Part shown: positions 1 to 42,344 of the stretch, piece after piece
How positions within the stretch are numbered: the first letter of the stretch is position 1
Layout of the letters: every line of letters starts with the position of its first letter
From: a virus
DNA: 42,344 bases
Reading direction: 5' to 3' (one strand)
IMG/VR virus record: IMGVR_UViG_3300045988_117928
Span: 1-42,344 of that record
Program-made: the position numbers and the translations under genes
The notes under the pieces: model-generated
What the model saw: the letters and a program-made list of their open reading frames with translations, nothing else
What the model was told of the DNA's origin: nothing
Database searches by the model: none

Positions 1-55
1 AACCTTCCCGCGTGAAGCCTTTCAGCACGCGAGCCACAGCTGCGCGCCCTACCAA
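1..55. repeat. Left copy of the 55-bp perfect terminal direct repeat (second copy at 42290-42344)
   Basis: aaccttcccgcgtgaagcctttcagcacgcgagccacagctgcgcgccctaccaa occurs identically at both window ends. It contains an imperfect hairpin cgcgtgaa...ttcagcacgcg. Confidence 0.9.
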
Positions 56-79
56 ACCACAAAAAGTAAAGGAGGACGA

Positions 80-157
80 ATGTCTATCGTCGCAGCAATT
101 ATCAGCGTAATTAGTGCATTTATCAGCGGGTATTTCGCAATGAAACACCGACGTTAA
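80..157 (+). CDS. 25-aa hydrophobic small peptide (MSIVAAIISVISAFISGYFAMKHRR)
   Basis: ATG at 80 sits 6 nt after a strong SD (AAAGGAGG at 67-74). It encodes a single predicted TM helix with a basic C-terminus. Too short for the ORF track. Overlaps the 3' end of the convergent gene 154-621 by 4 nt. Confidence 0.3.
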   Translation: MSIVAAIISVISAFISGYFAMKHRR

Positions 158-621
158 AAACTCGGTGGTCTCACTGTTGGAATCCCAATGTCAGAGAAAT
201 CAAAGCACTGTCGGTCGGGTAGGCTGGCGCCTTTTCTGTAGACCTCGCACCGGAGGTCATCCCCTGAAACAGGCCGCCTAATCAAAGGAACACTTTTAAA
301 TTCGCCTGCGCTGAGGTTCCTAATCTCTAACGGGTGTTTGCCGACTGCGTAGTTTTCGACAATTACGCGGTCTAAATCAGCTATTCCAGGATTCCAAATC
401 CGCAGTGTGCTGTGGTCTGTGGAATCAACATGAAGGCGCTGATTAATTCTGGCTTCCTTCATGGCAACCGCATGCGCCTGCTTTTTAGAAGCATCAGCGG
501 TTTGAGCATTAAGCGTCTGTGCTCGTGAAGATTGCCAGACAGAAACAGCGGCGAAGGCCGCCGAAACAACAGCCGCTCCTGCAGATACCCAAGCAGAGAG
601 ATCCATACCTTCAACTTTCAA
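154..621 (-). CDS. Membrane-anchored hypothetical protein (N-terminal TM helix)
   Basis: 155-aa ORF with a hydrophobic N-terminus (SAWVSAGAAVVSAAFAAVSVW). A GAGGGG SD-like motif lies 7 nt upstream of the TTG at 621. An alternative ATG start is at 605. Confidence 0.45.
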   Translation of the reverse strand: MKVEGMDLSAWVSAGAAVVSAAFAAVSVWQSSRAQTLNAQTADASKKQAHAVAMKEARINQRLHVDSTDHSTLRIWNPGIADLDRVIVENYAVGKHPLEIRNLSAGEFKSVPLIRRPVSGDDLRCEVYRKGASLPDRQCFDFSDIGIPTVRPPSF

Positions 622-626
622 AACTC

Positions 627-669
627 GCCCCTCGTCCCTGCTGCAACCAGGAAACGAGGGGCTTCTTTT
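627..669 (+). terminator. Stem-loop gcccctcgt/acgaggggc followed by TTCTTTT, in the divergent intergenic region
   Basis: 9-bp perfect inverted repeat (627-635 and 654-662) followed by a T-rich run, between the divergent genes 154-621(-) and 691-900(+). Confidence 0.4.
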
Positions 670-690
670 ACTACCTAGAGAGGGGTAGCA

Positions 691-900
691 ATGAAAACTT
701 TATCAGGGGTTACGTATCTTTCCCCGGATGAGTTCGCGGAGGCTGCGAACTGTCACCCAGAAACCGTCCGCGAGGCTTGCCGGCGTCGCGAGATTCCGGG
801 AGCGACGCAGCGCACTCGACGGGGCCGTTGGAAGATTCCAGCGTCCAGTGTGCCCGCTTTTGCCCGCGGCCTGGAGTTCTACGGCGGTGATGCAGCATGA
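691..900 (+). CDS. Excisionase/AlpA-family HTH DNA-binding protein (Xis-like), first gene of the rightward early operon
   Basis: 69 aa. The stretch LSPDEFAEAANCHPETVREACRRREIPGA..RRGRWKIP is typical of phage excisionase/MerR-like winged HTH proteins. SD GAGAGGGG upstream. Confidence 0.6.
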   Translation: MKTLSGVTYLSPDEFAEAANCHPETVREACRRREIPGATQRTRRGRWKIPASSVPAFARGLEFYGGDAA

Positions 901-1112
901 GCCAGCATGATGATTTGTTTGACCTGGTGGATGCGTGTGATTTGCGTGTGCCGACTAAGCGCCCGATTGATGAGCGGCCTGACCTGCTCGAGCTCTACAC
1001 CCGCAGGCCGCGTCGTATCGAAACGCGTGCCTTGAAGTGGGACGGTTGGGCGACCGTGTTCTGCATCATGTGGGGGTTGATTATCTTCCTCGCGCTGGTG
1101 ATGTGCCTATGA
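897..1112 (+). CDS. Hypothetical small protein with C-terminal TM helix
   Basis: 71-aa ORF. Its start overlaps the stop of the upstream gene (ATGA). C-terminus WATVFCIMWGLIIFLALVMCL is hydrophobic. Confidence 0.4.
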   Translation: MSQHDDLFDLVDACDLRVPTKRPIDERPDLLELYTRRPRRIETRALKWDGWATVFCIMWGLIIFLALVMCL

Positions 1113-1570
1113 AAACCATGACCCGGCAGAAAACCTGCACCATACCCGGCTGCCACCGACTACCCGCAGCCAAAGGGAAATGCACCCACCACCTCGGCCT
1201 GATTACTAACGGACAAATAACAAGCCGTCACCTGCGAATGAAGGAGGAGACCATGGCACCGCGACAATTCGAGTTTTTCGATGAGCCTCCTCGGAGCGTG
1301 AACCGCAGACAGGAGCTCACAGCAGAGCTACGCGAGTTTGCTGAAGCACTGCAGGCTAACGCTGGCCGGTGGGCGCAGCTGCCCCCGGATTTGATTAATC
1401 CACGTTGGGATTCACTGACTGGTGAGGAAAAGGCGTCAGAGGTGGCACGTCTTACCCGGGCAATTACTAAGGGCGCTGCGTGGCGGATGCCTGGCGGCCA
1501 TTTCCGTGCTTCCCGAGTGAATGGGAGCGTGTGGGCCACGTGGGTTGAGTATGACGGGGTGAGACCATGA
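1109..1570 (+). CDS. Hypothetical protein with Cys/His cluster (CTIPGCHRLPAAKGKCTHH)
   Basis: ATG at 1109 overlaps the upstream stop (ATGA). The ORF runs in frame to 1570. It has a zinc-finger-like CxxxC...CxHH motif. Confidence 0.45.
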   Translation: MKTMTRQKTCTIPGCHRLPAAKGKCTHHLGLITNGQITSRHLRMKEETMAPRQFEFFDEPPRSVNRRQELTAELREFAEALQANAGRWAQLPPDLINPRWDSLTGEEKASEVARLTRAITKGAAWRMPGGHFRASRVNGSVWATWVEYDGVRP

Positions 1571-1761
1571 CAATTCGCCGATTAACCGATGCCGAGCGCG
1601 TGCAGATCCGTAGTGACTACCGGCAGCTCCGCCGCCAAAGACTGTCTTCCCACGGCACTGTGCGCCGCATTGCCGAAGCCCGCCGGGTACTACCCGAGGT
1701 CGTCACACGCATCTGTGGTGACCTCATCGACGCCGACCAGCCACAGGGCGGTGACCGGTGA
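1567..1761 (+). CDS. Small HTH-like DNA-binding protein
   Basis: 64 aa, Arg-rich. A GTVRRIAEARRV helix-turn-helix-like segment is present. Start overlaps the upstream stop. Confidence 0.4.
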   Translation: MTIRRLTDAERVQIRSDYRQLRRQRLSSHGTVRRIAEARRVLPEVVTRICGDLIDADQPQGGDR

Positions 1762-1991
1762 GCAAAGAAGCCTACGTGGAGCACCTGGCGCACCGCGCGC
1801 TCTACGACGAGTACGCCCGCCCCGGTGTCGGCTGCCACCCCGCACTCAAACGGCTGCTGTATGAGCGCGGCTGGGCAGACCCCACAACAGGGCGACTAAC
1901 CGACGCAGGGCGCCGCCACATGACCTATCTCATCAATCAGCACATCATCAGTGGTGCGCCAATCCCAGGAGATCCATATGAATCCTGCTGA
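1758..1991 (+). CDS. Hypothetical protein
   Basis: 77-aa ORF, translationally coupled (start overlaps upstream stop). Confidence 0.4.
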   Translation: MSKEAYVEHLAHRALYDEYARPGVGCHPALKRLLYERGWADPTTGRLTDAGRRHMTYLINQHIISGAPIPGDPYESC

Positions 1992-2134
1992 ATTCCCCGA
2001 TGTCCGACCGCCGGCTGGAAGGCATTATCCCGAAGACGACGTGTCTGACATCGCGGTGTCTATCGGCTGTTCGACCGCGGTGGTCGCATTCATTTTGATT
2101 GTCATTTTTATCTCCAATTTGTAAAGGAGCTGTC

Positions 2135-2347
2135 GTGCAGAGTTACAGGAATCGTAGTGGCGATGTCGTTATCGATGAGCATTTTCTCGATGAGGACGTG
2201 TTTGTGACTGCTACCAGTCAGAAGGTCACGTGCCCGGTGTCTGTCTATTTCGGTGACAACAGTCACGATATGACCTCAGCAGAAGCTCGCTGGCTCGGAA
2301 CCGCCCTGATCAAATCAGCGAACCTAGCCGAAAGGGGAGAGGAGTGA
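2135..2347 (+). CDS. Hypothetical protein
   Basis: GTG at 2135 is preceded by AAGGAG at 2124-2129. In frame with track ORF 2099-2347. Confidence 0.35.
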   Translation: MQSYRNRSGDVVIDEHFLDEDVFVTATSQKVTCPVSVYFGDNSHDMTSAEARWLGTALIKSANLAERGEE

Positions 2348-3279
2348 CACAGCTTCAAATCCCCAACCGGCTGCACGTGGTGAAAGACCCGGCGCCACCC
2401 GGCACACCAGAGTGGGCTCGCCTGGTCACTGCGTCGAAGGTCGCCGGCATCGTCGGCGAGTCCGCCTACGCGACGCCATACAGCGTGTGGAACACGATGC
2501 GGGGCATCAGGGTTGAGCCTTCCGGCATGGAGGACCGGTTCTTGACTGGCCACGCGATGGAGCATGCCCTGGCCTACTGGTGGGCGCAGAAGAACCCAGA
2601 CTGGCGAATATCAAGGGGAGAGGTGCAGGTCACCAACCCGCACCTACCGTTCCCTAACGCTGCCACGCTTGACCGCATCGCGACCAGGAAAGGCCACGTC
2701 CGTAGCCCGAAGCATTCCCGTTGCGTGCAGTTCAAAACTGTTAGTGACTGGGAGGAGTATCAGAATCTGACGCCGGAGACGATTCCAGCGGATTGGCTCG
2801 TCCAAGAGACCATCGAGATGTTGTTCTCCGGGCTAGTACAGATGTCTGCGCTGATCGTGGTGTGCGGGCCGTTCTACGAGTGGAAGCAGCTGGAAGTGCC
2901 GTGGCTACCCGAGTTCGCCGTCGAGCTCGTTGAGTCGACGGAACACCACCTGGAGCTTGAGGAACCACCAGCCCCGACGGCGCCGAACGATTACAAGATC
3001 GCGAAGCTCCGGCACCCGGATATCGACGATGACGCCGCACCGGTGACCATCGACCATGCCACCGCTACCGAGTGGGACGAGACCAAGACCGCGGCAAAGC
3101 TTGCTGGCCGCATGAAGCGCACGGCGGATAAGCACGCTGAGGTGGCCGGGGCGAAGCTACTGGAAGCGATGGGTGCTGCCGCGACCGCCATCAACCCGGA
3201 CGGGTACGTCATCGCTAAGCGTGTCGCCACGAAGAAGGGCGTGCAGCTACGTCACGTGCCGCTACCGGAGGAGAAATAA
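2344..3279 (+). CDS. YqaJ-like viral recombinase exonuclease (lambda Exo / PD-(D/E)XK family)
   Basis: 311 aa. N-terminal TASKVAGIVGESAYATPYSVW...GHAMEHAL and the ...VQFKT pattern match YqaJ phage exonucleases. Sits immediately upstream of the RecT gene (exo-annealase pair). Confidence 0.75.
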   Translation: MTQLQIPNRLHVVKDPAPPGTPEWARLVTASKVAGIVGESAYATPYSVWNTMRGIRVEPSGMEDRFLTGHAMEHALAYWWAQKNPDWRISRGEVQVTNPHLPFPNAATLDRIATRKGHVRSPKHSRCVQFKTVSDWEEYQNLTPETIPADWLVQETIEMLFSGLVQMSALIVVCGPFYEWKQLEVPWLPEFAVELVESTEHHLELEEPPAPTAPNDYKIAKLRHPDIDDDAAPVTIDHATATEWDETKTAAKLAGRMKRTADKHAEVAGAKLLEAMGAAATAINPDGYVIAKRVATKKGVQLRHVPLPEEK

Positions 3280-4245
3280 ATGACACAGAAACCAACCACC
3301 ACAACTACCCGCGCTGAAAACAGTGCGGGTTTTCCTATCCCAGAAGGAGAAACCATGAACCTACCAGCGACAACAGGAAACCAGGGTGCCCAAATGCCGG
3401 CGCAGACGCTCATGCAGAAGGGCGTCGAGAAACTCCGCCAGCACGCTGAGCTCAAGCAAATGGCATACGACTACGCCGAGTTCATCACCAAGACCGGAGC
3501 GTGCCCAGCGATCTATAAGAACAAGCCGATGGATGCCGCGGCAGCGATTATCCGCGGCACAGCCCTTGGTTTCGACCCAGACGGCGCACTCGAAGCGTTC
3601 TTCGTCATCCAAGGCAAGACTGGCATGTACGCCCGAGCGATGATTGCCGTCGCAGAAAACGTTGGCTGCCGAGTGTGGGAAGAAGAGGCCACCGACGACT
3701 CGGTCACATGGTGCGGTATCCGCCCAGGCGATGACAAGGTCGAGCGTGTCACGTGGACGATGGAACTCGCTGAACGCGCAGGGTACACGCGGAATGCGAA
3801 GTACAAGACGAATCCGCGTGAGATGCTGCGCGCGAAGTGCCAGGCTGAGCTTGCCCGTATCGTCGCCCCAGGCGCATTGATGGGGTTGGTGTCGGAAGCG
3901 GAACCGGATGCGCATAAGCCGGTGCGTGCTGAGGCAACACGGGTTGATACCCAGCAAGGTGGCGCGTTGGGGGCGTTGGAGGCGGCACGACAGCGAGTCC
4001 ACGCACGCCGCCAACCAAAACCAGAACCGGAACCGGCGCAGGACGCGGACGTTATCACTGATGATGACCCGGAGCTGTTAGCTGCTGTTGTCGACGAGTA
4101 CCTGAGCGAGATTCCGAAGGCCCAGTCGCAGGATGAGGTCACCAAGATCATGAATGACGCCAAGGAAGACGGGCTGCCGCAGGAGCAGTTCGACACGGTT
4201 CGCCAGGCAGCTAAGGCACGTTGGGAGGAACTCAACAATGCGTAA
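3280..4245 (+). CDS. recT: RecT-family single-strand annealing protein
   Basis: 321 aa. Directly follows the YqaJ exonuclease gene in the classic RecET/Red-like arrangement. Acidic C-terminal tail. Confidence 0.7.
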   Translation: MTQKPTTTTTRAENSAGFPIPEGETMNLPATTGNQGAQMPAQTLMQKGVEKLRQHAELKQMAYDYAEFITKTGACPAIYKNKPMDAAAAIIRGTALGFDPDGALEAFFVIQGKTGMYARAMIAVAENVGCRVWEEEATDDSVTWCGIRPGDDKVERVTWTMELAERAGYTRNAKYKTNPREMLRAKCQAELARIVAPGALMGLVSEAEPDAHKPVRAEATRVDTQQGGALGALEAARQRVHARRQPKPEPEPAQDADVITDDDPELLAAVVDEYLSEIPKAQSQDEVTKIMNDAKEDGLPQEQFDTVRQAAKARWEELNNA

Positions 4246-4648
4246 CCCGAACCTTGTAGTTATTGGCGGCAACCTGGGTGGTGACGCGAGGTACGCGGTC
4301 ACGCAGTCCGGCAAAGAGGTTGTGTCGTTCTCGGTTGGGCATACCAGGTCGCAGTTTAATGAGCGGTCCAATTCCTGGGAAGAGGCCAACACAACCTGGT
4401 GGAACGTCACCTACTGGGGTAGTGACAGGGAAGATCTACAGCGCCTGTCTGAGCAGTTGACACGGGGCCGTCGTGTGATTGTGACCGGGCGTGCTGAGCA
4501 GCGCCCGTATACGACGAAGGACGGCCGCGATGGTGTCTCTCTGGACCTGCTGGCTTCCACGGTGAGTTTGGTGCCGAAGATTGGGCGTGACACTGCGGCG
4601 TCGAATACTGCTGCGGGGTTTGATTCCTCTGCTCAGCCGCCGTGGTAG
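4238..4648 (+). CDS. ssb: Single-stranded DNA-binding protein
   Basis: ATG at 4238 overlaps the recT stop. The OB-fold sequence MRNPNLVVIGGNLGGDARYAVTQSGKEVVSFSVGHTRSQF...WWNVTYWG...RVIVTGR is SSB-like. Gly-rich acidic tail. Confidence 0.8.
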   Translation: MRNPNLVVIGGNLGGDARYAVTQSGKEVVSFSVGHTRSQFNERSNSWEEANTTWWNVTYWGSDREDLQRLSEQLTRGRRVIVTGRAEQRPYTTKDGRDGVSLDLLASTVSLVPKIGRDTAASNTAAGFDSSAQPPW

Positions 4649-4663
4649 GAGTGACGCCACCGT

Positions 4664-4954
4664 ATGAGTATTCCCGCCGTCAGGTGGGTGACTAAGGATG
4701 TTAGAGGTATTACCACTACGGAGCGGGCAGTGCTTTACATGCTCGCGGATATGGCCAGTGAGCGGGACGGCCTGCAGCAGGCGTGGCCGTCTGCGGCGAC
4801 TATCTCAGAGTCGATTGGTATCAGCCACCGGACGGCGTACCGGGCTCTAAATTCGTTGGAGGAAAAAGGGTTTCTTGCCCGTGGGGATCAGAGTCTGGCC
4901 GGCAAGATTCGAAGCGACCGTAGGCCGATTGTGTGGTGTCTGAAAACACCATGA
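4664..4954 (+). CDS. Winged-HTH protein resembling replication-initiator N-terminal domains
   Basis: 96 aa. The segment AVLYMLADMASERDGLQQAWPSAATISESIGISHRTAYRALNSLEEKGFL is an HTH_36-type DNA-binding domain. Lies immediately upstream of the iteron tract. Confidence 0.55.
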   Translation: MSIPAVRWVTKDVRGITTTERAVLYMLADMASERDGLQQAWPSAATISESIGISHRTAYRALNSLEEKGFLARGDQSLAGKIRSDRRPIVWCLKTP

Positions 4955-5245
4955 CGGGGTGACACCGATGTCATGCCGTAGCGTTTTCACGACCTGACAC
5001 TGGTGACCGAACGACCTGACACCGGTGACCGAACGACCTGACACCGGTGTCATACAAAGCAGTAATAGAAGCTAATAGTTAACCCCGCTCGCTCCGCTCC
5101 GCTCACTCCGTTCGCTGCGCTTCGCTCCCTGTAAGACTTCCCGAAGCGGTAAATATCCCGCGGCATGACACTGGTGACATACCGCCACACACCCACCCCG
5201 ACACACAGCAGCGCCACCACTGGCACGCCCACACAACCCATATCG
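4955..5245. repeat. Iteron/ori-like noncoding tract: 3 tandem 22-bp repeats, palindromic TGACACCGGTGTCA sites, a CGCTC pentamer array and a CA-rich segment
   Basis: gacctgacac(t/c)ggtgaccgaac occurs three times at 4991-5056. The perfect palindrome tgacaccggtgtca is at 5039-5052, with related sites at 4960-4973 and 5164-5180. cgctc-type pentamers run about 5086-5130. Confidence 0.6.
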
Positions 5246-5246
5246 A

Positions 5247-5272
5247 CCGCGCTCTCGCAGCGCGGTTTTTTT
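5247..5272 (+). terminator. Rho-independent terminator
   Basis: ccgcgct-ctcgc-agcgcgg: a 7-bp perfect stem followed by TTTTTTT. Confidence 0.65.
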
Positions 5273-5289
5273 CATGCAAGGAGAAAACA

Positions 5290-5664
5290 ATGAGACGAAA
5301 CAGGGCATCCGCCAAAAAAGCCGGAGCCGCCTTCGAACGCCAAGTAGCTGACTATCTAGCCGCGCATGTTGATGACCGCATCGACCGCCGAGTCAAAACC
5401 GGAGCCAACGACTGCGGAGACATCGCCGGAGTCCGCACCCCCTGGAACGACCGCGTAGTCATCGAATGCAAAAACACCACCCGCATGAACCTCGGGTCAT
5501 GGATCAACGAAGCGGAAACCGAGCGGGTCAATGACGGCGCGTACATCGGCGTGGTTGTCCATAAGCGCCACGGCAAGGGCGACTCGGCGCAGCAGTTGGT
5601 GTCGATGACCCTGGAGACGTTCGCGAAGCTGTTGGACGGCAAAACCGGAGAAGATGCGCTGTGA
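5290..5664 (+). CDS. PD-(D/E)XK / VRR-NUC-like nuclease, putative Holliday-junction resolvase
   Basis: 124 aa. The motif GDIAGV...DRVVIECKNTT...LGSWINEAETERVNDGAYIGVVV matches D...E-x-K nuclease and VRR-NUC patterns. SD GGAGAAAAC upstream. Confidence 0.5.
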   Translation: MRRNRASAKKAGAAFERQVADYLAAHVDDRIDRRVKTGANDCGDIAGVRTPWNDRVVIECKNTTRMNLGSWINEAETERVNDGAYIGVVVHKRHGKGDSAQQLVSMTLETFAKLLDGKTGEDAL

Positions 5665-5690
5665 GCCGATTTAAGACACTGAATATCAGC

Positions 5691-5756
5691 ATGTGGGCAT
5701 GGGTGGCGCTCGGCCTGTCCTGGTCGCTCTACGAGCACGCTAGGGGGCAAAAATGA
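5691..5756 (+). CDS. 21-aa hydrophobic micro-ORF (MWAWVALGLSWSLYEHARGQK)
   Basis: In the gap between 5664 and 5753. Its stop overlaps the next start (ATGA). Very tentative. Confidence 0.15.
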   Translation: MWAWVALGLSWSLYEHARGQK

Positions 5757-6043
5757 GCAACCGACACGTGTGGAGCAACATTGACCCCGATGGTCAGCGT
5801 GTTTGGAACGTCACCACCTACACCAAAGACAAGTACACCTCCCAGACGCTCCCAGAATGGCCCCGCTTCCAAGGCTGGAAGGACGCGGTTGCCTGGGCGC
5901 TGCATCTGTATTCCATCGGTGAAGCGCCTGTCGATGACCGGCGGACGCGGAACCGTGACGCTGATTGGCCGTGTCTGACCTGCAACCGATGGTCAACCAA
6001 CTGCTGCAACCCGTGGGAAACACCCCAAGAACACGACGACTAG
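5753..6043 (+). CDS. Hypothetical Trp/Cys-rich small protein
   Basis: 96 aa. SD AGGGGG upstream. C-terminal CLTCNRWSTNCCNPW Cys cluster. Confidence 0.4.
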   Translation: MSNRHVWSNIDPDGQRVWNVTTYTKDKYTSQTLPEWPRFQGWKDAVAWALHLYSIGEAPVDDRRTRNRDADWPCLTCNRWSTNCCNPWETPQEHDD

Positions 6044-6052
6044 GAGCACAAA

Positions 6053-6289
6053 ATGACACCAGAACAAGCACGAAAACTACTCGCCGGAATGACCACCGAG
6101 TATGCGATTCAAGGAAGCTACGGAGACCCCAAGGAATGGTTCAGGCTCACCGAGTGGCAAGAAGATATGCCACCCCAAGGAACGCTTCGCGCTCTCGTCG
6201 ATGAGGACACAGGCGAACGGTGGCAAATCGACACACGCATCGTTGTCCGCTACGTCACCGCACCACAACCACTAGGAGAAAACCAGTGA
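6053..6289 (+). CDS. Hypothetical protein
   Basis: 78-aa ORF. SD GGAG upstream. Confidence 0.4.
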   Translation: MTPEQARKLLAGMTTEYAIQGSYGDPKEWFRLTEWQEDMPPQGTLRALVDEDTGERWQIDTRIVVRYVTAPQPLGENQ

Positions 6290-6383
6290 CCATCGACATT
6301 CTGATTCAGCTACTCACTGACCCCGGTTTCGCTATCGGCTACCTGGGCGAAGCCGCAAACCACCTCATCAACGGAGCACCACT

Positions 6384-6686
6384 ATGAGCATTATGAAACG
6401 CGCCACTAGAATCATCGAGATTGCCACGCGAGGAGCCCGCACCATCGACGGGCACCCCCTGAAGATTAGCGCCGATACCGCACGGAACATCGCAGAAGCC
6501 CTGGATGATGAGGGGCTCATCATGCCGGGGCATTCTGATGAACCAACGATGATATGGGGGCGGCGAGAGAAAGACGGCCGCATTATTTGGATGGGGGCAG
6601 ATACCCTCGCGGAACGCTTAGCCCGCGAGTCTGGGCGGGGAGTCGCTCGCTATATCGGCCCCATAGCCACCGTAGGGGAGCGGTGA
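6384..6686 (+). CDS. Hypothetical protein
   Basis: 100-aa ORF in the early operon. Confidence 0.4.
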   Translation: MSIMKRATRIIEIATRGARTIDGHPLKISADTARNIAEALDDEGLIMPGHSDEPTMIWGRREKDGRIIWMGADTLAERLARESGRGVARYIGPIATVGER

Positions 6687-6688
6687 CG

Positions 6689-6841
6689 ATGAACCACGTG
6701 ATTGAGCTCCCGGACGATGACGGCACCGGTTTCGACGCGGGCGACCTCGGCACCGCCTGGCTCCCATATTCGGAGCCCCGCGCACAAGACCTGGAAGCCC
6801 TGGCCGTAGCGCTCATCCAACACGCCAAGGACATGAAATGA
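6689..6841 (+). CDS. Hypothetical acidic small protein
   Basis: ATG at 6689, in frame with track ORF 6554-6841. Coupled to its neighbours. Confidence 0.3.
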   Translation: MNHVIELPDDDGTGFDAGDLGTAWLPYSEPRAQDLEALAVALIQHAKDMK

Positions 6842-6981
6842 CCGACAAACCCCGCGTGTGGAAAGCCGGGCACAACTGCTGGGCAGTCACCACCACCTAC
6901 TACTGCGAAGAACTCGGCGAGATGGTCTACACCACCCGGCTGTTCACAACCTGGCAACAAGCAATCAACTACGCCGTGTAA
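6838..6981 (+). CDS. Hypothetical small protein (MTDKPRVWKAGHNCWAVTTTYYCEE...)
   Basis: 47-aa ORF whose start overlaps the upstream stop. Shares a VW...W.VTT.Y motif with the 5753 protein. Confidence 0.3.
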   Translation: MTDKPRVWKAGHNCWAVTTTYYCEELGEMVYTTRLFTTWQQAINYAV

Positions 6982-7119
6982 CAGGACGAACGATGACCGA
7001 CGTGCTCGCGCTATGAGTACTACGGGTCATGGGGCCGGAGCATGGCTCTACCGAGCCAACGACGTGATTACAAGCGGGTAAAGTATCCTCCGATTGAATC
7101 ACGAAGAAGGGGGATCTAG

Positions 7120-7944
7120 ATGTGCGGGTTCCTAGTAGAGAAGCCAAAATGGTCGAAAAATAGCGTTCGGACAATGAGCACTAGGATTCGCCATGGAGAC
7201 CCATATGACGAAGATTTGTTCTGGCAAGTTATCGAGCGGGCAGAGACCATTAATGAGCACGTCACACCTATCGTCAATGACGTCGTAGCCACCGCTGGAT
7301 TGACAGAGCTAGAGCCCGGGGATGATTTGCTAGACCCGGAGTTCAACACAGGAGTGTTTGTCCTGTCGTCGAGAGCGAAAACCAAAACAACAACCATCGA
7401 GAAGCTGAAGCGACAGAAAACTCCTATTGATCGAGTAGATGACATGTCAGGGATTCGAATCGATGCGGCGATCACGCTCACCAAACAATCGACACTTGCA
7501 CTGGAGCTGGCAGATGCGCTGAAAAATGCAGGTGCGACAAGATGCAGAATAAAGGATCACCGCGGCCAGCCGCAGTCAGGGTATCGGGCAGTGCACGTGG
7601 TCGCAGAGTTCCCGGCCGGGCGCGTAGAAGTACAGATCCGTACGGCGATGCAATCATTATGGGCGAACACGTACGAAGTACTTGCGGATAAATTAGGCAG
7701 ATGCATCCGATACGGAGACTGGGAGTCTCTAGAGTCGCCTTTGCACCGAAAGTGGGTAGAGCTCCTACATGAGCTATCAGATGTCATCTACGAATTCGAA
7801 GAGTCTGTTGACCACTTTAAACACTTCGGTCGTGAGTCTATCGCGCAGGAGGAAGCGGAAGAGAGAGAGCAGCATCATTCAGAAATAGTGAGGAAAATTA
7901 AGGACCTACTGGGTAGGATGAGACCAGACGTCCCCACCTACTAG
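7120..7944 (+). CDS. RelA/SpoT-homolog small alarmone synthetase-like nucleotide pyrophosphokinase (toxSAS / Phrann gp29-like)
   Basis: 274 aa. Synthetase-domain motifs SGIRID...GYRAVHVV...VEVQIRTAMQSLWANTYE match the G-x-R, GYRS-H and EIQIRT-Q-WAE blocks of RelA/SpoT synthetases. The gene sits in a clearly lower-GC island (about 48-50% vs 62%). SD GAAGGGGG upstream. Confidence 0.7.
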   Translation: MCGFLVEKPKWSKNSVRTMSTRIRHGDPYDEDLFWQVIERAETINEHVTPIVNDVVATAGLTELEPGDDLLDPEFNTGVFVLSSRAKTKTTTIEKLKRQKTPIDRVDDMSGIRIDAAITLTKQSTLALELADALKNAGATRCRIKDHRGQPQSGYRAVHVVAEFPAGRVEVQIRTAMQSLWANTYEVLADKLGRCIRYGDWESLESPLHRKWVELLHELSDVIYEFEESVDHFKHFGRESIAQEEAEEREQHHSEIVRKIKDLLGRMRPDVPTY

Positions 7945-7958
7945 AAGCGAGCAGTTTA

Positions 7959-8159
7959 ATGACCGGTTTCTTGATTACGTACCGTAAGTCTTCGGGTCAC
8001 GTAAAGGTTGAGTCGTTTCCATCTATGGCGGAGGCGACGCGCAAGCGTCTGCTACTAGACCGAACGAACGATAACCCAGACGTGGAGATTGTAACTGTAG
8101 CGAGCCGAAGCGAAGAGCATCTGAAGCAGTCTCATCGACGATACTTTGCCGCAGCGTGA
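7959..8159 (+). CDS. Small protein downstream of the alarmone synthetase (possible cognate antitoxin/regulator)
   Basis: 66-aa ORF within the same low-GC island, 14 nt after the synthetase stop. Confidence 0.35.
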   Translation: MTGFLITYRKSSGHVKVESFPSMAEATRKRLLLDRTNDNPDVEIVTVASRSEEHLKQSHRRYFAAA

Positions 8160-8231
8160 CTGTAGTTGCGCGACCGTATTGACATCTGAACCACCACTCT
8201 TGCTGTAACCCATACAGCAGAAATGTAAGAA

Positions 8232-8262
8232 GCCCGCAGCCTGGTTAACTCCAGGTGCGGGC
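8232..8262 (+). terminator. Hairpin after the low-GC cassette (weak terminator)
   Basis: gcccgcagcctgg-ttaact-ccaggtgcgggc imperfect stem. Only a weak T tract follows. Confidence 0.3.
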
Positions 8263-8390
8263 TTCAGCCATACCTAAAACAACCAGCACAACAACACACC
8301 AACCCCCACGTCACCCGCACCCCGGGATGAAGACATGGGGGTTATTTTTATGCCCACCAAACACACCCCCGCCCCTTGCCGAAGGACCCC

Positions 8391-9014
8391 ATGCCACCAC
8401 TAACACCCGCACAAATAGAACAACTAGGCCGCGCACTAACCGCCATCGAAACAATGGCACCCACCCTCACCGACATGATGACCCCCTCACCACCAGCCTC
8501 CGGGGTCAACACAGGGCGCCCACCAAAGACCCGGCAATCCCGCCCACCACTACCCATCCACCTACTAGACATCGAGTACGCAGCCGAACTATGCCTATGG
8601 GACTGGGCGCAGGCGCTAGCCTACGAAATCCAGTGCCAGCCACCAGCCAGCCGGCGCCTCGAGTGCATAGCTCGCTGGCTCCACGATCGCGTACACGACA
8701 TCGCTGAACGCGCATGGGCAGACACACTGCTCATCGAAGTTGAACACCATCGCCGAGTGATAGGCGATAGGGTGAGTCCACCTGAGCCGGTAGCGCGGCG
8801 GGAGATTCCGCAGCAAGGCTCAGCACGACAAGTCGCCGACGCACTCGCAGTACTCGGCGTGCGCGTCAGTCACACCTCACTGAGGAAGTGGGCGAAGCAA
8901 GGCGAGATACCAACAACACTCAGCGACGAAGGCGTGGAACTCTTCACCATCACAGACTGCATGCGCGCAGCCGCAGCACATCAAAGTGGCGACGACACAC
9001 GGTCGACAGGGTAG
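8391..9014 (+). CDS. Hypothetical regulator with Pro-rich N-terminus and C-terminal HTH-like segment
   Basis: ATG at 8391, in frame with track ORF 8376-9014. The C-terminal stretch ARQVADALAVLGVRVSHTSLRKWAKQGEIP resembles an HTH. Last gene before the packaging module. Confidence 0.4.
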   Translation: MPPLTPAQIEQLGRALTAIETMAPTLTDMMTPSPPASGVNTGRPPKTRQSRPPLPIHLLDIEYAAELCLWDWAQALAYEIQCQPPASRRLECIARWLHDRVHDIAERAWADTLLIEVEHHRRVIGDRVSPPEPVARREIPQQGSARQVADALAVLGVRVSHTSLRKWAKQGEIPTTLSDEGVELFTITDCMRAAAAHQSGDDTRSTG

Positions 9015-9282
9015 AACATCATGACCTGCGGTTTACAGTCCGTATGCTAAGCTACGCTTGACTGAAGCGCATGCTCTTAAACCATCTCATTTGAGATTGT
9101 GGTTTGAGAGCTTTTGCTTTACGTCAACACATTCACGATTGCCTAACACGAGTTCCGCTAACGGCAACAAACGGTCGCGGTAGAAAACCACAGAGTTTCA
9201 CCTGGACGGCAACACCCCTCCAGTAACCCCTAGAGGCCAGCCGGTAGCCCCCAGCCGCCACTCGCCCCAGGAGGTACCAGAC

Positions 9283-9582
9283 ATGCCAGGGTGGAAGTCG
9301 AACTCCCAGGGCCCCAGATCCAGAGGCGTACCAAAAGCCTTAGCAGACCAAGTCATGGCGCGCGATCACTACGAATGCCAAGCACAACTACACGGCTGCA
9401 CTGTCATCGCCAACGAAGTGGACCATGTGGTGCCGGTCTTCGAAGGCGGCCAAGATGAGTTAGAAAACCTCCGGGCTATCTGCTCGTCATGCCACAGGAA
9501 AAAGACCGCCGGGGAAGCCACCCGCGCCCGGCAGCGACGCCGCCAGCCCATATGGGCCAAGCCCCACCCAGGTCTACTGTGA
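9283..9582 (+). CDS. HNH endonuclease (packaging-associated)
   Basis: 99 aa. HNH motif: DHYECQ...HGC...EVDHVVPVFEGG...NLRAICSSCHRKKT. SD CCAGGAGG upstream. Positioned just before TerS/TerL as in HK97-like phages. Confidence 0.85.
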   Translation: MPGWKSNSQGPRSRGVPKALADQVMARDHYECQAQLHGCTVIANEVDHVVPVFEGGQDELENLRAICSSCHRKKTAGEATRARQRRRQPIWAKPHPGLL

Positions 9583-9839
9583 GGGGTGGGGGAGGACCCT
9601 CGTTTCTAGGGTCTGGCCAGGGCGGAGGGCATTGCTTCTGAGTTTGTGTACGGGTTCCAGTGTTTCGGGTGAGGGGGCGTAATTGGCGGCTGTGGTCGCT
9701 TCTGGCTGGTTTTTGCTGGGGTGGTGCTGAAAGTTGGCATAGGCGAGTTTTTAGCGCCGCTAGTGGCGTGACCATACTGTTACGTTCTATAGGTGCTGGT
9801 AGGTCGCATAAGTCGTAACGCAGATGGTAAAATGAAGGT

Positions 9840-10427
9840 ATGAAAACCACCTGTGACCAGTGCGGATGCGACTTCGATGCCACCAACCGGCGCGGCATCA
9901 CCCCACGCTTCTGTTCTACCGCTTGCCGCCAAAAGGCCTACCGTGCCCGCCAGCGCAACCGCTACCCACAGGAGATGACCAATGCCTGTCGTTGGGCTGC
10001 AGCCGACGGGAAACGCCCCATGCAGGCCAACGGTAAGCCAGCGTCATCAACCAAGCCAGAAACATGGGCGCAGTTCCGTGACGTCAAAAAGAAGCCGCAC
10101 GGTTTCATGCTCGGTGGCGGGTTCGCATGCATCGACCTGGACAACTGCTTCATTAACGGGCAACTCCAAAAATGGGCACGCCGAATCGTTGACGCCGCGC
10201 CGGGCGCATTCATTGAGCGCTCAGTCTCCGGCAAAGGACTCCACATCTTCGGATTCCTACCGGAAGGCAGGGGGCGCAACTACGGATGTGTCGAGGTCTA
10301 TTCGAATGCCCGGTTCATTCGGACAACATCAGACGTTTGGACAACGGGCAATCTAGTAAATCTTTCCAATGCAGCTTTGACCGTCCAGGCGATGAGTGCC
10401 GCGGGGGAGCTGCCGAAGAAATCATAA
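9840..10427 (+). CDS. Zinc-ribbon plus Prim-Pol-like domain protein
   Basis: 195 aa. N-terminal CDQCGC...RFCSTACRQKAYRARQ zinc ribbon. The central stretch PHGFMLGGGFACIDLDNC...ERSVSGKGLHIFGF resembles the hhDhD and SGxGhH motifs of primase-polymerase (Prim-Pol) domains. Confidence 0.45.
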   Translation: MKTTCDQCGCDFDATNRRGITPRFCSTACRQKAYRARQRNRYPQEMTNACRWAAADGKRPMQANGKPASSTKPETWAQFRDVKKKPHGFMLGGGFACIDLDNCFINGQLQKWARRIVDAAPGAFIERSVSGKGLHIFGFLPEGRGRNYGCVEVYSNARFIRTTSDVWTTGNLVNLSNAALTVQAMSAAGELPKKS

Positions 10428-10439
10428 GGAGGTGCGCCG

Positions 10440-10874
10440 ATGCCAGGGCCAGTACCAAAGCGGTCGGATCAGCGTCGCCGCCGAAATAAACCTGATGGGC
10501 TTCCAACAGTGAAGGCAGCGGGGGCGGGCTCGGTGAAGCCGTTAGCGGAAGACCGTAACTGGCATATCAGCGCGAAGCGTTGGTATCGCAGCTTAAAGAC
10601 CTCTGGGCAGTCGGTGTTTTTCGAACCATCAGACTGGGCAGCCGCACACATCTGCGCGACGATCCTGTCTGATGAAATGAAGCGGCCGGAACCGGTCAGG
10701 GCGAACATCATCGCGCAGGTTAACTCGATGATGGACTCACTGCTGACCACAGAAGGGGCGCGCCGACGGCTGCGGATTGAGCTGCAGCGCGCCGATACGG
10801 ATAAGCAGCTTGACGACAATACGCAGGCCGCCATTTTGATGATGGATAGGTACAAGAAGAACTTGGCCGGTTAG
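10440..10874 (+). CDS. Terminase small subunit
   Basis: 144 aa. The N-terminus MPGPVPKRSDQRRRRN is characteristic of actinophage P27-family small terminases. SD AAGGAGG upstream. Immediately precedes TerL. Confidence 0.7.
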   Translation: MPGPVPKRSDQRRRRNKPDGLPTVKAAGAGSVKPLAEDRNWHISAKRWYRSLKTSGQSVFFEPSDWAAAHICATILSDEMKRPEPVRANIIAQVNSMMDSLLTTEGARRRLRIELQRADTDKQLDDNTQAAILMMDRYKKNLAG

Positions 10875-10896
10875 GTGGAAAGGCGGTGACGGTCCG

Positions 10897-12519
10897 GTGG
10901 TCGCCGCCGCAGATAGACTTATCACGTTGCCGGAGGGTATTCCGGAACGCACCCTCGGATGGAACGCCCTCGCATGGGCAGCAAAATACCTACGCCACCC
11001 CAACGGCATCCGTGCTGGTAAGCGCTGGGAGTTCACGCGCGAGCAGGCGCGCTTTATCCTGTGGTTTTACGCGGTCGATGATGAAGGCCGGTTTGTGTAC
11101 TATCACGCGGCTCGTCGGCTGGCTAAGGGCTCGGGTAAGTCGCCATTCGCAGCCGTGATGGCGCTTATTGAGCTGCTTGCTCCTGTCCGGCTGGACCATT
11201 TCGACGACAATGTCCTTGGTGGTTGTGTCGGCAAACCGCAGCCCATGCCGCTTGTGCAGATTGCGGCGGTCTCCCAGGACCAGACCGAGAACACTATGCG
11301 TATGGTTCGAGCGATGGTCGCTAAGCGCGCCGCACCTCAGCTCAACCGTGACTACCAAATCGATGCGGGTAAAACACAAATCAATGTGGAGCCAGCAGGG
11401 AAGCTGGAAGTTATCACGTCGTCGGCGGCGTCGGCTGAAGGTGCGGAAGCGACGTTCATCATCGGCGACGAGCTCGAGCACTGGACGAACTCTAACGGCG
11501 GCAATGAACTGCACCGCACGCTGCTGGATAACCTCGCGAAGTCCGGTTCCCGAATGCTGGAGACACTCAACGCCTGGAAGCCAGGCACCGGCTCGGCCGG
11601 GGAGGAAACATTCGAAGCCTGGACACTGCAGGAAGACGGTCGCACTAAGTCTGACCGCAAAATCCTCTACGACGCTCGCCAAGCCCCACCAGACACTGAC
11701 CTCGCTGATGAAGCCAGCCTGCGCGCCGGGCTGGCTTTTGTGTATGAGGATTGCCCGTGGGCTGATCTGGACGCGATTGTGGCGCGTATTTGGCACCCGA
11801 AGGCGCGGCCTGATGATTCGAAGCGGAAGTATTTGAACTGGCCAACTGCGTCGCTGGATTCGTGGTGTGATCCGCAGGACTGGGCGCAGATGTCCAGGCC
11901 CGACCGTGAACTCGTTGACGGTGAGCAGGTTGTTCTGTTTTTCGACGGTTCCTTGTCTAATGACCACACCGCGTTGGTTGGTTGCTGCATGGACGATGGG
12001 CATGTGTTCACCGCTGGCGTGTGGGCACCGCCGCCGGACGACGTCGTCGACGTCGAGGCGGTGGAGGCGGGTGTGCAGCGGGCGTTTGACCGCTTCGAGG
12101 TGCTGGCATTCTTCGCCGATGTCCGTGAGTGGGAGAGCTTCGTCAAGGTGGATTGGCCGGAGCGCTACGGCGACCAGCTGCGCCTGTGGGCAACACCTGG
12201 GGCGCGGAACCCGGAGCCGATTGCCTGGGACATGCGCAGCAAGGACTTTCCGTTCACGCAGGCGTGTGAGCTTGCGGCCGCCGAAATTGTGCAGCATGCG
12301 TTCACCCACGACGGCAACCCGCTTCTGAGTGAGCATGTGCGCAACGCTCAGCGGCATCTCGGCCGTTATGGCGAGACGGTGCGGAAAGAGTCACGCGCAT
12401 CACAGAAGAAGATTGACGCGGCAGTCTGCATGATTGGCGCTCGCATGGTCTACCGCATGGTCAAATCCGACCCGTCACTTAAGGCAGAGCCGGTCGATGA
12501 CACGGCATTTTTCTACTAG
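10897..12519 (+). CDS. Terminase large subunit
   Basis: 540 aa. Walker-A-like region LAKGSGKSPFAAVMAL. Nuclease-domain acidic residues in the C-terminal half. Position after TerS. Confidence 0.9.
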   Translation: MVAAADRLITLPEGIPERTLGWNALAWAAKYLRHPNGIRAGKRWEFTREQARFILWFYAVDDEGRFVYYHAARRLAKGSGKSPFAAVMALIELLAPVRLDHFDDNVLGGCVGKPQPMPLVQIAAVSQDQTENTMRMVRAMVAKRAAPQLNRDYQIDAGKTQINVEPAGKLEVITSSAASAEGAEATFIIGDELEHWTNSNGGNELHRTLLDNLAKSGSRMLETLNAWKPGTGSAGEETFEAWTLQEDGRTKSDRKILYDARQAPPDTDLADEASLRAGLAFVYEDCPWADLDAIVARIWHPKARPDDSKRKYLNWPTASLDSWCDPQDWAQMSRPDRELVDGEQVVLFFDGSLSNDHTALVGCCMDDGHVFTAGVWAPPPDDVVDVEAVEAGVQRAFDRFEVLAFFADVREWESFVKVDWPERYGDQLRLWATPGARNPEPIAWDMRSKDFPFTQACELAAAEIVQHAFTHDGNPLLSEHVRNAQRHLGRYGETVRKESRASQKKIDAAVCMIGARMVYRMVKSDPSLKAEPVDDTAFFY

Positions 12520-12530
12520 GAGGGCACGTT

Positions 12531-13928
12531 ATGAATGAGTCTCAGGCACGTGACGCAATCCGTGCTCTTTTGCAGGACCACTCGGTGCAACGACATCATT
12601 TCGATGAAATTAACCGTGCGGTACAGCCGTGGTCAGACACAGAGGCGGCGCGGCGTATGGATGTGGCGCAGGGGAAGAACTATCACCGTCATCTGCAGAT
12701 CGCGAAGATGTCTCAGACCCCGTTTCTTGGGCTTGTGCTGGACACCTACGGGCAGTCACTCAAAGTTGAGAACTATTTCTCGGAAGGGTCGGTGCAGGCC
12801 AGGTCGTGGCACCATTGGCAGACCAACCGAATGGATGCGCGCCAAACCGGGCTGCATCGTGCGGCGCTGCAGTATGGCACTGCGTATGCGTCGGTGCTGC
12901 CGTCAACGCTCAATGGGGCGCGTATTGGTGTGCATTCACCCCGCCGGCTGGTTGCCCGCTACGGGGAGGACATGACGTGGCCGGATACCGGGGCGGCAAC
13001 GCAGACGGAATTCCCGATTATCGCGATGGTCATCGATAACGGCCACCTGTGCCTTTACGACGAAGAGCGTGTTTACTTTTTCGGAGTTGAGAATGCACCG
13101 GATGAGCCGTTGGCGTGGCGGCAGCACTACTACCTGTCCCCGGAGAATCTTCCGTTTATCGAATATCGGGAGCACAACGTTGGTGTGACGCCCATTGTCC
13201 GGTATCAGGACCGCATGATGGCTGCCGGCGAAGAAACCAACGGCATTATCGAGCACCTGCTCGCGTTGTCGGCCAGGATTGACCGCACTAACTATGAGCA
13301 GGGTGTCGCGCAGTACTGGGCGGCGTTTAAGCAGCGTTATGTCACCGGTTGGGCTCCGAAGTCGGAGTATGAGGCGATGCGGCAGGCCATTAGCGACACG
13401 TGGACGTTTGCGAACAAGGACGTGAAGGTCGGCCAGTTCGATGAGACGGACCTGACGCAGTACATCAAGGCCCGTGAGTCAAGCGTGCGTGACTTCGCGG
13501 CGGTCGCCCAGGTTCCCGCACAGTCGCTCGGAGCGAATGCGATTTCCAATATTTCTGCTGACGGCCTGGCGGCGTTGGAGACGTCTAAGGATCGTAAGGC
13601 TTCTGAGATTCAAACCTCACTGGGGGAGTCGCATGAGCAGATGCTGCGCCTGTGTGCGCACATCGCTGGCGATGAAGAAGAAGCCGGGGACTTCGCCTCT
13701 GAAGTCAAGTGGGCGGAAACATCGGCTCGTTCGTTTGCTCAGACGGTCGATGGTCTCGGCAAACTCGCCACCATGCTTGGTGTACCACCAGACGAGCTGT
13801 GGTCGGATATCCCGGGCTGGACGCATGAGCGCGTCAAGCGGGCTAGGGAAGCGCAAGCCGGCCGTGGAAGTGGCTTATTCGACGTCAATGAGCCGGACGG
13901 TGGTCAGGAGCTGCAAACCGAACTGTAG
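12531..13928 (+). CDS. Portal protein
   Basis: 465 aa. SD GGAGGG upstream. Follows TerL. Size and position are typical of a siphovirus portal. Confidence 0.85.
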   Translation: MNESQARDAIRALLQDHSVQRHHFDEINRAVQPWSDTEAARRMDVAQGKNYHRHLQIAKMSQTPFLGLVLDTYGQSLKVENYFSEGSVQARSWHHWQTNRMDARQTGLHRAALQYGTAYASVLPSTLNGARIGVHSPRRLVARYGEDMTWPDTGAATQTEFPIIAMVIDNGHLCLYDEERVYFFGVENAPDEPLAWRQHYYLSPENLPFIEYREHNVGVTPIVRYQDRMMAAGEETNGIIEHLLALSARIDRTNYEQGVAQYWAAFKQRYVTGWAPKSEYEAMRQAISDTWTFANKDVKVGQFDETDLTQYIKARESSVRDFAAVAQVPAQSLGANAISNISADGLAALETSKDRKASEIQTSLGESHEQMLRLCAHIAGDEEEAGDFASEVKWAETSARSFAQTVDGLGKLATMLGVPPDELWSDIPGWTHERVKRAREAQAGRGSGLFDVNEPDGGQELQTEL

Positions 13929-13968
13929 CGGCATCACAACAATCGACATGCGGGGGAGGTGAAGGTAT

Positions 13969-15186
13969 ATGCCAACGCAGGACGCGAAACTCCGTGATAT
14001 CCAACGCCGACTACAGCGTGACGTTGCAGCGAAGATTGATGAGTTCGGTGTGCCGATGGACACGGACGCGGTTTATGACATCACCGTTGAGTTGCACCCC
14101 ATCGTCGTGAAATACCGACAGGAGGCCTACCGCGCCTACGTCGAGCAAATGGGACTCGATATGGCGCAGCTCGGTTTAGAAGTAGCCCCAGCACGAATCC
14201 AAGGCTACGGCCCCCACGCCACCTACGACGCACTGGCTAGAGCCGCCGGTTTTGGAGAGAAACCATCAAACATCATCCTCGAGCTCGTTGACGATGAGAC
14301 CAAGGAACTCATCAAGAAATCCGTACCGGCCTTTGCATTCCCTAATCACCCGCGAGTCATCGAGCAGATGAGCGCACGCCTGACCCGCACCCTCATGCGC
14401 CATACCCTCAACGCCGGCCGAAAAGCAGTCGCAGACACCGCACACCTCGGAAGAGTCCGCAACGCAACAACCAAACGCCCAATCGGACGCCGAATCGGCT
14501 ACGCCCGAGTACTCACAGGACGAGAATCCTGCGCTTTCTGCGCAATGCTCGCCTCTCGCGGCCCCGTCTACTCAGAAGATACCGCCACGCGCCGGGCTGA
14601 TGGGCGTCGTTATCACGATGGGTGCGACTGTCGTGCGGTTCTTGTTATTGAGGGGCAACCGTGGGAAGGGGAGCGGGAGTTTCATCGGTTGCAAGCAGCC
14701 TGGCGGGAGGCAACATGGGAGGACGGGCGGCCTGTCGATAATCAGTGGAATCGGTGGCAAAAGGCGGTGCACTCAGGGAAAGTCAAGTTGAGGGCAACCA
14801 GTGAAACGCAAAGACAGGGAAAGTTAATTCTTAACGGAGTTAAGCCTGCTGCTCATGAGACGAAAACATACAATTTTTTGGTATCTCAGGGCCATGTTGT
14901 TGAGCTAATTCCGCGAAGTAATACTAGTAAAACTGCAGACTGCATGATCGACGGCATCAAGGTAGAGATAAAAGCTCCACAAGGAAGTGGTAAAGAAACC
15001 ATCTATCAATTGGTGAGAAACGGCAGTAAACAAAGTGCGACTCTAATTATTGACCTCCATCGGTCTAGCATTCCAGTTGACGAAGCAATTCTCCAGGTAG
15101 ATAGAGCGATGGCACGGTATACTCGAGTTAAGCAGGTAACTATTATCACTCGTGATCGGAAGGTGGTGAAGAAAACTCGTGGCTGA
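13969..15186 (+). CDS. MuF-like head morphogenesis protein fused to a C-terminal polymorphic-toxin-like domain
   Basis: 405 aa. Residues about 1-270 are SPP1 gp7/MuF-like, with the conserved CAFC...HDGCDC block. The C-terminal ~130 aa are encoded by a sharply lower-GC segment (about 14790-15186) carrying a D...E-I-K (ADCMIDGIKVEIK) nuclease-like motif. Confidence 0.75.
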   Translation: MPTQDAKLRDIQRRLQRDVAAKIDEFGVPMDTDAVYDITVELHPIVVKYRQEAYRAYVEQMGLDMAQLGLEVAPARIQGYGPHATYDALARAAGFGEKPSNIILELVDDETKELIKKSVPAFAFPNHPRVIEQMSARLTRTLMRHTLNAGRKAVADTAHLGRVRNATTKRPIGRRIGYARVLTGRESCAFCAMLASRGPVYSEDTATRRADGRRYHDGCDCRAVLVIEGQPWEGEREFHRLQAAWREATWEDGRPVDNQWNRWQKAVHSGKVKLRATSETQRQGKLILNGVKPAAHETKTYNFLVSQGHVVELIPRSNTSKTADCMIDGIKVEIKAPQGSGKETIYQLVRNGSKQSATLIIDLHRSSIPVDEAILQVDRAMARYTRVKQVTIITRDRKVVKKTRG

Positions 15187-15547
15187 CAGTACTTCTTTTG
15201 AATCTGATGCAGGAATTAGAGACGTAATTAATCTCTTCAAGCAAGTCGGAGAGTGCACTGCTCTTTCTGTTGATGAAGATGATGACTTGACAGTTCGGTT
15301 TGGAACTCCAGGCGGGGCCTACGTCACTGCTTTCTGGGATTTGAAGCCGGATATCGACGAGTATGAAACCGTGGTCGATGTGTATGAGCAGTCAGACAAA
15401 GGGGCAGCTTCACGACTTTTTAAATATGTGGCTACAGCTTTTGATGATAAAGCCGTATTACGAGCACCTGATTCGGCAGAAGTTATTGCGAGAGCCAGTG
15501 GCGGCCATATCGTATGGGAAAACAATACAAGTAATGGTCTGAATTAA
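15179..15547 (+). CDS. Acidic small protein, putative immunity protein for the MuF C-terminal toxin domain
   Basis: 122 aa. GTG start overlaps the MuF stop (GTGGCTGA). Low-GC like the toxin domain. Acidic composition. Confidence 0.45.
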   Translation: MADSTSFESDAGIRDVINLFKQVGECTALSVDEDDDLTVRFGTPGGAYVTAFWDLKPDIDEYETVVDVYEQSDKGAASRLFKYVATAFDDKAVLRAPDSAEVIARASGGHIVWENNTSNGLN

Positions 15548-15653
15548 ACACTTATGTATTTGAAAATACCGCTAATACGGTGAACTTTAAGTACTGCTAA
15601 ATAGCCATGGAGTAGCCACATTTGCGGGAGTGCGAGTCCCCGCCATGGCACTA

Positions 15654-15688
15654 CCCCGCACCACAAGAAGTGGTGGCGGGGTTTTCTT
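15654..15688 (+). terminator. Rho-independent terminator
   Basis: ccccgcaccac-aagaa-gtggtggcgggg stem followed by TTTTCTT. Confidence 0.6.
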
Positions 15689-15722
15689 ATGCCCGAAAAC
15701 AGATTTACCCAGGAGGTAACTC

Positions 15723-16235
15723 ATGTCGGAGGAAAACACCGCCACCGAAGCCAGCGCCGAGCAGGTGGCGCACACCGGAACCCAGGAGGAACCGGACAAT
15801 ACTGATGCGCAGCCCGTGCCCGAGCACTTCCGAAAGGAACTCGAGGAAGCACGACGCGAAGCAGCACGCTACCGCACCGAACGCAACGAACTGCGAGCAG
15901 ACGCGGAGAGCTGGCGCACACAGCAGGAAGCAGAAAAGACGGAACTGCAAAAGGCCACCGAGCGCCTAGCCAGCCAAGAAGACGCGTTCAAGGCTCTGGA
16001 GGCCGAAAACACGCGCCTTCGACTGGCAGCCCGCTACGGCATCGCCGAGGAAAACCACGACCTTCTCGGCTCAGGCAGCCCAGAAGAAATCGAAGACCGC
16101 GCCAAGCGGCTCGCAGCGATGCAGAAGGAACAGACCCGACCACCGTCAAAAACCCCGGTGGAGCAACTCGGTGCCGCAGTCCGTTCGGAGCCGGAAACTC
16201 CACCAAACGCATTCCCTGCAGGATGGCCAGTCTAA
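15723..16235 (+). CDS. Scaffolding protein
   Basis: 170 aa, highly acidic, coiled-coil (EELEEARREAARYRTERNELRADAESWR). SD AGGAGG upstream. Precedes the capsid genes. Confidence 0.65.
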   Translation: MSEENTATEASAEQVAHTGTQEEPDNTDAQPVPEHFRKELEEARREAARYRTERNELRADAESWRTQQEAEKTELQKATERLASQEDAFKALEAENTRLRLAARYGIAEENHDLLGSGSPEEIEDRAKRLAAMQKEQTRPPSKTPVEQLGAAVRSEPETPPNAFPAGWPV

Positions 16236-16278
16236 ACCCGACTGGCCATTTTCCATTTCAACCTGATTGGAGGACGCA

Positions 16279-16641
16279 ATGGCTTCCACGCCGATGCATT
16301 TCACCCCAGCAACCAACATCACCGGCAAGGCCCAGGGCGACATCGCCCAGGGCACCTTCGTCATCATCGCCGCCGACATGGAAGGGCGTAACCCCGTCGT
16401 CAAGGCAGCTACCGCCGACGCTGATGCGTTCGGTGTCGCAGCACACGACGCCAAGGACGGTGAGCACTTCACCATCTACCGCCTCGGTATCTACGAGCTG
16501 GTCGCCTCCGGCGCTATCACCGCAGGAGACAAGATCTCCACAGCCGCAGGCGGCAAGGCGAAGAAGGCAACCGACGGCCCCGTCGCCGGCATTGCTGTAA
16601 CCAAGGCCGCTAACGGCACCGTAACGGTCGCCCTGAACTAA
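16279..16641 (+). CDS. Small head protein (decoration/cement-like, DUF2190-type)
   Basis: ATG at 16279 follows SD GGAGGACG. 120 aa, Gly/Ala-rich beta protein, between scaffold and major capsid. Confidence 0.4.
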   Translation: MASTPMHFTPATNITGKAQGDIAQGTFVIIAADMEGRNPVVKAATADADAFGVAAHDAKDGEHFTIYRLGIYELVASGAITAGDKISTAAGGKAKKATDGPVAGIAVTKAANGTVTVALN

Positions 16642-16653
16642 GGAGGAAACACA

Positions 16654-17565
16654 ATGGCACGTGACCCAATGTTCCCGCTTTCCGGCCCCAACGTTGAAAA
16701 CGGGGCTATCACCATCGACATGATGCTCAACGAGCCGACCCGCATCGACAACTATGCGGCGCAGCTGGTTGAGCGAGACCTCCTGTCGAAGGTCATCTTC
16801 GGCAACGTCACCACCACCGGCGGTGCGCTGCTGTTTGACCAGCTGGTCAAGAACACACCGACCGCAACCGACAAGCCGGGCATTGTCGCTCCGGGCGCTG
16901 AGTTCCCGGTGCTGCACACCCCAGACGGTGAGCCGGTTGTCGCGCGTGTCCAGAAGACCGGTGGCAAGTTCGGTGTCACGGATGAGGCACGTATCCGCAA
17001 TGATGCGATGCTGCTGCAGCGCAAGATTTCCCAGGTCTCCAACACCATGGTGAAGGATCTGGACGAGCGCGGCATTTCGGCTCTGACAGAGGCAATCGAC
17101 AAGATTGACGGAACCCTGAGCGTGACATCTGGTGGCTGGGATAAGGCCGCCGAGGTCGCAGCAACCGCGAAGACCGCGAAGACCGGCGAGGGCGAAGTCA
17201 TCAGCAACCTGCTGGACGCGCAGCTTGCTATCGAGCAGACTGACCTTGGCTACAGTGCTGACACTCTGGTGCTCAACCCGGTTGACGCTAAGAACCTGAA
17301 GCTGCTGCTTGGTGTCGCCAACTACCAGGAGATGCTGGGCACCTTCGGCCTGACTCTGCACTCCACCAACGCCATGAAGAAGGGCGAGGGTCTGGTGCTG
17401 CAGGCCGGCATGGTTGGCGTAATGGGCGTCGAGTCCCCGATCTCGACCGAGACGTGGCGTGACGCCTCGACTCAGACGACCTGGTCCCAGACCTGGGCGA
17501 CCGTCGCGTTCGGTGTCACCGACCCGCTGGCCATGGTGAAGCTCAACGGCCTGTCTGCGGGGTAG
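16654..17565 (+). CDS. Major capsid protein (HK97 fold)
   Basis: 303 aa. Strong SD TAAGGAGG. Position after the scaffold gene and size are typical of a major capsid protein. Confidence 0.85.
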   Translation: MARDPMFPLSGPNVENGAITIDMMLNEPTRIDNYAAQLVERDLLSKVIFGNVTTTGGALLFDQLVKNTPTATDKPGIVAPGAEFPVLHTPDGEPVVARVQKTGGKFGVTDEARIRNDAMLLQRKISQVSNTMVKDLDERGISALTEAIDKIDGTLSVTSGGWDKAAEVAATAKTAKTGEGEVISNLLDAQLAIEQTDLGYSADTLVLNPVDAKNLKLLLGVANYQEMLGTFGLTLHSTNAMKKGEGLVLQAGMVGVMGVESPISTETWRDASTQTTWSQTWATVAFGVTDPLAMVKLNGLSAG

Positions 17566-17568
17566 CGT

Positions 17569-17952
17569 ATGTTTGCCACCTCTAGGGACGTTCGCCTGCG
17601 GTGGCAGACCGCCCCCGCCTCGGTCACAGATGACGCCATCGAGGCTGTTCTAGACGACGCGGAAGCATGGCTGCGGGCAAGCTACCCGCAAATCCCGGCT
17701 ACCCCGGACGAGAATCTTCGGAAGGTTCTCGCGCTGGTGTCGGTGTCTATGGCGAAGCGAGCGCTGGCCGCAACTGACCGAGGCGGTATCACGCAGCAGC
17801 AAGCCACTGCGGGGTCGTTCTCGCAGTCCACCTCGTGGCGGAATCCGGACGGAGACTTGTTCCTTTCCGGCCAGGAACGGCAGATGCTGGAATCCGCGTT
17901 GCAGGATTTCAGCGCTGACCGGGCAGTGAGTATGGAGGCAACCGGATGGTAG
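17569..17952 (+). CDS. Head-tail connector/adaptor protein
   Basis: 127 aa. Conserved position after the capsid gene. Confidence 0.5.
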   Translation: MFATSRDVRLRWQTAPASVTDDAIEAVLDDAEAWLRASYPQIPATPDENLRKVLALVSVSMAKRALAATDRGGITQQQATAGSFSQSTSWRNPDGDLFLSGQERQMLESALQDFSADRAVSMEATGW

Positions 17953-18290
17953 CGGACGTATTTCCCTGCACGATTCCTGTGACGGTGCACCGCCACGAAG
18001 ACGGGGCAACAGACCCGTATGGCAACCCTCTTCATCGCTACACCAAGGACAAGGTCATGGTGTTTGCGGTGCAAAAAGGCGGCACACCGGCAGTCACCGC
18101 GTCGCACCCTGAGGCCGCGGAGTTTGATGCGGTGGTCTACGCCCCTGTGGAAGCTGGCATTACCGACCGTGACCGTATCGAGGTCGATGGAATGGTCTAC
18201 GAGCTGGCCGCCCCGCCGGGGAATTGGGAATCCAACCCGTGGTTTTCGCCGGGTCTGGTCGAGTGCCGCTGTAAGCGAATGGAGGGCTAG
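17946..18290 (+). CDS. Head closure / head-tail joining protein
   Basis: 114 aa. Start overlaps the upstream stop (ATGGTAG). Confidence 0.5.
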   Translation: MVADVFPCTIPVTVHRHEDGATDPYGNPLHRYTKDKVMVFAVQKGGTPAVTASHPEAAEFDAVVYAPVEAGITDRDRIEVDGMVYELAAPPGNWESNPWFSPGLVECRCKRMEG

Positions 18291-18527
18291 ATGAAAATCA
18301 AGTACAACATTAAGGCATTTGAGGAGATTCGTCGCCTGCCCGCAGTGGCGGCAGATGTTGACTCACGTGCCGCGCGTATCGCTGACGCCTGCGGCGACGG
18401 GTACGAATCCAGCCCCTATGAGGGCAAGTCTCGTCACCGCGCATCGGTCATCACGACTAACTACAAGGCTGCTCGCGATAACGCGAAGAACAACACGCTA
18501 TTGAGGAACATCAATGCGGGAAGCTGA
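18291..18527 (+). CDS. Tail-completion/neck protein (hypothetical)
   Basis: 78 aa. SD GGAGGG upstream. Conserved position. Confidence 0.4.
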   Translation: MKIKYNIKAFEEIRRLPAVAADVDSRAARIADACGDGYESSPYEGKSRHRASVITTNYKAARDNAKNNTLLRNINAGS

Positions 18528-18912
18528 CCCACAAGCCCAAAAAGCGTTTATCGACCTGCTGCACCGAATCTGCGGCGGTATGCGAGTGAGCACTCGGTAC
18601 CCGCGGCAGCCGAAGTTCCCGCATGTCGTGGTCACGCGGGTTGGAGGGGCGACACCGAATCGCATCACCGATGCGGCAACGATGTCGGTCCAGGTCTATG
18701 CAGAAACGGAATACGAAGCCGAGCAGGTCGCCGGGCTGATTCGCCAGGCGCTCCGCAGTGAGTCATGGAAGGGTATGCGCCTTTCCGGCCACAGGCTGCG
18801 CGGGTGGCGGGAATACGCTGCGCCACAGCGGTTCCTCGACCCCGACCGGGAAAACCTGGTGAGGTTTCAGTATTCCGGCCAGCTCCTCATATCGCTGCTG
18901 ACTAACCAGTAA
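18514..18912 (+). CDS. Tail terminator-like protein
   Basis: 132 aa. Overlapping start. Directly precedes the major tail gene. Confidence 0.45.
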   Translation: MREADPQAQKAFIDLLHRICGGMRVSTRYPRQPKFPHVVVTRVGGATPNRITDAATMSVQVYAETEYEAEQVAGLIRQALRSESWKGMRLSGHRLRGWREYAAPQRFLDPDRENLVRFQYSGQLLISLLTNQ

Positions 18913-18968
18913 CCAACTTAAGCCCTGCGCGCCGCGTGGGGCTTTTCTCATGCCCCAAGGAGGCAAAA

Positions 18969-19799
18969 ATGGCAAACGTCAACAACATCACGTCAACCAA
19001 CCCCGGCAAGAACGGTGTGCTGTTCCGCGCACCGCTGAACACTGCTCTGCCGGAAGACACCATGTCCGAGCTTGACCCGGCATTCGCTGATCTCGGCATC
19101 GTCGGCGAGGACGGCCTGACTCAGGCCATTACTCGTGATACCGAGGACAAGAAGTCTTACGGCGGCGATATCGTCTACACCCTGCAGACCGACTACGGCC
19201 AGGAGCTCACCGCCACGCTCTATGAGGCCGCCAACATTGACGTACTCAAGACCGTCTTCGGTGACGACAATGTCCAGGAGACAAGCGAGGGCTTCAAGGT
19301 TCTGCACAACAAGAAGAAGCTGCCGCGCTCCGTCTTTGTTGCTGAGCACCTGACCGACCAGGGCACCAAGCGCCAGGTCATCCCGATCGGCCAGGTCGTC
19401 AACCTGGGCGACATTCAGAACACTCACCAGGACATCGTGATGTACGAGGTCACCACCAAGTGCTTCCCAGATGCCGACGGCAACGTGATGTACGAGTACT
19501 ACTCGATCAGCACCGCCGACGGTGAGGTAGCACAGTTCGGTATCACCACCGCTGTGATTGCCCCGGCAACCCAGGGCAAGGCGTACACCGCCACCCTGCA
19601 GGCATCCGGCGGTGACGGTAACTACAAGTTCACCGCAGTCGGTTCCCTGCCGGCAGGCCTGACTCTCGCTGAGAACGGCAAGCTCTCGGGAACCCCGACC
19701 GGCTCCGGTGAGGAGTCCTTCACTGTCCGTGTCGCCGACGGCGCTGGCGCCACCGCGCAGCGCACCCTCACCCTCAAGATCAACCCGACGGAGTCCTAA
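18969..19799 (+). CDS. Major tail protein with C-terminal Ig-like domain
   Basis: ATG at 18969 follows SD AAGGAGG. The C-terminus GKAYTATLQASGGDGNYKFTAVGSLPAGLTLAENGKLSGTPTGSGEESFTVRV is a putative Ig domain, common on siphovirus major tail subunits. Confidence 0.75.
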   Translation: MANVNNITSTNPGKNGVLFRAPLNTALPEDTMSELDPAFADLGIVGEDGLTQAITRDTEDKKSYGGDIVYTLQTDYGQELTATLYEAANIDVLKTVFGDDNVQETSEGFKVLHNKKKLPRSVFVAEHLTDQGTKRQVIPIGQVVNLGDIQNTHQDIVMYEVTTKCFPDADGNVMYEYYSISTADGEVAQFGITTAVIAPATQGKAYTATLQASGGDGNYKFTAVGSLPAGLTLAENGKLSGTPTGSGEESFTVRVADGAGATAQRTLTLKINPTES

Positions 19800-19811
19800 C
19801 CGTCGCTCTCA

Positions 19812-19913
19812 CCCCAGGCCACTGTGTGTCGTCAGCTTTTCATGAGGGGTTCAGCTGACGACGGCCTGGGGTGACCCCATCAAACCCCTCATGTAACCCC
19901 TCCAGATTTTTTC
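19812..19913 (+). other. Structured RNA element with long bulged hairpin and loop-to-downstream complementarity
   Basis: The 5' arm ccccaggcc-actgtgt-gtcgtcagct (19812-19837) pairs with agctgacgacggcctgggg (19853-19871). The loop catgaggggtt (19841-19851) is exactly complementary to aacccctcatg (19883-19893). A T7 run follows at 19906-19913. Confidence 0.5.
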
Positions 19914-19937
19914 TAACTCTTATTAAGGAGACCCCTC

Positions 19938-20273
19938 ATGGCTTTCGAATTCGTACCAGCATGGGACGCCCGTACTCAGTTCACGTGCGAAATCCCGACC
20001 AAGGACGGCAAGTCGAAAACGTTCTCTGTGCCGCGCATGGAGTTCATCGACGATGAGACCTACGCGACGTTCGCTAAGTGGTTTAAGGACAACCCGGACG
20101 ACAAGCTCCTGGAAGACGGCCGCCGACCGGTCAGCGAAGCGTTCGACTTCTTCATCACCGAGCTGGGTATCGACGACGCACAGTGGTTCGTTGACAACCT
20201 CGTTTTCGGTGAAAAAGTCCAGCTGTGGAATGAGTGGAATCGCCTCACTGATGTCCCGCTGGGGGAATCCTAG
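19938..20273 (+). CDS. Tail assembly chaperone (gpG-like)
   Basis: 111 aa, acidic. SD AAGGAG upstream. Immediately upstream of an overlapping -1-frame ORF and the tape measure gene. Confidence 0.7.
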   Translation: MAFEFVPAWDARTQFTCEIPTKDGKSKTFSVPRMEFIDDETYATFAKWFKDNPDDKLLEDGRRPVSEAFDFFITELGIDDAQWFVDNLVFGEKVQLWNEWNRLTDVPLGES

Positions 20274-20692
20274 TCCTGGCCGGGCTTCTACACCGACCAG
20301 GGTTTAAAACCGCGCTGACCTACGACCTCATTGAGAAAGGGCGCTCCATTCACCAGCTCGGAAGCCCAGCATTGTCGTGGGCTGAGCTGAAAGCGTTCCT
20401 CGCATGGGCGCCGGAAGGCAGCGCGGTGAGGCGTCTTGATGACCCGCTAGCGGAGTACAAGGCGCCGAAAAACCAGCTGTTGATGAACACCATCGACACG
20501 CTGGCATGGGCGAACTGGCAACGAGCTCGTAGGAAGACTGCGCCGAAGCCACGCCCAGTTATCGACCAGCTGAAAGAAGCTGTCGAGCGGCAACGACGCG
20601 CCAGGAATGGCCCGAAGAACGCTGCCGAACTGCAAAATACCCGCGCCGAACTCGCACGCCGGAGGAAACTCCAGCGGCAAAACAAGCCCTAG
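20252..20692 (+). CDS. Tail assembly chaperone -1 frameshift extension (gpT-like), expressed as a G-T fusion
   Basis: The -1 frame is open from 20252 and overlaps the last 7 codons of gpG. A G5 run (20261-20265) lies within CTG GGG GAA just before the gpG stop. The extension is basic (RRKTAPKPRP...RRRKLQRQNKP) and ends 10 nt before the tape measure start. Confidence 0.6.
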   Translation, partial: CPAGGILVLAGLLHRPGFKTALTYDLIEKGRSIHQLGSPALSWAELKAFLAWAPEGSAVRRLDDPLAEYKAPKNQLLMNTIDTLAWANWQRARRKTAPKPRPVIDQLKEAVERQRRARNGPKNAAELQNTRAELARRRKLQRQNKP

Positions 20693-20701
20693 GAGGACGC
20701 C

Positions 20702-23700
20702 ATGGCCGTCGAAATCGCAGCCGCCTATATCTCCATCATCCCGGAGACCAGCAAAATCGCCCCGGGTATCAACAAGGCGATGGGTGGGGCAGAAAAGTCC
20801 GCGTCGAAGTCGGGCGAATCGATGGGCCAGAAGCTGTCTTCCGGCATGGGCAGCGCCCTGAAGAAGTCCGCTGTCGGTGTCGGTGTGGCAGCTGGTGCCG
20901 CTATCGGCGCCGGGCTTACCAAGGGCATTGGCCGGTTGAATGGTATCGAGCAGGCGGAAGCCAAGCTCCGCGGTCTCGGCCATTCTGCGTCGTCTGTGGG
21001 ATCCATCATGGACAACGCGCTGGCGTCGGTGAAGGGAACCAGCTTTGGGCTTGAAGAAGCCGCCACCGCTGCCGCAGGCGCTGTCGCAGCTGGTATTAAG
21101 CCTGGCCAGGAACTCGAGCGCACCCTGAAGGTCGTTGGCGACACCGCCACCATCGCGGGCGCGTCGATGGGTGAGATGGGCCAGATTTTCAACTCTGTCG
21201 CAGCCCGCGGCAAGCTGCAGGGCGACGACATGATGCAGCTGCTTTCCCGCGGCGTTCCTGTCCTGCAACTCCTCGGGGAAGAACTCGACAAGACCTCTGC
21301 AGAGATCAGTGACATGGTCACTAAGGGGCAGATTGATTTCGCGACGTTCCAGAACGCTATGGAACGTGGCATGGGCGGCGCTGCGCTTGAAGCGGGTAAT
21401 ACCGTCGAGGGCGCGTTCCGCAACATGGGCGCTGCGGCCGGCAGGCTCGGCGCCACTATTGCAGGACCATTTTTCAACCAGGCCGCCGGGGGTTTCAAGG
21501 GTGTCACCGACGCGCTTGATGCGATGAACGCGCGCGCTAAGCCGGTCATGGAAACGTTCGATGCCTATCTGACGTCGAATGTGGTGCCCGGGCTGCAGAA
21601 TCTTGCCAGTTCGGCGGTGGATGCGTTTCAGGCGTTCATGCATTCTGCGACTGTTGCTCGTACGACTGAGGTGTTCCGTCAGTTGTGGGAGGCCGGTAAG
21701 GGGCTTGCTCCGTCGTTGGTGAGCATTGGTGCGTCTGCGGCACAAGCTGCCGGGGCGCTCGGCGTAGGTACCTGGAACCTGTTCTTGACTGCGCTGCAGA
21801 CCACTGCTGTCGCGGCTAAGGCGTTGACCCCGCCGCTAGAGGCGATTTCGTCGTTCATGGAGTCGCACCCAGCGACCGTGACTGCAGCTGTGGCAGCCTG
21901 GGCAGGCTTCAAGACACTACCGGGGGTTGTCGGCAAGGTCACCGATGCGGTGACGAAGCAGAAGACCGCTATGTCCGAGTCCCGCTCGTCGATACAGCAG
22001 GGCGTTAAGGATATCCAGGCCTACTACCGTGCTAGTGGGCAGGAAATCACCAAGTTTGAGGCGCAGCTACAGTACTTGGGCACGTCGTCGAATGTAGCGA
22101 TTCAGAGTATGGCGCGCGGCTATGAGCGTGGCTCGGTGTCGCTGCTGAAAATGGCTAAGGCGCATAAGACCGCTGCTGTTGAGGCGCGGATTAACGCTAT
22201 GTGGTCTAAGGACGCTTTCACCACTATCGACTACATGGCGCAGTCTGTCGGCCATACGGCCGCGGCTAGCCTGCAGCGGTTCGGTTCTGTCGCCGGTGGT
22301 ATCGCTGGCGCTGGTCTGCAGACCATGAAGGCCGGAGCCAAGGGCATCATCAATTTGTTCGGTGGCCCGTGGGGCGCCGCGTTGGCTGCCGGCACTGCAG
22401 TCGTAACAACGCTTATCGCGGAGACCCAGAAGTACAACCGCTTCCAAGACGAGGCTGCCCGCTCCGCCACCCTTGCCTCCAGTGCGTTCCGCGACATGTT
22501 CAGCGCCATGGCCTCTGGCGGCGACGTTGTCGCTGCAATGGGTAGCAGTGTTCAGGATGTGCAGTCGCATCTCGAGCAGCTAGCCAGCAACGGCCCAGGC
22601 TGGATGTCCCGTGTCGGCATTGCCGTCAATGAGGCGGGGCACAACATCGGTAAGGCCATGGGAACGATTTCCCAGGAGACAAAGTTCGCTGACGAGCAGT
22701 GGCGAGATTCCTCTGATTCGGCTGGCCGTGCAGCGGAAGCCATTAAGCGGCTTGGCCTGTCCAATGAGGAGCTTGCCCAGCAGCTGACGGGTTCGTCTGC
22801 CCAGTTTGAGGCCTTCAAACAGAAGCTGATTGAGTCTGGTGAGGGCGGCGCTGAAGCCGCTGCCCAGATGCAGAAACTGCGTGACGAGTACAACCGCGCG
22901 CAGGGTTCACTCGATCGTGTGGGGCCGGCTGCTGCGAATGCTGCCGCCACGATTGAGGAACTTGCTGGCAAGACGGGTGACGCAGGCGACCGGGCTAACA
23001 AGCTGCGGCGTGCGTTCATGGAACTCGCTGGCGTGGAACTGTCAGCCGCTGACGCGTCGGCAGAATTGACGAAGGTCGTGGACCAGGTGTCCGGCAAGAT
23101 GGAAACGTTTGCTGGTGCCACCATGAAGGCCAATGGCCTGCTGGATACGACGACAACAGCTGGCGCTGCGGCTCACAATGAGCTGCAGACTCTTGGTGAC
23201 ACCATGGCCGACAGTGTTGCGGCTGGCAATGATATCAAGGATGTGTGGGCGCAGTCCTCCGGTGTGCTGGATAGCTTGCAGCAATCGTTGGGCATGACTG
23301 ACGCCGAGTTCCAGAAGCTGCTCAAGGCCTACCAAATGACTCCGGAGCAGATTCAAACGATTGTGGATCTCAAGGCCGACGGGGCGAAGATGGAGCTCGC
23401 GTCGGTAGCTGCGAAGTTCCAGGAGCTGGACGGTAAGTCTCTCGAGACAACAATGGTTGTCAAGGACGAGGGTGCTCGCAAGAAGCTCGAAGATTTTGGC
23501 ATGAAGGTCAAGGTCGTCGACGAGCAGACCGGCGAGGTCACCATCACCGCCAAGGACGAGCAGGCAGTTGCTCGCTACGACTGGTGGGTCAACCACGGCA
23601 TGCCGAATATGGACGGTAAAACCGCCCAGATGGACGCGTTCCTCAACACCGACCAGGTGAAGGTGTCCTCGGCTGAGGCTCGGTCGATTCTCGACCAGCT

Positions 23701-26700
23701 GGACGTGTCGACCACGAATCCGACGGCGCATCTCATCATGGATGAGTTCCGCCGCGACGGCGAAATTGCCCGTGGTGACTTGGAGTGGCTGTCGACCATG
23801 TCGGCTAACCCCAAGGTTGACCTCGACACGATTCTGCTGGACACCAAGACCGGCACGGTTAATACGACCATCGACAACCTGAATGGTAAGACTGCTCGCC
23901 CGAAGGCAGACTTGGACGCCATGCCGCTGTTTGCAACGAATGAGTTTGCAATCGCGCAGCTGGCTACGCTGGATTTGAAGCGTCCGATGCCGTGGGCCAG
24001 CATGAACATCGACGGTCTGAACGCTCAACATATTGATGCGTTGAACAAGGTTGGTCTGCTCGATGGCCAGCGCCCGACCCCGGCTGCAAACCTCAATATC
24101 GAGGATTTGACTGCGGAGCAGCAGATTGCGCTTGCCCAGATTTTCGACCTGGACTCCCAACGCCCCACGCCGCTGGCTGACCTGACTAAGGACCAGCTGG
24201 ATACCAAGGCTGCGGAGGCGAAGCGCAGGCTGCAGGAGCTCCATGATAAGAAGACCGAGCCGAAGGTCACCGCTAAGACCAGTGACGCAATGACGAAGCT
24301 TGGTGGCGTGCGTGATCTTCTAGCGAAACTGGTTAGCAAGACCATCTTCATTGACGTTTTTCGCCGCGACCACAAGTCCGGCAATCGTCATGGTGGGCGC
24401 TTCGCTCGAGGCGGGCGCTACCCACGGTTCGCGCACGGCGGCACCTACCGCGATGCGCTGTCCACCAAGGACCGGCCACATGACGGGTACCGACTTCCCA
24501 CTGCCGGGCCGGGCACCAACGAAGTCGACGGGTTCCTGGCCTACGACTCATACGGCATGCCGGCAGCACGCCTCGACGCCGGTGAGTGGATCATCAACCG
24601 CCGCAGTTCCGCCAAGTACGACAAGGAACTGCAGCAAATCAACAACGGGACTTTCCCGAAGTTGCCGGGCTACGCCGACGGCGGAGTTTTCGACGACATT
24701 ATCCACGCCGAAACACCACCAACCGCGCAAGAATACCGCGCGTTGGTCGACGGCAAGATGGTTCGTGGAGTGCAGGCCGAGCGGCCACTCGACGGCGCGC
24801 CGTACGAGAATTTCCCGAATCGTCGTGGCGCGTGGGGCGACTGCTCCTACACGCAGGGAATTCTGGCAGCGTTCGGTCTTGGCATGGACCCGTGGCCGCG
24901 CAAATTCTCCACCAGCACGCAGCTCGCGTGGTTGCAGCAGCACGGCGCGAACATCGGTATTGGTCCTGCAGGTAGTTTCCGTATGGGCTGGTACGACAAC
25001 GGTGGCGGCCAGTTTGGCCATACCAGTGGCACCCTGCCGGATGGCACCAACGTTGAGATGGGCGGTGGCCCGGGTGGCGGCAAGGTTGGCCCCGCAGCAG
25101 CCGGGTTCAATCATCCGCAGTACACGCACCACGCGTGGATTCCAGCTGGAAGCGGCACAACAGCTGCATCCACGTCACCGGATTCACCAGTCGAAACCGA
25201 CGCTGCCAGCGACACTGCCCCAGGGGCTGACGGTAGCGATGAACTGGCACCATCGGCTACAGCATCATCGTTTGAGTCCGACCCTGACGTCGCACCACTG
25301 TCTCCGGCCGCATCTGCGTCCGCAGACTCTCTGCAGGCCACCCCGCCCGGTGGTGACTCACTGTCCGGCTACGCCGGCAGCGTCGTGGCTGCCTTCGTTT
25401 CCGGCCATATCGGTGACGCCTTGCAGATCGCTGGGTTCCCCGACCAGATACCGCCGATTTTCAAACTCGGCAGTGTCTGGTTCCAGGCAGTCAACGGTGG
25501 GGCTGAAAAGCTCCTCAACTACCGCAAAAACGACGACGCTGTTGTCGAAGCCGGGAAAACAACCGAAGCATTGCCGGAGGGCCAGCAGGCCGCGCCCGGC
25601 GCTGACCGTTCGGTAATCGATGAGGGCAGTCTCGAGGAAGCAGTCGATTCTGCGGTCGAATCCCCGGATGTGCAAGGGGAGGAGGCAGAACAACCGGAAG
25701 AGAAACTTTCGGGTGTGGATGCGGTTAAGGCCGCAGTCAAGAAGTCCCTGAAGGCGTTTGGTTGGGATACCGGTGAGCAGTTCGACTCGATTGATTTCAT
25801 TGTCGAGCATGAGTCGAATTGGGACCCGAATGCGGTGAACCCGTCATCGGGCGCGTTCGGTCTTTTCCAGCTGAACCCAGCGGCGGGCACACTGCAGCAG
25901 TACCTGCCGGATAGGTCACCTGACCCGGAAAAGCAGGGCGAAGCTGGTGCCCGGTATATCCAGGACCGGTACGGCACACCTGTCGCTGCGGCCGAGTTTT
26001 GGCGTGCCAACAATTGGTATGACTCTGGTGGCCGCGCCACCGGTGTTGGCCACATGCTCAAGAACACCATCAAGCCCGAGCGCGTGCTTTCGCCGGAGCA
26101 GACGAAGGCGTTTGAGGACCTGGTGTACAACCAGATTCCTGCGATGCAGGACACCCAGCCGCAGGGGCAGCCGCCGCAGCCAGCGGAGCAGCCACAGGAC
26201 GCGGCAACGGTGACTGGCCAGGAGCCGGAGAAGACACAACCTGAGCAGGCGACTGGCTCGTTAGAGAACATGGTCAACGAGGCGCTGCCGATGGTCATGG
26301 CCCAGAACAGTTGGGCGGACGCGGCGAAGCTGGTGACATCCTCGGCGGTCAGTTTCGCCGGGAACATGGCGACGTCTGCGGCCTCGGGGCTGACAGACTC
26401 CGTGTTCTCCGCGGGCATGTCAGCGCTCGGCATGGCGGGCACGCCGACCATCGGCGCGCTGGTGGGTTCTGCCACCGCACCAGTAACCGGGGCGCTTGGC
26501 CCAGCAGGTGGCGCGGCAGCCGGTATGGCCGCAGCACCGCTGGGAGCCATGCTGGGGCAAGTCATGCCTATGACCCCCGGTGACGTTGTCGGAACAGCTG
26601 GCGGGGCAATGACCGACCTGGCCGCGTGGTACTCCGGCGAAGTCGCATGGGGCGTGACGAACGCGTTCGAAGAGTACTCGAAGGACATTTTCGGAAGCGT

Positions 26701-26944
26701 GCTTCTGCCGTTCCAGGACATGAAGCAGATCGTGGAAAACCCGGTCGGATACATGGCGCAGCAAACCGGCCTGGAAGCGCCATTAGCTATCGCCCAGGAG
26801 CATCTGGGTCCAGCGATGTCTGCAGTTAGCCCTGATGGTACCGCCGTGGTCAACAACTTCATTGCCAATGACACCGACGGCATTTTCGCGAAGTACCGCG
26901 TGGAGCAGGCCAAAGCATCGGCCGGAAAGATTGGAGTGCATTAA
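20702..26944 (+). CDS. Tape measure protein
   Basis: 2080 aa. Ala/Gly-rich helical repeats. Embedded transglycosylase-like motif EHESNWDPNAVNPSSGAFGLFQLN (about 25806-25871) and papain-like Cys/His motif GAWGDCSY...FGHTSG (about 24826-25030). Confidence 0.9.
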   Translation: MAVEIAAAYISIIPETSKIAPGINKAMGGAEKSASKSGESMGQKLSSGMGSALKKSAVGVGVAAGAAIGAGLTKGIGRLNGIEQAEAKLRGLGHSASSVGSIMDNALASVKGTSFGLEEAATAAAGAVAAGIKPGQELERTLKVVGDTATIAGASMGEMGQIFNSVAARGKLQGDDMMQLLSRGVPVLQLLGEELDKTSAEISDMVTKGQIDFATFQNAMERGMGGAALEAGNTVEGAFRNMGAAAGRLGATIAGPFFNQAAGGFKGVTDALDAMNARAKPVMETFDAYLTSNVVPGLQNLASSAVDAFQAFMHSATVARTTEVFRQLWEAGKGLAPSLVSIGASAAQAAGALGVGTWNLFLTALQTTAVAAKALTPPLEAISSFMESHPATVTAAVAAWAGFKTLPGVVGKVTDAVTKQKTAMSESRSSIQQGVKDIQAYYRASGQEITKFEAQLQYLGTSSNVAIQSMARGYERGSVSLLKMAKAHKTAAVEARINAMWSKDAFTTIDYMAQSVGHTAAASLQRFGSVAGGIAGAGLQTMKAGAKGIINLFGGPWGAALAAGTAVVTTLIAETQKYNRFQDEAARSATLASSAFRDMFSAMASGGDVVAAMGSSVQDVQSHLEQLASNGPGWMSRVGIAVNEAGHNIGKAMGTISQETKFADEQWRDSSDSAGRAAEAIKRLGLSNEELAQQLTGSSAQFEAFKQKLIESGEGGAEAAAQMQKLRDEYNRAQGSLDRVGPAAANAAATIEELAGKTGDAGDRANKLRRAFMELAGVELSAADASAELTKVVDQVSGKMETFAGATMKANGLLDTTTTAGAAAHNELQTLGDTMADSVAAGNDIKDVWAQSSGVLDSLQQSLGMTDAEFQKLLKAYQMTPEQIQTIVDLKADGAKMELASVAAKFQELDGKSLETTMVVKDEGARKKLEDFGMKVKVVDEQTGEVTITAKDEQAVARYDWWVNHGMPNMDGKTAQMDAFLNTDQVKVSSAEARSILDQLDVSTTNPTAHLIMDEFRRDGEIARGDLEWLSTMSANPKVDLDTILLDTKTGTVNTTIDNLNGKTARPKADLDAMPLFATNEFAIAQLATLDLKRPMPWASMNIDGLNAQHIDALNKVGLLDGQRPTPAANLNIEDLTAEQQIALAQIFDLDSQRPTPLADLTKDQLDTKAAEAKRRLQELHDKKTEPKVTAKTSDAMTKLGGVRDLLAKLVSKTIFIDVFRRDHKSGNRHGGRFARGGRYPRFAHGGTYRDALSTKDRPHDGYRLPTAGPGTNEVDGFLAYDSYGMPAARLDAGEWIINRRSSAKYDKELQQINNGTFPKLPGYADGGVFDDIIHAETPPTAQEYRALVDGKMVRGVQAERPLDGAPYENFPNRRGAWGDCSYTQGILAAFGLGMDPWPRKFSTSTQLAWLQQHGANIGIGPAGSFRMGWYDNGGGQFGHTSGTLPDGTNVEMGGGPGGGKVGPAAAGFNHPQYTHHAWIPAGSGTTAASTSPDSPVETDAASDTAPGADGSDELAPSATASSFESDPDVAPLSPAASASADSLQATPPGGDSLSGYAGSVVAAFVSGHIGDALQIAGFPDQIPPIFKLGSVWFQAVNGGAEKLLNYRKNDDAVVEAGKTTEALPEGQQAAPGADRSVIDEGSLEEAVDSAVESPDVQGEEAEQPEEKLSGVDAVKAAVKKSLKAFGWDTGEQFDSIDFIVEHESNWDPNAVNPSSGAFGLFQLNPAAGTLQQYLPDRSPDPEKQGEAGARYIQDRYGTPVAAAEFWRANNWYDSGGRATGVGHMLKNTIKPERVLSPEQTKAFEDLVYNQIPAMQDTQPQGQPPQPAEQPQDAATVTGQEPEKTQPEQATGSLENMVNEALPMVMAQNSWADAAKLVTSSAVSFAGNMATSAASGLTDSVFSAGMSALGMAGTPTIGALVGSATAPVTGALGPAGGAAAGMAAAPLGAMLGQVMPMTPGDVVGTAGGAMTDLAAWYSGEVAWGVTNAFEEYSKDIFGSVLLPFQDMKQIVENPVGYMAQQTGLEAPLAIAQEHLGPAMSAVSPDGTAVVNNFIANDTDGIFAKYRVEQAKASAGKIGVH

Positions 26945-28059
26945 TGGATGACATTCAGGAATTCGGCCTGACCGTTATGGGCTGTGACGGCAGTATGTGG
27001 CCTATCCATGGCCCGGAGTCATGGGGCAGGAATGTTCGCCTGATGGAGGGCGACATGGGCGAGTTTTACGAGCCGCCAATCAAGACGGTTCATAAAGCCA
27101 GGGTTGGGCAGCCAGGCAGCAGTTATGTGGGCTCGAAAACCATGGAGCGCCATGTGGTGTTGAATGTGGACTTTTTCGGCGAGGATTGGGCGCATGACAA
27201 GTCACGGTTCATGCGCGCGTTCGCCCCGGATAAGGACACGAAGCTGGCTGTCACAACCCCCATGTCCGGCAAGCGACTCCTGACAGTCCGCCTGGAAGAG
27301 GGCCCGAAATACTTGGATAATCGTGACCCCTTTTCGCTGGCGGCTGCGTCGTACCAACTGGTGGTAATCGCCCACGACCCGTTTTACTACGAGCCGGTGC
27401 CATTTCGGCACAAGTTCGTATTCAACGGCTCGAACTGGGCGGGCGACGGCATCACCGTCAATAACCACGGTGACGTGGAGTCGTGGCCACAGTGGGTGCT
27501 GATATCCCCGGCGAAGTTTGGTCTTCCAGACCAGCCTATCGGTGAGAACTTCGACACTGACCGCATGATTTTCCTGCCCTGGCAACCCGTCGGCCGCACC
27601 ATGCTGGTCGACACTAACCCAGGTGCGGAGATGGTTGTAGCAAACGACAACACCCAGGCGTGGGCTGATTTGAATGGCCAGTTTTTCAAGCACCCAATCC
27701 CGCCAGGAACCCCGGACACCAGACTGCCAGTCTATGTTGACCCGTTCCCGCTGCTAGATATTCCGCTGCCGTACCAGTGGCGCATGTGGATTGCCCAAAA
27801 GCTCCGCGAGCTCGTAAAGGCAATCGGGCTGGATACGTTCCTGGCAATCACGCCGGAGGAAATCGGGAAGAAGATTTCCGAATGGATGAAGGGAAACGTC
27901 CCTGACTGGGTGCCGATTCTCTCTGATGACCTCATTGCAGATTTCACCGGCGACATGATTGCCTACGGCATCCGCCAAACCTACGGTTCCTTCGCCAACA
28001 TCGCCGGTGCGACTGCGGAAATCAGAATCCCAAGGAGGTGGCAATCCCCATGGCTGTGA
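26944..28059 (+). CDS. Distal tail protein (Dit-like minor tail protein)
   Basis: 371 aa. Start overlaps the TMP stop. Conserved position right after the tape measure gene. Confidence 0.6.
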   Translation: MDDIQEFGLTVMGCDGSMWPIHGPESWGRNVRLMEGDMGEFYEPPIKTVHKARVGQPGSSYVGSKTMERHVVLNVDFFGEDWAHDKSRFMRAFAPDKDTKLAVTTPMSGKRLLTVRLEEGPKYLDNRDPFSLAAASYQLVVIAHDPFYYEPVPFRHKFVFNGSNWAGDGITVNNHGDVESWPQWVLISPAKFGLPDQPIGENFDTDRMIFLPWQPVGRTMLVDTNPGAEMVVANDNTQAWADLNGQFFKHPIPPGTPDTRLPVYVDPFPLLDIPLPYQWRMWIAQKLRELVKAIGLDTFLAITPEEIGKKISEWMKGNVPDWVPILSDDLIADFTGDMIAYGIRQTYGSFANIAGATAEIRIPRRWQSPWL

Positions 28060-29723
28060 CCGTACAAGGCGCATCGGATGAGCAACTCGACGATATCTAT
28101 GAGCAGGCTATCGCCGCGCGGGAAGAACGGCGTCGCCGCCGTGACGAGCCGCCTCTTATCCGGATTTGGGAAAACAAAACGGTCGGCATGGTGCTCCGCG
28201 GTGTGGTGGCCGCCGAGTACGCCGGCTTTTTCGAAATCGAGGTCAATGAGACCGCCCCGGCGCAGCTCGTTCTCCCGTTTGACGATCATCTGGCGAAGTT
28301 CTGCTGGGAGCGGCGCAAACGTGAAAAACAGAACGTGGTTTTGACCATTGACGCCGCGGGGGAGCGGTGGGGCGGGTTGATGAGCAACTGCACCCTCACG
28401 CAGGACGAGGATCTAGCCCGCACGGTCACCGTCGATTTCGTTCACGACTATGAGATGTTTAAGCACCTTCCGTGCTGGGCGAATCCGCTTTCCCCACCAG
28501 CGCTTCAGATTCCTAATGCGTGGTCGCTTTTTGCAAACGCAATCTGGGGGCTAAAGGTTACGCTCTTCGCTAATCTTCTTCGGCTCAACGGGTCACTCTG
28601 GCAGCTCCCGGATGACCCTCTCGACCCGGAGTCCTGGGTGGCGACACTGGACTATAAACGCTGGCAGATGGTGGTCAAGCCCTCGCTGCTCACCACGGAC
28701 ACCAGTCCGCTGCGGTACATCCACTCGGAGTTCGAGAATTTCCACGACGTGGCTAAACCCATCTTGGAAGATTGCGGGCTTATGGTCACGTGCCGCCGTT
28801 GGCTTATCGGTGACCCGCAGCCGTGGCCGGGCGCTGGGTTGAAACGTAACGGCCAAATCGTCGTCGACATTATGGATAAAACCGGCTGGTACGGGCAAAC
28901 CTCCACATTCGGAAAGATTGGTTCCGGTCTCGTCCGCACCGGCCTGGAAATCGCCGATAACCTCGTCGACGAAACCCGCATCATCTTGGATAAGCCACGC
29001 CGAGCACCGCAGTACAGCGTCTCCGGGTTTCTGGGCGTCGCCCCAGAACAACCCTGGGTCGTCTACCGCACTAACGGCAAGGCCAGCACGGTCAACAGCG
29101 TGTCCGCCAGCTACAAGCCTGCCTCTGTTGCGCAGGTCACGGTCGGTGGTAAATCTGCCCCGGGGGTCAATGAGCTCATTAGTGCGAACATCAAGCTGAT
29201 TTTCAACATTATGGGCTCGTTCATTCTCCAGCCAGCGCTCGGCTCTGTTGTTGAATCAATCATCCGCCCGTGGTTTGAAGACCGGCTCTTGGCGTGGATG
29301 AGTATCAAATCTCCGCTCCGGTCGAAGAAGCTCGGTTGGGCGCACTTTCCAGAAAACGTCGTCCATCACTCCGGGCAGGCCTACACGTTGTCGGCGCTGC
29401 TGGCGATGAGGAAAGAGTTCCGCGACACCAACGAACAGTGGGCTTTCGAGGTCAACATCGGTGACGGTGCGCCGTATCTCATCGGCGCGCCGGGCTTTGG
29501 TCATTGGACGATTGGTGACCGTATTGGCTGTGAGGAGCCGGGAGCAGATGACGGGTACGTGCAGGTGCTGCAGTGCCGCAAGCTTCGCCTTGAGTGGGAT
29601 GCGGATACTCCGAAGGAGTGGACGGCAACGTTGGGCGTTCCACCGTTGCGTGACCCGGTCGAGTGGGCGGTTGACCAGATTAATACTGTGACGTCGAGTT
29701 TTAAGAAACATGGGTGGCTGTAA
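28050..29723 (+). CDS. Minor tail protein (Tal/baseplate-like)
   Basis: About 557 aa. The second large gene after the TMP. Confidence 0.55.
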   Translation: MAVTVQGASDEQLDDIYEQAIAAREERRRRRDEPPLIRIWENKTVGMVLRGVVAAEYAGFFEIEVNETAPAQLVLPFDDHLAKFCWERRKREKQNVVLTIDAAGERWGGLMSNCTLTQDEDLARTVTVDFVHDYEMFKHLPCWANPLSPPALQIPNAWSLFANAIWGLKVTLFANLLRLNGSLWQLPDDPLDPESWVATLDYKRWQMVVKPSLLTTDTSPLRYIHSEFENFHDVAKPILEDCGLMVTCRRWLIGDPQPWPGAGLKRNGQIVVDIMDKTGWYGQTSTFGKIGSGLVRTGLEIADNLVDETRIILDKPRRAPQYSVSGFLGVAPEQPWVVYRTNGKASTVNSVSASYKPASVAQVTVGGKSAPGVNELISANIKLIFNIMGSFILQPALGSVVESIIRPWFEDRLLAWMSIKSPLRSKKLGWAHFPENVVHHSGQAYTLSALLAMRKEFRDTNEQWAFEVNIGDGAPYLIGAPGFGHWTIGDRIGCEEPGADDGYVQVLQCRKLRLEWDADTPKEWTATLGVPPLRDPVEWAVDQINTVTSSFKKHGWL

Positions 29724-30107
29724 ATGAGTTTGCCAACACTGGAAACAACTTATGACGCGGATGACCCGACACAGTTCATGCTGTGGGCGTGGGTGAAGCT
29801 CACTACCGGTAAGGGGGACTTTGGGGTTCCGGAGGAAACGGCCGCTGAGCTTTCGCAGATTTTTTGGCGCCGCGGGTTCCGCCATCATCCGGAGCTGCAG
29901 ATGGAGTTTTATAAGCCTCCGTTTGATGGGGCTGGGTGGTGGCAGGGCCAGGCCGGTCTGTGGTTGCCGGCTGATGAGCCTGGCGTGCCACCGGAGGACG
30001 TGGTGTCGAAGTCCGCGGGAGACGTCGACGTGATTATGGCGGCGTTGACACCTGAACAGAAAACAGCGCTCCGCAAGAAACTGCATGAGGAGGGGGAGGG
30101 GCGATGA
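29724..30107 (+). CDS. Minor tail protein (hypothetical)
   Basis: 127 aa. Coupled start. Confidence 0.4.
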   Translation: MSLPTLETTYDADDPTQFMLWAWVKLTTGKGDFGVPEETAAELSQIFWRRGFRHHPELQMEFYKPPFDGAGWWQGQAGLWLPADEPGVPPEDVVSKSAGDVDVIMAALTPEQKTALRKKLHEEGEGR

Positions 30108-30904
30108 CTGCGCCAGAACCGAAAGAGTATGGAGTACCAGCCGGTGCGATGCGCCCCGGTGACCTGGGGAAGCTGCAGAACATCAACGGCGACTCCATTA
30201 ATTGGGGGCAGCTGACCGGTATCACGGCCGCGGCGGAGGAAGCTCGCAACGGGTTCCTGCAGGGGCTAAAGAGTTCCATCATCAGCCCGCTTGTGAAGGC
30301 GTTTACCGGCTCTGAGGGTGACTTGCCGGAGCTCACGACCGCTATCACCGACCAGCAATCAAAAACACAAAGTCTGTGGGATGAGCGTGGTCGTGGACAT
30401 GTTTTTAGTTCTAAGAATTTGACGTACCGCGGTGACCAGACTGCCGCCACAAGAATGCAAATCCCCTTTACAGAGCAGGTGGGTCCGCTCATTGGCGTCG
30501 AGATTGACCCCGATGGCGGCCTAGTCCTCAAAACCCCCGGCTCATGGATGATAACCGCCAAAGTCGGAGTATCTGGGACGAACGCGCTCGGTGGCGACTG
30601 GCAGCGAGTGTGGGTAGAGGCGCGACGGGCTGACGGGTCACTGCTGGCGGAGTCATGGGCGACTGGCTGGGCGGGGAAAGACCAGGCGACTGTGATGGAT
30701 ATTCTCCCGCTCGTTATTAGCCCGTATGAGGCATCCGATGGTGTCACTGTGCGCATTTTCCAGGATTGCGGCCGGTGGCGGTATCTGCTTGGCGGGCACG
30801 GATACACATTTCTTTTCGCGCAGAAGCAGTCGAGCACTCGTGTGATGTCCAGTGTGGACCCGGGCGACCCGGGAATGTTTAATCAAGAAGAAGGTGAGTC
30901 ATGA
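30104..30904 (+). CDS. Minor tail protein
   Basis: 266 aa. SD GGGAGGGG upstream. Confidence 0.45.
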   Translation: MTAPEPKEYGVPAGAMRPGDLGKLQNINGDSINWGQLTGITAAAEEARNGFLQGLKSSIISPLVKAFTGSEGDLPELTTAITDQQSKTQSLWDERGRGHVFSSKNLTYRGDQTAATRMQIPFTEQVGPLIGVEIDPDGGLVLKTPGSWMITAKVGVSGTNALGGDWQRVWVEARRADGSLLAESWATGWAGKDQATVMDILPLVISPYEASDGVTVRIFQDCGRWRYLLGGHGYTFLFAQKQSSTRVMSSVDPGDPGMFNQEEGES

Positions 30905-31797
30905 CCATTCTTTATGGGACGTTCATCAATGAAGCCCACGAGCGGTCGAGTGGCACTGTCACGGTGTCGGCGGTGGAGTCCAGGCCGTCGTATGAAGGCA
31001 CGGAGATTGTCACACGCGAGCTGCATAGGCAACGTCTCGACGAGGGCAGTTTTGAGACTCCGGAGCTTGACCCCGGCCGTATTCGGGTAGAGCTGGCGGT
31101 TTCTGGGGTATATGAGGTGTGGGAGATTGACCTGCCGTTGTCTGGGCGGGTGAACCTGAAAGACCAGCTGGACGCGAAGGTGGACTACTCACCGGACGTG
31201 ACTGGCCGTGTTGAATCCGCGCTGACAAAGATTGCTGAGGCGGAACAGCGTATTGAGGCTACGGTCGCTGATACTGCTGACGCTATCGAAACCAGGCTGC
31301 AGGAGTCGATGTCCGCACAGGTGGAAGCTGCGAAAGACGCTGCAGCGCGTGCTGAGGCTGCCGCCCAAAACACCGTGGTTGGTGCTCCGGAAACTGGGTG
31401 GGCACGCAACCAGCTATCCGACGATGTCCAATCTTCGCTGGCTAAGGCTGATGAGTCAGTCTCGGCGGCTGGTGTGGATGAGCGAGTGTCTAAGGCCGTG
31501 GAGCCTCTGGCGCACTCAAGTAGCGTTGACGCACTGTCGAAGCGGGTATCTGCCCTGGAGGGTGCGGATACTCCTGATTTTTCTGGGTACGCAACCCAGG
31601 AATGGGTCACAGAGCAGGTGAAGGCGAAGGCTGAACGGTCGGCGGTGACGTCGTTGCAGCAGCTGGTGGAAAACCAGCGTCAGCAGATCCAAGCGCTTCA
31701 AGGTCAGGTTGCCGCGTTGGTTGCATCGGAGTCTGTGCGCCGCATTGAGCTGGGCACTGGCTCGGACACGTCGACGCTGTACATCGAGGGGGCGTAG
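30901..31797 (+). CDS. Minor tail protein with long coiled-coil (fiber-like)
   Basis: 298 aa with a central Ala/Glu-rich helical region. Confidence 0.45.
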   Translation: MTILYGTFINEAHERSSGTVTVSAVESRPSYEGTEIVTRELHRQRLDEGSFETPELDPGRIRVELAVSGVYEVWEIDLPLSGRVNLKDQLDAKVDYSPDVTGRVESALTKIAEAEQRIEATVADTADAIETRLQESMSAQVEAAKDAAARAEAAAQNTVVGAPETGWARNQLSDDVQSSLAKADESVSAAGVDERVSKAVEPLAHSSSVDALSKRVSALEGADTPDFSGYATQEWVTEQVKAKAERSAVTSLQQLVENQRQQIQALQGQVAALVASESVRRIELGTGSDTSTLYIEGA

Positions 31798-33069
31798 ATG
31801 CCGCAGTTAAGTGACGCGAAAACGGTTTCATTTAGGGGCAGGCCGGTTAAGGCTTTGTGGCTTGGTGGCCGGAAAGTATGGCCGACTGCCCCGGAGGTTG
31901 GCGACTGGCTGCTAGGGAATCAGGCAGTGAGGTCATGGTTTAGAGATAAGCTTCTCGACGCCAAGCTCGCAGACCCCGCAAAGTCGGGGAAGACCAGTGC
32001 GACGCTGTCGGTGCCGGATAAGTCCTTTAATGAGTTCATGGCGTGTCTGGCCGATGGTGGCACAGTGACGTGGACAGAAGGTGACCGCGTAGCACTGCGG
32101 TTATCAAGGCGAGGCAGGCAAGTGCGTGTGGAATCCACCGCCACACGAGGTAGTGTCACGGACTTCTCTTACGAGTGTGAGGATGTCCCGTGGGTATGGA
32201 TGGGCGTGAAATCGTCCAAGCACTGGTACGGGTACTGGTTGGATCTCTTCGACGCCGATGGCAACAAGCTCGACGGGCGAGGAAATTCTCATGGTTTGAA
32301 ACTGCCGGAGCAAATGTTCAACGGTGACCAGATGACGGTCAGCGTCAATACCAAAGCGTGCTACCCGCTACATGGGCTGCACGGTGGGGCGAAGTTCCGC
32401 GACCTCCTCGCCAATAATTCCATCGTCGACCGCTTCACGGTCTCTCAGACGTGGAAGCGTCGATGGATGGACGCTGGCGGGACGGCTACTGCGTATCTTG
32501 TCGGTGGCGGGCAGGGTGGCACCGGCGGACAGGGCGGCACCGGCGGGCAAGGCGGCACGTACGGCGATGTTCGAACTTCGTTTCTCAATCCTGCGCCCTC
32601 CGGCGCAAATGGAGCAGACGGCGCAATGGGAGAACCTGGAGCAAGCGGCCTAATCCTTGTCATCGAGGATGCGCCGGAGTCCGCAGCGCTGACAGTCGGA
32701 GCAGGTGGCACCGGCGGGCAAGGCGGCGTTGGTGGTGCCGGTGGCGCAGGCGGCAGAGAAGGCCTATTTTCCGCCCCTCCAGGGGGAGTTGGAAAACCCG
32801 GGCTGCCAGGGCAACAAGGCCAGCCGGGCAGTAGTACGCAATTCAATGACCAGTCCTCAATCTCTGGCACCGCGAACCGCACCGGGGTGCCTCCCGAAGC
32901 ACTAAAACTCGGACTTGGCGGCGTTGGTGGTGCCGGTGGCGCTGGCGGTGCTGGCGGCGCTGGTGGTTACGACCGCAACAACGGGTCGCCAGGACAAACC
33001 GGCGAACAAGGCAAAACCGGATCAACCGGAGGCGGAGGCGGCCTCGTCGTGGTCTACGACTGGAACTAA
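31798..33069 (+). CDS. Glycine-rich collagen-like minor tail protein
   Basis: 423 aa with GGQGGTGGQGGTGGQGGT and GGAGGAGGAGG repeats. Confidence 0.6.
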   Translation: MPQLSDAKTVSFRGRPVKALWLGGRKVWPTAPEVGDWLLGNQAVRSWFRDKLLDAKLADPAKSGKTSATLSVPDKSFNEFMACLADGGTVTWTEGDRVALRLSRRGRQVRVESTATRGSVTDFSYECEDVPWVWMGVKSSKHWYGYWLDLFDADGNKLDGRGNSHGLKLPEQMFNGDQMTVSVNTKACYPLHGLHGGAKFRDLLANNSIVDRFTVSQTWKRRWMDAGGTATAYLVGGGQGGTGGQGGTGGQGGTYGDVRTSFLNPAPSGANGADGAMGEPGASGLILVIEDAPESAALTVGAGGTGGQGGVGGAGGAGGREGLFSAPPGGVGKPGLPGQQGQPGSSTQFNDQSSISGTANRTGVPPEALKLGLGGVGGAGGAGGAGGAGGYDRNNGSPGQTGEQGKTGSTGGGGGLVVVYDWN

Positions 33070-33097
33070 AAACCACCACAAAAGGGAGGACAAAGAG

Positions 33098-34585
33098 ATG
33101 ACAATATTCGGCGTCGATGTCTCAGAACACCAAAACGGCATGAGCCTCACACAGGCCAAACGCGAAGGCATTAGTTTCGCAATCCTACGGCTGTGCGACG
33201 GCACCTACCGCGACAACGTTTTCCACTCGCACCTCAAAGACGCAGAACGCGCCGGGCTTCTGATTGCGACCTACTGGTACCTGCGCGCACCGTCCGAGGG
33301 TACGACGATTGCCCAGCAGGTTGATGTCATTGACCAGCAGATGGGTGGTCGTCGTGACCTGCCGGTGTGGATTGATGTGGAGAGCGTCGCGGGGAACCGG
33401 AAACTGCTCACCGAAGCGGACGTGTGGGTGGCTAAACGGGAGCTAGAAAAACGCGGATATCACGTTTCCGGCATCTACTCGGGCGCGTGGTACTGGGAGA
33501 ACATGCCCGGTGGCGAACCGTCAATGTCCGGACTCGGTGCTCTGTGGGTATCCAACTACGGCCGCAACCGAACACTGCCATACCGCGCCGCATACGACGG
33601 TGACGGCGGCGACAACCACAACGGGTGGGACTACCCGCTAGGCAACAAGAAGCCAGATATTCTGCAGTACGGCTCAAACGGCCTCGTCGCTGGCTTCAAG
33701 GTTGACGTCAATGCGTACCGGGGCACCATCGAGCAGCTCAAGAACCTTTTCACAGGCACACGTGCGACACCGCCTGCGCCCCGCCCGGAACGAGAAAGGA
33801 AACCCATGGAAAAAATGCTCGACTACCGGCGTGACCAGATCTGGCAAGACACCGGCTACAACTGCGGCCCCGCGTCGGCTCAAACCATCATCAGAGCGGC
33901 CACCGGTGTTCTTTTGCCGGAGGCAACCCTGGCACGTGAAATGGGCACAACGACGCGGGGCACCGACTGGATTGGGCAGATTAAGCCCGTGCTCGACAAG
34001 CACGCGCCTGCGGGGAAGTGGGCTTTGGCGGAAATGCCGAATGACCCGCCAACCACGGCGCAGCGAGACCAGCTGTGGCAACGGGTCACCGCCAGCATTG
34101 ACGCAGGGTTCGGCGTGCTGGCCAACATTGTGGCCCCACCATCGAACTACCCGCGCGCAAGCTACAAGAGTCGTCAGAATCTCGCGTACTCCGGAGGCAC
34201 GGTCTACCACTACCTGTGCGTGATGGGCTATGCCGTCGATGATGCGGGGCAGCGGCATGTGTGGCTCGCCGATAGCGGCTTTAAGCCCTACGGGTCGTGG
34301 GTTACGTTCGAACAGCTTTCGACGATGATTCCGCCCAAGGGCTATCTGTATTCCACTGTGGTGAAGAAAAAGGAGGCACCTATGACCGCACCGCTTACGC
34401 TCAACACTCCGTGCAAATCGCATGTTCCTGGCTCGAAGCACATCGCACCGCTTGCTGACTACATCATGTACACGGACGCGGGAGTGTTCGCTCTCAGGCA
34501 GCAGGTAGGCGAGCTACAGAAGCAAAACGCCGAAGTGCTCAAGCAACTCGATGAGCTCAGGCAGCTCGTCGCTAACAACAAGTAA
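33098..34585 (+). CDS. Endolysin: GH25 muramidase plus papain-like Cys peptidase domain plus C-terminal coiled coil
   Basis: ATG at 33098 follows SD AAAGGGAGG. The N-terminus MTIFGVDVSEHQNG matches the GH25 signature. The central stretch YNCGPASAQTII...HYLCVMGY...D is a Cys-His papain-like fold. The extreme C-terminus is coiled-coil. Confidence 0.8.
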   Translation: MTIFGVDVSEHQNGMSLTQAKREGISFAILRLCDGTYRDNVFHSHLKDAERAGLLIATYWYLRAPSEGTTIAQQVDVIDQQMGGRRDLPVWIDVESVAGNRKLLTEADVWVAKRELEKRGYHVSGIYSGAWYWENMPGGEPSMSGLGALWVSNYGRNRTLPYRAAYDGDGGDNHNGWDYPLGNKKPDILQYGSNGLVAGFKVDVNAYRGTIEQLKNLFTGTRATPPAPRPERERKPMEKMLDYRRDQIWQDTGYNCGPASAQTIIRAATGVLLPEATLAREMGTTTRGTDWIGQIKPVLDKHAPAGKWALAEMPNDPPTTAQRDQLWQRVTASIDAGFGVLANIVAPPSNYPRASYKSRQNLAYSGGTVYHYLCVMGYAVDDAGQRHVWLADSGFKPYGSWVTFEQLSTMIPPKGYLYSTVVKKKEAPMTAPLTLNTPCKSHVPGSKHIAPLADYIMYTDAGVFALRQQVGELQKQNAEVLKQLDELRQLVANNK

Positions 34586-34611
34586 GCACCCCGCCGGGGT
34601 GCTTTTCTTTT
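34585..34611 (+). terminator. Hairpin plus T-run after the endolysin
   Basis: agcacccc-gcc-ggggtgct followed by TTTCTTTT. Confidence 0.45.
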
Positions 34612-34664
34612 GCCCGCGTCGACCGGCGTGGGCATGTTTCATACCCAAAAGAAGGAGAACAATC

Positions 34665-35030
34665 ATGGAAACCATTCGTAATTTCATCCCAGCGTCCGCT
34701 CGTGCCACCTGGTACGCGGTCGCGTCCGCGCTCGTCGCAGCGCTCGTATCCTGGGGCATGCTCGACGATGCGGCAGCACCGGCAGTCACCGGTGTGGTCA
34801 TCGCGGTCATCACTTTGATGTTCGCGCTGCTCCACTCCACTAGCCCCTGGCGTCAAGCGCTCTATGGCGTCGCGTCTGCAGTCTCCGTGCTTGGCGTCTA
34901 CCTCGGCTGGGGGACAGAAGCACAGTTCGACTCCATTTTGATGATTATTGCCCCTGTGTTGGCTATCGGCACCGCCGCAGCGACCACCAATGCCGGCGAG
35001 TACGTCGGTGAGCACCGGCTGGGCGAGTAG
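34665..35030 (+). CDS. Holin-like membrane protein
   Basis: ATG at 34665 follows SD GAAGGAG. 121 aa with about 4 predicted TM helices. Immediately downstream of the endolysin. Confidence 0.55.
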   Translation: METIRNFIPASARATWYAVASALVAALVSWGMLDDAAAPAVTGVVIAVITLMFALLHSTSPWRQALYGVASAVSVLGVYLGWGTEAQFDSILMIIAPVLAIGTAAATTNAGEYVGEHRLGE

Positions 35031-35041
35031 GAGCTGGCGCG

Positions 35042-35482
35042 GTGACGGAAAAACTGTTCAACCCGCGCATAATCGCCACAGTCTGGGCAATCTACGCTGC
35101 AGCCACCAGTTACGGCTACTACGGGCATTCGGTGACCGCGCTCACACCAGTTGAGGCAGCGCTGCCGGCCGGTAGTCCGGCGTTGGCATGGGCAGCCGCA
35201 TCGCTGCTTCTGGCTATTGGTGCGGCCACCTCTCCGAGAGGGAAGTGGGCAGCCCTTGGCAGAGTCAGCCGAACCGCAGGCATTGCAATCTGCGGCGCGT
35301 TGCTGACAATGTGGGCGAGCTCGTATGCGATTGACGCGATCCACGACGGGTCACGCATGTGGGTCAGCGCGAAGAACTATCTGCTGTTGGCTATTACTGC
35401 GGCCGCGTCTGCCACAGTGATGGGACGAAACCGCTCCCGTGGGGAGGTTGCGTATGGAAATCAACTGGGGAAGTCTCATTAA
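35042..35482 (+). CDS. Second multi-TM membrane protein (holin-like)
   Basis: 146 aa with 4 hydrophobic segments. Start is GTG. Confidence 0.4.
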   Translation: MTEKLFNPRIIATVWAIYAAATSYGYYGHSVTALTPVEAALPAGSPALAWAAASLLLAIGAATSPRGKWAALGRVSRTAGIAICGALLTMWASSYAIDAIHDGSRMWVSAKNYLLLAITAAASATVMGRNRSRGEVAYGNQLGKSH

Positions 35483-35858
35483 TTCGATTCCGGGCGCCGT
35501 GGTTGGCATTATCGTGGCGTGGATTGGCTGGAAGGGCCGTAAAGAGGAATCGTCGGTGACGTTCAACGGGACGCTGCTGCAGAGCCAGGACAATCGGATT
35601 AAGAAGCTTGAGGACCGACTCGATAGTGTCGAGAGTCGCCTGCGGGACACGGAGGCGATGCTGCGTGTGGAGGAAGACCGGACGCATTTGCTTCGCCGTG
35701 GTCTCACGGACGCGATTGACTGGCTACGAGAGTTCATTGACTGGGCACGTGGTGGTGCGGAAGGTGCCGCTCCGGAGCCGGACCTTGCGAGGCTGACTGG
35801 GATCGTGGGGGATTCGCAGGTTTTGCCGACGGCGCGGAATCCACCGACCGAGGAATGA
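35454..35858 (+). CDS. N-terminal TM plus coiled-coil protein (lysis accessory)
   Basis: ATG at 35454 follows SD GGGGAGG. TM helix SLINSIPGAVVGIIVAWIGW is followed by a coiled-coil. Last gene of the late operon. Confidence 0.45.
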   Translation: MEINWGSLINSIPGAVVGIIVAWIGWKGRKEESSVTFNGTLLQSQDNRIKKLEDRLDSVESRLRDTEAMLRVEEDRTHLLRRGLTDAIDWLREFIDWARGGAEGAAPEPDLARLTGIVGDSQVLPTARNPPTEE

Positions 35859-35871
35859 GTCAAGAATCTTT

Positions 35872-35930
35872 GCCCCGCTGGTTTGAGTTGTTCGGGATTT
35901 CCGAACAGTTCACTGGCGGGGCGTTTTTTT
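35872..35930 (+). terminator. Strong rho-independent terminator at the end of the late operon
   Basis: Long hairpin with outer stem gccccgc/gcggggc and inner stem gttcgg/ccgaac, followed by GTTTTTTT. Confidence 0.7.
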
Positions 35931-35945
35931 CATGCCTGGAAACGG

Positions 35946-36165
35946 CACGACATTTCCACGACATACGGCACTGTTTGGGGCTGTATCCGGCTGTATTAGC
36001 GGGGGTAGGTAGATAGGGTAAACCCCCGCCTGAACACGGAAAACACCAGTTCAAGACGGGGGTAGAAAAGCGCCCCCAGAAGGATTCGAACCAAATGGGA
36101 AAACCCAAATTACCAGCATAAACAGGGGAAACGAAGGGCAATCCACGACATTCCCACGACATCTG
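35946..36165. other. attP-like region: two tandem-pair arm-type repeats flanking a core-like segment, directly beside int
   Basis: cacgacatttccacgacata is at 35946-35965 and cacgacattcccacgacat at 36145-36162. Between them, ggattcgaacc (36082-36092) is the reverse complement of a tRNA T-loop (GGTTCGAATCC), preceded by cgccccca (acceptor-like). G5/C5 hairpins lie nearby. Confidence 0.45.
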
Positions 36166-36167
36166 AA

Positions 36168-37244
36168 TTAGACCACTCCACGCAGCTGCTCATCCATCAC
36201 ATCCGCCACCGCATCCAAATCATCATCAAAAAGATCTGCATACGTGTCTAGCGTCATAGCCGCGCTCGCATGCCCAAGCTGAGACTGCACAACCTTCACC
36301 GACGCGCCAGACCCCACCATCAACCCCGCGGCCACATGCCGCAGGCCATGCGGAGTCACATATGGGAACTTCTTGTTAGCCTTCATGACCCGCTCTAGGT
36401 TCCCGTAGTACCAATCCGGCTTACTCGGTGTCGGCAGTGGCCCACCATCACGTGCCGGCCACAACAGCGCATCCGGCAGCTTGTCTTTCAGCAGTGGCTC
36501 GAGCATCCGCATAACCTTTTTCGGCACTGCTACCGTGCGCTGCTCGTGCGTCTTTGGCGTGCCGATGATGACTTTGCTGCCGACAGTGACAGCATTACGT
36601 TCAACACTGATACGCCGTTTGAGAACATTGACATCACGCACTCGCAGCGCTGCGGCCTCGCCCCACCGCAGCCCAGTGGTAGCCAAAAGCCAGATGAGCT
36701 CAGGGCGCTTGGAGTCTGTGGCTAGGGTCTTGACCTGCTCGGCGGTCAGGTACACCTTTTTCGCTTTCGGTTTGCGCGGCAGGCGCACACCACGGGCTGG
36801 ATTAGTGGCCAGCACTCCGTCCCCAACAGCGACATCGAGAACCTGCGCCAGGCAAGCATGAGCCTTCCTCACCGTCGACGCACCAGCGCTAAAATCGGCC
36901 AGCCAAGTTTGCACATCGGAGCGCTTAATCCGACCAATCTGCCACCCACCCCAGTACGGATCCACATGCACACGCCAGGCCGACTCAGTGGTTCGATACG
37001 TCGACGGCTTGAGGTGCGTCTGCGCCGCCAGCCACGCAGTCCCAAGATCATGCACGGTGCGGCGACGTTCCATCTCCGGCGCCCAGGTGCCATGTCGCAT
37101 AGTGATGGAGTTTTTATCCGCCCATGCTTGTGCTTCGTCTTTGGTGCGGAAGCCCTGCTTGGTGCGGCTTGTGCCGTCGGGTGCGCGGTACTGCACCCGC
37201 CACCCGTAGCCTTTTGCTTTCTTGTAGCGCTTAATGCTGGCCAT
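36168..37244 (-). CDS. int: Tyrosine integrase
   Basis: 358 aa. N-terminal arm-binding-like domain and core-binding domain. The catalytic region ...HGLRHVAAGLMVGSGASVKVVQSQLGHASAAMTLDTYADLF carries the R...HxxR...Y pattern. Confidence 0.9.
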   Translation of the reverse strand: MASIKRYKKAKGYGWRVQYRAPDGTSRTKQGFRTKDEAQAWADKNSITMRHGTWAPEMERRRTVHDLGTAWLAAQTHLKPSTYRTTESAWRVHVDPYWGGWQIGRIKRSDVQTWLADFSAGASTVRKAHACLAQVLDVAVGDGVLATNPARGVRLPRKPKAKKVYLTAEQVKTLATDSKRPELIWLLATTGLRWGEAAALRVRDVNVLKRRISVERNAVTVGSKVIIGTPKTHEQRTVAVPKKVMRMLEPLLKDKLPDALLWPARDGGPLPTPSKPDWYYGNLERVMKANKKFPYVTPHGLRHVAAGLMVGSGASVKVVQSQLGHASAAMTLDTYADLFDDDLDAVADVMDEQLRGVV

Positions 37245-37302
37245 TGGTATTGTTCCTTTTGTCGCTGGTTGTAGCCCACCCCCCCCCGGGCTCCTAGTGG
37301 CA

Positions 37303-37352
37303 CTTGCGGGGCGCTCCCTGAATTGGTGTCGGGTCGAGCGCCCCCTGTCTTT
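37303..37352 (+). promoter_or_regulatory. 9-bp inverted repeat ggggcgctc/gagcgcccc with T-run, and adjacent C9 homopolymer (37279-37287), upstream of int
   Basis: Seen directly in the sequence between the int start and the end of the lipoprotein gene. Confidence 0.3.
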
Positions 37353-37358
37353 TACGCG

Positions 37359-37760
37359 CTAATCCTCAAGCAGCCCCAATTCACGCGCGTCAGACGGCTT
37401 AAAGTTCCGCATCTCCTCATCATCCCAATTCTGCTCACGGTACATATTCCACAACCACCCACTGCATGACCCGTCACCAGCAGCATCAATCTCCAAGTTC
37501 TCCCCGCCGATAGCCTCAGCGCCCTGCAGGTGCAGCATCCCCTTCATCGCAGCCTTGTAATCCGCACGCGAGTAATCATCTTTGTTCGCAAGGATCTCTG
37601 TAAACACCTTCTGTGCCGCTGCGTCATCCTTAAGTGCCCGGCTGCACAGAAGAGATGCGTATGCATCGCGTTCGTCTTCAGCGCTCGCCCATTCGTCAGC
37701 ACCGCAGGCCGTGACGATAAGTGTGGCTGATAGTGCGCTTGCGAGGAGTTTCTTGTTCAT
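37359..37760 (-). CDS. Secreted lipoprotein (moron)
   Basis: Starting at M36 of the track ORF gives a classic lipoprotein signal MNKKLLASALSATLIVTAC (lipobox VTAC). Confidence 0.5.
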   Translation of the reverse strand: MNKKLLASALSATLIVTACGADEWASAEDERDAYASLLCSRALKDDAAAQKVFTEILANKDDYSRADYKAAMKGMLHLQGAEAIGGENLEIDAAGDGSCSGWLWNMYREQNWDDEEMRNFKPSDARELGLLED

Positions 37761-37795
37761 GTGAATCGTCTTTCTAGATAAGGAAGGGGGCGGAC

Positions 37796-38197
37796 TTACT
37801 TTTCGTGGACATACACATCGAGCAATAGGTGTCCGCCGGAGCCGAATACGGTGATGTTTGGGCATTCAAACGTCATCCGCACCGGTGTCCCGAACCCATT
37901 TGGGAAGTCAGCTTCACCAGTTACACGAACAGCGTGGTTGGAATTCTCTACAGGAGAATGTTCAACGTCGTAGTCGACGATTCTCGCGCCTCCAGGGTAT
38001 TTAGCGCGGTCGATGACCTGTTCCTTGCAATCCTCGACTGAGGCGTCGATATCACCGGCGATGCGCTTTGCCTCGTATAACACCACACCGAAGAATACGA
38101 GGGCGAGAACGATTAGCACCGTCAGCACGATGAACCACCAGCGCTTATAGAATGGCTTCCGTGCGGGGGCTTGTGTAGTGCGGTCTTCGAAAGTCAT
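37796..38197 (-). CDS. Membrane-anchored protein with extracytoplasmic domain (moron)
   Basis: 133 aa. ATG follows SD AAAGGA. Single N-terminal TM helix WWFIVLTVLIVLALVFFGVVL. Confidence 0.5.
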   Translation of the reverse strand: MTFEDRTTQAPARKPFYKRWWFIVLTVLIVLALVFFGVVLYEAKRIAGDIDASVEDCKEQVIDRAKYPGGARIVDYDVEHSPVENSNHAVRVTGEADFPNGFGTPVRMTFECPNITVFGSGGHLLLDVYVHEK

Positions 38198-38211
38198 TGC
38201 GTTTCCTTTGG

Positions 38212-38832
38212 TTATTGAGAGCGCCAGCGGGCTTGGCCGTCCGGGCCGACGGAGCAGGTCATAGGTGCGCCGTTCTTACTGACTGCTGTTCCTCCACCTG
38301 AGCAGTAAGCCCCTGGGGTTACGTAGTATTCCTGCTGCTCAGGAGCCGGCGCGGCGGGGGCTGGTGCTGGTTCTGGTGTAGTCGCCGGCTGCTGCGCCAT
38401 CATCTGAGAAGCACACTGCTGTGTCCAACCGCTCGAACCGTCGGTGAAGAATGTCGTCCCGGTCTCATGTAAAGCGGGGTCGCCGCAGGATGCCACAGTT
38501 TTATTCATTTCGGATGGTTCTGCCTGACCTGGGGCTTCGGTGTACTCGGTTGGGCGCGCCGACGTGGACTCGCCTCCACCGGGTGAAGCGGTAGGTTCGG
38601 TCGTTTGCTCGAGTGCGGGGTTAGGGCTGTTCTTTGGGCTTGGTGATTCAGACGGAGAATCAGTGGTGGATTTAGTGGATGTGGTGCTTGACGGCGAAGA
38701 CGTTGATGTCGAACTGGTCGACATGTTGTTGCTTGATGGGGCGGGGGCGTTGTTTGATCCGCAGGCAGCGGCGAACGGAATTGCGGCGCAGGCTGCGATG
38801 ATGAAGGCTCGTTTGGTGGCGTGGGCGGCCAT
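38212..38832 (-). CDS. Secreted lipoprotein with Ser/Thr/Pro-rich linker and C-terminal Cys-containing domain
   Basis: 206 aa. SD AAAGGAACC. Signal peptide plus lipobox (FAAACGS). Low-complexity STP-rich linker. The C-terminus YYVTPGAYCSGGGTAVSKNGAPMTCSVGPDGQARW is DUF3761-like. Confidence 0.5.
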   Translation of the reverse strand: MAAHATKRAFIIAACAAIPFAAACGSNNAPAPSSNNMSTSSTSTSSPSSTTSTKSTTDSPSESPSPKNSPNPALEQTTEPTASPGGGESTSARPTEYTEAPGQAEPSEMNKTVASCGDPALHETGTTFFTDGSSGWTQQCASQMMAQQPATTPEPAPAPAAPAPEQQEYYVTPGAYCSGGGTAVSKNGAPMTCSVGPDGQARWRSQ

Positions 38833-38972
38833 CGTATGGTTCCTTTCTTGGTGACCTCTATGACTGCTCTTATTCTGCGTTAAGGTGAAACGTTTTCAAT
38901 CTTTGGTCACGCTATGGGGGTAAATTTGACCCCAAAACCTGCTGTAACAGCACCCCCGATACACCGCCTGAC

Positions 38973-39374
38973 TCATGCTCGTGCCCTCTCGAACAATTCC
39001 CGCCACACTTTCAACAGGTGGGTAGTGACACCTAATTCCCGGGCTATGGCCCCAGTGTGTGGTCCGTAGATTGTTTCCGCTGCGGCGTACTCGGTGGGGG
39101 AGATGAGTAGCTCGGCGGCTATCTGGTCTGCCGCGCGTTCTGCCCTGGCGTCAAAATGCGGGCTACCGGAGGGGGTGTCGCCCCGGATTGCGTGAGCCAA
39201 CTCGTGGGCTAGGGTGCAGCGCCGGTTTACAGCGCCGAGTGTGGGGTCGAGCAGGATTAGCCGATTGTGGTGGATGTACCCGCCGAGGTCGCCGGGGTGC
39301 AGGTGCCCGTGGTGGTCGTCCTCGACGGTGATGCCTAGGGTTTCGGCTAGTTGCTCAAGCTCCGTCTCCGTAAT
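38973..39374 (-). CDS. ImmA/IrrE-family zinc metallopeptidase (anti-repressor protease), apparently starting at ATT
   Basis: Translating the open frame beyond the track TTG start gives ...LAETLGITVEDD...GYIHHNRLILLDPTLGAVNRRCTLAHELAHAIRGD...AERAADQIAAELLISPTEY, with the HEXXH motif HELAH. The frame is open from 39491 but has no ATG/GTG/TTG upstream of the HEXXH. A strong SD GGAGGAAGGAG lies 6 nt before the ATT at 39374. Confidence 0.5.
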   Translation of the reverse strand: MTETELEQLAETLGITVEDDHHGHLHPGDLGGYIHHNRLILLDPTLGAVNRRCTLAHELAHAIRGDTPSGSPHFDARAERAADQIAAELLISPTEYAAAETIYGPHTGAIARELGVTTHLLKVWRELFERARA

Positions 39375-39861
39375 TGTCGTCTCCTTCCTCCGGTTCCGGC
39401 TTGCCGCGTTTGGCGGCGTATCTGAGATGTGTATCAGGTTGGGCGGATTGGGTGTTCGAACGGTGTGCGTCGAGGTTGGTGACGGGTGCGTCTATGTTTT
39501 CGTAGTCGATGGCTTCGCCGGTTGGGTCTCCGAATAGGTACAGCGCTTCCGGGTCGGAGCGACGCATGATCTCGTCGAGCAATTGCTGGTTGCTTGCATT
39601 GTGTAGCGCGAAGGGGATTCCTACTCCTTCGGCTTCCCATTCGCGGAGGTATCCGGTTTCGATAAGGCCGGTAACGGGAGAGCGGTTGTAGCCGCGGCAC
39701 AGCGCTATCACCATCTCAGGGCGGAAGGTTCCGCGTGACAGTTGCCGGGAGAGGGTCGATTCATTAATCCCTGATTTTTGGGAAATTACTTTCTGCGTGT
39801 CATCGCCAGCCAATTCCTTGAGCCATGCGGTGAAGTTCGTTGTATTGCTCATGGAAATCAT
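39355..39861 (-). CDS. XRE-family HTH repressor (CI/ImmR-like)
   Basis: HTH: QKVISQKSGINESTLSRQLSRG. Start is ATG at 39861 (MISMSN) or 39852. Acidic C-terminal tail. Sits upstream of and overlaps the ImmA-like gene. Divergent from the Cro-like gene. Confidence 0.65.
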   Translation of the reverse strand: MISMSNTTNFTAWLKELAGDDTQKVISQKSGINESTLSRQLSRGTFRPEMVIALCRGYNRSPVTGLIETGYLREWEAEGVGIPFALHNASNQQLLDEIMRRSDPEALYLFGDPTGEAIDYENIDAPVTNLDAHRSNTQSAQPDTHLRYAAKRGKPEPEEGDDNYGDGA

Positions 39862-40031
39862 GATATTGCAATCTGCCGGAAGTGGCAATAAGTGCAGCAT
39901 ATTGCATATAGCGGGGGTGGCAACAAGGGGTGTCTTGTAATTACGGTATTGCAAGACGCCGGATAATCCGGCACTATGAAATCACTGGCGCAGGGAAGCG
40001 CTGGAAAGAAACTTTCAGAGGAGGGAACCCC
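39862..40031. promoter_or_regulatory. Divergent promoter/operator region of the immunity switch with ATTGCA-containing repeats
   Basis: atattgcaat (about 39864-39873), catattgcatat (about 39897-39908) and the inverted repeat gtcttgtaattacggtattgcaagac (39932-39957) lie between the repressor and cro starts. Confidence 0.5.
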
Positions 40032-40271
40032 ATGATGGACACCATCTCGGCGCCACGCTTTCGGGTTCGCCCAGGCGTGCTAGACCACATCATGCGCACT
40101 CGACGCTTGCAGACTGAGGAACAGCTCGCAGCGGCGCTCGGCACGACCGTGGATCGCCTGGGAGATATGCGCGCTGGCGCTCCAGTAACCGCCCGAATGG
40201 CGCTACATATCGCCACGCTGCAGGGCGACGGCGATTTTATCGCTGGATACTGCGAACCAATCGCGGCATAA
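40032..40271 (+). CDS. Cro-like HTH regulator
   Basis: ATG at 40032 follows SD AGAGGAGGG. 79 aa. HTH: TEEQLAAALGTTVDRLGDMRAG. Confidence 0.55.
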   Translation: MMDTISAPRFRVRPGVLDHIMRTRRLQTEEQLAAALGTTVDRLGDMRAGAPVTARMALHIATLQGDGDFIAGYCEPIAA

Positions 40272-40276
40272 GAAAA

Positions 40277-40295
40277 GCCCCGCACGAGGCGGGGC
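40277..40295. promoter_or_regulatory. Hairpin gccccgc-acgag-gcggggc between cro and the antirepressor (tR1-like attenuator, or minus-strand terminator)
   Basis: 7-bp perfect stem. On the + strand it is followed by an A-rich run, which on the minus strand reads as a U-run. Confidence 0.3.
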
Positions 40296-40325
40296 TCCCA
40301 AAAGAAACTAAAGGAAGTATATCAA

Positions 40326-41102
40326 ATGTCAGAACTGATTCCGATTCAGGACAGCGGTGGGGTTCAGGCGGTCATGGGCCGCGACCTCCACGCATTCCTG
40401 GAAGTTGGTGCCGAGTATCGGCACTGGTTCCCACGTATGGTCGCATACGGATTTGAAGAGGGGAAAGACTACACGGTCAAAATTGACCGGGTACAAGACT
40501 CTCTCGGGCGTGAGCGCGAAGCCATGAACCATGTCATCAGTCTGGATATGGCGAAGGAAATTTCCATGATCCAGCGCACCGACAAGGGCAAGCAGGCTCG
40601 TCAGTACTTCATTGAGTGTGAGAAGCGGTACCAGGCTGGTGAGATGAGCGAGCTTGATGAGGCGAAGCTTGTCCAGAGAGCTCTGCAAATCACCTACCGC
40701 CAAGTGCGGGAACTGGAAGCTGTAAACGCTGAAATGCAGCCGAAGGCTAGCTACTTCGATGAGTTTGTGGCGGACGAGGATCTTATTCAATTCCGGACTT
40801 TGGCGAATCAGCTGGAGATTAAAGAGTCCGCGCTTCGTCAAATCCTGATTGACCATAAATGGATTTACAGGGTTGAAGGTAAGCGCTGGTCAAACAAGCG
40901 CAACAAGATTGTCAATGTTTATCAGTATCGGGCGTATGCGGAAAAGAAGCCTCTGTTCCGGTTGGTGCCTTGTCATGAGGCACCGCGGATTAATGGCGAG
41001 GTGCAGCAGTCGCTGAAGCTTACTCCGCGCGGGGCGGAGGCGGTCACGAAGGCTGTGAAGAAGTGGCTGCGGGGTCCGTCGGTGGAGAAGAAGTCAGCGT
41101 AG
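40326..41102 (+). CDS. Phage antirepressor (Bro-N / KilAC-type)
   Basis: 258 aa. The N-terminus MSELIPIQDSGGVQAVMGRDLHAFLEVGAEYRHWFPRMVAYGFEEGKDY is typical of AntA/KilAC antirepressors. Confidence 0.7.
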   Translation: MSELIPIQDSGGVQAVMGRDLHAFLEVGAEYRHWFPRMVAYGFEEGKDYTVKIDRVQDSLGREREAMNHVISLDMAKEISMIQRTDKGKQARQYFIECEKRYQAGEMSELDEAKLVQRALQITYRQVRELEAVNAEMQPKASYFDEFVADEDLIQFRTLANQLEIKESALRQILIDHKWIYRVEGKRWSNKRNKIVNVYQYRAYAEKKPLFRLVPCHEAPRINGEVQQSLKLTPRGAEAVTKAVKKWLRGPSVEKKSA

Positions 41103-41135
41103 GGGAGTGAAGTCGAAGTGGAAACCGTGGATTCA

Positions 41136-41780
41136 TCAGTAGTCGAGACTGCAACCAAGGTCCTTGAAGCGGCTGTCGCGGTCTTGTCCGAGTGTGGTGA
41201 GCCATTTGATGTGGATACGCACATCGGCGCGGTAAGGCATTTCCAAAGGGCCGGGGCCAAGGGCTGTGAGGTCGAACATGCTGGTAGCGGTAGCGCGTCG
41301 GCGCTCGAAGTCCCTGTATTCGGCGTCCAGTTCCTGGCGGCGGCGGGTGAGCTCGTCGGTAAGGCGAGGGTGCGTGAGGGTGATAGTGCCTCCGCTGGGT
41401 ACGTTGCGCCGGTCGGACTGGACGTAGTCCCCGTCTACAGCAAGGTGGATGGTGACGCTGAGTGCTTCATCCTCGCCACTGTTGGTGAACTTGCAGGTTC
41501 CAGGCTTTATCCACTTGTAGTTCCATACGACGTCATTGATTTCAGTGTCTCGTTGTTCAGCTCGAAGGCTGATGGCATTCGCTTCCTTAGCGAGTTGACG
41601 CGCGTCTATTGCGATGCGGTTCGACTTTCGGGAAATGCTGTTGGCTTCGGCCGAAAGTTGCTCGCTTCGCTTCGCAATCTCGTTGGAGTTCTTGGAGTCG
41701 CGCTTGGCGATGATGCTCATGCCCAGGGCTGCGACTCCAGCTAGGGATCCAATGATTGTGAAAACTGTCCCGACGTCCAT
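41136..41780 (-). CDS. Membrane-anchored coiled-coil protein with internal repeats (possible superinfection-exclusion/Abi-like)
   Basis: Starting at MDVG (41780) gives an N-terminal TM helix (VFTIIGSLAGVAALGMSIIA) followed by repeated SEQLSAEANSISRKSNRIAIDARQLAKEANAISLRAEQ heptad-like segments. Chosen over the overlapping + ORF 41118-41744 on composition. Confidence 0.5.
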   Translation of the reverse strand: MDVGTVFTIIGSLAGVAALGMSIIAKRDSKNSNEIAKRSEQLSAEANSISRKSNRIAIDARQLAKEANAISLRAEQRDTEINDVVWNYKWIKPGTCKFTNSGEDEALSVTIHLAVDGDYVQSDRRNVPSGGTITLTHPRLTDELTRRRQELDAEYRDFERRRATATSMFDLTALGPGPLEMPYRADVRIHIKWLTTLGQDRDSRFKDLGCSLDY

Positions 41781-41837
41781 ACAGGGCAGCTTATCCAAGT
41801 GTTTGTCGTCGGGTATGTGTCGTGACCTGTATTTATT

Positions 41838-41850
41838 TGTCACTGTGACA
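41838..41850. promoter_or_regulatory. Perfect 13-bp palindrome TGTCACTGTGACA upstream of gene 41136-41780
   Basis: Seen directly. Its half-site relates to the TGACAC/GTGACA motifs of the 4955-5190 iteron tract. Confidence 0.4.
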
Positions 41851-42099
41851 TAAACAGCCCTTGAGGTAGCCAGGCCTCCGTGGTTGGTTCAACGCCATCC
41901 GTGGGCGCTGGAAATAGAACATGTGTTCGGTTTCCGCTTGTTATGTGAATAAAAGAATAGGGAATAGCGCCGATTGATACTTACCGGCCTGCGAGCAGAA
42001 CTGCAGCTGTATGCGCTGCCATGACCAGGTTTGGGCGTTGGAACTCACATGTAAACGCAATCCGTGTGAAGGGAACGAGTCGGCGCGGAAACAAATACA

Positions 42100-42183
42100 T
42101 GGTCTTGAAGCTGGTTTGCCCCTTTTTGCCTTTTGGCTCGACAACGGAAGCGAGGGGTGCGGGTTCGATTCCCGCCAAGACCA
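42100..42183 (+). other. tRNA-like element (acceptor stem plus canonical T-arm) without a canonical D/anticodon fold
   Basis: ggtcttg (42100-42106) is complementary to caagacc (42175-42181). T-arm gcggg-ttcgatt-cccgc is at 42158-42174, with discriminator A. The internal 51 nt do not fold into standard D and anticodon arms. Confidence 0.25.
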
Positions 42184-42289
42184 CTGGGCGCGTCAACGTC
42201 ACCACCAGGCAACCCCCTTTTTTCCTTGCTTTCAAGGGGGGATGGGTTGAGGACCGTCAGCCCCGCCTGCGTGGAGCGAAGCCGTCGGC

Positions 42290-42344
42290 AACCTTCCCGC
42301 GTGAAGCCTTTCAGCACGCGAGCCACAGCTGCGCGCCCTACCAA
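42290..42344. repeat. Right copy of the 55-bp terminal direct repeat
   Basis: Exact match to positions 1-55. Confidence 0.9.

Follow-up and report, generated by a model that had tools for sequence, protein, structure and literature searches.

The toxin PhRel (gp29) of the mycobacteriophage Phrann specifically inhibits translation and binds tRNA with a KD of 825 nM; its Y143A variant is non-toxic, and its complex with the antitoxin gp30 has been shown by pull-down. In CapRel-SJ46, a tRNA pyrophosphokinase that senses a phage capsid protein, toxSAS and antitoxin are fused, while FaRel2:ATfaRel2 from Coprobacillus sp. D7 is a bipartite tRNA-pyrophosphorylating toxSAS toxin-antitoxin system with a solved complex (8PU3). 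CapRel and ATfaRel2 carry a YXXY motif that plugs the ATP (pyrophosphate-donor) site. Current classification places both the PhRel and the CapRel subfamily among tRNA 3'-CCA pyrophosphokinases. Labelling of tRNA has been shown directly for FaRel2, PhRel2, and CapRel-SJ46; no direct labelling assay of Phrann PhRel itself was found in the literature. Antitoxins of the pZFD type accompany translation-targeting toxSASs and not (pp)pApp producers, and no sequence signature tells tRNA-modifying from nucleotide-modifying toxSASs.

A locus related to these systems was analysed in a 42,344-nucleotide stretch of viral DNA (IMG/VR record IMGVR_UViG_3300045988_117928, positions 1 to 42,344), here called the window. 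A sequence-only reading had described a recently acquired low-GC island with a RelA/SpoT-type synthetase, a small partner gene, and a hairpin, and had named Phrann gp29/gp30 as an analogue. The analysis indicated that the cassette (~7041-8265, plus strand), which comprises a leader, a toxin gene, an antitoxin gene, and a hairpin, is probably a type II toxin-antitoxin system in two parts, of the same kind as PhRel:ATphRel (Phrann gp29:gp30) and with a proposed tRNA-directed, abortive-infection mechanism, that a temperate Corynebacterium-type siphophage carries as an accessory 'moron'. The pair is a further example of an already known type of anti-phage system and not a new type.

Results

Both open reading frames of the sequence-only reading were present on the plus strand and start with ATG: the toxin gene at 7120-7944 (274 aa) and the antitoxin gene at 7959-8159 (66 aa). 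They lie in different frames, with 14 nt between the toxin stop codon and the antitoxin ATG. Minus-strand open reading frames at 7116-7484, 7478-7657, 7557-7787, and 8055-8213 were unsupported as genes, and plus-strand homology accounts for the region.

The fold of the 274-aa protein is that of RelA/SpoT (toxSYNTH), and its catalytic set is complete. The protein gave matches to Pfam RelA_SpoT (PF04607; E 1.3e-10, score 42 bits, cutoff 27), PHROG 4773 and, at positions 66-237, the PADLOC profile PDC-S33. PDC-S33 is a fused-type profile from a defence-candidate database, and no paper that mentions it was found. The AF2 model (pLDDT 91.8) showed the predicted RelA/SpoT fold, and its best PDB match in Foldseek was 7ZTB, a CapRel tRNA pyrophosphokinase (E 1.2e-7). 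In total, 43 PDB chains matched the model at E <= 0.001; among the matches listed, all were RSH enzymes. The motifs cited in the sequence-only reading were all present (G111-I-R113-I-D115; G154-Y155-R-A-V-H159; V169-E170-V-Q172-I-R174-T175 followed by Q178-S-L-W181-A182). The catalytic set, consisting of the G-loop tyrosine Y155, the adenine-coordinating R85 and R113, D108, and E170/Q172, was intact, and R85, R113, and Y155 aligned to R79, R116, and Y155 of CapRel-SJ46. Residues R85, K87, D108, G111, R113, G154, Y155, R156, H159, E170, Q172, and R174 were invariant in 59 homologues. The catalytic core (aa 79-200) is basic, with a pI of 9.9, and free of frameshifts, stops, and deletions, including a deletion of the kind found in Squirty PhRel. 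It is preceded by an N-terminal helical region (aa 1-58) with a WSK...IRHG motif and followed by two long acidic helices (aa 207-267).

The family assignment and the choice of Phrann as analogue proved correct: the protein is a RelA/SpoT-fold toxSAS homologue with Phrann gp29 as its closest characterised relative (tblastn E 2e-32, 39% identity overall). Identity over the core was 56% to Phrann gp29, 23% to CapRel-SJ46, and 28-33% to SASs. In a neighbour-joining tree (no bootstrap) the toxin nested in the Phrann-containing clade, a placement that does not separate PhRel from unfused actinobacterial CapRel. By analogy with its homologues, the protein would be toxic when expressed alone, in dependence on the G-loop tyrosine.

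The 66-aa protein, earlier described as a candidate antitoxin, is homologous to gp30 (ATphRel), the antitoxin of Phrann, at 38% sequence identity, and has a predicted pseudo-zinc-finger fold. Its confidently folded model has a beta-beta-alpha-beta-alpha topology. The protein matched PHROG 22117 (E 3e-27), and 18 columns were invariant across five phage pairs. A word-indexed protein search with the 66-aa query returned four near-identical proteins only, and an exhaustive HMMER search revealed the family. In 70 family members, H59 and R61 did not vary, and conservation was 90% or more at Y62 and F63. These residues belong to H59-R60-R61-Y62-F63 (codons at 8133-8147), the putative counterpart of the CapRel/ATfaRel2 YXXY motif, of which the first tyrosine is a histidine (H59) here. 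Searches of PDB sequences with the small protein (phmmer) and with its 70-sequence profile gave nothing meaningful, the best match being an unrelated protein at E 0.07, and it took structure and profile-profile comparison to connect the protein with solved antitoxins. In a weak hhalign match (probability 48%), S58-H59-R-R-Y62-F63 was paired with A351-Y352-P-N-Y355-F356 of CapRel-SJ46. Matches of the antitoxin profile to seven stretches of P0134, a repetitive 512-aa protein with no Pfam domain, looked like a repeat artefact. The relatives suggest that toxin and antitoxin would form a direct complex with cognate neutralisation.

A conserved 79-nt leader (7041-7119) precedes the toxin gene. It contains a Shine-Dalgarno-like sequence, AAGGGGGA, at 7107-7114, 5 nt ahead of the toxin ATG, and a possible -10 element, TAAAGT, at 7079-7084. 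A consensus sigma-70 scan of 6500-9000, a type of scan that is insensitive to actinobacterial promoters, gave no promoter. The hairpin of the sequence-only reading is real: downstream of the antitoxin gene, at 8229-8265, a GC-rich 15-bp stem with one bulge has a folding energy of about -31 kcal/mol (z = -6.1 against shuffled sequences). It probably ends the cassette, as a transcription terminator or a stabiliser of the 3' end. A terminator consensus scan missed it because it has no T run; the three matches of that scan were all on the minus strand and at chance level. The stem was the same in an element of Corynebacterium sp. ACRPX, with differences confined to bulge and loop, and non-homologous hairpins were found 3' of the antitoxin gene in WST1, IME1320_01, PMP-GADVASU-IND, and L009/L010. 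An Rfam scan of the whole window gave no match.

The proposed low-GC island was real as a dip in composition but smaller than claimed, with 51.2% GC against 58.7% in the window instead of 48-50% against 62%. The flanks of the cassette have 58.5-59.0% GC, so that the contrast is about 7.5 points and not 12-14. The z-score of the cassette was -2.9, with only 1.8% of equally sized windows as low; the lowest-GC spot of the 42,344 nucleotides was not the cassette but 14701-15740 (46%). GC3 of the cassette genes was 0.55-0.56, compared with 0.62-0.80 in the other genes measured. An integrase gene (36168-37244, minus strand) and an antirepressor gene (40326-41102) mark the phage as temperate. The cassette occupies the end of the early genes, on the same strand and just ahead of the HNH and terminase genes, a slot shared with relatives, in which it follows a helicase or other early genes and precedes the terminase. 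The moron reading is supported to the extent that the cassette has the character of a mobile accessory unit within a temperate phage.

The left boundary of this unit was visible in the ACRPX element, in which homology (91.5% nucleotide identity) began at 7041 and the upstream sequence was unrelated (a RusA gene in ACRPX). Annotated phages hold protein-level relatives only, as a megablast search of these phages with the cassette gave no match. Outside its five closest relatives, the toxin was at most about 40% identical to any sequence, and it forms a distinct sub-clade. A small gp30-type antitoxin gene lay directly downstream on the same strand in 73 of the 74 assessable genome loci and at all 14 close viral loci. 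Toxin and antitoxin genes are nearly always neighbours and occasionally fused, as in P0216 and P0255, which, like profile PDC-S33, span both proteins; a phmmer search with P0216 against the PDB gave no match at E <= 0.001. Many Actinomycetota commonly carry homologues in their chromosomes, and for these no phage context was obvious.

A mosaic (recombination) junction was located within the toxin gene at 7615-7700, just past the EVQIRT catalytic strand. In sliding comparisons, nucleotide identity to L008 and L009 rose from 0.50-0.66 in 7120-7660 to 0.81-0.94 between about 7660 and 8159, and blastn homology to L008-L010 was limited to 7450/7568-8195. Protein alignment with related Corynebacterium-type phage contigs gave the same diverged/conserved split in the toxin. 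A tentative explanation, which we consider possible but doubtful, is that, in this Corynebacterium-phage sub-clade, the C-terminal 'anchor' helices are passed on together with the antitoxin gene as a single unit and recombined onto divergent catalytic/N-terminal halves, whereby effector and sensor specificity would be mixed. No description of such mixing by intragenic recombination was found for PhRel or CapRel in the literature. Against ACRPX, the closest divergent relative, dN/dS reached 0.60 in the toxin and 0.79 in the antitoxin, with 0.94 in the C-terminal part of the toxin; these ratios are high but derive from just 7 and 3.5 synonymous changes. Against more distant relatives dN/dS was 0.07-0.27.

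Discussion

Toxicity, neutralisation, substrate, and a role in defence may be proposed for this pair by extrapolation from relatives whose identity does not exceed 39%. With respect to the substrate, the label 'alarmone-based' in the sequence-only reading is probably wrong, in view of the translation-specific inhibition and tRNA binding of Phrann PhRel and the pZFD type of the antitoxin. By analogy, the toxin most likely blocks translation by tRNA modification rather than by alarmone synthesis. Because tRNA- and nucleotide-modifying toxSASs share no distinguishing signature, this assignment draws on clade membership and antitoxin type; the basic core and the structural match to 7ZTB were used as further support.

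It is unlikely that the protein is instead a true alarmone toxin, which would make (p)ppGpp or (pp)pApp and cause arrest via alarmone signalling or ATP depletion. Phrann gp29 was originally described as a putative (p)ppGpp synthetase, but Phrann PhRel and M. tuberculosis CapRel hit translation only, whereas (pp)pApp producers hit transcription, translation, and replication together. The G-loop tyrosine and other catalytic residues of the RelA/SpoT synthetase domain are common to genuine (p)ppGpp synthetases, and profile scores against RelP and RelQ equal those against CapRel; the best structural match, however, is a tRNA pyrophosphokinase. While no sequence signature excludes nucleotide acceptors, affinity for tRNA is sub-micromolar in PhRel, 37-fold weaker in FaRel than in FaRel2, and absent in RelQ. 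The nature of the partner also argues against alarmone synthesis. [quoted passage not shown]

For the preferred tRNA-directed mechanism, the following sequence of events is proposed. In the lysogen, the antitoxin would be bound to the toxin, probably docked on the acidic C-terminal helices, the equivalent of the 'anchor' region in fused CapRel, and its C-terminal H59-x-x-Y62-F63 turn would insert between R85 and R113 and thereby block the ATP (pyrophosphate-donor) site. Heterotypic phage infection would supply some trigger that releases the antitoxin. The freed toxin could then move pyrophosphate from ATP onto the 3'-CCA end of uncharged tRNAs, so that aminoacylation and translation would stop and the infection would be aborted, with protection of the lysogen population and the prophage. 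Expression of the cassette from the prophage and heterotypic defence are both suggested by the characterised relatives.

Addiction or stabilisation only, in which the pair would penalise prophage loss or persist selfishly with no role in phage defence, appears quite unlikely. The bicistronic layout with its 14-nt gap is typical of type II toxin-antitoxin systems, the cassette is mobile between different genetic backgrounds, and the many chromosomal homologues in Actinomycetota, for which no phage context is obvious, would fit such a role. Both studied close prophage analogues, Phrann gp29/gp30 and CapRel-SJ46, nevertheless give heterotypic defence; moreover, pZFD domains sense phage in CapRel, and the fused-type profile sits in a defence-candidate database. 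The addiction and defence roles of the pair are not mutually exclusive.

A role in the lytic cycle, with transcription of the cassette alongside early/middle genes and modulation of host translation or exclusion of co-infecting phages, is improbable. Although the cassette shares the orientation of the early genes upstream of it, lies just ahead of HNH and terminase genes, keeps this slot in relatives, and gave no promoter or upstream terminator in the consensus scans, a translation-stopping toxin would hurt the late expression of its own phage unless fully neutralised. The 79-nt leader, moreover, moves with the cassette into another context, and a terminator-like hairpin follows the antitoxin in most relatives, which together suggest an autonomous transcription unit typical of prophage-expressed morons. 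That the cassette is a decayed or inactive remnant is very improbable, since, even though inactive phage PhRel copies exist (the active-site deletion of Squirty) and dN/dS against ACRPX is high, all catalytic residues and the core are intact, both protein models are confidently folded, and dN/dS against more distant relatives is low, the ACRPX ratios being derived from few synonymous changes.

With this cassette, a well-supported system of the PhRel:ATphRel type from a temperate phage of the Corynebacterium type joins a family in which the experimental examples come from a mycobacteriophage and enterobacterial prophages. Across Actinomycetota, a split architecture with the putative HxRYF plug motif is almost the rule. 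If the diverged half of the toxin sets tRNA specificity and the conserved half trigger sensing, phages would mix both by intragenic recombination, and such mixing in split toxSASs would offer an escape route from phage-encoded tRNA or anti-toxin counter-measures. The cassettes of the window, ACRPX, and L008-L010 form a natural 'domain-swap' series that could be used to map the halves responsible for trigger and substrate specificity. In annotation, the labels GTP pyrophosphokinase and (p)ppGpp synthetase should be avoided for such genes. In one public phage record (KY203335.1), the toxin open reading frame is wholly unannotated.

Among the known systems, the housekeeping small alarmone synthetases RelQ/SAS1 and RelP/SAS2 have the synthetase fold and catalytic motifs in common with the toxin. 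They are non-toxic, have no antitoxin encoded alongside, and lack the N-terminal WSK helix and C-terminal anchor helices (profile matches begin at about profile position 63); RelQ, in addition, does not bind tRNA. CapRel-SJ46 of Salmonella phage SJ46 is the best match of solved structure, including the helices after the core, and is likewise prophage-borne. It has both the catalytic residues and the WSK..IRHG helix at the N terminus, and the weak profile match pairs the small protein with its pZFD and HxxYF with its YXXY switch region. However, the 373 aa of CapRel-SJ46 form one polypeptide, whereas the present system consists of two proteins, split at about CapRel residue 285, from two open reading frames with a stop codon and 14 nt between them, and the same split was found in all close relatives. 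While CapRel-SJ46 is activated by a conformational change, a split system presumably requires dissociation of the antitoxin.

The Phrann pair is similar in having two genes on the same strand, with the small gene directly 3' of the toxin gene, and in being borne as accessory genes by a temperate actinobacteriophage. The toxins are homologous, with 274 aa here and 292 aa in Phrann gp29, and the antitoxin (66 aa, compared with 71 aa for gp30) is 38% identical and retains the C-terminal H-x-R-Y-F motif. Differences concern the host, which is Mycobacterium for Phrann and a Corynebacterium-type lineage here, the shorter C-terminal tail of the toxin described here, and the strong hairpin after its antitoxin, which Phrann does not have. 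Finally, the Phrann pair is flanked by the lysis cassette and the immunity region, whereas the present cassette stands in line with early lytic genes.

Genomic Setting of the Cassette

The cassette at approximately 7041–8265 consists of a 274-amino-acid open reading frame (7120–7944, plus strand), a 66-amino-acid open reading frame that follows on the same strand after 14 nt (7959–8159), and a hairpin (8229–8265) with a 15-bp stem, one bulged base and a ΔG of about −31 kcal/mol (z = −6.1 versus shuffled sequences). Both frames, the hairpin, and the motifs GIRID, GYRAVH, and VEVQIRT..QSLWA in the larger protein were present as claimed in an earlier, sequence-only reading. That reading also proposed a RelA/SpoT-type synthetase with a small downstream antitoxin, analogous to gp29/gp30 (PhRel:ATphRel) of Mycobacterium phage Phrann. 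Consistent with this proposal, the 274-aa protein matched Pfam RelA_SpoT (42 bits; cutoff, 27) and showed 39% identity to gp29, while the 66-aa protein showed 38% identity to gp30. The cassette is predicted to be a genuine PhRel:ATphRel-type toxSAS toxin-antitoxin system.

The presence of genes for a tyrosine integrase (36168–37244, minus strand), an AntA/KilAC antirepressor (40326–41102), a YqaJ-like exonuclease (2344–3279) paired with a weakly matched RecT-like protein (3280–4245), and an SSB (4154–4648) identified the window as a temperate Corynebacterium-type siphophage or prophage. These genes form a recombination and lysogeny set, and the window has the appearance of an entire temperate phage genome in circular permutation. 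Nucleotide identity between its structural genes and those of Corynebacterium phage Juicebox was approximately 75%. The cassette closed the early gene region, 5′ of a 212-aa ORF, an HNH gene, and the genes for terminase.

The nearest relatives of the cassette were found in a metagenomic phage contig (L005; 96.6% identity over 6847–10000) and in Corynebacterium sp. ACRPX (JAKRMP010000007.1, 2741–11202), where the same cassette (91.5% nucleotide identity) occurred in a different integrated element that adjoined host genes. Besides an integrase and RusA, the latter being the upstream neighbor of the cassette, this element encoded two HTH_17 proteins, a primase-like DUF3987 protein and, on the opposite strand, a pair of ABC transporter genes. 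Homology to ACRPX began at 7041, 79 nt 5′ of the toxin ATG, and homology to three further loci (L008–L010) stopped at 8195. Juicebox, the most similar phage by structural genes, contained no homolog, and most relatives carried a non-homologous hairpin soon after the antitoxin gene. GC3 in the cassette genes was 0.55–0.56, versus 0.62–0.80 for the other genes measured. Together, these observations supported an accessory, horizontally moving transcription unit; the sequence-only reading had described the cassette as a recently acquired moron. The accompanying claim of a low-GC island was right in direction but overstated in size: measured GC contents were 51.2% for the cassette and 58.7% for the window (flanks, 58.5–59.0%), rather than 48–50% and 62%. 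The dip was nevertheless unusual, with a z of −2.9 and with values as low in only 1.8% of windows of the same size.

A consensus scan found no promoter for the cassette, and an Rfam scan of the entire window yielded no family above threshold. A tract at 8263–8400, which leads from the hairpin to the beginning of an ORF at 8376–9014, was strongly enriched in C and A and poor in G, with a GC skew as low as −0.37 in 400-nt windows (e.g., CAACACACCAACCCCCACGTCACCCGCACCCC). This tract was also kept in ACRPX, as far as the end of that contig. In ACRPX, the toxin stop codon overlapped the TTG start of the antitoxin gene, and the deposited toxin annotation began 12 codons late relative to the window and the family consensus. 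In the record of ‘Pasteurella’ phage PMP-GADVASU-IND (KY203335.1, 2501–3952), a 287-aa toxin-homolog frame at about 2501–3181 had no CDS annotation and its small partner was annotated (3255–3509); a tRNA-Lys(CTT) gene was situated approximately 370 nt 3′ of the pair. Its stated Pasteurella host looks odd, because the cassette and its neighbors (VapE-type primase, SNF2 helicase, HNH, terminase) resembled those of Corynebacterium phage IME1320_01.

A MuF/VG15-type head protein of 405 aa (13969–15186, plus strand) combined a VG15/MuF-like domain (aa 85–247, E = 5.6e-22) with a C-terminal CdiA_C toxin domain (PF18451, aa 321–399, E = 1.9e-13). It was followed by an overlapping 122-aa ORF (15179–15547) without a Pfam match, a candidate immunity protein. 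The lowest GC content of the window (46%) was found not in the cassette but in the stretch that holds these two frames (14701–15740). This arrangement resembles a polymorphic MuF toxin accompanied by a candidate gene for immunity. In L005, the relative with 96% identity, the same slot was occupied by a shorter 371-aa gene and an 80-aa ORF, which suggests a swappable toxin tip. If this reading is true, the phage carries a second toxin module, unrelated to the PhRel-type cassette.

Fold and Catalytic Residues of the Putative Toxin

The toxin matched PHROG 4773 and positions 66–237 of the PADLOC candidate profile PDC-S33. Homologs occurred in five of 50,697 annotated phage records, representing four phages (Phrann, WST1, Corynebacterium phage IME1320_01, and ‘Pasteurella’ phage PMP-GADVASU-IND). 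The broader family comprised 117 matches, mainly Actinomycetota proteins of 270–300 aa, and included Phrann gp29. An AlphaFold2 model based on 59 homologs was confident (pLDDT 91.8, pTM 0.89), and its top match among solved structures, above RelQ, RelP, and Rel catalytic domains, was 7ZTB (E = 1.2e-7 over 285 aligned columns), the CapRel tRNA pyrophosphokinase from a Salmonella phage.

In a profile alignment to 7ZTB, the adenine-coordinating arginines R79 and R116 and the G-loop tyrosine Y155 of CapRel-SJ46, a fused toxSAS-antitoxin of Salmonella phage SJ46, corresponded to R85, R113, and Y155 of the window protein. These three residues, as well as K87, D108, G111, G154, R156, H159, E170, Q172, and R174, were invariant across the 59-sequence alignment. 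With these residues present, the toxin looks catalytically competent, in contrast to the PhRel of Squirty, which has an active-site deletion. The N-terminal ‘WSK...IRHG’ helix of CapRel-SJ46 aligned with that of the window toxin, whereas matches to housekeeping SASs began only at profile position 63 and did not cover this helix. Identity over the catalytic core was 56% to Phrann, 28–33% to RelP/RelQ, and 23% to CapRel-SJ46. A neighbor-joining tree of the core, calculated without bootstrap, placed the window clade inside a large actinobacterial clade that holds Phrann PhRel. The putative assignment to PhRel thus rests on the nearest characterized relative.

A Putative Pseudo-Zinc-Finger-Type Antitoxin

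The 66-aa protein gave a full-length match to PHROG 22117 (E = 3e-27) and was 56–59% identical to the small ORFs after the toxin in IME1320_01 and PMP-GADVASU-IND. It also matched positions 266–329 of the PADLOC profile that was matched by the toxin; the gene pair is therefore a split form of what other loci encode as one fused protein. Exhaustive searching with HMMER yielded 180 cluster representatives, nearly all stand-alone proteins of 66–100 aa; the fused exceptions, P0216 (370 aa) and P0255 (324 aa), were RelA_SpoT proteins with the antitoxin domain at the C-terminus.

The AlphaFold2 model of the antitoxin (pLDDT 93.7) showed a beta-beta-alpha-beta topology with a short helix, a predicted arrangement that matches the published layout of pseudo-zinc-finger (pZFD) antitoxin domains. 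Sequence-only searches of the PDB with the antitoxin gave no match. Profile comparison with full-length CapRel-SJ46 placed the family on residues 299–363 (pZFD and switch region; E = 1.8e-4, probability 48%). This weak alignment paired S58-H59-R-R-Y62-F63 with CapRel A351-Y352-P-N-Y355-F356, in a numbering that was checked by the published mutants L307, V338, L339, A341, A351, Y352, and Y355. H59 and R61 were invariant in 70 family members, and Y62 and F63 were at least 90% conserved. The pairing and this conservation point to a variant of the YXXY plug that reads H-x-R-Y-F and that also occurs in Phrann gp30 (HSRYF).

Toxin–Antitoxin Pairing and a Mosaic Junction

HMMs from the toxin and antitoxin alignments were run over the fetched loci, with one genome locus per species. 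An antitoxin-family ORF was found immediately 3′ of the toxin, on the same strand and usually after a 3–27 nt gap, in 73 of 75 genome loci; one further locus encoded the two domains as one continuous frame, and in the other the contig stopped before the site. All 14 close viral matches (toxin profile E ≤ 3e-40) had a downstream antitoxin ORF. Another 35 weaker viral matches, mostly open frames of 330–440 aa, look like fused CapRel-type proteins: two carried an antitoxin-like domain in frame, and none was detectable in the other 33.

Both ORFs were undisrupted in every relative. Relative to L009, the antitoxin had a dN/dS of 0.07 and the toxin one of 0.21; values relative to more distant relatives ranged from 0.07 to 0.27. 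Ratios were higher relative to ACRPX, the closest divergent relative, where the toxin had 0.60, its C-terminal part 0.94, and the antitoxin 0.79. Since these involved only 20.5, 7, and 3.5 synonymous changes, respectively, they were not read as positive selection or as diversifying selection on a putative sensor surface.

The toxins P0003–P0005 were 60–62% identical to the window toxin, and the antitoxins found for that group were 89–94% identical. In a sliding comparison with L008 and L009, nucleotide identity was 0.50–0.66 over 7120–7660, climbed within about 100 nt to 0.81–0.94, and held that level as far as the antitoxin stop. The junction (about 7615–7700), located immediately after the EVQIRT strand, appeared as the same abrupt change in comparisons with L009/L010 and with L008, and corresponded to the boundary between toxSYNTH and anchor plus pZFD in fused CapRel. 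This change inside the toxin gene suggests that the C-terminal helices and the antitoxin were inherited as one unit, apart from the catalytic half. Recombination that keeps anchor helices and antitoxin together as a co-adapted unit would be the simplest reading. Predicted pI values (catalytic core, 9.9; C-terminal helices, 5.0; antitoxin, 9.7) fit a putative docking of the antitoxin on these helices.

Proposed Mechanism and Comparison With Known Systems

The analysis itself established the fold and the catalytic residues, the relatedness of each protein to its counterpart in a validated pair, the near-universal adjacency and occasional fusion of the two, and the temperate-phage context. In Phrann, gp29 is toxic and is neutralized by gp30, the pair pulls down together, and a Y143A substitution ends toxicity. 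Expressed from the prophage, gp29/gp30 stop plaque formation but not lysogeny by phage Tweety, which is consistent with abortive infection, and escape occurs through repeat-number mutants of Tweety gp54.

The sequence-only reading regarded the toxin as an alarmone producer. Sequence is compatible with such a role, as no signature separates alarmone from tRNA chemistry. According to published work, PhRel and CapRel act specifically against translation, and the tRNA 3′-CCA end is pyrophosphorylated by FaRel2 and PhRel2. The KD of PhRel for tRNA is 825 nM, whereas RelQ shows no tRNA binding. Antitoxins of the pZFD type block the ATP donor site of translation-targeting toxSASs, whereas (pp)pApp producers are countered by Tis1-like or SAH partners that act on the acceptor site. 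The term ‘alarmone’ is therefore probably wrong for this cassette.

In the proposed tRNA-directed mechanism, the 66-aa protein would restrain the toxin by inserting its HxxYF turn between R85 and R113 and thereby closing the donor site. An incoming phage would bring a trigger that releases the antitoxin, and the freed toxin would pyrophosphorylate tRNA 3′ ends and thereby halt translation. In CapRel-SJ46, the pZFD is also the sensor of a phage capsid protein. Systems of this type are expected in actinobacteriophages, and one Corynebacterium phage homolog is already annotated as ‘GTP pyrophosphokinase’. Of possible use are three lesser points: the mosaic junction inside the toxin gene, the HxRYF form of the motif, and the near-perfect synteny statistic.

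Follow-up and report, generated by a model that had tools for sequence, protein, structure and literature searches.

The low-GC segment that ends the MuF gene of IMGVR_UViG_3300045988_117928 very probably encodes a nuclease of the MuF polymorphic toxin class together with its cognate immunity protein, in the genome of a temperate phage of the Corynebacterium type. The whole stretch of virus DNA that was analyzed, 42,344 nt in length, is referred to below as the window. The toxin domain belongs to a described family, PF18451 (CdiA_C), and the locus is a further example of a described class of phage toxins and not a new class. The toxin domain and the gene that follows it form a cassette of ~840 bp. 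The window also contains genes for a tyrosine integrase (36168..37244; PF00589, E 1.4e-20), an antirepressor (40326..41102), and a RecT/YqaJ pair, from which the phage is taken to be temperate.

Layout and Composition of the Locus

The coordinates of the features are presented in Table 1. An earlier note, made from the letters of the window, had described two open reading frames, the second of which overlaps the stop codon of the first, and a sharp drop in GC content from about nucleotide 14790. Both open reading frames were found as placed. The GC content of 14790-15547 was determined to be 0.443, relative to a window mean of 0.588 (sd 0.029 for 758-bp windows; z = -4.9). This is the GC minimum of the 42 kb, and the runner-up, near 7064, has a value of 0.507. 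The GC3 values of the toxin part and the 122-aa ORF are 0.40 and 0.36, respectively, far below those of the N-terminal part of the MuF protein (0.63) and the portal gene (0.68), and thus the break is one of composition and not of amino-acid content. Comparison with near-identical phages places the variable segment at ~14760-15602. The interval 14790-15547 stands as the low-GC stretch, and the borders of the swap are slightly wider.

Table 1. Coordinates of features at the MuF-toxin locus
Feature	Position	Strand	Description
Portal gene	12531..13928		directly before the MuF-toxin ORF
MuF-toxin ORF	13969..15186	+	405 aa; MuF-like head core and C-terminal toxin domain
MuF-like minor head core	13969..14790	+	residues 1 to ~275, including the CAFC...HDGCDC cysteine block
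Junction/linker, left recombination boundary	14770..14814	+	residues ~268-282, joining the MuF core to the toxin domain
C-terminal toxin domain	14815..15186	+	residues ~283-405; CdiA-CT(Bp1026b)-like PD-(D/E)XK nuclease, predicted RNase/tRNase
Predicted catalytic residues	H296/E297, 14854-14859; D324, 14938; E333, 14965; K335, 14971; Q355, 15031; D362, 15052		
Putative cognate immunity gene	15179..15547	+	122 aa, acidic; GTG start; 8-nt overlap with the toxin stop codon
tRNA-like minihelix, conserved	15603..15652	+	right edge of the variable cassette
Terminator-like hairpin	15653..15692	+	just 5' of the RBS and ATG (15723) of the scaffold gene

The 405-aa protein matches the Pfam family PF25310 (VG15) over residues 85-247 (E 5.6e-22), and a Pfam scan of the N-terminal part at E <= 1 returned no other family. 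PHROG 193 and PHROG 13257 also match the MuF core, whose GenBank homologues are annotated as "MuF-like minor capsid protein". The core and gp5 of the Corynebacterium phage Juicebox are 58% identical across residues 6-276. No relative of the core was found in the PDB by profile search, and an hhalign comparison with SPP1 gp7 aligned only the DGCDC/DDCNC motif (E 0.12). The extension past the core amounts to ~123-130 aa. The MuF proteins that carry no toxin (L024, L026, and L030) stop at 283-284 aa. The VG15 match, the position next to the portal gene, and these shorter relatives support the initial description of a head protein, here called MuF-like, with an added C-terminal toxin domain.

The Predicted Nuclease Domain and Its Downstream Partner

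The Pfam model PF18451 matches residues 321-399 over its whole length (1-81 of 81; E 1.9e-13). The full-length protein scores 50.8 bits and the isolated domain 52.4 bits, relative to a gathering cut-off of 26.6. This family, described as one of tRNases in the PD-(D/E)XK clan and equivalent to CDD cd13442, includes the domain of CdiA from B. pseudomallei 1026b and occurs in the myxobacterial SitA3 as well. The earlier note had taken the toxin family as not obviously standard. It is a standard one, and the cd13442 (Bp1026b) nuclease is already listed among the MuF toxin domains by Jamet et al. (BMC Biol 2017, 15:75; PMC5576092). A full HMMER scan of 1.84 billion representative proteins identified 573 relatives of the toxin, versus just 2 matches from a word-indexed homologue search. 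Many members of the family are stand-alone proteins of ~125-135 aa, and a PF18451-type domain is also found at the C-terminal end of actinobacterial proteins of 686-981 aa. The homology to the family begins at about residue 281-283 of the 405-aa protein.

A search of the PDB with the sequence of the toxin domain alone gave no match; a profile built from 61 members of the family matched chain 4g6v_A (E 9.3e-7). The same chain was the only significant PDB match returned by Foldseek (E 3.1e-6, probability 1.00, TM 0.63-0.65) for the AlphaFold model of the domain (pLDDT 93), and the secondary-structure elements of the model and of 4G6V chain A occur in the same order. This fold agrees with the D...E-I-K pattern that had been described as PD-(D/E)XK-like: the motif ADCMIDGIKVEIK is present, and D324, E333, and K335 fall on conserved columns of the family. 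Residues K335 and D362 are invariant, and H296, E297, D324, E333, and Q355 are conserved in at least 90% of the members. In the profile alignment with 4g6v_A, the catalytic acids E187, D214, and D223 of the Bp1026b enzyme align with E297, D324, and E333, respectively. The predicted catalytic lysine is the invariant K335 of the ExK motif and does not occupy the position of K242, which is found on the next helix in the Bp1026b enzyme, and thus the active site is a variant arrangement whose geometry differs in detail.

The Bp1026b enzyme is a Mg2+-dependent tRNase that acts on tRNA-Ala, and the same type of activity is listed for SitA3. The domain in the window most likely cleaves RNA, and the RNA is probably tRNA. 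This assignment of a substrate is uncertain, since the solved homologue is ~17% identical and the PD-(D/E)XK enzymes include DNases. The domain is expected to be toxic.

The toxin domain is basic, with a pI of 10.1 and a net charge of +10. The 122-aa protein encoded directly downstream is acidic, as had been observed earlier, with a pI of 4.2 and a net charge of -13, and these complementary charges are counted in favor of an immunity function. No match to this protein was found in Pfam, PHROG, NCBIfam, PADLOC, or the PDB, and no sequence or specific structural similarity to CdiI-1026b (4G6V chain B) was detected. Its AlphaFold model has a pLDDT of 86.5. The protein lies outside the described families and folds, in agreement with the original view that the immunity family is not an obviously standard one. 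Its own family is narrow and comprises 12 clear clusters.

A homologue of the 122-aa protein is encoded directly 3' of the toxin in 6/6 lineages of close relatives, on different MuF backbones. These homologues are conserved from the first residue at 32-60% identity and always accompany this toxin subfamily. The N-terminal parts of the MuF proteins from the six lineages are 29-62% identical, with no correlation to the identity of the toxins. The divergence of the toxin and that of the immunity protein are likewise not correlated (r = 0.21, p = 0.46), a result of the roughly equal distances among the six lineages, and co-evolution is thus not demonstrated beyond the constant linkage. Outside of these lineages, the 103-aa ORF that follows the MuF-CdiA_C gene of MalagasyRose gave a best BLASTP E value of 0.035 over 16 residues with the 122-aa protein, which is not significant. 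The 112-aa ORF after the distant toxin of L034 was found to be co-linear with the immunity profile, with a weak score (hhalign E 0.0034, probability 9.6%).

Copies of the immunity gene were also found beside truncated remnants of the toxin in Corynebacterium chromosomes. In L005, the last 17 codons of the toxin and an intact immunity gene adjoin a gene for tRNA-Val, and in L014, from C. propinquum DSM 44285, only the last 48 codons of the toxin are retained next to an intact immunity gene. L014 was the one locus returned by a search of genome contigs with the immunity profile. The constant linkage and the orphan copies fit the assignment of the 122-aa protein as the cognate immunity protein, and co-conservation of the downstream gene with the toxin is seen in the six lineages. 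Neutralization would occur by direct binding to the toxin. The two genes are probably coupled in translation through their overlap.

Exchange of the Cassette among Related Phages

In L016-L018, both flanks of the cassette are 92-96% identical to those of the window at the level of DNA, but the same junction is occupied by a Gln_amidase domain (PF15644) and an 80-aa ORF. At this position, phages of the Juicebox type encode an EndoU domain and an 85-aa ORF, and L029 and L031 encode an ADPrib_exo_Tox domain and an ORF of 123-127 aa. There is no cassette at the junction in L024, L026, and L030. On the left side, the DNA homology to L016, L017, L018, and L019 ends at 14719-14769, and the protein homology to Juicebox ends at residue 276. 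On the right side, the homology to all of the related backbones resumes at exactly 15603.

These near-identical backbones with different cassettes demonstrate that the swap is recent in comparison with the backbone. The earlier note had reached the same conclusion from the break in composition. The conclusion stands, but composition itself is not the proof. The related cassette of L002 has an equally low GC content (GC3 0.37-0.38) at ~67% DNA identity, and the cassette of L011 is not low in GC, so low GC alone is no clock. The low GC content shared by the cassettes of the window and L002 was also considered as evidence against a recent swap, and this argument was dropped given the backbones of 92-96% identity that hold a different cassette.

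The right edge of the cassette is marked by a conserved tRNA-like minihelix and a terminator. The minihelix consists of an acceptor-like stem of 7 bp, GCCATGG/CCATGGC, and a T-arm-like hairpin, the base pairs of which were counted by script. The same architecture, with compensatory changes in the stem, was found in 15 distinct relatives. Run on 380 kb of related loci, a structural descriptor matched 24 times and only at this syntenic site, with 0.07 matches expected per shuffled window. The minihelix of the window itself has an insertion of one base in the T-stem and fails the strict descriptor. Neither Rfam nor ARAGORN recognized the element in the window, and a search of the literature for the element found nothing relevant. 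In L032 and L049, true tRNA genes are found in the same slot. The terminator-like hairpin, CCCCGCACCAC-AAGAA-GTGGTGGCGGGG, is followed by TTTTCTT and is part of the minimum-free-energy fold (z = -2.6 for the intergenic region of 175 nt). It is kept across the relatives, with variation in the loop. The terminator, like the tRNA-like element, is part of the phage backbone, and both are present as well in the cassette-less L024, L026, and L030.

Decayed copies of these modules were also found. In L006, from C. uterequi, a promoter-less orphan module, which retains the junction peptide of MuF, an entire toxin domain, and the immunity gene, lies downstream of a truncated MuF gene that is next to IS/transposase genes, and in L020 the EndoU domain is frameshifted. 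The orphans of L006 and L014 are found in apparent prophage remnants.

Proposed Function and Comparison with Known Systems

In the mechanism that we propose, the N-terminal ~275 residues would serve as a MuF-like minor head protein encoded after the portal gene, and the last ~123 residues form a separately acquired PD-(D/E)XK nuclease domain of the CdiA-CT(Bp1026b)/PF18451 family. The MuF domain may bring the toxin into the capsid, from which it would be delivered with the DNA into the infected cell, as hypothesized by Jamet et al. (PMC5576092). The nuclease would then cleave RNA, probably tRNA, by means of Mg2+ and residues E297, D324, E333, and K335, and the acidic 122-aa protein would inhibit the basic toxin by binding to it, both in the producing cell and in any other cell with the gene. 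The cassette at ~14760-15602 would be exchanged by homologous recombination between conserved flanks. The predicted left flank is the 3' end of the MuF core, and the predicted right flank is the tRNA-like element with its terminator, which precede the scaffold gene. Prophage remnants with orphan cassettes could serve as donors.

A possible but clearly less likely alternative is that the pair acts mainly in the service of the phage during infection rather than in bacterial competition. The injected nuclease would shut down host translation or destroy defense RNAs of the host, the small protein would only guard late protein synthesis in the producing cell up to lysis, and the chromosomal orphans would be a counter-defense of the host. 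The fusion of the toxin to a virion-associated protein in a late structural operon is consistent with such a role, and an influence on the outcome of infection is weighed by Jamet et al. (PMC5576092). We found no promoter-like site for separate expression of the immunity gene in a lysogen, and the 8-nt overlap suggests that it is co-expressed with the toxin. Immunity genes that are left intact in chromosomes after deletion of the toxin (L005 and L014) point the same way; however, ordinary decay could explain the orphans that lie in apparent prophage remnants. The rapid swapping of four unrelated toxin chemistries, namely nuclease, glutamine deamidase, EndoU, and ADP-ribosyltransferase, and the loss of the cassette from some phages fit a diversifying competition better than a required take-over of the host.

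It is improbable that the cassette is a moron of the toxin-antitoxin or abortive-infection type that the prophage expresses in the lysogen to exclude other phages or to stabilize itself, with the fusion to MuF being incidental. The foreign composition (GC3 0.36-0.40), the terminator-like hairpin immediately downstream, which is typical of morons, and the many stand-alone members of the toxin family would agree with a moron. However, every phage copy of the toxin is fused in frame to MuF and lacks a separate start codon, a search of the + strand inside the cassette and ahead of it found no promoter-like site, and the terminator is a component of the backbone. Still less probable is a C-terminal domain that has decayed to inactivity or is a purely structural extension of the head protein, with a downstream ORF of unrelated function: decayed relatives do occur (L020 and L006), but all of the conserved catalytic positions are intact, the confident AlphaFold model matches the fold of an active toxin, and the downstream ORF is conserved with this toxin subfamily.

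We therefore return to the MuF-family toxin with its cognate immunity protein. Polymorphic toxins of this type have been known since 2017 (PMC5576092), and the toxin/immunity pair alone is an expected member of the described class. The physiological role of the MuF toxins is described as not established in a 2025 paper (PMC12226406). The locus adds a well-delimited actinobacterial example, with exact swap junctions and four toxin chemistries on near-identical backbones, accompanied by an orphan module of the donor type and by orphan copies of the immunity gene in chromosomes. It is also a compact natural experiment in tractable hosts, as Corynebacterium phages such as Juicebox are cultured. 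We offer one broader interpretation, tentatively and as doubtful when taken as a whole: the 122-aa protein may found an undescribed immunity family confined to Corynebacterium phages, the toxin-less chromosomal orphans may indicate that phage-delivered MuF toxins act on prophage-free cells, and the minihelix with its terminator may be an undescribed structured RNA, perhaps a processing signal of the RNase P/Z type or an anchor for recombination that sets the site of cassette exchange. If true, the orphans would constitute genetic evidence on what MuF toxins do.

The locus shares with the MuF toxins surveyed by Jamet et al. (PMC5576092) a MuF-like gene downstream of the portal gene, a variable C-terminal toxin, a small immunity-like gene, a temperate phage, and the occurrence of differing toxins on closely related backbones. 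It differs in that the phage is of Corynebacterium (Actinobacteria), whereas the MuF toxins of that survey came mostly from Firmicutes, and in the match of the N-terminal part to VG15 (PF25310). The main text of that paper does not mention orphan modules or recombination (0 occurrences each), both of which are documented here.

The closest named phage is Juicebox (NC_048070), for which gp5/gp6 correspond to the pair in the window and RefSeq gives the name "EndoU domain-containing protein". The genes for terminase, portal, MuF-toxin, and overlapping small ORF, the tRNA-like element, and the genes for scaffold, cement protein, and capsid are found in the same order. Where the window has the CdiA_C toxin and the 122-aa protein, Juicebox encodes an EndoU domain (PF14436) and an 85-aa ORF that is unrelated.

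The resemblance to CdiA-CT(II) Bp1026b/CdiI (4G6V) extends to the fold, the order of elements, the aligned acidic residues, and a basic toxin with a small neutralizing protein (predicted as such here) encoded directly downstream. The two differ in sequence (~17% identity), in the lysine that is used (K335 of the ExK motif here and K242 there), and in delivery, which would here be by a phage head protein and not by the type V CdiB/CdiA filament.

As reportedly described by Poole et al. in 2011, CDI and Rhs systems are accompanied by orphan toxin/immunity modules, in a layout that is said to permit the switching of toxins by homologous recombination. The promoter-less module of L006 is similar in that it keeps a pre-toxin stretch, an alternative toxin domain, and an immunity gene. 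The carrier is different, being a phage structural gene, and the homology on the right is provided by a noncoding tRNA-like element and not by a coding repeat.

Domain organization of the MuF-toxin protein

The 405-residue product of the MuF-toxin ORF was found in Pfam to contain a VG15 domain at residues 85–247 (PF25310, E 5.6e-22) and a CdiA_C domain at residues 321–399 (PF18451, E 1.9e-13), the latter covering all 81 model positions with a score of twice the gathering cut-off. The earlier note was right in outline in describing a MuF-type protein with a separate C-terminal toxin-like domain; its view that the toxin family is not obviously standard did not hold, since PF18451 is already recorded as MuF cargo. 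The 405-position profile of PHROG 13257 matches the MuF half and the toxin half alike, and thus fusions of this design are already known from phage protein collections. In Burkholderia pseudomallei 1026b (Bp1026b), PF18451 forms the toxin domain of CdiA-CT(II), a tRNase of the PD-(D/E)XK clan, and the myxobacterial SitA3 toxin is also a PF18451 domain.

Scanned in full with HMMER, a set of 1.84 billion representative proteins yielded 573 relatives of the toxin domain at E <= 1e-3. These form four groups: other MuF fusions, actinobacterial proteins of 686–981 aa that carry the domain at their very C-terminal end, one tandem duplicate, and stand-alone proteins. Most of the 573 belong to the last group, with a length of about 125–135 aa and an initial methionine just ahead of the domain. 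Among the family hits P0019–P0161, many of the stand-alone relatives have a high content of Lys, Asn, and Ile, pointing to hosts of low GC content. An 84-aa partial protein that is 98% identical to the toxin domain of the window (P0002) is recorded under Enterococcus faecalis ("CdiA C-terminal domain-containing"); contamination or mislabelling of the contig seems likely, since all other close relatives are from Corynebacterium or its phages.

Homology within the family begins at about residue 281–283, so that the real domain is ~123 residues long and exceeds the Pfam model. In an alignment of 61 family members, K335 and D362 are invariant, and H296, E297, D324, E333, and Q355 are kept in at least 90% of the sequences. 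The conserved columns give the classical (P)D...ExK signature, which confirms the D...E-I-K pattern noticed earlier. When the 61-member profile was compared with the PDB, the sole meaningful chain was that of the Bp1026b toxin (4g6v_A, E 9.3e-7). The catalytic motif is intact, with the published Bp1026b residues E187, D214, and D223 aligned to E297, D324, and E333, respectively. K242 of Bp1026b falls in an insertion of the profile alignment, and its role is probably taken by the lysine of the ExK motif. The structure prediction proposed in the earlier note was run with AlphaFold from the alignment and gave a confident model of the toxin domain (pLDDT 93, pTM 0.83). Using Foldseek against the PDB, 4g6v_A was the only significant match (E 3.1e-6, TM 0.63–0.65), with tRNA-splicing endonucleases and Hjc resolvase ranked far below.

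Coordinates of features in the window and in related loci
Feature	Location	Strand	Remarks
RelA_SpoT-domain ORF	7120..7944	+	274 aa
Portal-like ORF	12531..13928	+	precedes MuF-toxin ORF
MuF-toxin ORF	13969..15186	+	405 aa, directly 3' of portal-like ORF
Small ORF	15179..15547	+	122 aa, GTG start, 8-nt overlap with stop codon of 405-aa ORF
tRNA-like minihelix	15604-15652	+	7-bp stem (GCCATGG/CCATGGC) around short linker and T-arm-like hairpin
Terminator-like hairpin and U tract	15653-15692	+	precedes scaffold-gene ribosome-binding site and ATG (15723)
Tyrosine integrase	36168..37244		
Minihelix copies (others also found)	L007 5034-5078; L016 4148-4192; L024 3322-3368; L002 5391-5436		
Prophage remnant, L006	2700-6330		Corynebacterium uterequi CP011546
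CdiA_C-type immunity gene, L014	4001..4330		NZ_AQXC01000002.1, island at 1200-7000; behind 48-codon toxin stub
~123-aa 'MSDRYKEMGLEMLP...' protein, L014	2087..2449; 6558..6929		two copies
gp9–gp10 region of MalagasyRose, L008	2186-3675		NC_073465

Exchange of the cassette on a shared backbone

The GC content falls from ~0.60 to 0.42–0.47 across roughly 14750 to 15600. For positions 14790–15547 it is 0.443 versus a window mean of 0.588 (z = -4.9, equal-length windows), the lowest anywhere in the 42 kb. The GC3 values of the toxin part and the small ORF are 0.40 and 0.36, respectively, versus 0.63 for the MuF N-terminal part and 0.68 for the portal gene, and the decrease is located at synonymous sites. 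The composition break described in the earlier note is therefore correct. The second-lowest-GC region of the window (about 0.51) lies among the early genes and holds an ORF with a RelA_SpoT nucleotidyltransferase domain (PF04607, E 1.3e-10; PHROG 4773), whose product may be either a small alarmone synthetase carried by the phage or a module resembling toxSAS.

From the composition break the earlier note had concluded that a recent domain swap took place. The swap itself is upheld, but composition alone is insufficient to demonstrate it, since the cassette of the related locus L002 is as low in GC as that of the window yet only about 67% identical, and that of L011 is not low-GC. The evidence comes instead from the flanks. 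A scan of viral contigs with the MuF core gave 52 loci, three of which (L016–L018) are 92.5–96.4% identical in DNA to the window on both flanks; their homology ends at 14719–14759 and restarts at exactly 15603. In L019 the junctions are 14769 and 15603, with 90–92% identity over shorter stretches. Between the junctions, all four carry a papain-fold glutamine deamidase toxin (PF15644) and an 80–82-aa ORF. Because near-identical flanks enclose a different pair of toxin and small ORF, the swap is recent on the time scale of the backbone.

The closest named phage is Corynebacterium phage Juicebox, whose gp5 is 58% identical over residues 6–276 and then has an EndoU domain instead; an 85-aa ORF overlaps this gene where the window has the 122-aa ORF. 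The DNA homology with Juicebox (10464–13843, 14127–14680, and 15600–17952) skips the cassette. Some other relatives have EndoU at the same place, some have an ADP-ribosyltransferase (PF03496) with a 123–127-aa ORF, and some lack any C-terminal extension, their MuF proteins stopping at 283–284 aa. Such variation on a shared backbone is what defines a polymorphic toxin.

The MuF core is conserved at its 3' end, and the left junction falls there; the right junction, 15603, coincides with the initial base of a non-coding element that is conserved. Toxins of CDI and Rhs systems are replaced by recombination between conserved flanks with orphan modules as donors. The orphan module of L006 retains the left homology, and 3' of the L014 orphan lies a second, degenerate copy of the right-hand element. 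The arrangement fits replacement by homologous recombination between the two flanks, with orphan modules as the donors.

The plan of the tRNA-like minihelix at the right boundary is common to 15 distinct relatives, with 6–7 of 7 pairs in the outer stem, a 12–16-nt linker, a 5-bp T-stem, and the loop T[TGA]CGA[GAT]T. Compensatory changes occur in the T-stem as well as in the outer stem (GCCATG/CATGGC, AGCATG/CATGCT, GCGCTA/TAGCGC, GTGCTA/TAGTGC). A search with a strict descriptor gave 24 matches in 380 kb of related loci, where about 0.07 are expected per shuffled window; there was one per locus, on the + strand and upstream of the scaffold gene. The strict descriptor does not match the copy in the window, whose T-stem contains one inserted base; this copy gave no Rfam match and no ARAGORN call. 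The same slot is occupied by a true tRNA gene in two more distant relatives (tRNA-Ser in L032 and tRNA-Tyr in L049). The element belongs to the backbone, since it is present with any cassette and without one. Three readings are possible: a tRNA gene that was shortened but retained as a signal for RNA processing, the end of a transcript, or no more than the first conserved stretch at which recombination can take place.

The downstream gene and chromosomal orphan modules

No family in Pfam, PHROG, NCBIfam, or PADLOC matches the 122-aa protein, nor does any PDB sequence. Sequence and then profile searches of 5.8 billion proteins returned only 12 clear clusters, all of about 102–127 aa and one named as Corynebacterium uterequi, together with one partial match. 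Conservation is strong in the central block TPGGAYVTAFWDLKPDIDEYETVVDVYEQ and begins at residue 1, in support of the GTG start. The protein is acidic (pI 4.2, net charge -13) and complements the basic toxin domain (pI 10.1).

The co-conservation of an immunity-like gene expected in the earlier note is borne out, chiefly by the genomic contexts. A homologue lies directly 3' of every close toxin relative retrieved, usually overlapping, in six lineages: the window with L015; L002 with the short contigs L003 and L004; L010; L011; L012 with L013; and L006. The MuF N-terminal identity among these lineages is 29–62% and does not correlate with toxin identity, which argues that the toxin and the small gene travel as a unit. 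The divergences of toxin and immunity protein are uncorrelated (r = 0.21, p = 0.46; six lineages, roughly equidistant), and co-evolution is thus unsupported beyond the constant linkage.

Orphan modules were found on bacterial chromosomes. The prophage remnant in L006 contains a truncated MuF-glutamine-deamidase gene, a 132-aa partner, and a start-less orphan module in which the junction peptide PNQWRRWRA(H/Y)(V/I)EGGNLNARDYSPFT is repeated, followed by a complete CdiA_C domain and an immunity homologue. Orphan toxin arrays in CDI and Rhs systems have a similar layout. The truncated MuF gene adjoins IS/transposase (rve) genes. In L014 (C. propinquum DSM 44285) and L005 (assembly GCA_977040735), the last 48 and 17 toxin codons, respectively, are left ahead of an intact immunity gene, and this retention after toxin loss is as expected of an immunity gene. 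The L005 gene is about 240 nt from a tRNA-Val gene, among housekeeping genes. The ~123-aa protein present twice in L014 is the small protein found 3' of the ADP-ribosyltransferase MuF toxins in L029 and L031. Genes of the immunity type from several MuF cassettes thus seem to have been gathered in this chromosomal island, which also has a tRNA-Leu gene and a stray scaffold gene nearby.

Proposed function and relation to known MuF toxins

The window is a temperate phage, as indicated by the tyrosine integrase, an AntA/KilAC antirepressor, and a YqaJ/RecT pair. The MuF polymorphic-toxin model is best supported for this locus. The MuF part would associate with the portal and capsid and carry the C-terminal nuclease as cargo, and the co-translated 122-aa protein would bind the nuclease and neutralize it in producing and immune cells. 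A sigma-70 consensus scan, with a consensus that may not suit Corynebacterium, found no promoter-like site for separate expression of the immunity gene. The CdiA_C domain is presumably toxic, and RNA or tRNA is the likely substrate of the predicted nuclease, which is ~17% identical to the solved enzyme in a superfamily that includes DNases. Delivery would be through the virion. Jamet et al. (2017; PMC5576092) proposed that MuF toxins are packaged in the phage head and delivered along with the DNA, and cited the Bp1026b domain as an example of highly toxic cargo; a 2025 paper (PMC12226406) still calls their physiological role unestablished.

Mycobacterium phage MalagasyRose also encodes a VG15 and CdiA_C fusion (gp9; PF18451, E 1.7e-14), annotated as "capsid maturation protease and MuF-like fusion protein". 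Its 103-aa gp10, which overlaps gp9 and is annotated as "scaffolding protein", may be mis-annotated since it occupies the position expected for an immunity gene. Overall, the locus is a further member of the already described MuF toxin class. It goes beyond the 2017 description in the precisely mapped recent swap with orphan donors, the chromosomal orphan immunity genes, the tRNA-like boundary element, and the 122-aa protein as a putative, previously undescribed immunity family.

Follow-up and report, generated by a model that had tools for sequence, protein, structure and literature searches.

A putative non-canonical translation start for the ImmA-like protease gene of a temperate Corynebacterium phage

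Known immunity proteases and AUU-initiated genes

In ICEBs1 of Bacillus subtilis, one operon encodes the HTH repressor ImmR and, next in order, ImmA, a small HEXXH (M78/COG2856) protease; an integrase gene adjoins, and the lytic/transfer genes are divergent. Once activated, the protease cleaves the repressor, and the amounts of ImmA are controlled (PMC5812530). The locus described here has the same layout. It lies in a window (the whole stretch of DNA analyzed) of 42,344 nucleotides (nts), positions 1 to 42,344 of IMG/VR virus record IMGVR_UViG_3300045988_117928. In contrast to ICEBs1, its protease gene overlaps the 3' end of the repressor gene by 20 nt, carries its ribosome-binding site (RBS) inside a conserved acidic tail of the repressor, and has no canonical start codon; sequence similarity to ICEBs1 is at the family level only.

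The best structural matches to a model of the phage protease are to IrrE (PprI), the partner of DdrO in Deinococcus (3DTI and 8SLN; TM scores of 0.61 to 0.64 on the query), which shares the HEXXH motif and a downstream Glu. According to PMC6868357 and PMC12828697, the IrrE-type protease cuts an XRE repressor in its C-terminal region. IrrE differs from the phage protein in having an extra GAF-like sensor domain (∼240 aa versus 133 aa), in being chromosomal instead of phage-borne, and in having a canonical start.

Genes that start with AUU or AUA include infC and pcnB of Escherichia coli and, in Staphylococcus aureus, cvfC1 (AUU), ccpN, and infC (the last two with AUA). In these genes, a near-cognate AUN start, conserved among relatives, stands behind a strong or extended Shine-Dalgarno (SD) sequence at good spacing and serves to hold the level of a regulator down. 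The phage gene resembles them in its AUN codon and SD sequence, and its protease would likewise be kept at a low level. In S. aureus reporters, AUU or AUA behind an extended SD gave ∼10% of the output of AUG (PMC13009471); we found no published measurement of AUU efficiency in Corynebacterium. The differences are that AUU use in the phage is deduced from comparison, that the codon is also constrained by the overlapping gene, and that an ATG allele of the same peptidase gene co-circulates.

Comparison of these systems with the locus and its relatives makes it fairly probable that the 133-aa zinc metalloprotease of this temperate Corynebacterium phage, whose ancestral ATG is now ACG, is translated independently from a non-canonical codon, likely the AUU at 39374. 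Both non-AUG initiation and ImmA modules are known, so the mechanism is not new but a modest variation on known biology.

The immunity module and its metalloprotease

The genes for the repressor (39852-39355), the peptidase (39374-38973), and the integrase (37244-36168) lie in that order on the minus strand, opposite a divergent Cro-like open reading frame (ORF) and an AntA/ANT antirepressor gene. The repressor and protease genes are adjacent and co-oriented in the same order in phages StAB, SamW, phi16, and Sleepyhead. No tRNA genes were found in the window.

The repressor is an HTH protein of 165 aa when read from ATG 39852 to the TGA at 39357-39355, and it matches the PHROG 16278/3949 profiles for HTH DNA-binding proteins and repressors (E = 7e-25). 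Two alternative in-frame starts exist (ATG 39861 and ATG 39900); a near-identical protein of C. amycolatum, QPR31872.1, is annotated from the Met equivalent to 39852. A consensus scan for promoters gave 4 sites versus 0.9 expected, among them a promoter-like site for the repressor-peptidase operon at 39888-39860 on the minus strand (TTGCCA, 17 nt, TATCAT). With just 7 nt between the end of its -10 element and ATG 39852, the mRNA may be leaderless.

The last 26 codons of the repressor, DTHLRYAAKRGKPEPEEGDDNYGDGA (39435-39358), are conserved, and they hold the RBS and start of the peptidase in the +1 frame. This tail is common to repressors with unrelated N-terminal HTH parts: the ending ...DT(H/R/S)L(R/D)Y(A/V)AK.G.PEPEEGDD(D/N)YGDGA* recurs in at least five different HTH modules. 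The presence of such a tail beside a protease gene is at most suggestive of repressor cleavage.

The peptidase frame begins at 39491 on the minus strand and stays open for 172 codons, as far as the stop (38975-38973). As the preliminary description had observed (it gave about 170 codons), the frame has no canonical start before the catalytic motif: ATG, GTG, and TTG are all absent from the 97 codons that precede HELAH (39206-39192), and the first of them, TTG 39200-39198, is the Leu codon within HELAH. The remaining codons of the motif are H at 39206-39204, E at 39203-39201, A at 39197-39195, and H at 39194-39192. Because the ORF designated the "track" begins at this TTG, it lacks the first His, as had also been noticed, and the catalytic Glu as well; the TTG start thus yields a catalytically dead fragment of 75 aa.

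Read from the ATT at 39374, the ORF (39374-38973, stop TGA) encodes 133 aa of an ImmA/IrrE-type (Peptidase_M78) metalloprotease, and profile searches bore out the earlier assignment to the zinc peptidases. Pfam PF06114 matches with 52.5 bits against a cutoff of 22 (E = 5.5e-14), and the PHROG 87 metallo-protease profile matches residues 4 to 130 of the ATT product (E = 6.2e-24). Numbered from ATT, H57, E58, and H61 of HELAH are invariant in both of our alignments (A1 and A2). So is Glu79 (39140-39138), which is found in 10/10 and 44/44 aligned homologues and which, by analogy with IrrE, is the candidate third zinc ligand; all four residues are thus invariant among the 44. The AlphaFold2 model has a pLDDT of 95.9, and its helix α1 (residues 3 to 12) begins directly past the ATT. 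The top Foldseek matches in the PDB, 3DTI (IrrE), 8SLN (PprI), and 6CZ6 of Mycobacterium tuberculosis (probability of 1.0, E = 2e-4 to 4e-4, TM scores on the query of 0.61 to 0.69), place it in the IrrE N-terminal protease fold.

By analogy with ImmA/ImmR and IrrE/DdrO, this second gene of the immunity operon would encode a protease that cleaves the repressor and so leads to prophage induction.

The start region and its alleles

Upstream of the proposed start is the SD region GGAGGAAGGAG (39391-39381), in which AGGAAGGAG (39389-39381) forms the best duplex with the 3' tail of the 16S rRNA, 9 bp at -13.0 kcal/mol. It is followed by ACGACA and then by the in-frame ATT (39374-39372), which has the duplex 6 nt upstream of it and the repressor stop 17 nt downstream. 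The preliminary description had pointed to this strong SD and its spacing, and to the position of both elements within the last codons of the repressor gene; all of this holds. The two genes overlap by 20 nt (39374-39355), with the peptidase in the +1 frame relative to the repressor. An in-frame AUU lies at the N terminus of a conserved protein, no more than 2 codons from the starts of relatives, with canonical alternatives absent, behind a strong, extended SD at a functional spacing. AGGAG-N5-8-ATT occurs only once on both strands of the window, at this site, but because ∼2.8 occurrences are expected by chance, the motif is by itself unremarkable; from that density we estimate a probability of ∼2e-4 for an occurrence that is in frame and no more than 3 codons away from where the homologues start. 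The ATT is invariant in 11 sequences, yet its conservation alone is uninformative because the (D/N)AT-TAC codons of the repressor lock that codon.

A megablast search with the immunity region as query found no match among GenBank phages, and the structural genes of the window are only ∼74% identical to those of phage Juicebox; close comparison therefore drew on IMG/VR, metagenome, and genome loci. In the nearest relatives the region reads GAGGAGGGCG ATG ACG ATT; in the window it reads GAGGAAGGAG ACG ACA ATT. The ATG is present at L026 to L029, L112, L119, and L120, and proteins P0004, P0006, P0007, and P0145 start with MTITETELEQ. The earlier account of this region overlooked the ATG two codons upstream of the ATT in the closest relatives. 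The change from ATG to ACG (39380-39378) is a T>C at 39379 that leaves the repressor codon synonymous (GAT>GAC, Asp); in this lineage the start would thus have been lost silently for the overlapping gene. The spacing also differs between the alleles. In the ATG type the duplex has 8 bp and leaves 3 nt to the ATG, whereas in the ACG type it has 9 bp and leaves 0 nt to the ACG and 6 nt to the ATT. Initiation at AUU predicts the N terminus (f)M-TETELEQLAETLG, and initiation at ACG predicts M-TITETELEQ.

The ACG allele, GAGGAAGGAG ACG ACR ATT, is found in at least 6 other independent sequences, C. amycolatum prophages among them (L106, L107, L108, L109, and L110/L111 [independent metagenome contigs] and L113 [C. 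amycolatum CP066023.1]). The allele of CP066023.1, which encodes QPR32088.1/QQB83889.1, is identical to that of the window, and the ACG allele also lies behind proteins of Corynebacterium sp. 5QC2CO and LK26. At the protein level, ACG-type peptidases are 60% to 90% identical to that of the window, and in all of them the ORF and HEXXH motif are intact. Among these genes pairwise dN/dS values are 0.10 to 0.27, with dS from 0.3 to saturation, so by this sequence measure the ACG-type ORF is under purifying selection. One relative, L112, combines an ATG-type junction with a peptidase body like that of the ACG clade; ATG-type and ACG-type phages recombine, and the low dN/dS could therefore come partly from ATG-type donors.

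The region around the start is also constrained. Among ACG-type sequences, third-position variation affects 11 of the 12 repressor codons that immediately precede the SD but 0 of the 11 from the SD to the stop, and the SD is invariant in 7/7 sequences at sites that are synonymous in the repressor. Past the repressor stop variation returns, which leaves a 36-nt invariant block (RBS, start, and overlap) between variable flanks. The peptidase-frame peptide upstream of the SD is not conserved.

Of 100 distinct relatives, about 88 have an ATG, GTG, or TTG in the interval of -8 to +5 codons around the position of the ATT. Other canonical starts lie farther upstream but are scattered (-11, -29/-30, -33, -35, and -39 codons); none is preceded by a strong SD, and one is preceded by a weak AAGG. 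We rejected an upstream canonical start since its position differs in each relative, a strong SD is missing, and the window has no such codon. In phi16, IME1320_01, and Juicebox, the peptidase frame is open for only 0 to 9 codons upstream of the start. The repressor and peptidase genes do not overlap in phi16, Juicebox, and Sleepyhead, and in IME1320_01 they overlap by 8 nt.

In StAB, Stiles, and Adelaide, the genes overlap and the peptidase starts with TTG, in the context TTG ACG ATT; the overlap is 11 nt and its sequence differs from that in the window. StAB gp28-gp29 therefore resembles the window in architecture but keeps a canonical start, 9 nt past its SD. Our initial alignment of the StAB TTG with the window's ATT was withdrawn on comparing TTG ACG ATT in StAB with ATG ACG ATT in the nearest relatives; the two motifs place the canonical start at the window's ACG and make the ATT ancestral codon 3. 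The lineage of SamW, Lederberg, and Bran has TCG at the position of the StAB TTG and an in-frame ATT 6 nt past its own SD. This independent arrangement is suggestive of an ATT that is conserved for its own sake.

Competing accounts of translation

Taken together, these comparisons favor an independent cistron, for which the likeliest initiation codon would be AUU 39374, 6 nt past AGGAAGGAG in the acidic tail of the repressor. That the start-less version is intact across many related prophages argues for probable low-level production from the ATT. A weak AUU start would keep the dose of the protease low relative to the repressor. Of the three readings offered in the preliminary description, low-level AUU initiation is the best supported, by comparative inference from the spread of the allele, the constraint, the SD geometry, and the modeled N terminus. 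Translation itself, the preference for AUU over ACG, the low output, an effect on the induction threshold, and the repressor as substrate are the steps that we infer.

The account that survives best beside AUU initiation, though improbable, is that ACG-type phages make practically no protein from the gene, which would be silent or decaying and would look intact through recent origin and recombination with ATG-type relatives; induction would then proceed by other routes, such as the AntA/ANT antirepressor. The canonical start has indeed been lost and the open frame offers no other, the two types of phage do recombine, and an antirepressor is encoded in the window. Yet at least 7 distinct sequences, with protein identity as low as 60%, have kept the ORF and HEXXH motif intact, with the dN/dS values given above, and the SD is invariant at repressor-synonymous sites where nearly all the neighboring codons vary. 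Nor was a decayed ACG-type copy found among the relatives examined. A truncated relative, L114, is a prophage deletion remnant adjoining a tRNA gene, not a point-decayed gene; its protein, P0023, was rejected as a decayed copy when the DNA showed a remnant that has just the final ∼230 nt of the gene in common and is uninformative about decay of the ACG allele. (Of P0019 and P0023, which both looked decayed at first, the DNA check covered P0023, and the DNA of the P0135 locus was used for P0133, which is from the same locus.) The earlier suggestion of a freshly inactivated immA is therefore disfavored by the sharing of the ACG allele among intact, diverged sequences. It had been proposed that homologues with a canonical start mutated here, together with a lack of detectable protein, would mark a pseudogene; the first half of this holds, in that the ATG of homologues is mutated in the window, but the same ACG allele stands before intact genes in relatives.

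Somewhat less probable still is initiation at the ACG itself (39380), giving a product of 135 aa. This codon is at the exact ancestral start position and is kept in 7/7 ACG-type sequences, and because an upstream GGAGG (39391-39387) lies 6 nt before it, an acceptable spacing, initiation there is geometrically possible. However, the strongest anti-SD duplex, of 9 bp, abuts the ACG with 0 nt of spacing, the upstream element in L110/L111 is merely GAGG, and retention of the C is equally predicted by neutrality. In addition, Hecht et al. in 2017 reportedly found ACG to be a far poorer bacterial initiator than AUU, AUA, and AUC.

We consider a start far upstream very unlikely. The example is the CTG at 39437, from which RefSeq models the C. 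amycolatum homologue (WP_332259391.1) with an N-terminal extension of ∼21 aa. Although the CTG is conserved, it is so through the (A/P)-D codons of the repressor, and no SD precedes it. The peptide that would form the extension lacks conservation, since the repressor-synonymous sites, which are second-codon positions in the peptidase frame, are variable in 11 of 12 codons; gene callers choose another upstream start in each relative, and the modeled domain is complete without the extension.

Least probable of all is the third of the earlier readings, a programmed +1 frameshift close to where the repressor gene stops (GGA GCU UGA G) that would give a repressor-ImmA fusion like the natural HTH-COG2856 fusions. 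The junction does resemble prfB in its +1 downstream frame, its UGA, and the SD-like GGAG repeats just upstream; the 20-nt overlap is 100% invariant in 11 sequences, and fused HTH-M78 proteins exist, 6CZ6 being one of the fold matches. In prfB the SD-like motif lies 3 nt upstream of the P-site codon; here, GGAG abuts or overlaps that codon, and the CUU-U slippery codon of prfB is lacking, the P-site GCU being unable to re-pair on CUU. RNA folding of 39430-39290 gave structure no stronger than that of shuffled sequences (z = -0.39), which indicates neither a frameshift stimulator nor occlusion of the RBS in that interval. The invariant overlap is also found in ATG-type relatives with their own start, where dual coding explains it, and the junction geometry varies: relatives initiate independently at their own ATG, TTG, or GTG, in some cases without overlap, and StAB-type phages have their different 11-nt overlap sequence.

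A broader joint reading, which we regard as possible but doubtful, is that the RBS and start form a two-allele cassette that sets the ImmA dose. If this is true, temperate phages of the amycolatum group would carry discrete alleles, without intermediates, written into the synonymous sites of the repressor tail: an ATG allele 3 nt past its SD, and an ACG allele with a 9-bp SD repositioned 6 nt before AUU. Allele-specific doses of the protease would lead to differing thresholds for induction, whether spontaneous or stress-driven. Protease synthesis from the AUU allele would respond to IF3, which would tie induction of the prophage to the condition of the translation machinery, and the independent TTG>TCG change with its ATT would mean that the SamW lineage had reached the same arrangement by convergence. 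A scan of IMG/VR and JGI metagenomes for exact matches to the cassette pattern (GARGGNGAYGACRAT...) recovered ATG-type copies only, with no intermediates, and added few new data. The two alleles may reflect a single historical event instead of co-adaptation.

The ratio of ImmA to repressor plausibly determines the ease of prophage induction. The coexistence of a conserved weak-start allele with an ATG allele would offer a natural experiment on how lysogeny stability is tuned in skin-associated and clinical Corynebacterium, and a defined start would fix annotations across a group of Corynebacterium phages and prophages. The GenBank records QPR32088.1/QQB83889.1 (133 aa, MTETELEQ...) begin at the homologous ATT (L113:3064), but this is an annotation choice that is contradicted by RefSeq. 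Public start annotation is unstable and is no evidence: the same gene appears as 133 aa (from ATT), 154 aa (RefSeq, from the CTG 21 codons upstream), 93 aa (nr), and 162 to 172 aa (from arbitrary upstream ATGs). The SEA-PHAGES annotations of SamW, Lederberg, and Bran have equally inconsistent starts.

Peptidase frame and loss of its canonical start

The peptidase frame is open on the minus strand from 39491 to 38973 (172 codons) and matches both Peptidase_M78/IrrE (E = 5.5e-14) and the PHROG 87 metallo-protease. As the preliminary description had claimed, it contains no canonical start before HELAH. The earliest ATG, GTG, or TTG is the TTG at 39200, the Leu of that motif, and therefore the annotated 75-aa ORF begins too late to include the first His or the catalytic Glu. 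Also exactly as described there, a Shine-Dalgarno sequence, GGAGGAAGGAG (39391 to 39381), is followed by ACG ACA and then by an in-frame ATT (39374). The frame is +1 relative to that of the HTH repressor (stop TGA, 39357 to 39355, minus strand), with an overlap of 20 nt.

Modelled with AlphaFold2, the 133 residues read from the ATT gave a very confident structure (pLDDT 95.9) consisting, in order, of helix 1 (residues 3 to 12), a three-stranded sheet, and the HEXXH helix; its top PDB matches were IrrE/PprI and an M. tuberculosis HTH-COG2856 regulator. Among 100 distinct relatives collected from GenBank phages, IMG/VR, and GTDB genomes, about 88 have an ATG, GTG, or TTG in the range from −8 to +5 codons around the ATT position. 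Because the relatives' starts cluster there, the alignment places the natural N-terminus of the window protein near the ATT, not at the annotated TTG and not far upstream. In two more distant IMG/VR relatives, L048 and L049, the interval from −8 to +5 codons around the aligned N-terminus holds no canonical start (...GGGGGGAATGGGGGT TCG ACA CGT...).

The four closest IMG/VR relatives (79 to 84% protein identity), two additional metagenome loci, and L112 (a relative with ATG at the start) read CAGAGGAGGGCG ATG ACG ATT ACG GAG ACG GAG CTT GA; the window at the same site reads CGGAGGAAGGAG ACG ACA ATT ACG GAG ACG GAG CTT GA. Since the relatives' ATG aligns with the ACG at 39380 to 39378, the window ACG is an ATG that has mutated. 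In the repressor frame the T>C change is silent (GAT>GAC, Asp). Wider relatives open with ATG ACG ATT or TTG ACG ATT (StAB type), and thus a canonical start is the ancestral state. The DNA motif places the StAB TTG opposite the window ACG, not opposite the ATT. Homologues do carry a canonical start that is mutated here, which the preliminary description named as one of two signs of a pseudogene, but the change is neither a private nor a fresh lesion.

Spread of the ACG allele and onset of constraint

A protein search gave five clusters, from 90% to 60% identity, with ...R(N/Q)RRKETTITETELEQLAETLG, which corresponds to the ACG allele; automated gene prediction had lengthened their products to upstream ATGs that are arbitrary. 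The DNA of these clusters (L106 to L111) and a C. amycolatum chromosome (L113, CP066023.1) all read GAGGAAGGAG ACG AC(A/G) ATT. Further copies of the allele were found in Corynebacterium sp. 5QC2CO, LK26, and a second prophage of the CP066023.1 genome. Every ACG-type copy retains HEXXH in an intact ORF. Between ACG-type genes, pairwise dN/dS was 0.10 to 0.27, with dS from 0.3 to saturation. ATG-type and ACG-type phages recombine, however, as in L112, where an ATG-type junction is coupled to a peptidase body resembling those of the ACG clade, and the signal of purifying selection could therefore be partly imported.

Repressor third-codon sites are peptidase second-codon sites, and we read variation at them as a marker of where peptidase or translational constraint begins. 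In seven ACG-type sequences these sites varied at 11 of the 12 codons that lead up to the Shine-Dalgarno sequence and at 0 of 11 codons from there through the repressor stop; directly past the stop, variation resumed. Between the window and the divergent ACG-type L110, the flanks differ at ∼14 of 44 positions on one side and ∼11 of 24 on the other (hand count), and the 36-nt block between them differs at one. The part of this block that precedes the ATT (Shine-Dalgarno sequence plus ACG codon) occurred as only two alleles, GAG GAG GGC GAT and GAG GAA GGA GAC, with no intermediates in 13 sequences. Further upstream, the peptide read in the peptidase frame shows no conservation. Canonical starts upstream in relatives differ in position, and none has a strong Shine-Dalgarno sequence; the window has no upstream canonical start in this frame. 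The third-codon-site pattern, the two alleles, and the unconserved upstream peptide argue that the ribosome-binding site is functional and that translation starts independently, at the Shine-Dalgarno sequence or immediately after it.

Choice of start codon

Duplexes were calculated with the actinobacterial 16S 3′ tail. The ACG-type duplex of the window, AGGAAGGAG (9 bp, −13.0 kcal/mol), ends 0 nt before the ACG and 6 nt before the ATT. The ATG-type duplex, AGAGGAGG (8 bp, −12.7 kcal/mol), lies 3 nt from the ATG, and that of StAB (8 bp, −12.1 kcal/mol) lies 9 nt from the TTG. In SamW the duplex (−13.1 kcal/mol) is 6 nt from an in-frame ATT. SamW, Lederberg, and Bran (L002/L003 and L004) are an independent lineage with TCG opposite the StAB TTG start, again a repressor-silent T>C change, and with an in-frame ATT one codon upstream, 6 nt after GAGGAGG. 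The canonical start seems to have been lost here a second time and independently. Their GenBank starts disagree: SamW and Lederberg are given a truncating GTG, whereas the Bran gene is begun at a GTG that lies 149 nt within the repressor gene.

In S. aureus, AUU and AUA starts after an extended Shine-Dalgarno sequence gave ∼10% of AUG output (PMC13009471), and in mycobacteria AUU, AUC, and AUA are acknowledged as rare starts (PMC9094748). For the C. amycolatum homologue, a GenBank CDS (QPR32088.1/QQB83889.1, 133 aa, MTETELEQ...) begins at the homologous ATT. Annotation of this gene (L113:3001-3465) is unstable: RefSeq begins at a CTG 21 codons upstream (154 aa), an nr entry has 93 aa, and metagenome callers give 162 to 172 aa from arbitrary upstream ATGs.

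Given the duplex spacing, the SamW lineage, and the AUU/AUA precedents, AUU is the most likely start codon of the peptidase. Of the readings offered in the preliminary description, low-level initiation at AUU is the best supported, by constraint and Shine-Dalgarno spacing, and is probable. The ImmA-type module and non-AUG initiation are both known already, and the window gene would be a new member of both; the AUU start of the C. amycolatum homologue is implicit in one public record.

Initiation at the ACG itself is improbable; an upstream GGAGG sits 6 nt from it, but the 9-bp duplex leaves no spacing at all. A programmed +1 frameshift producing a repressor-peptidase fusion, also proposed earlier, is unlikely: GCU UGA G allows no re-pairing, GGAG abuts the P-site codon, folding revealed no RNA structure (z = −0.39), the invariant overlap is shared by ATG-type relatives, and in several relatives the frame is open for few codons or none before the start. 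A silent or decaying gene, including a freshly inactivated immA, is disfavored by the wide spread of intact ACG-type ORFs down to 60% identity, by their dN/dS of 0.10 to 0.27, and by a ribosome-binding block that is invariant between variable flanks. Initiation far upstream in the peptidase frame is disfavored by the unconserved peptide and the variation at 11 of 12 codons there.

Immunity region and expression model

The immunity region, on the minus strand, is typical of temperate phages: a tyrosine integrase (37244 to 36168), two or three small minus-strand ORFs without a family match, the peptidase frame, and the repressor, with a Cro-like ORF and an AntA/ANT antirepressor (40326 to 41102) on the opposite strand. 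The window is a JGI/IMG contig of 42,344 bp and belongs to a Corynebacterium phage. Its repressor is almost the same as a C. amycolatum protein, and its structural genes are ∼74% identical to those of phage Juicebox.

A promoter-like site, TTGCCA-17-TATCAT (39888 to 39860, minus strand; consensus match only), has a −10 element ending 7 nt before the ATG at 39852, a distance that suggests that the repressor mRNA may be leaderless. The NCBI start of the C. amycolatum repressor homologue (165 aa) is the Met matching this ATG, and ORF calls that open earlier, at 39861 or 39954, probably extend too far. Repressor and protease would probably be cotranscribed from this site. Weak initiation at AUU within the final repressor codons would then keep the protease-to-repressor ratio low, and the protease would cleave the repressor upon an inducing signal, by analogy with ImmA/ImmR (PMC5812530) and IrrE/DdrO.

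The 26-aa repressor tail (39435 to 39358, minus strand), DT(H/R/S)L(R/D)Y(A/V)AK.G.PEPEEGDD(D/N)YGDGA*, occurs on at least five unrelated N-terminal HTH modules (window; ATG-type L026 to L029, L112, L119, and L120; ACG-type L106 to L111 and L113), and so the tail and the protease gene, which are physically joined, appear to recombine as a unit. The repressors of StAB and SamW end in a less strict form of the tail. Speculatively, the tail is a candidate docking or cleavage element for the protease. In L028 (987-2402), a long HTH repressor (∼330 aa) runs in frame into the peptidase as a single ORF of >440 codons; L119 has the same repressor with a normal end in the conserved tail. The apparent frame change near the tail of L028 may reflect a genuine fusion of repressor and protease or a misassembly.

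A 26-codon ORF (38976 to 38896, minus strand) begins at an ATGA overlapping the peptidase stop. L106, L112, and L113 have a 262-aa gene at this place; in the window that gene has apparently been lost or replaced. Between protease and integrase, ORFs 38832 to 38212 and 37865 to 37359 (both minus strand) have, by eye, lipoprotein-like N-termini (...AAACGSNN and ...IVTACGADE), and the interval also holds a small membrane-like ORF; none of the three matched Pfam or PHROG. These ORFs may be moron-type cargo. A prophage remnant (L114), which adjoins a tRNA-like sequence and a CopD gene, keeps the final ∼230 nt of the peptidase gene and the first two of these ORFs (206-aa and 133-aa products).
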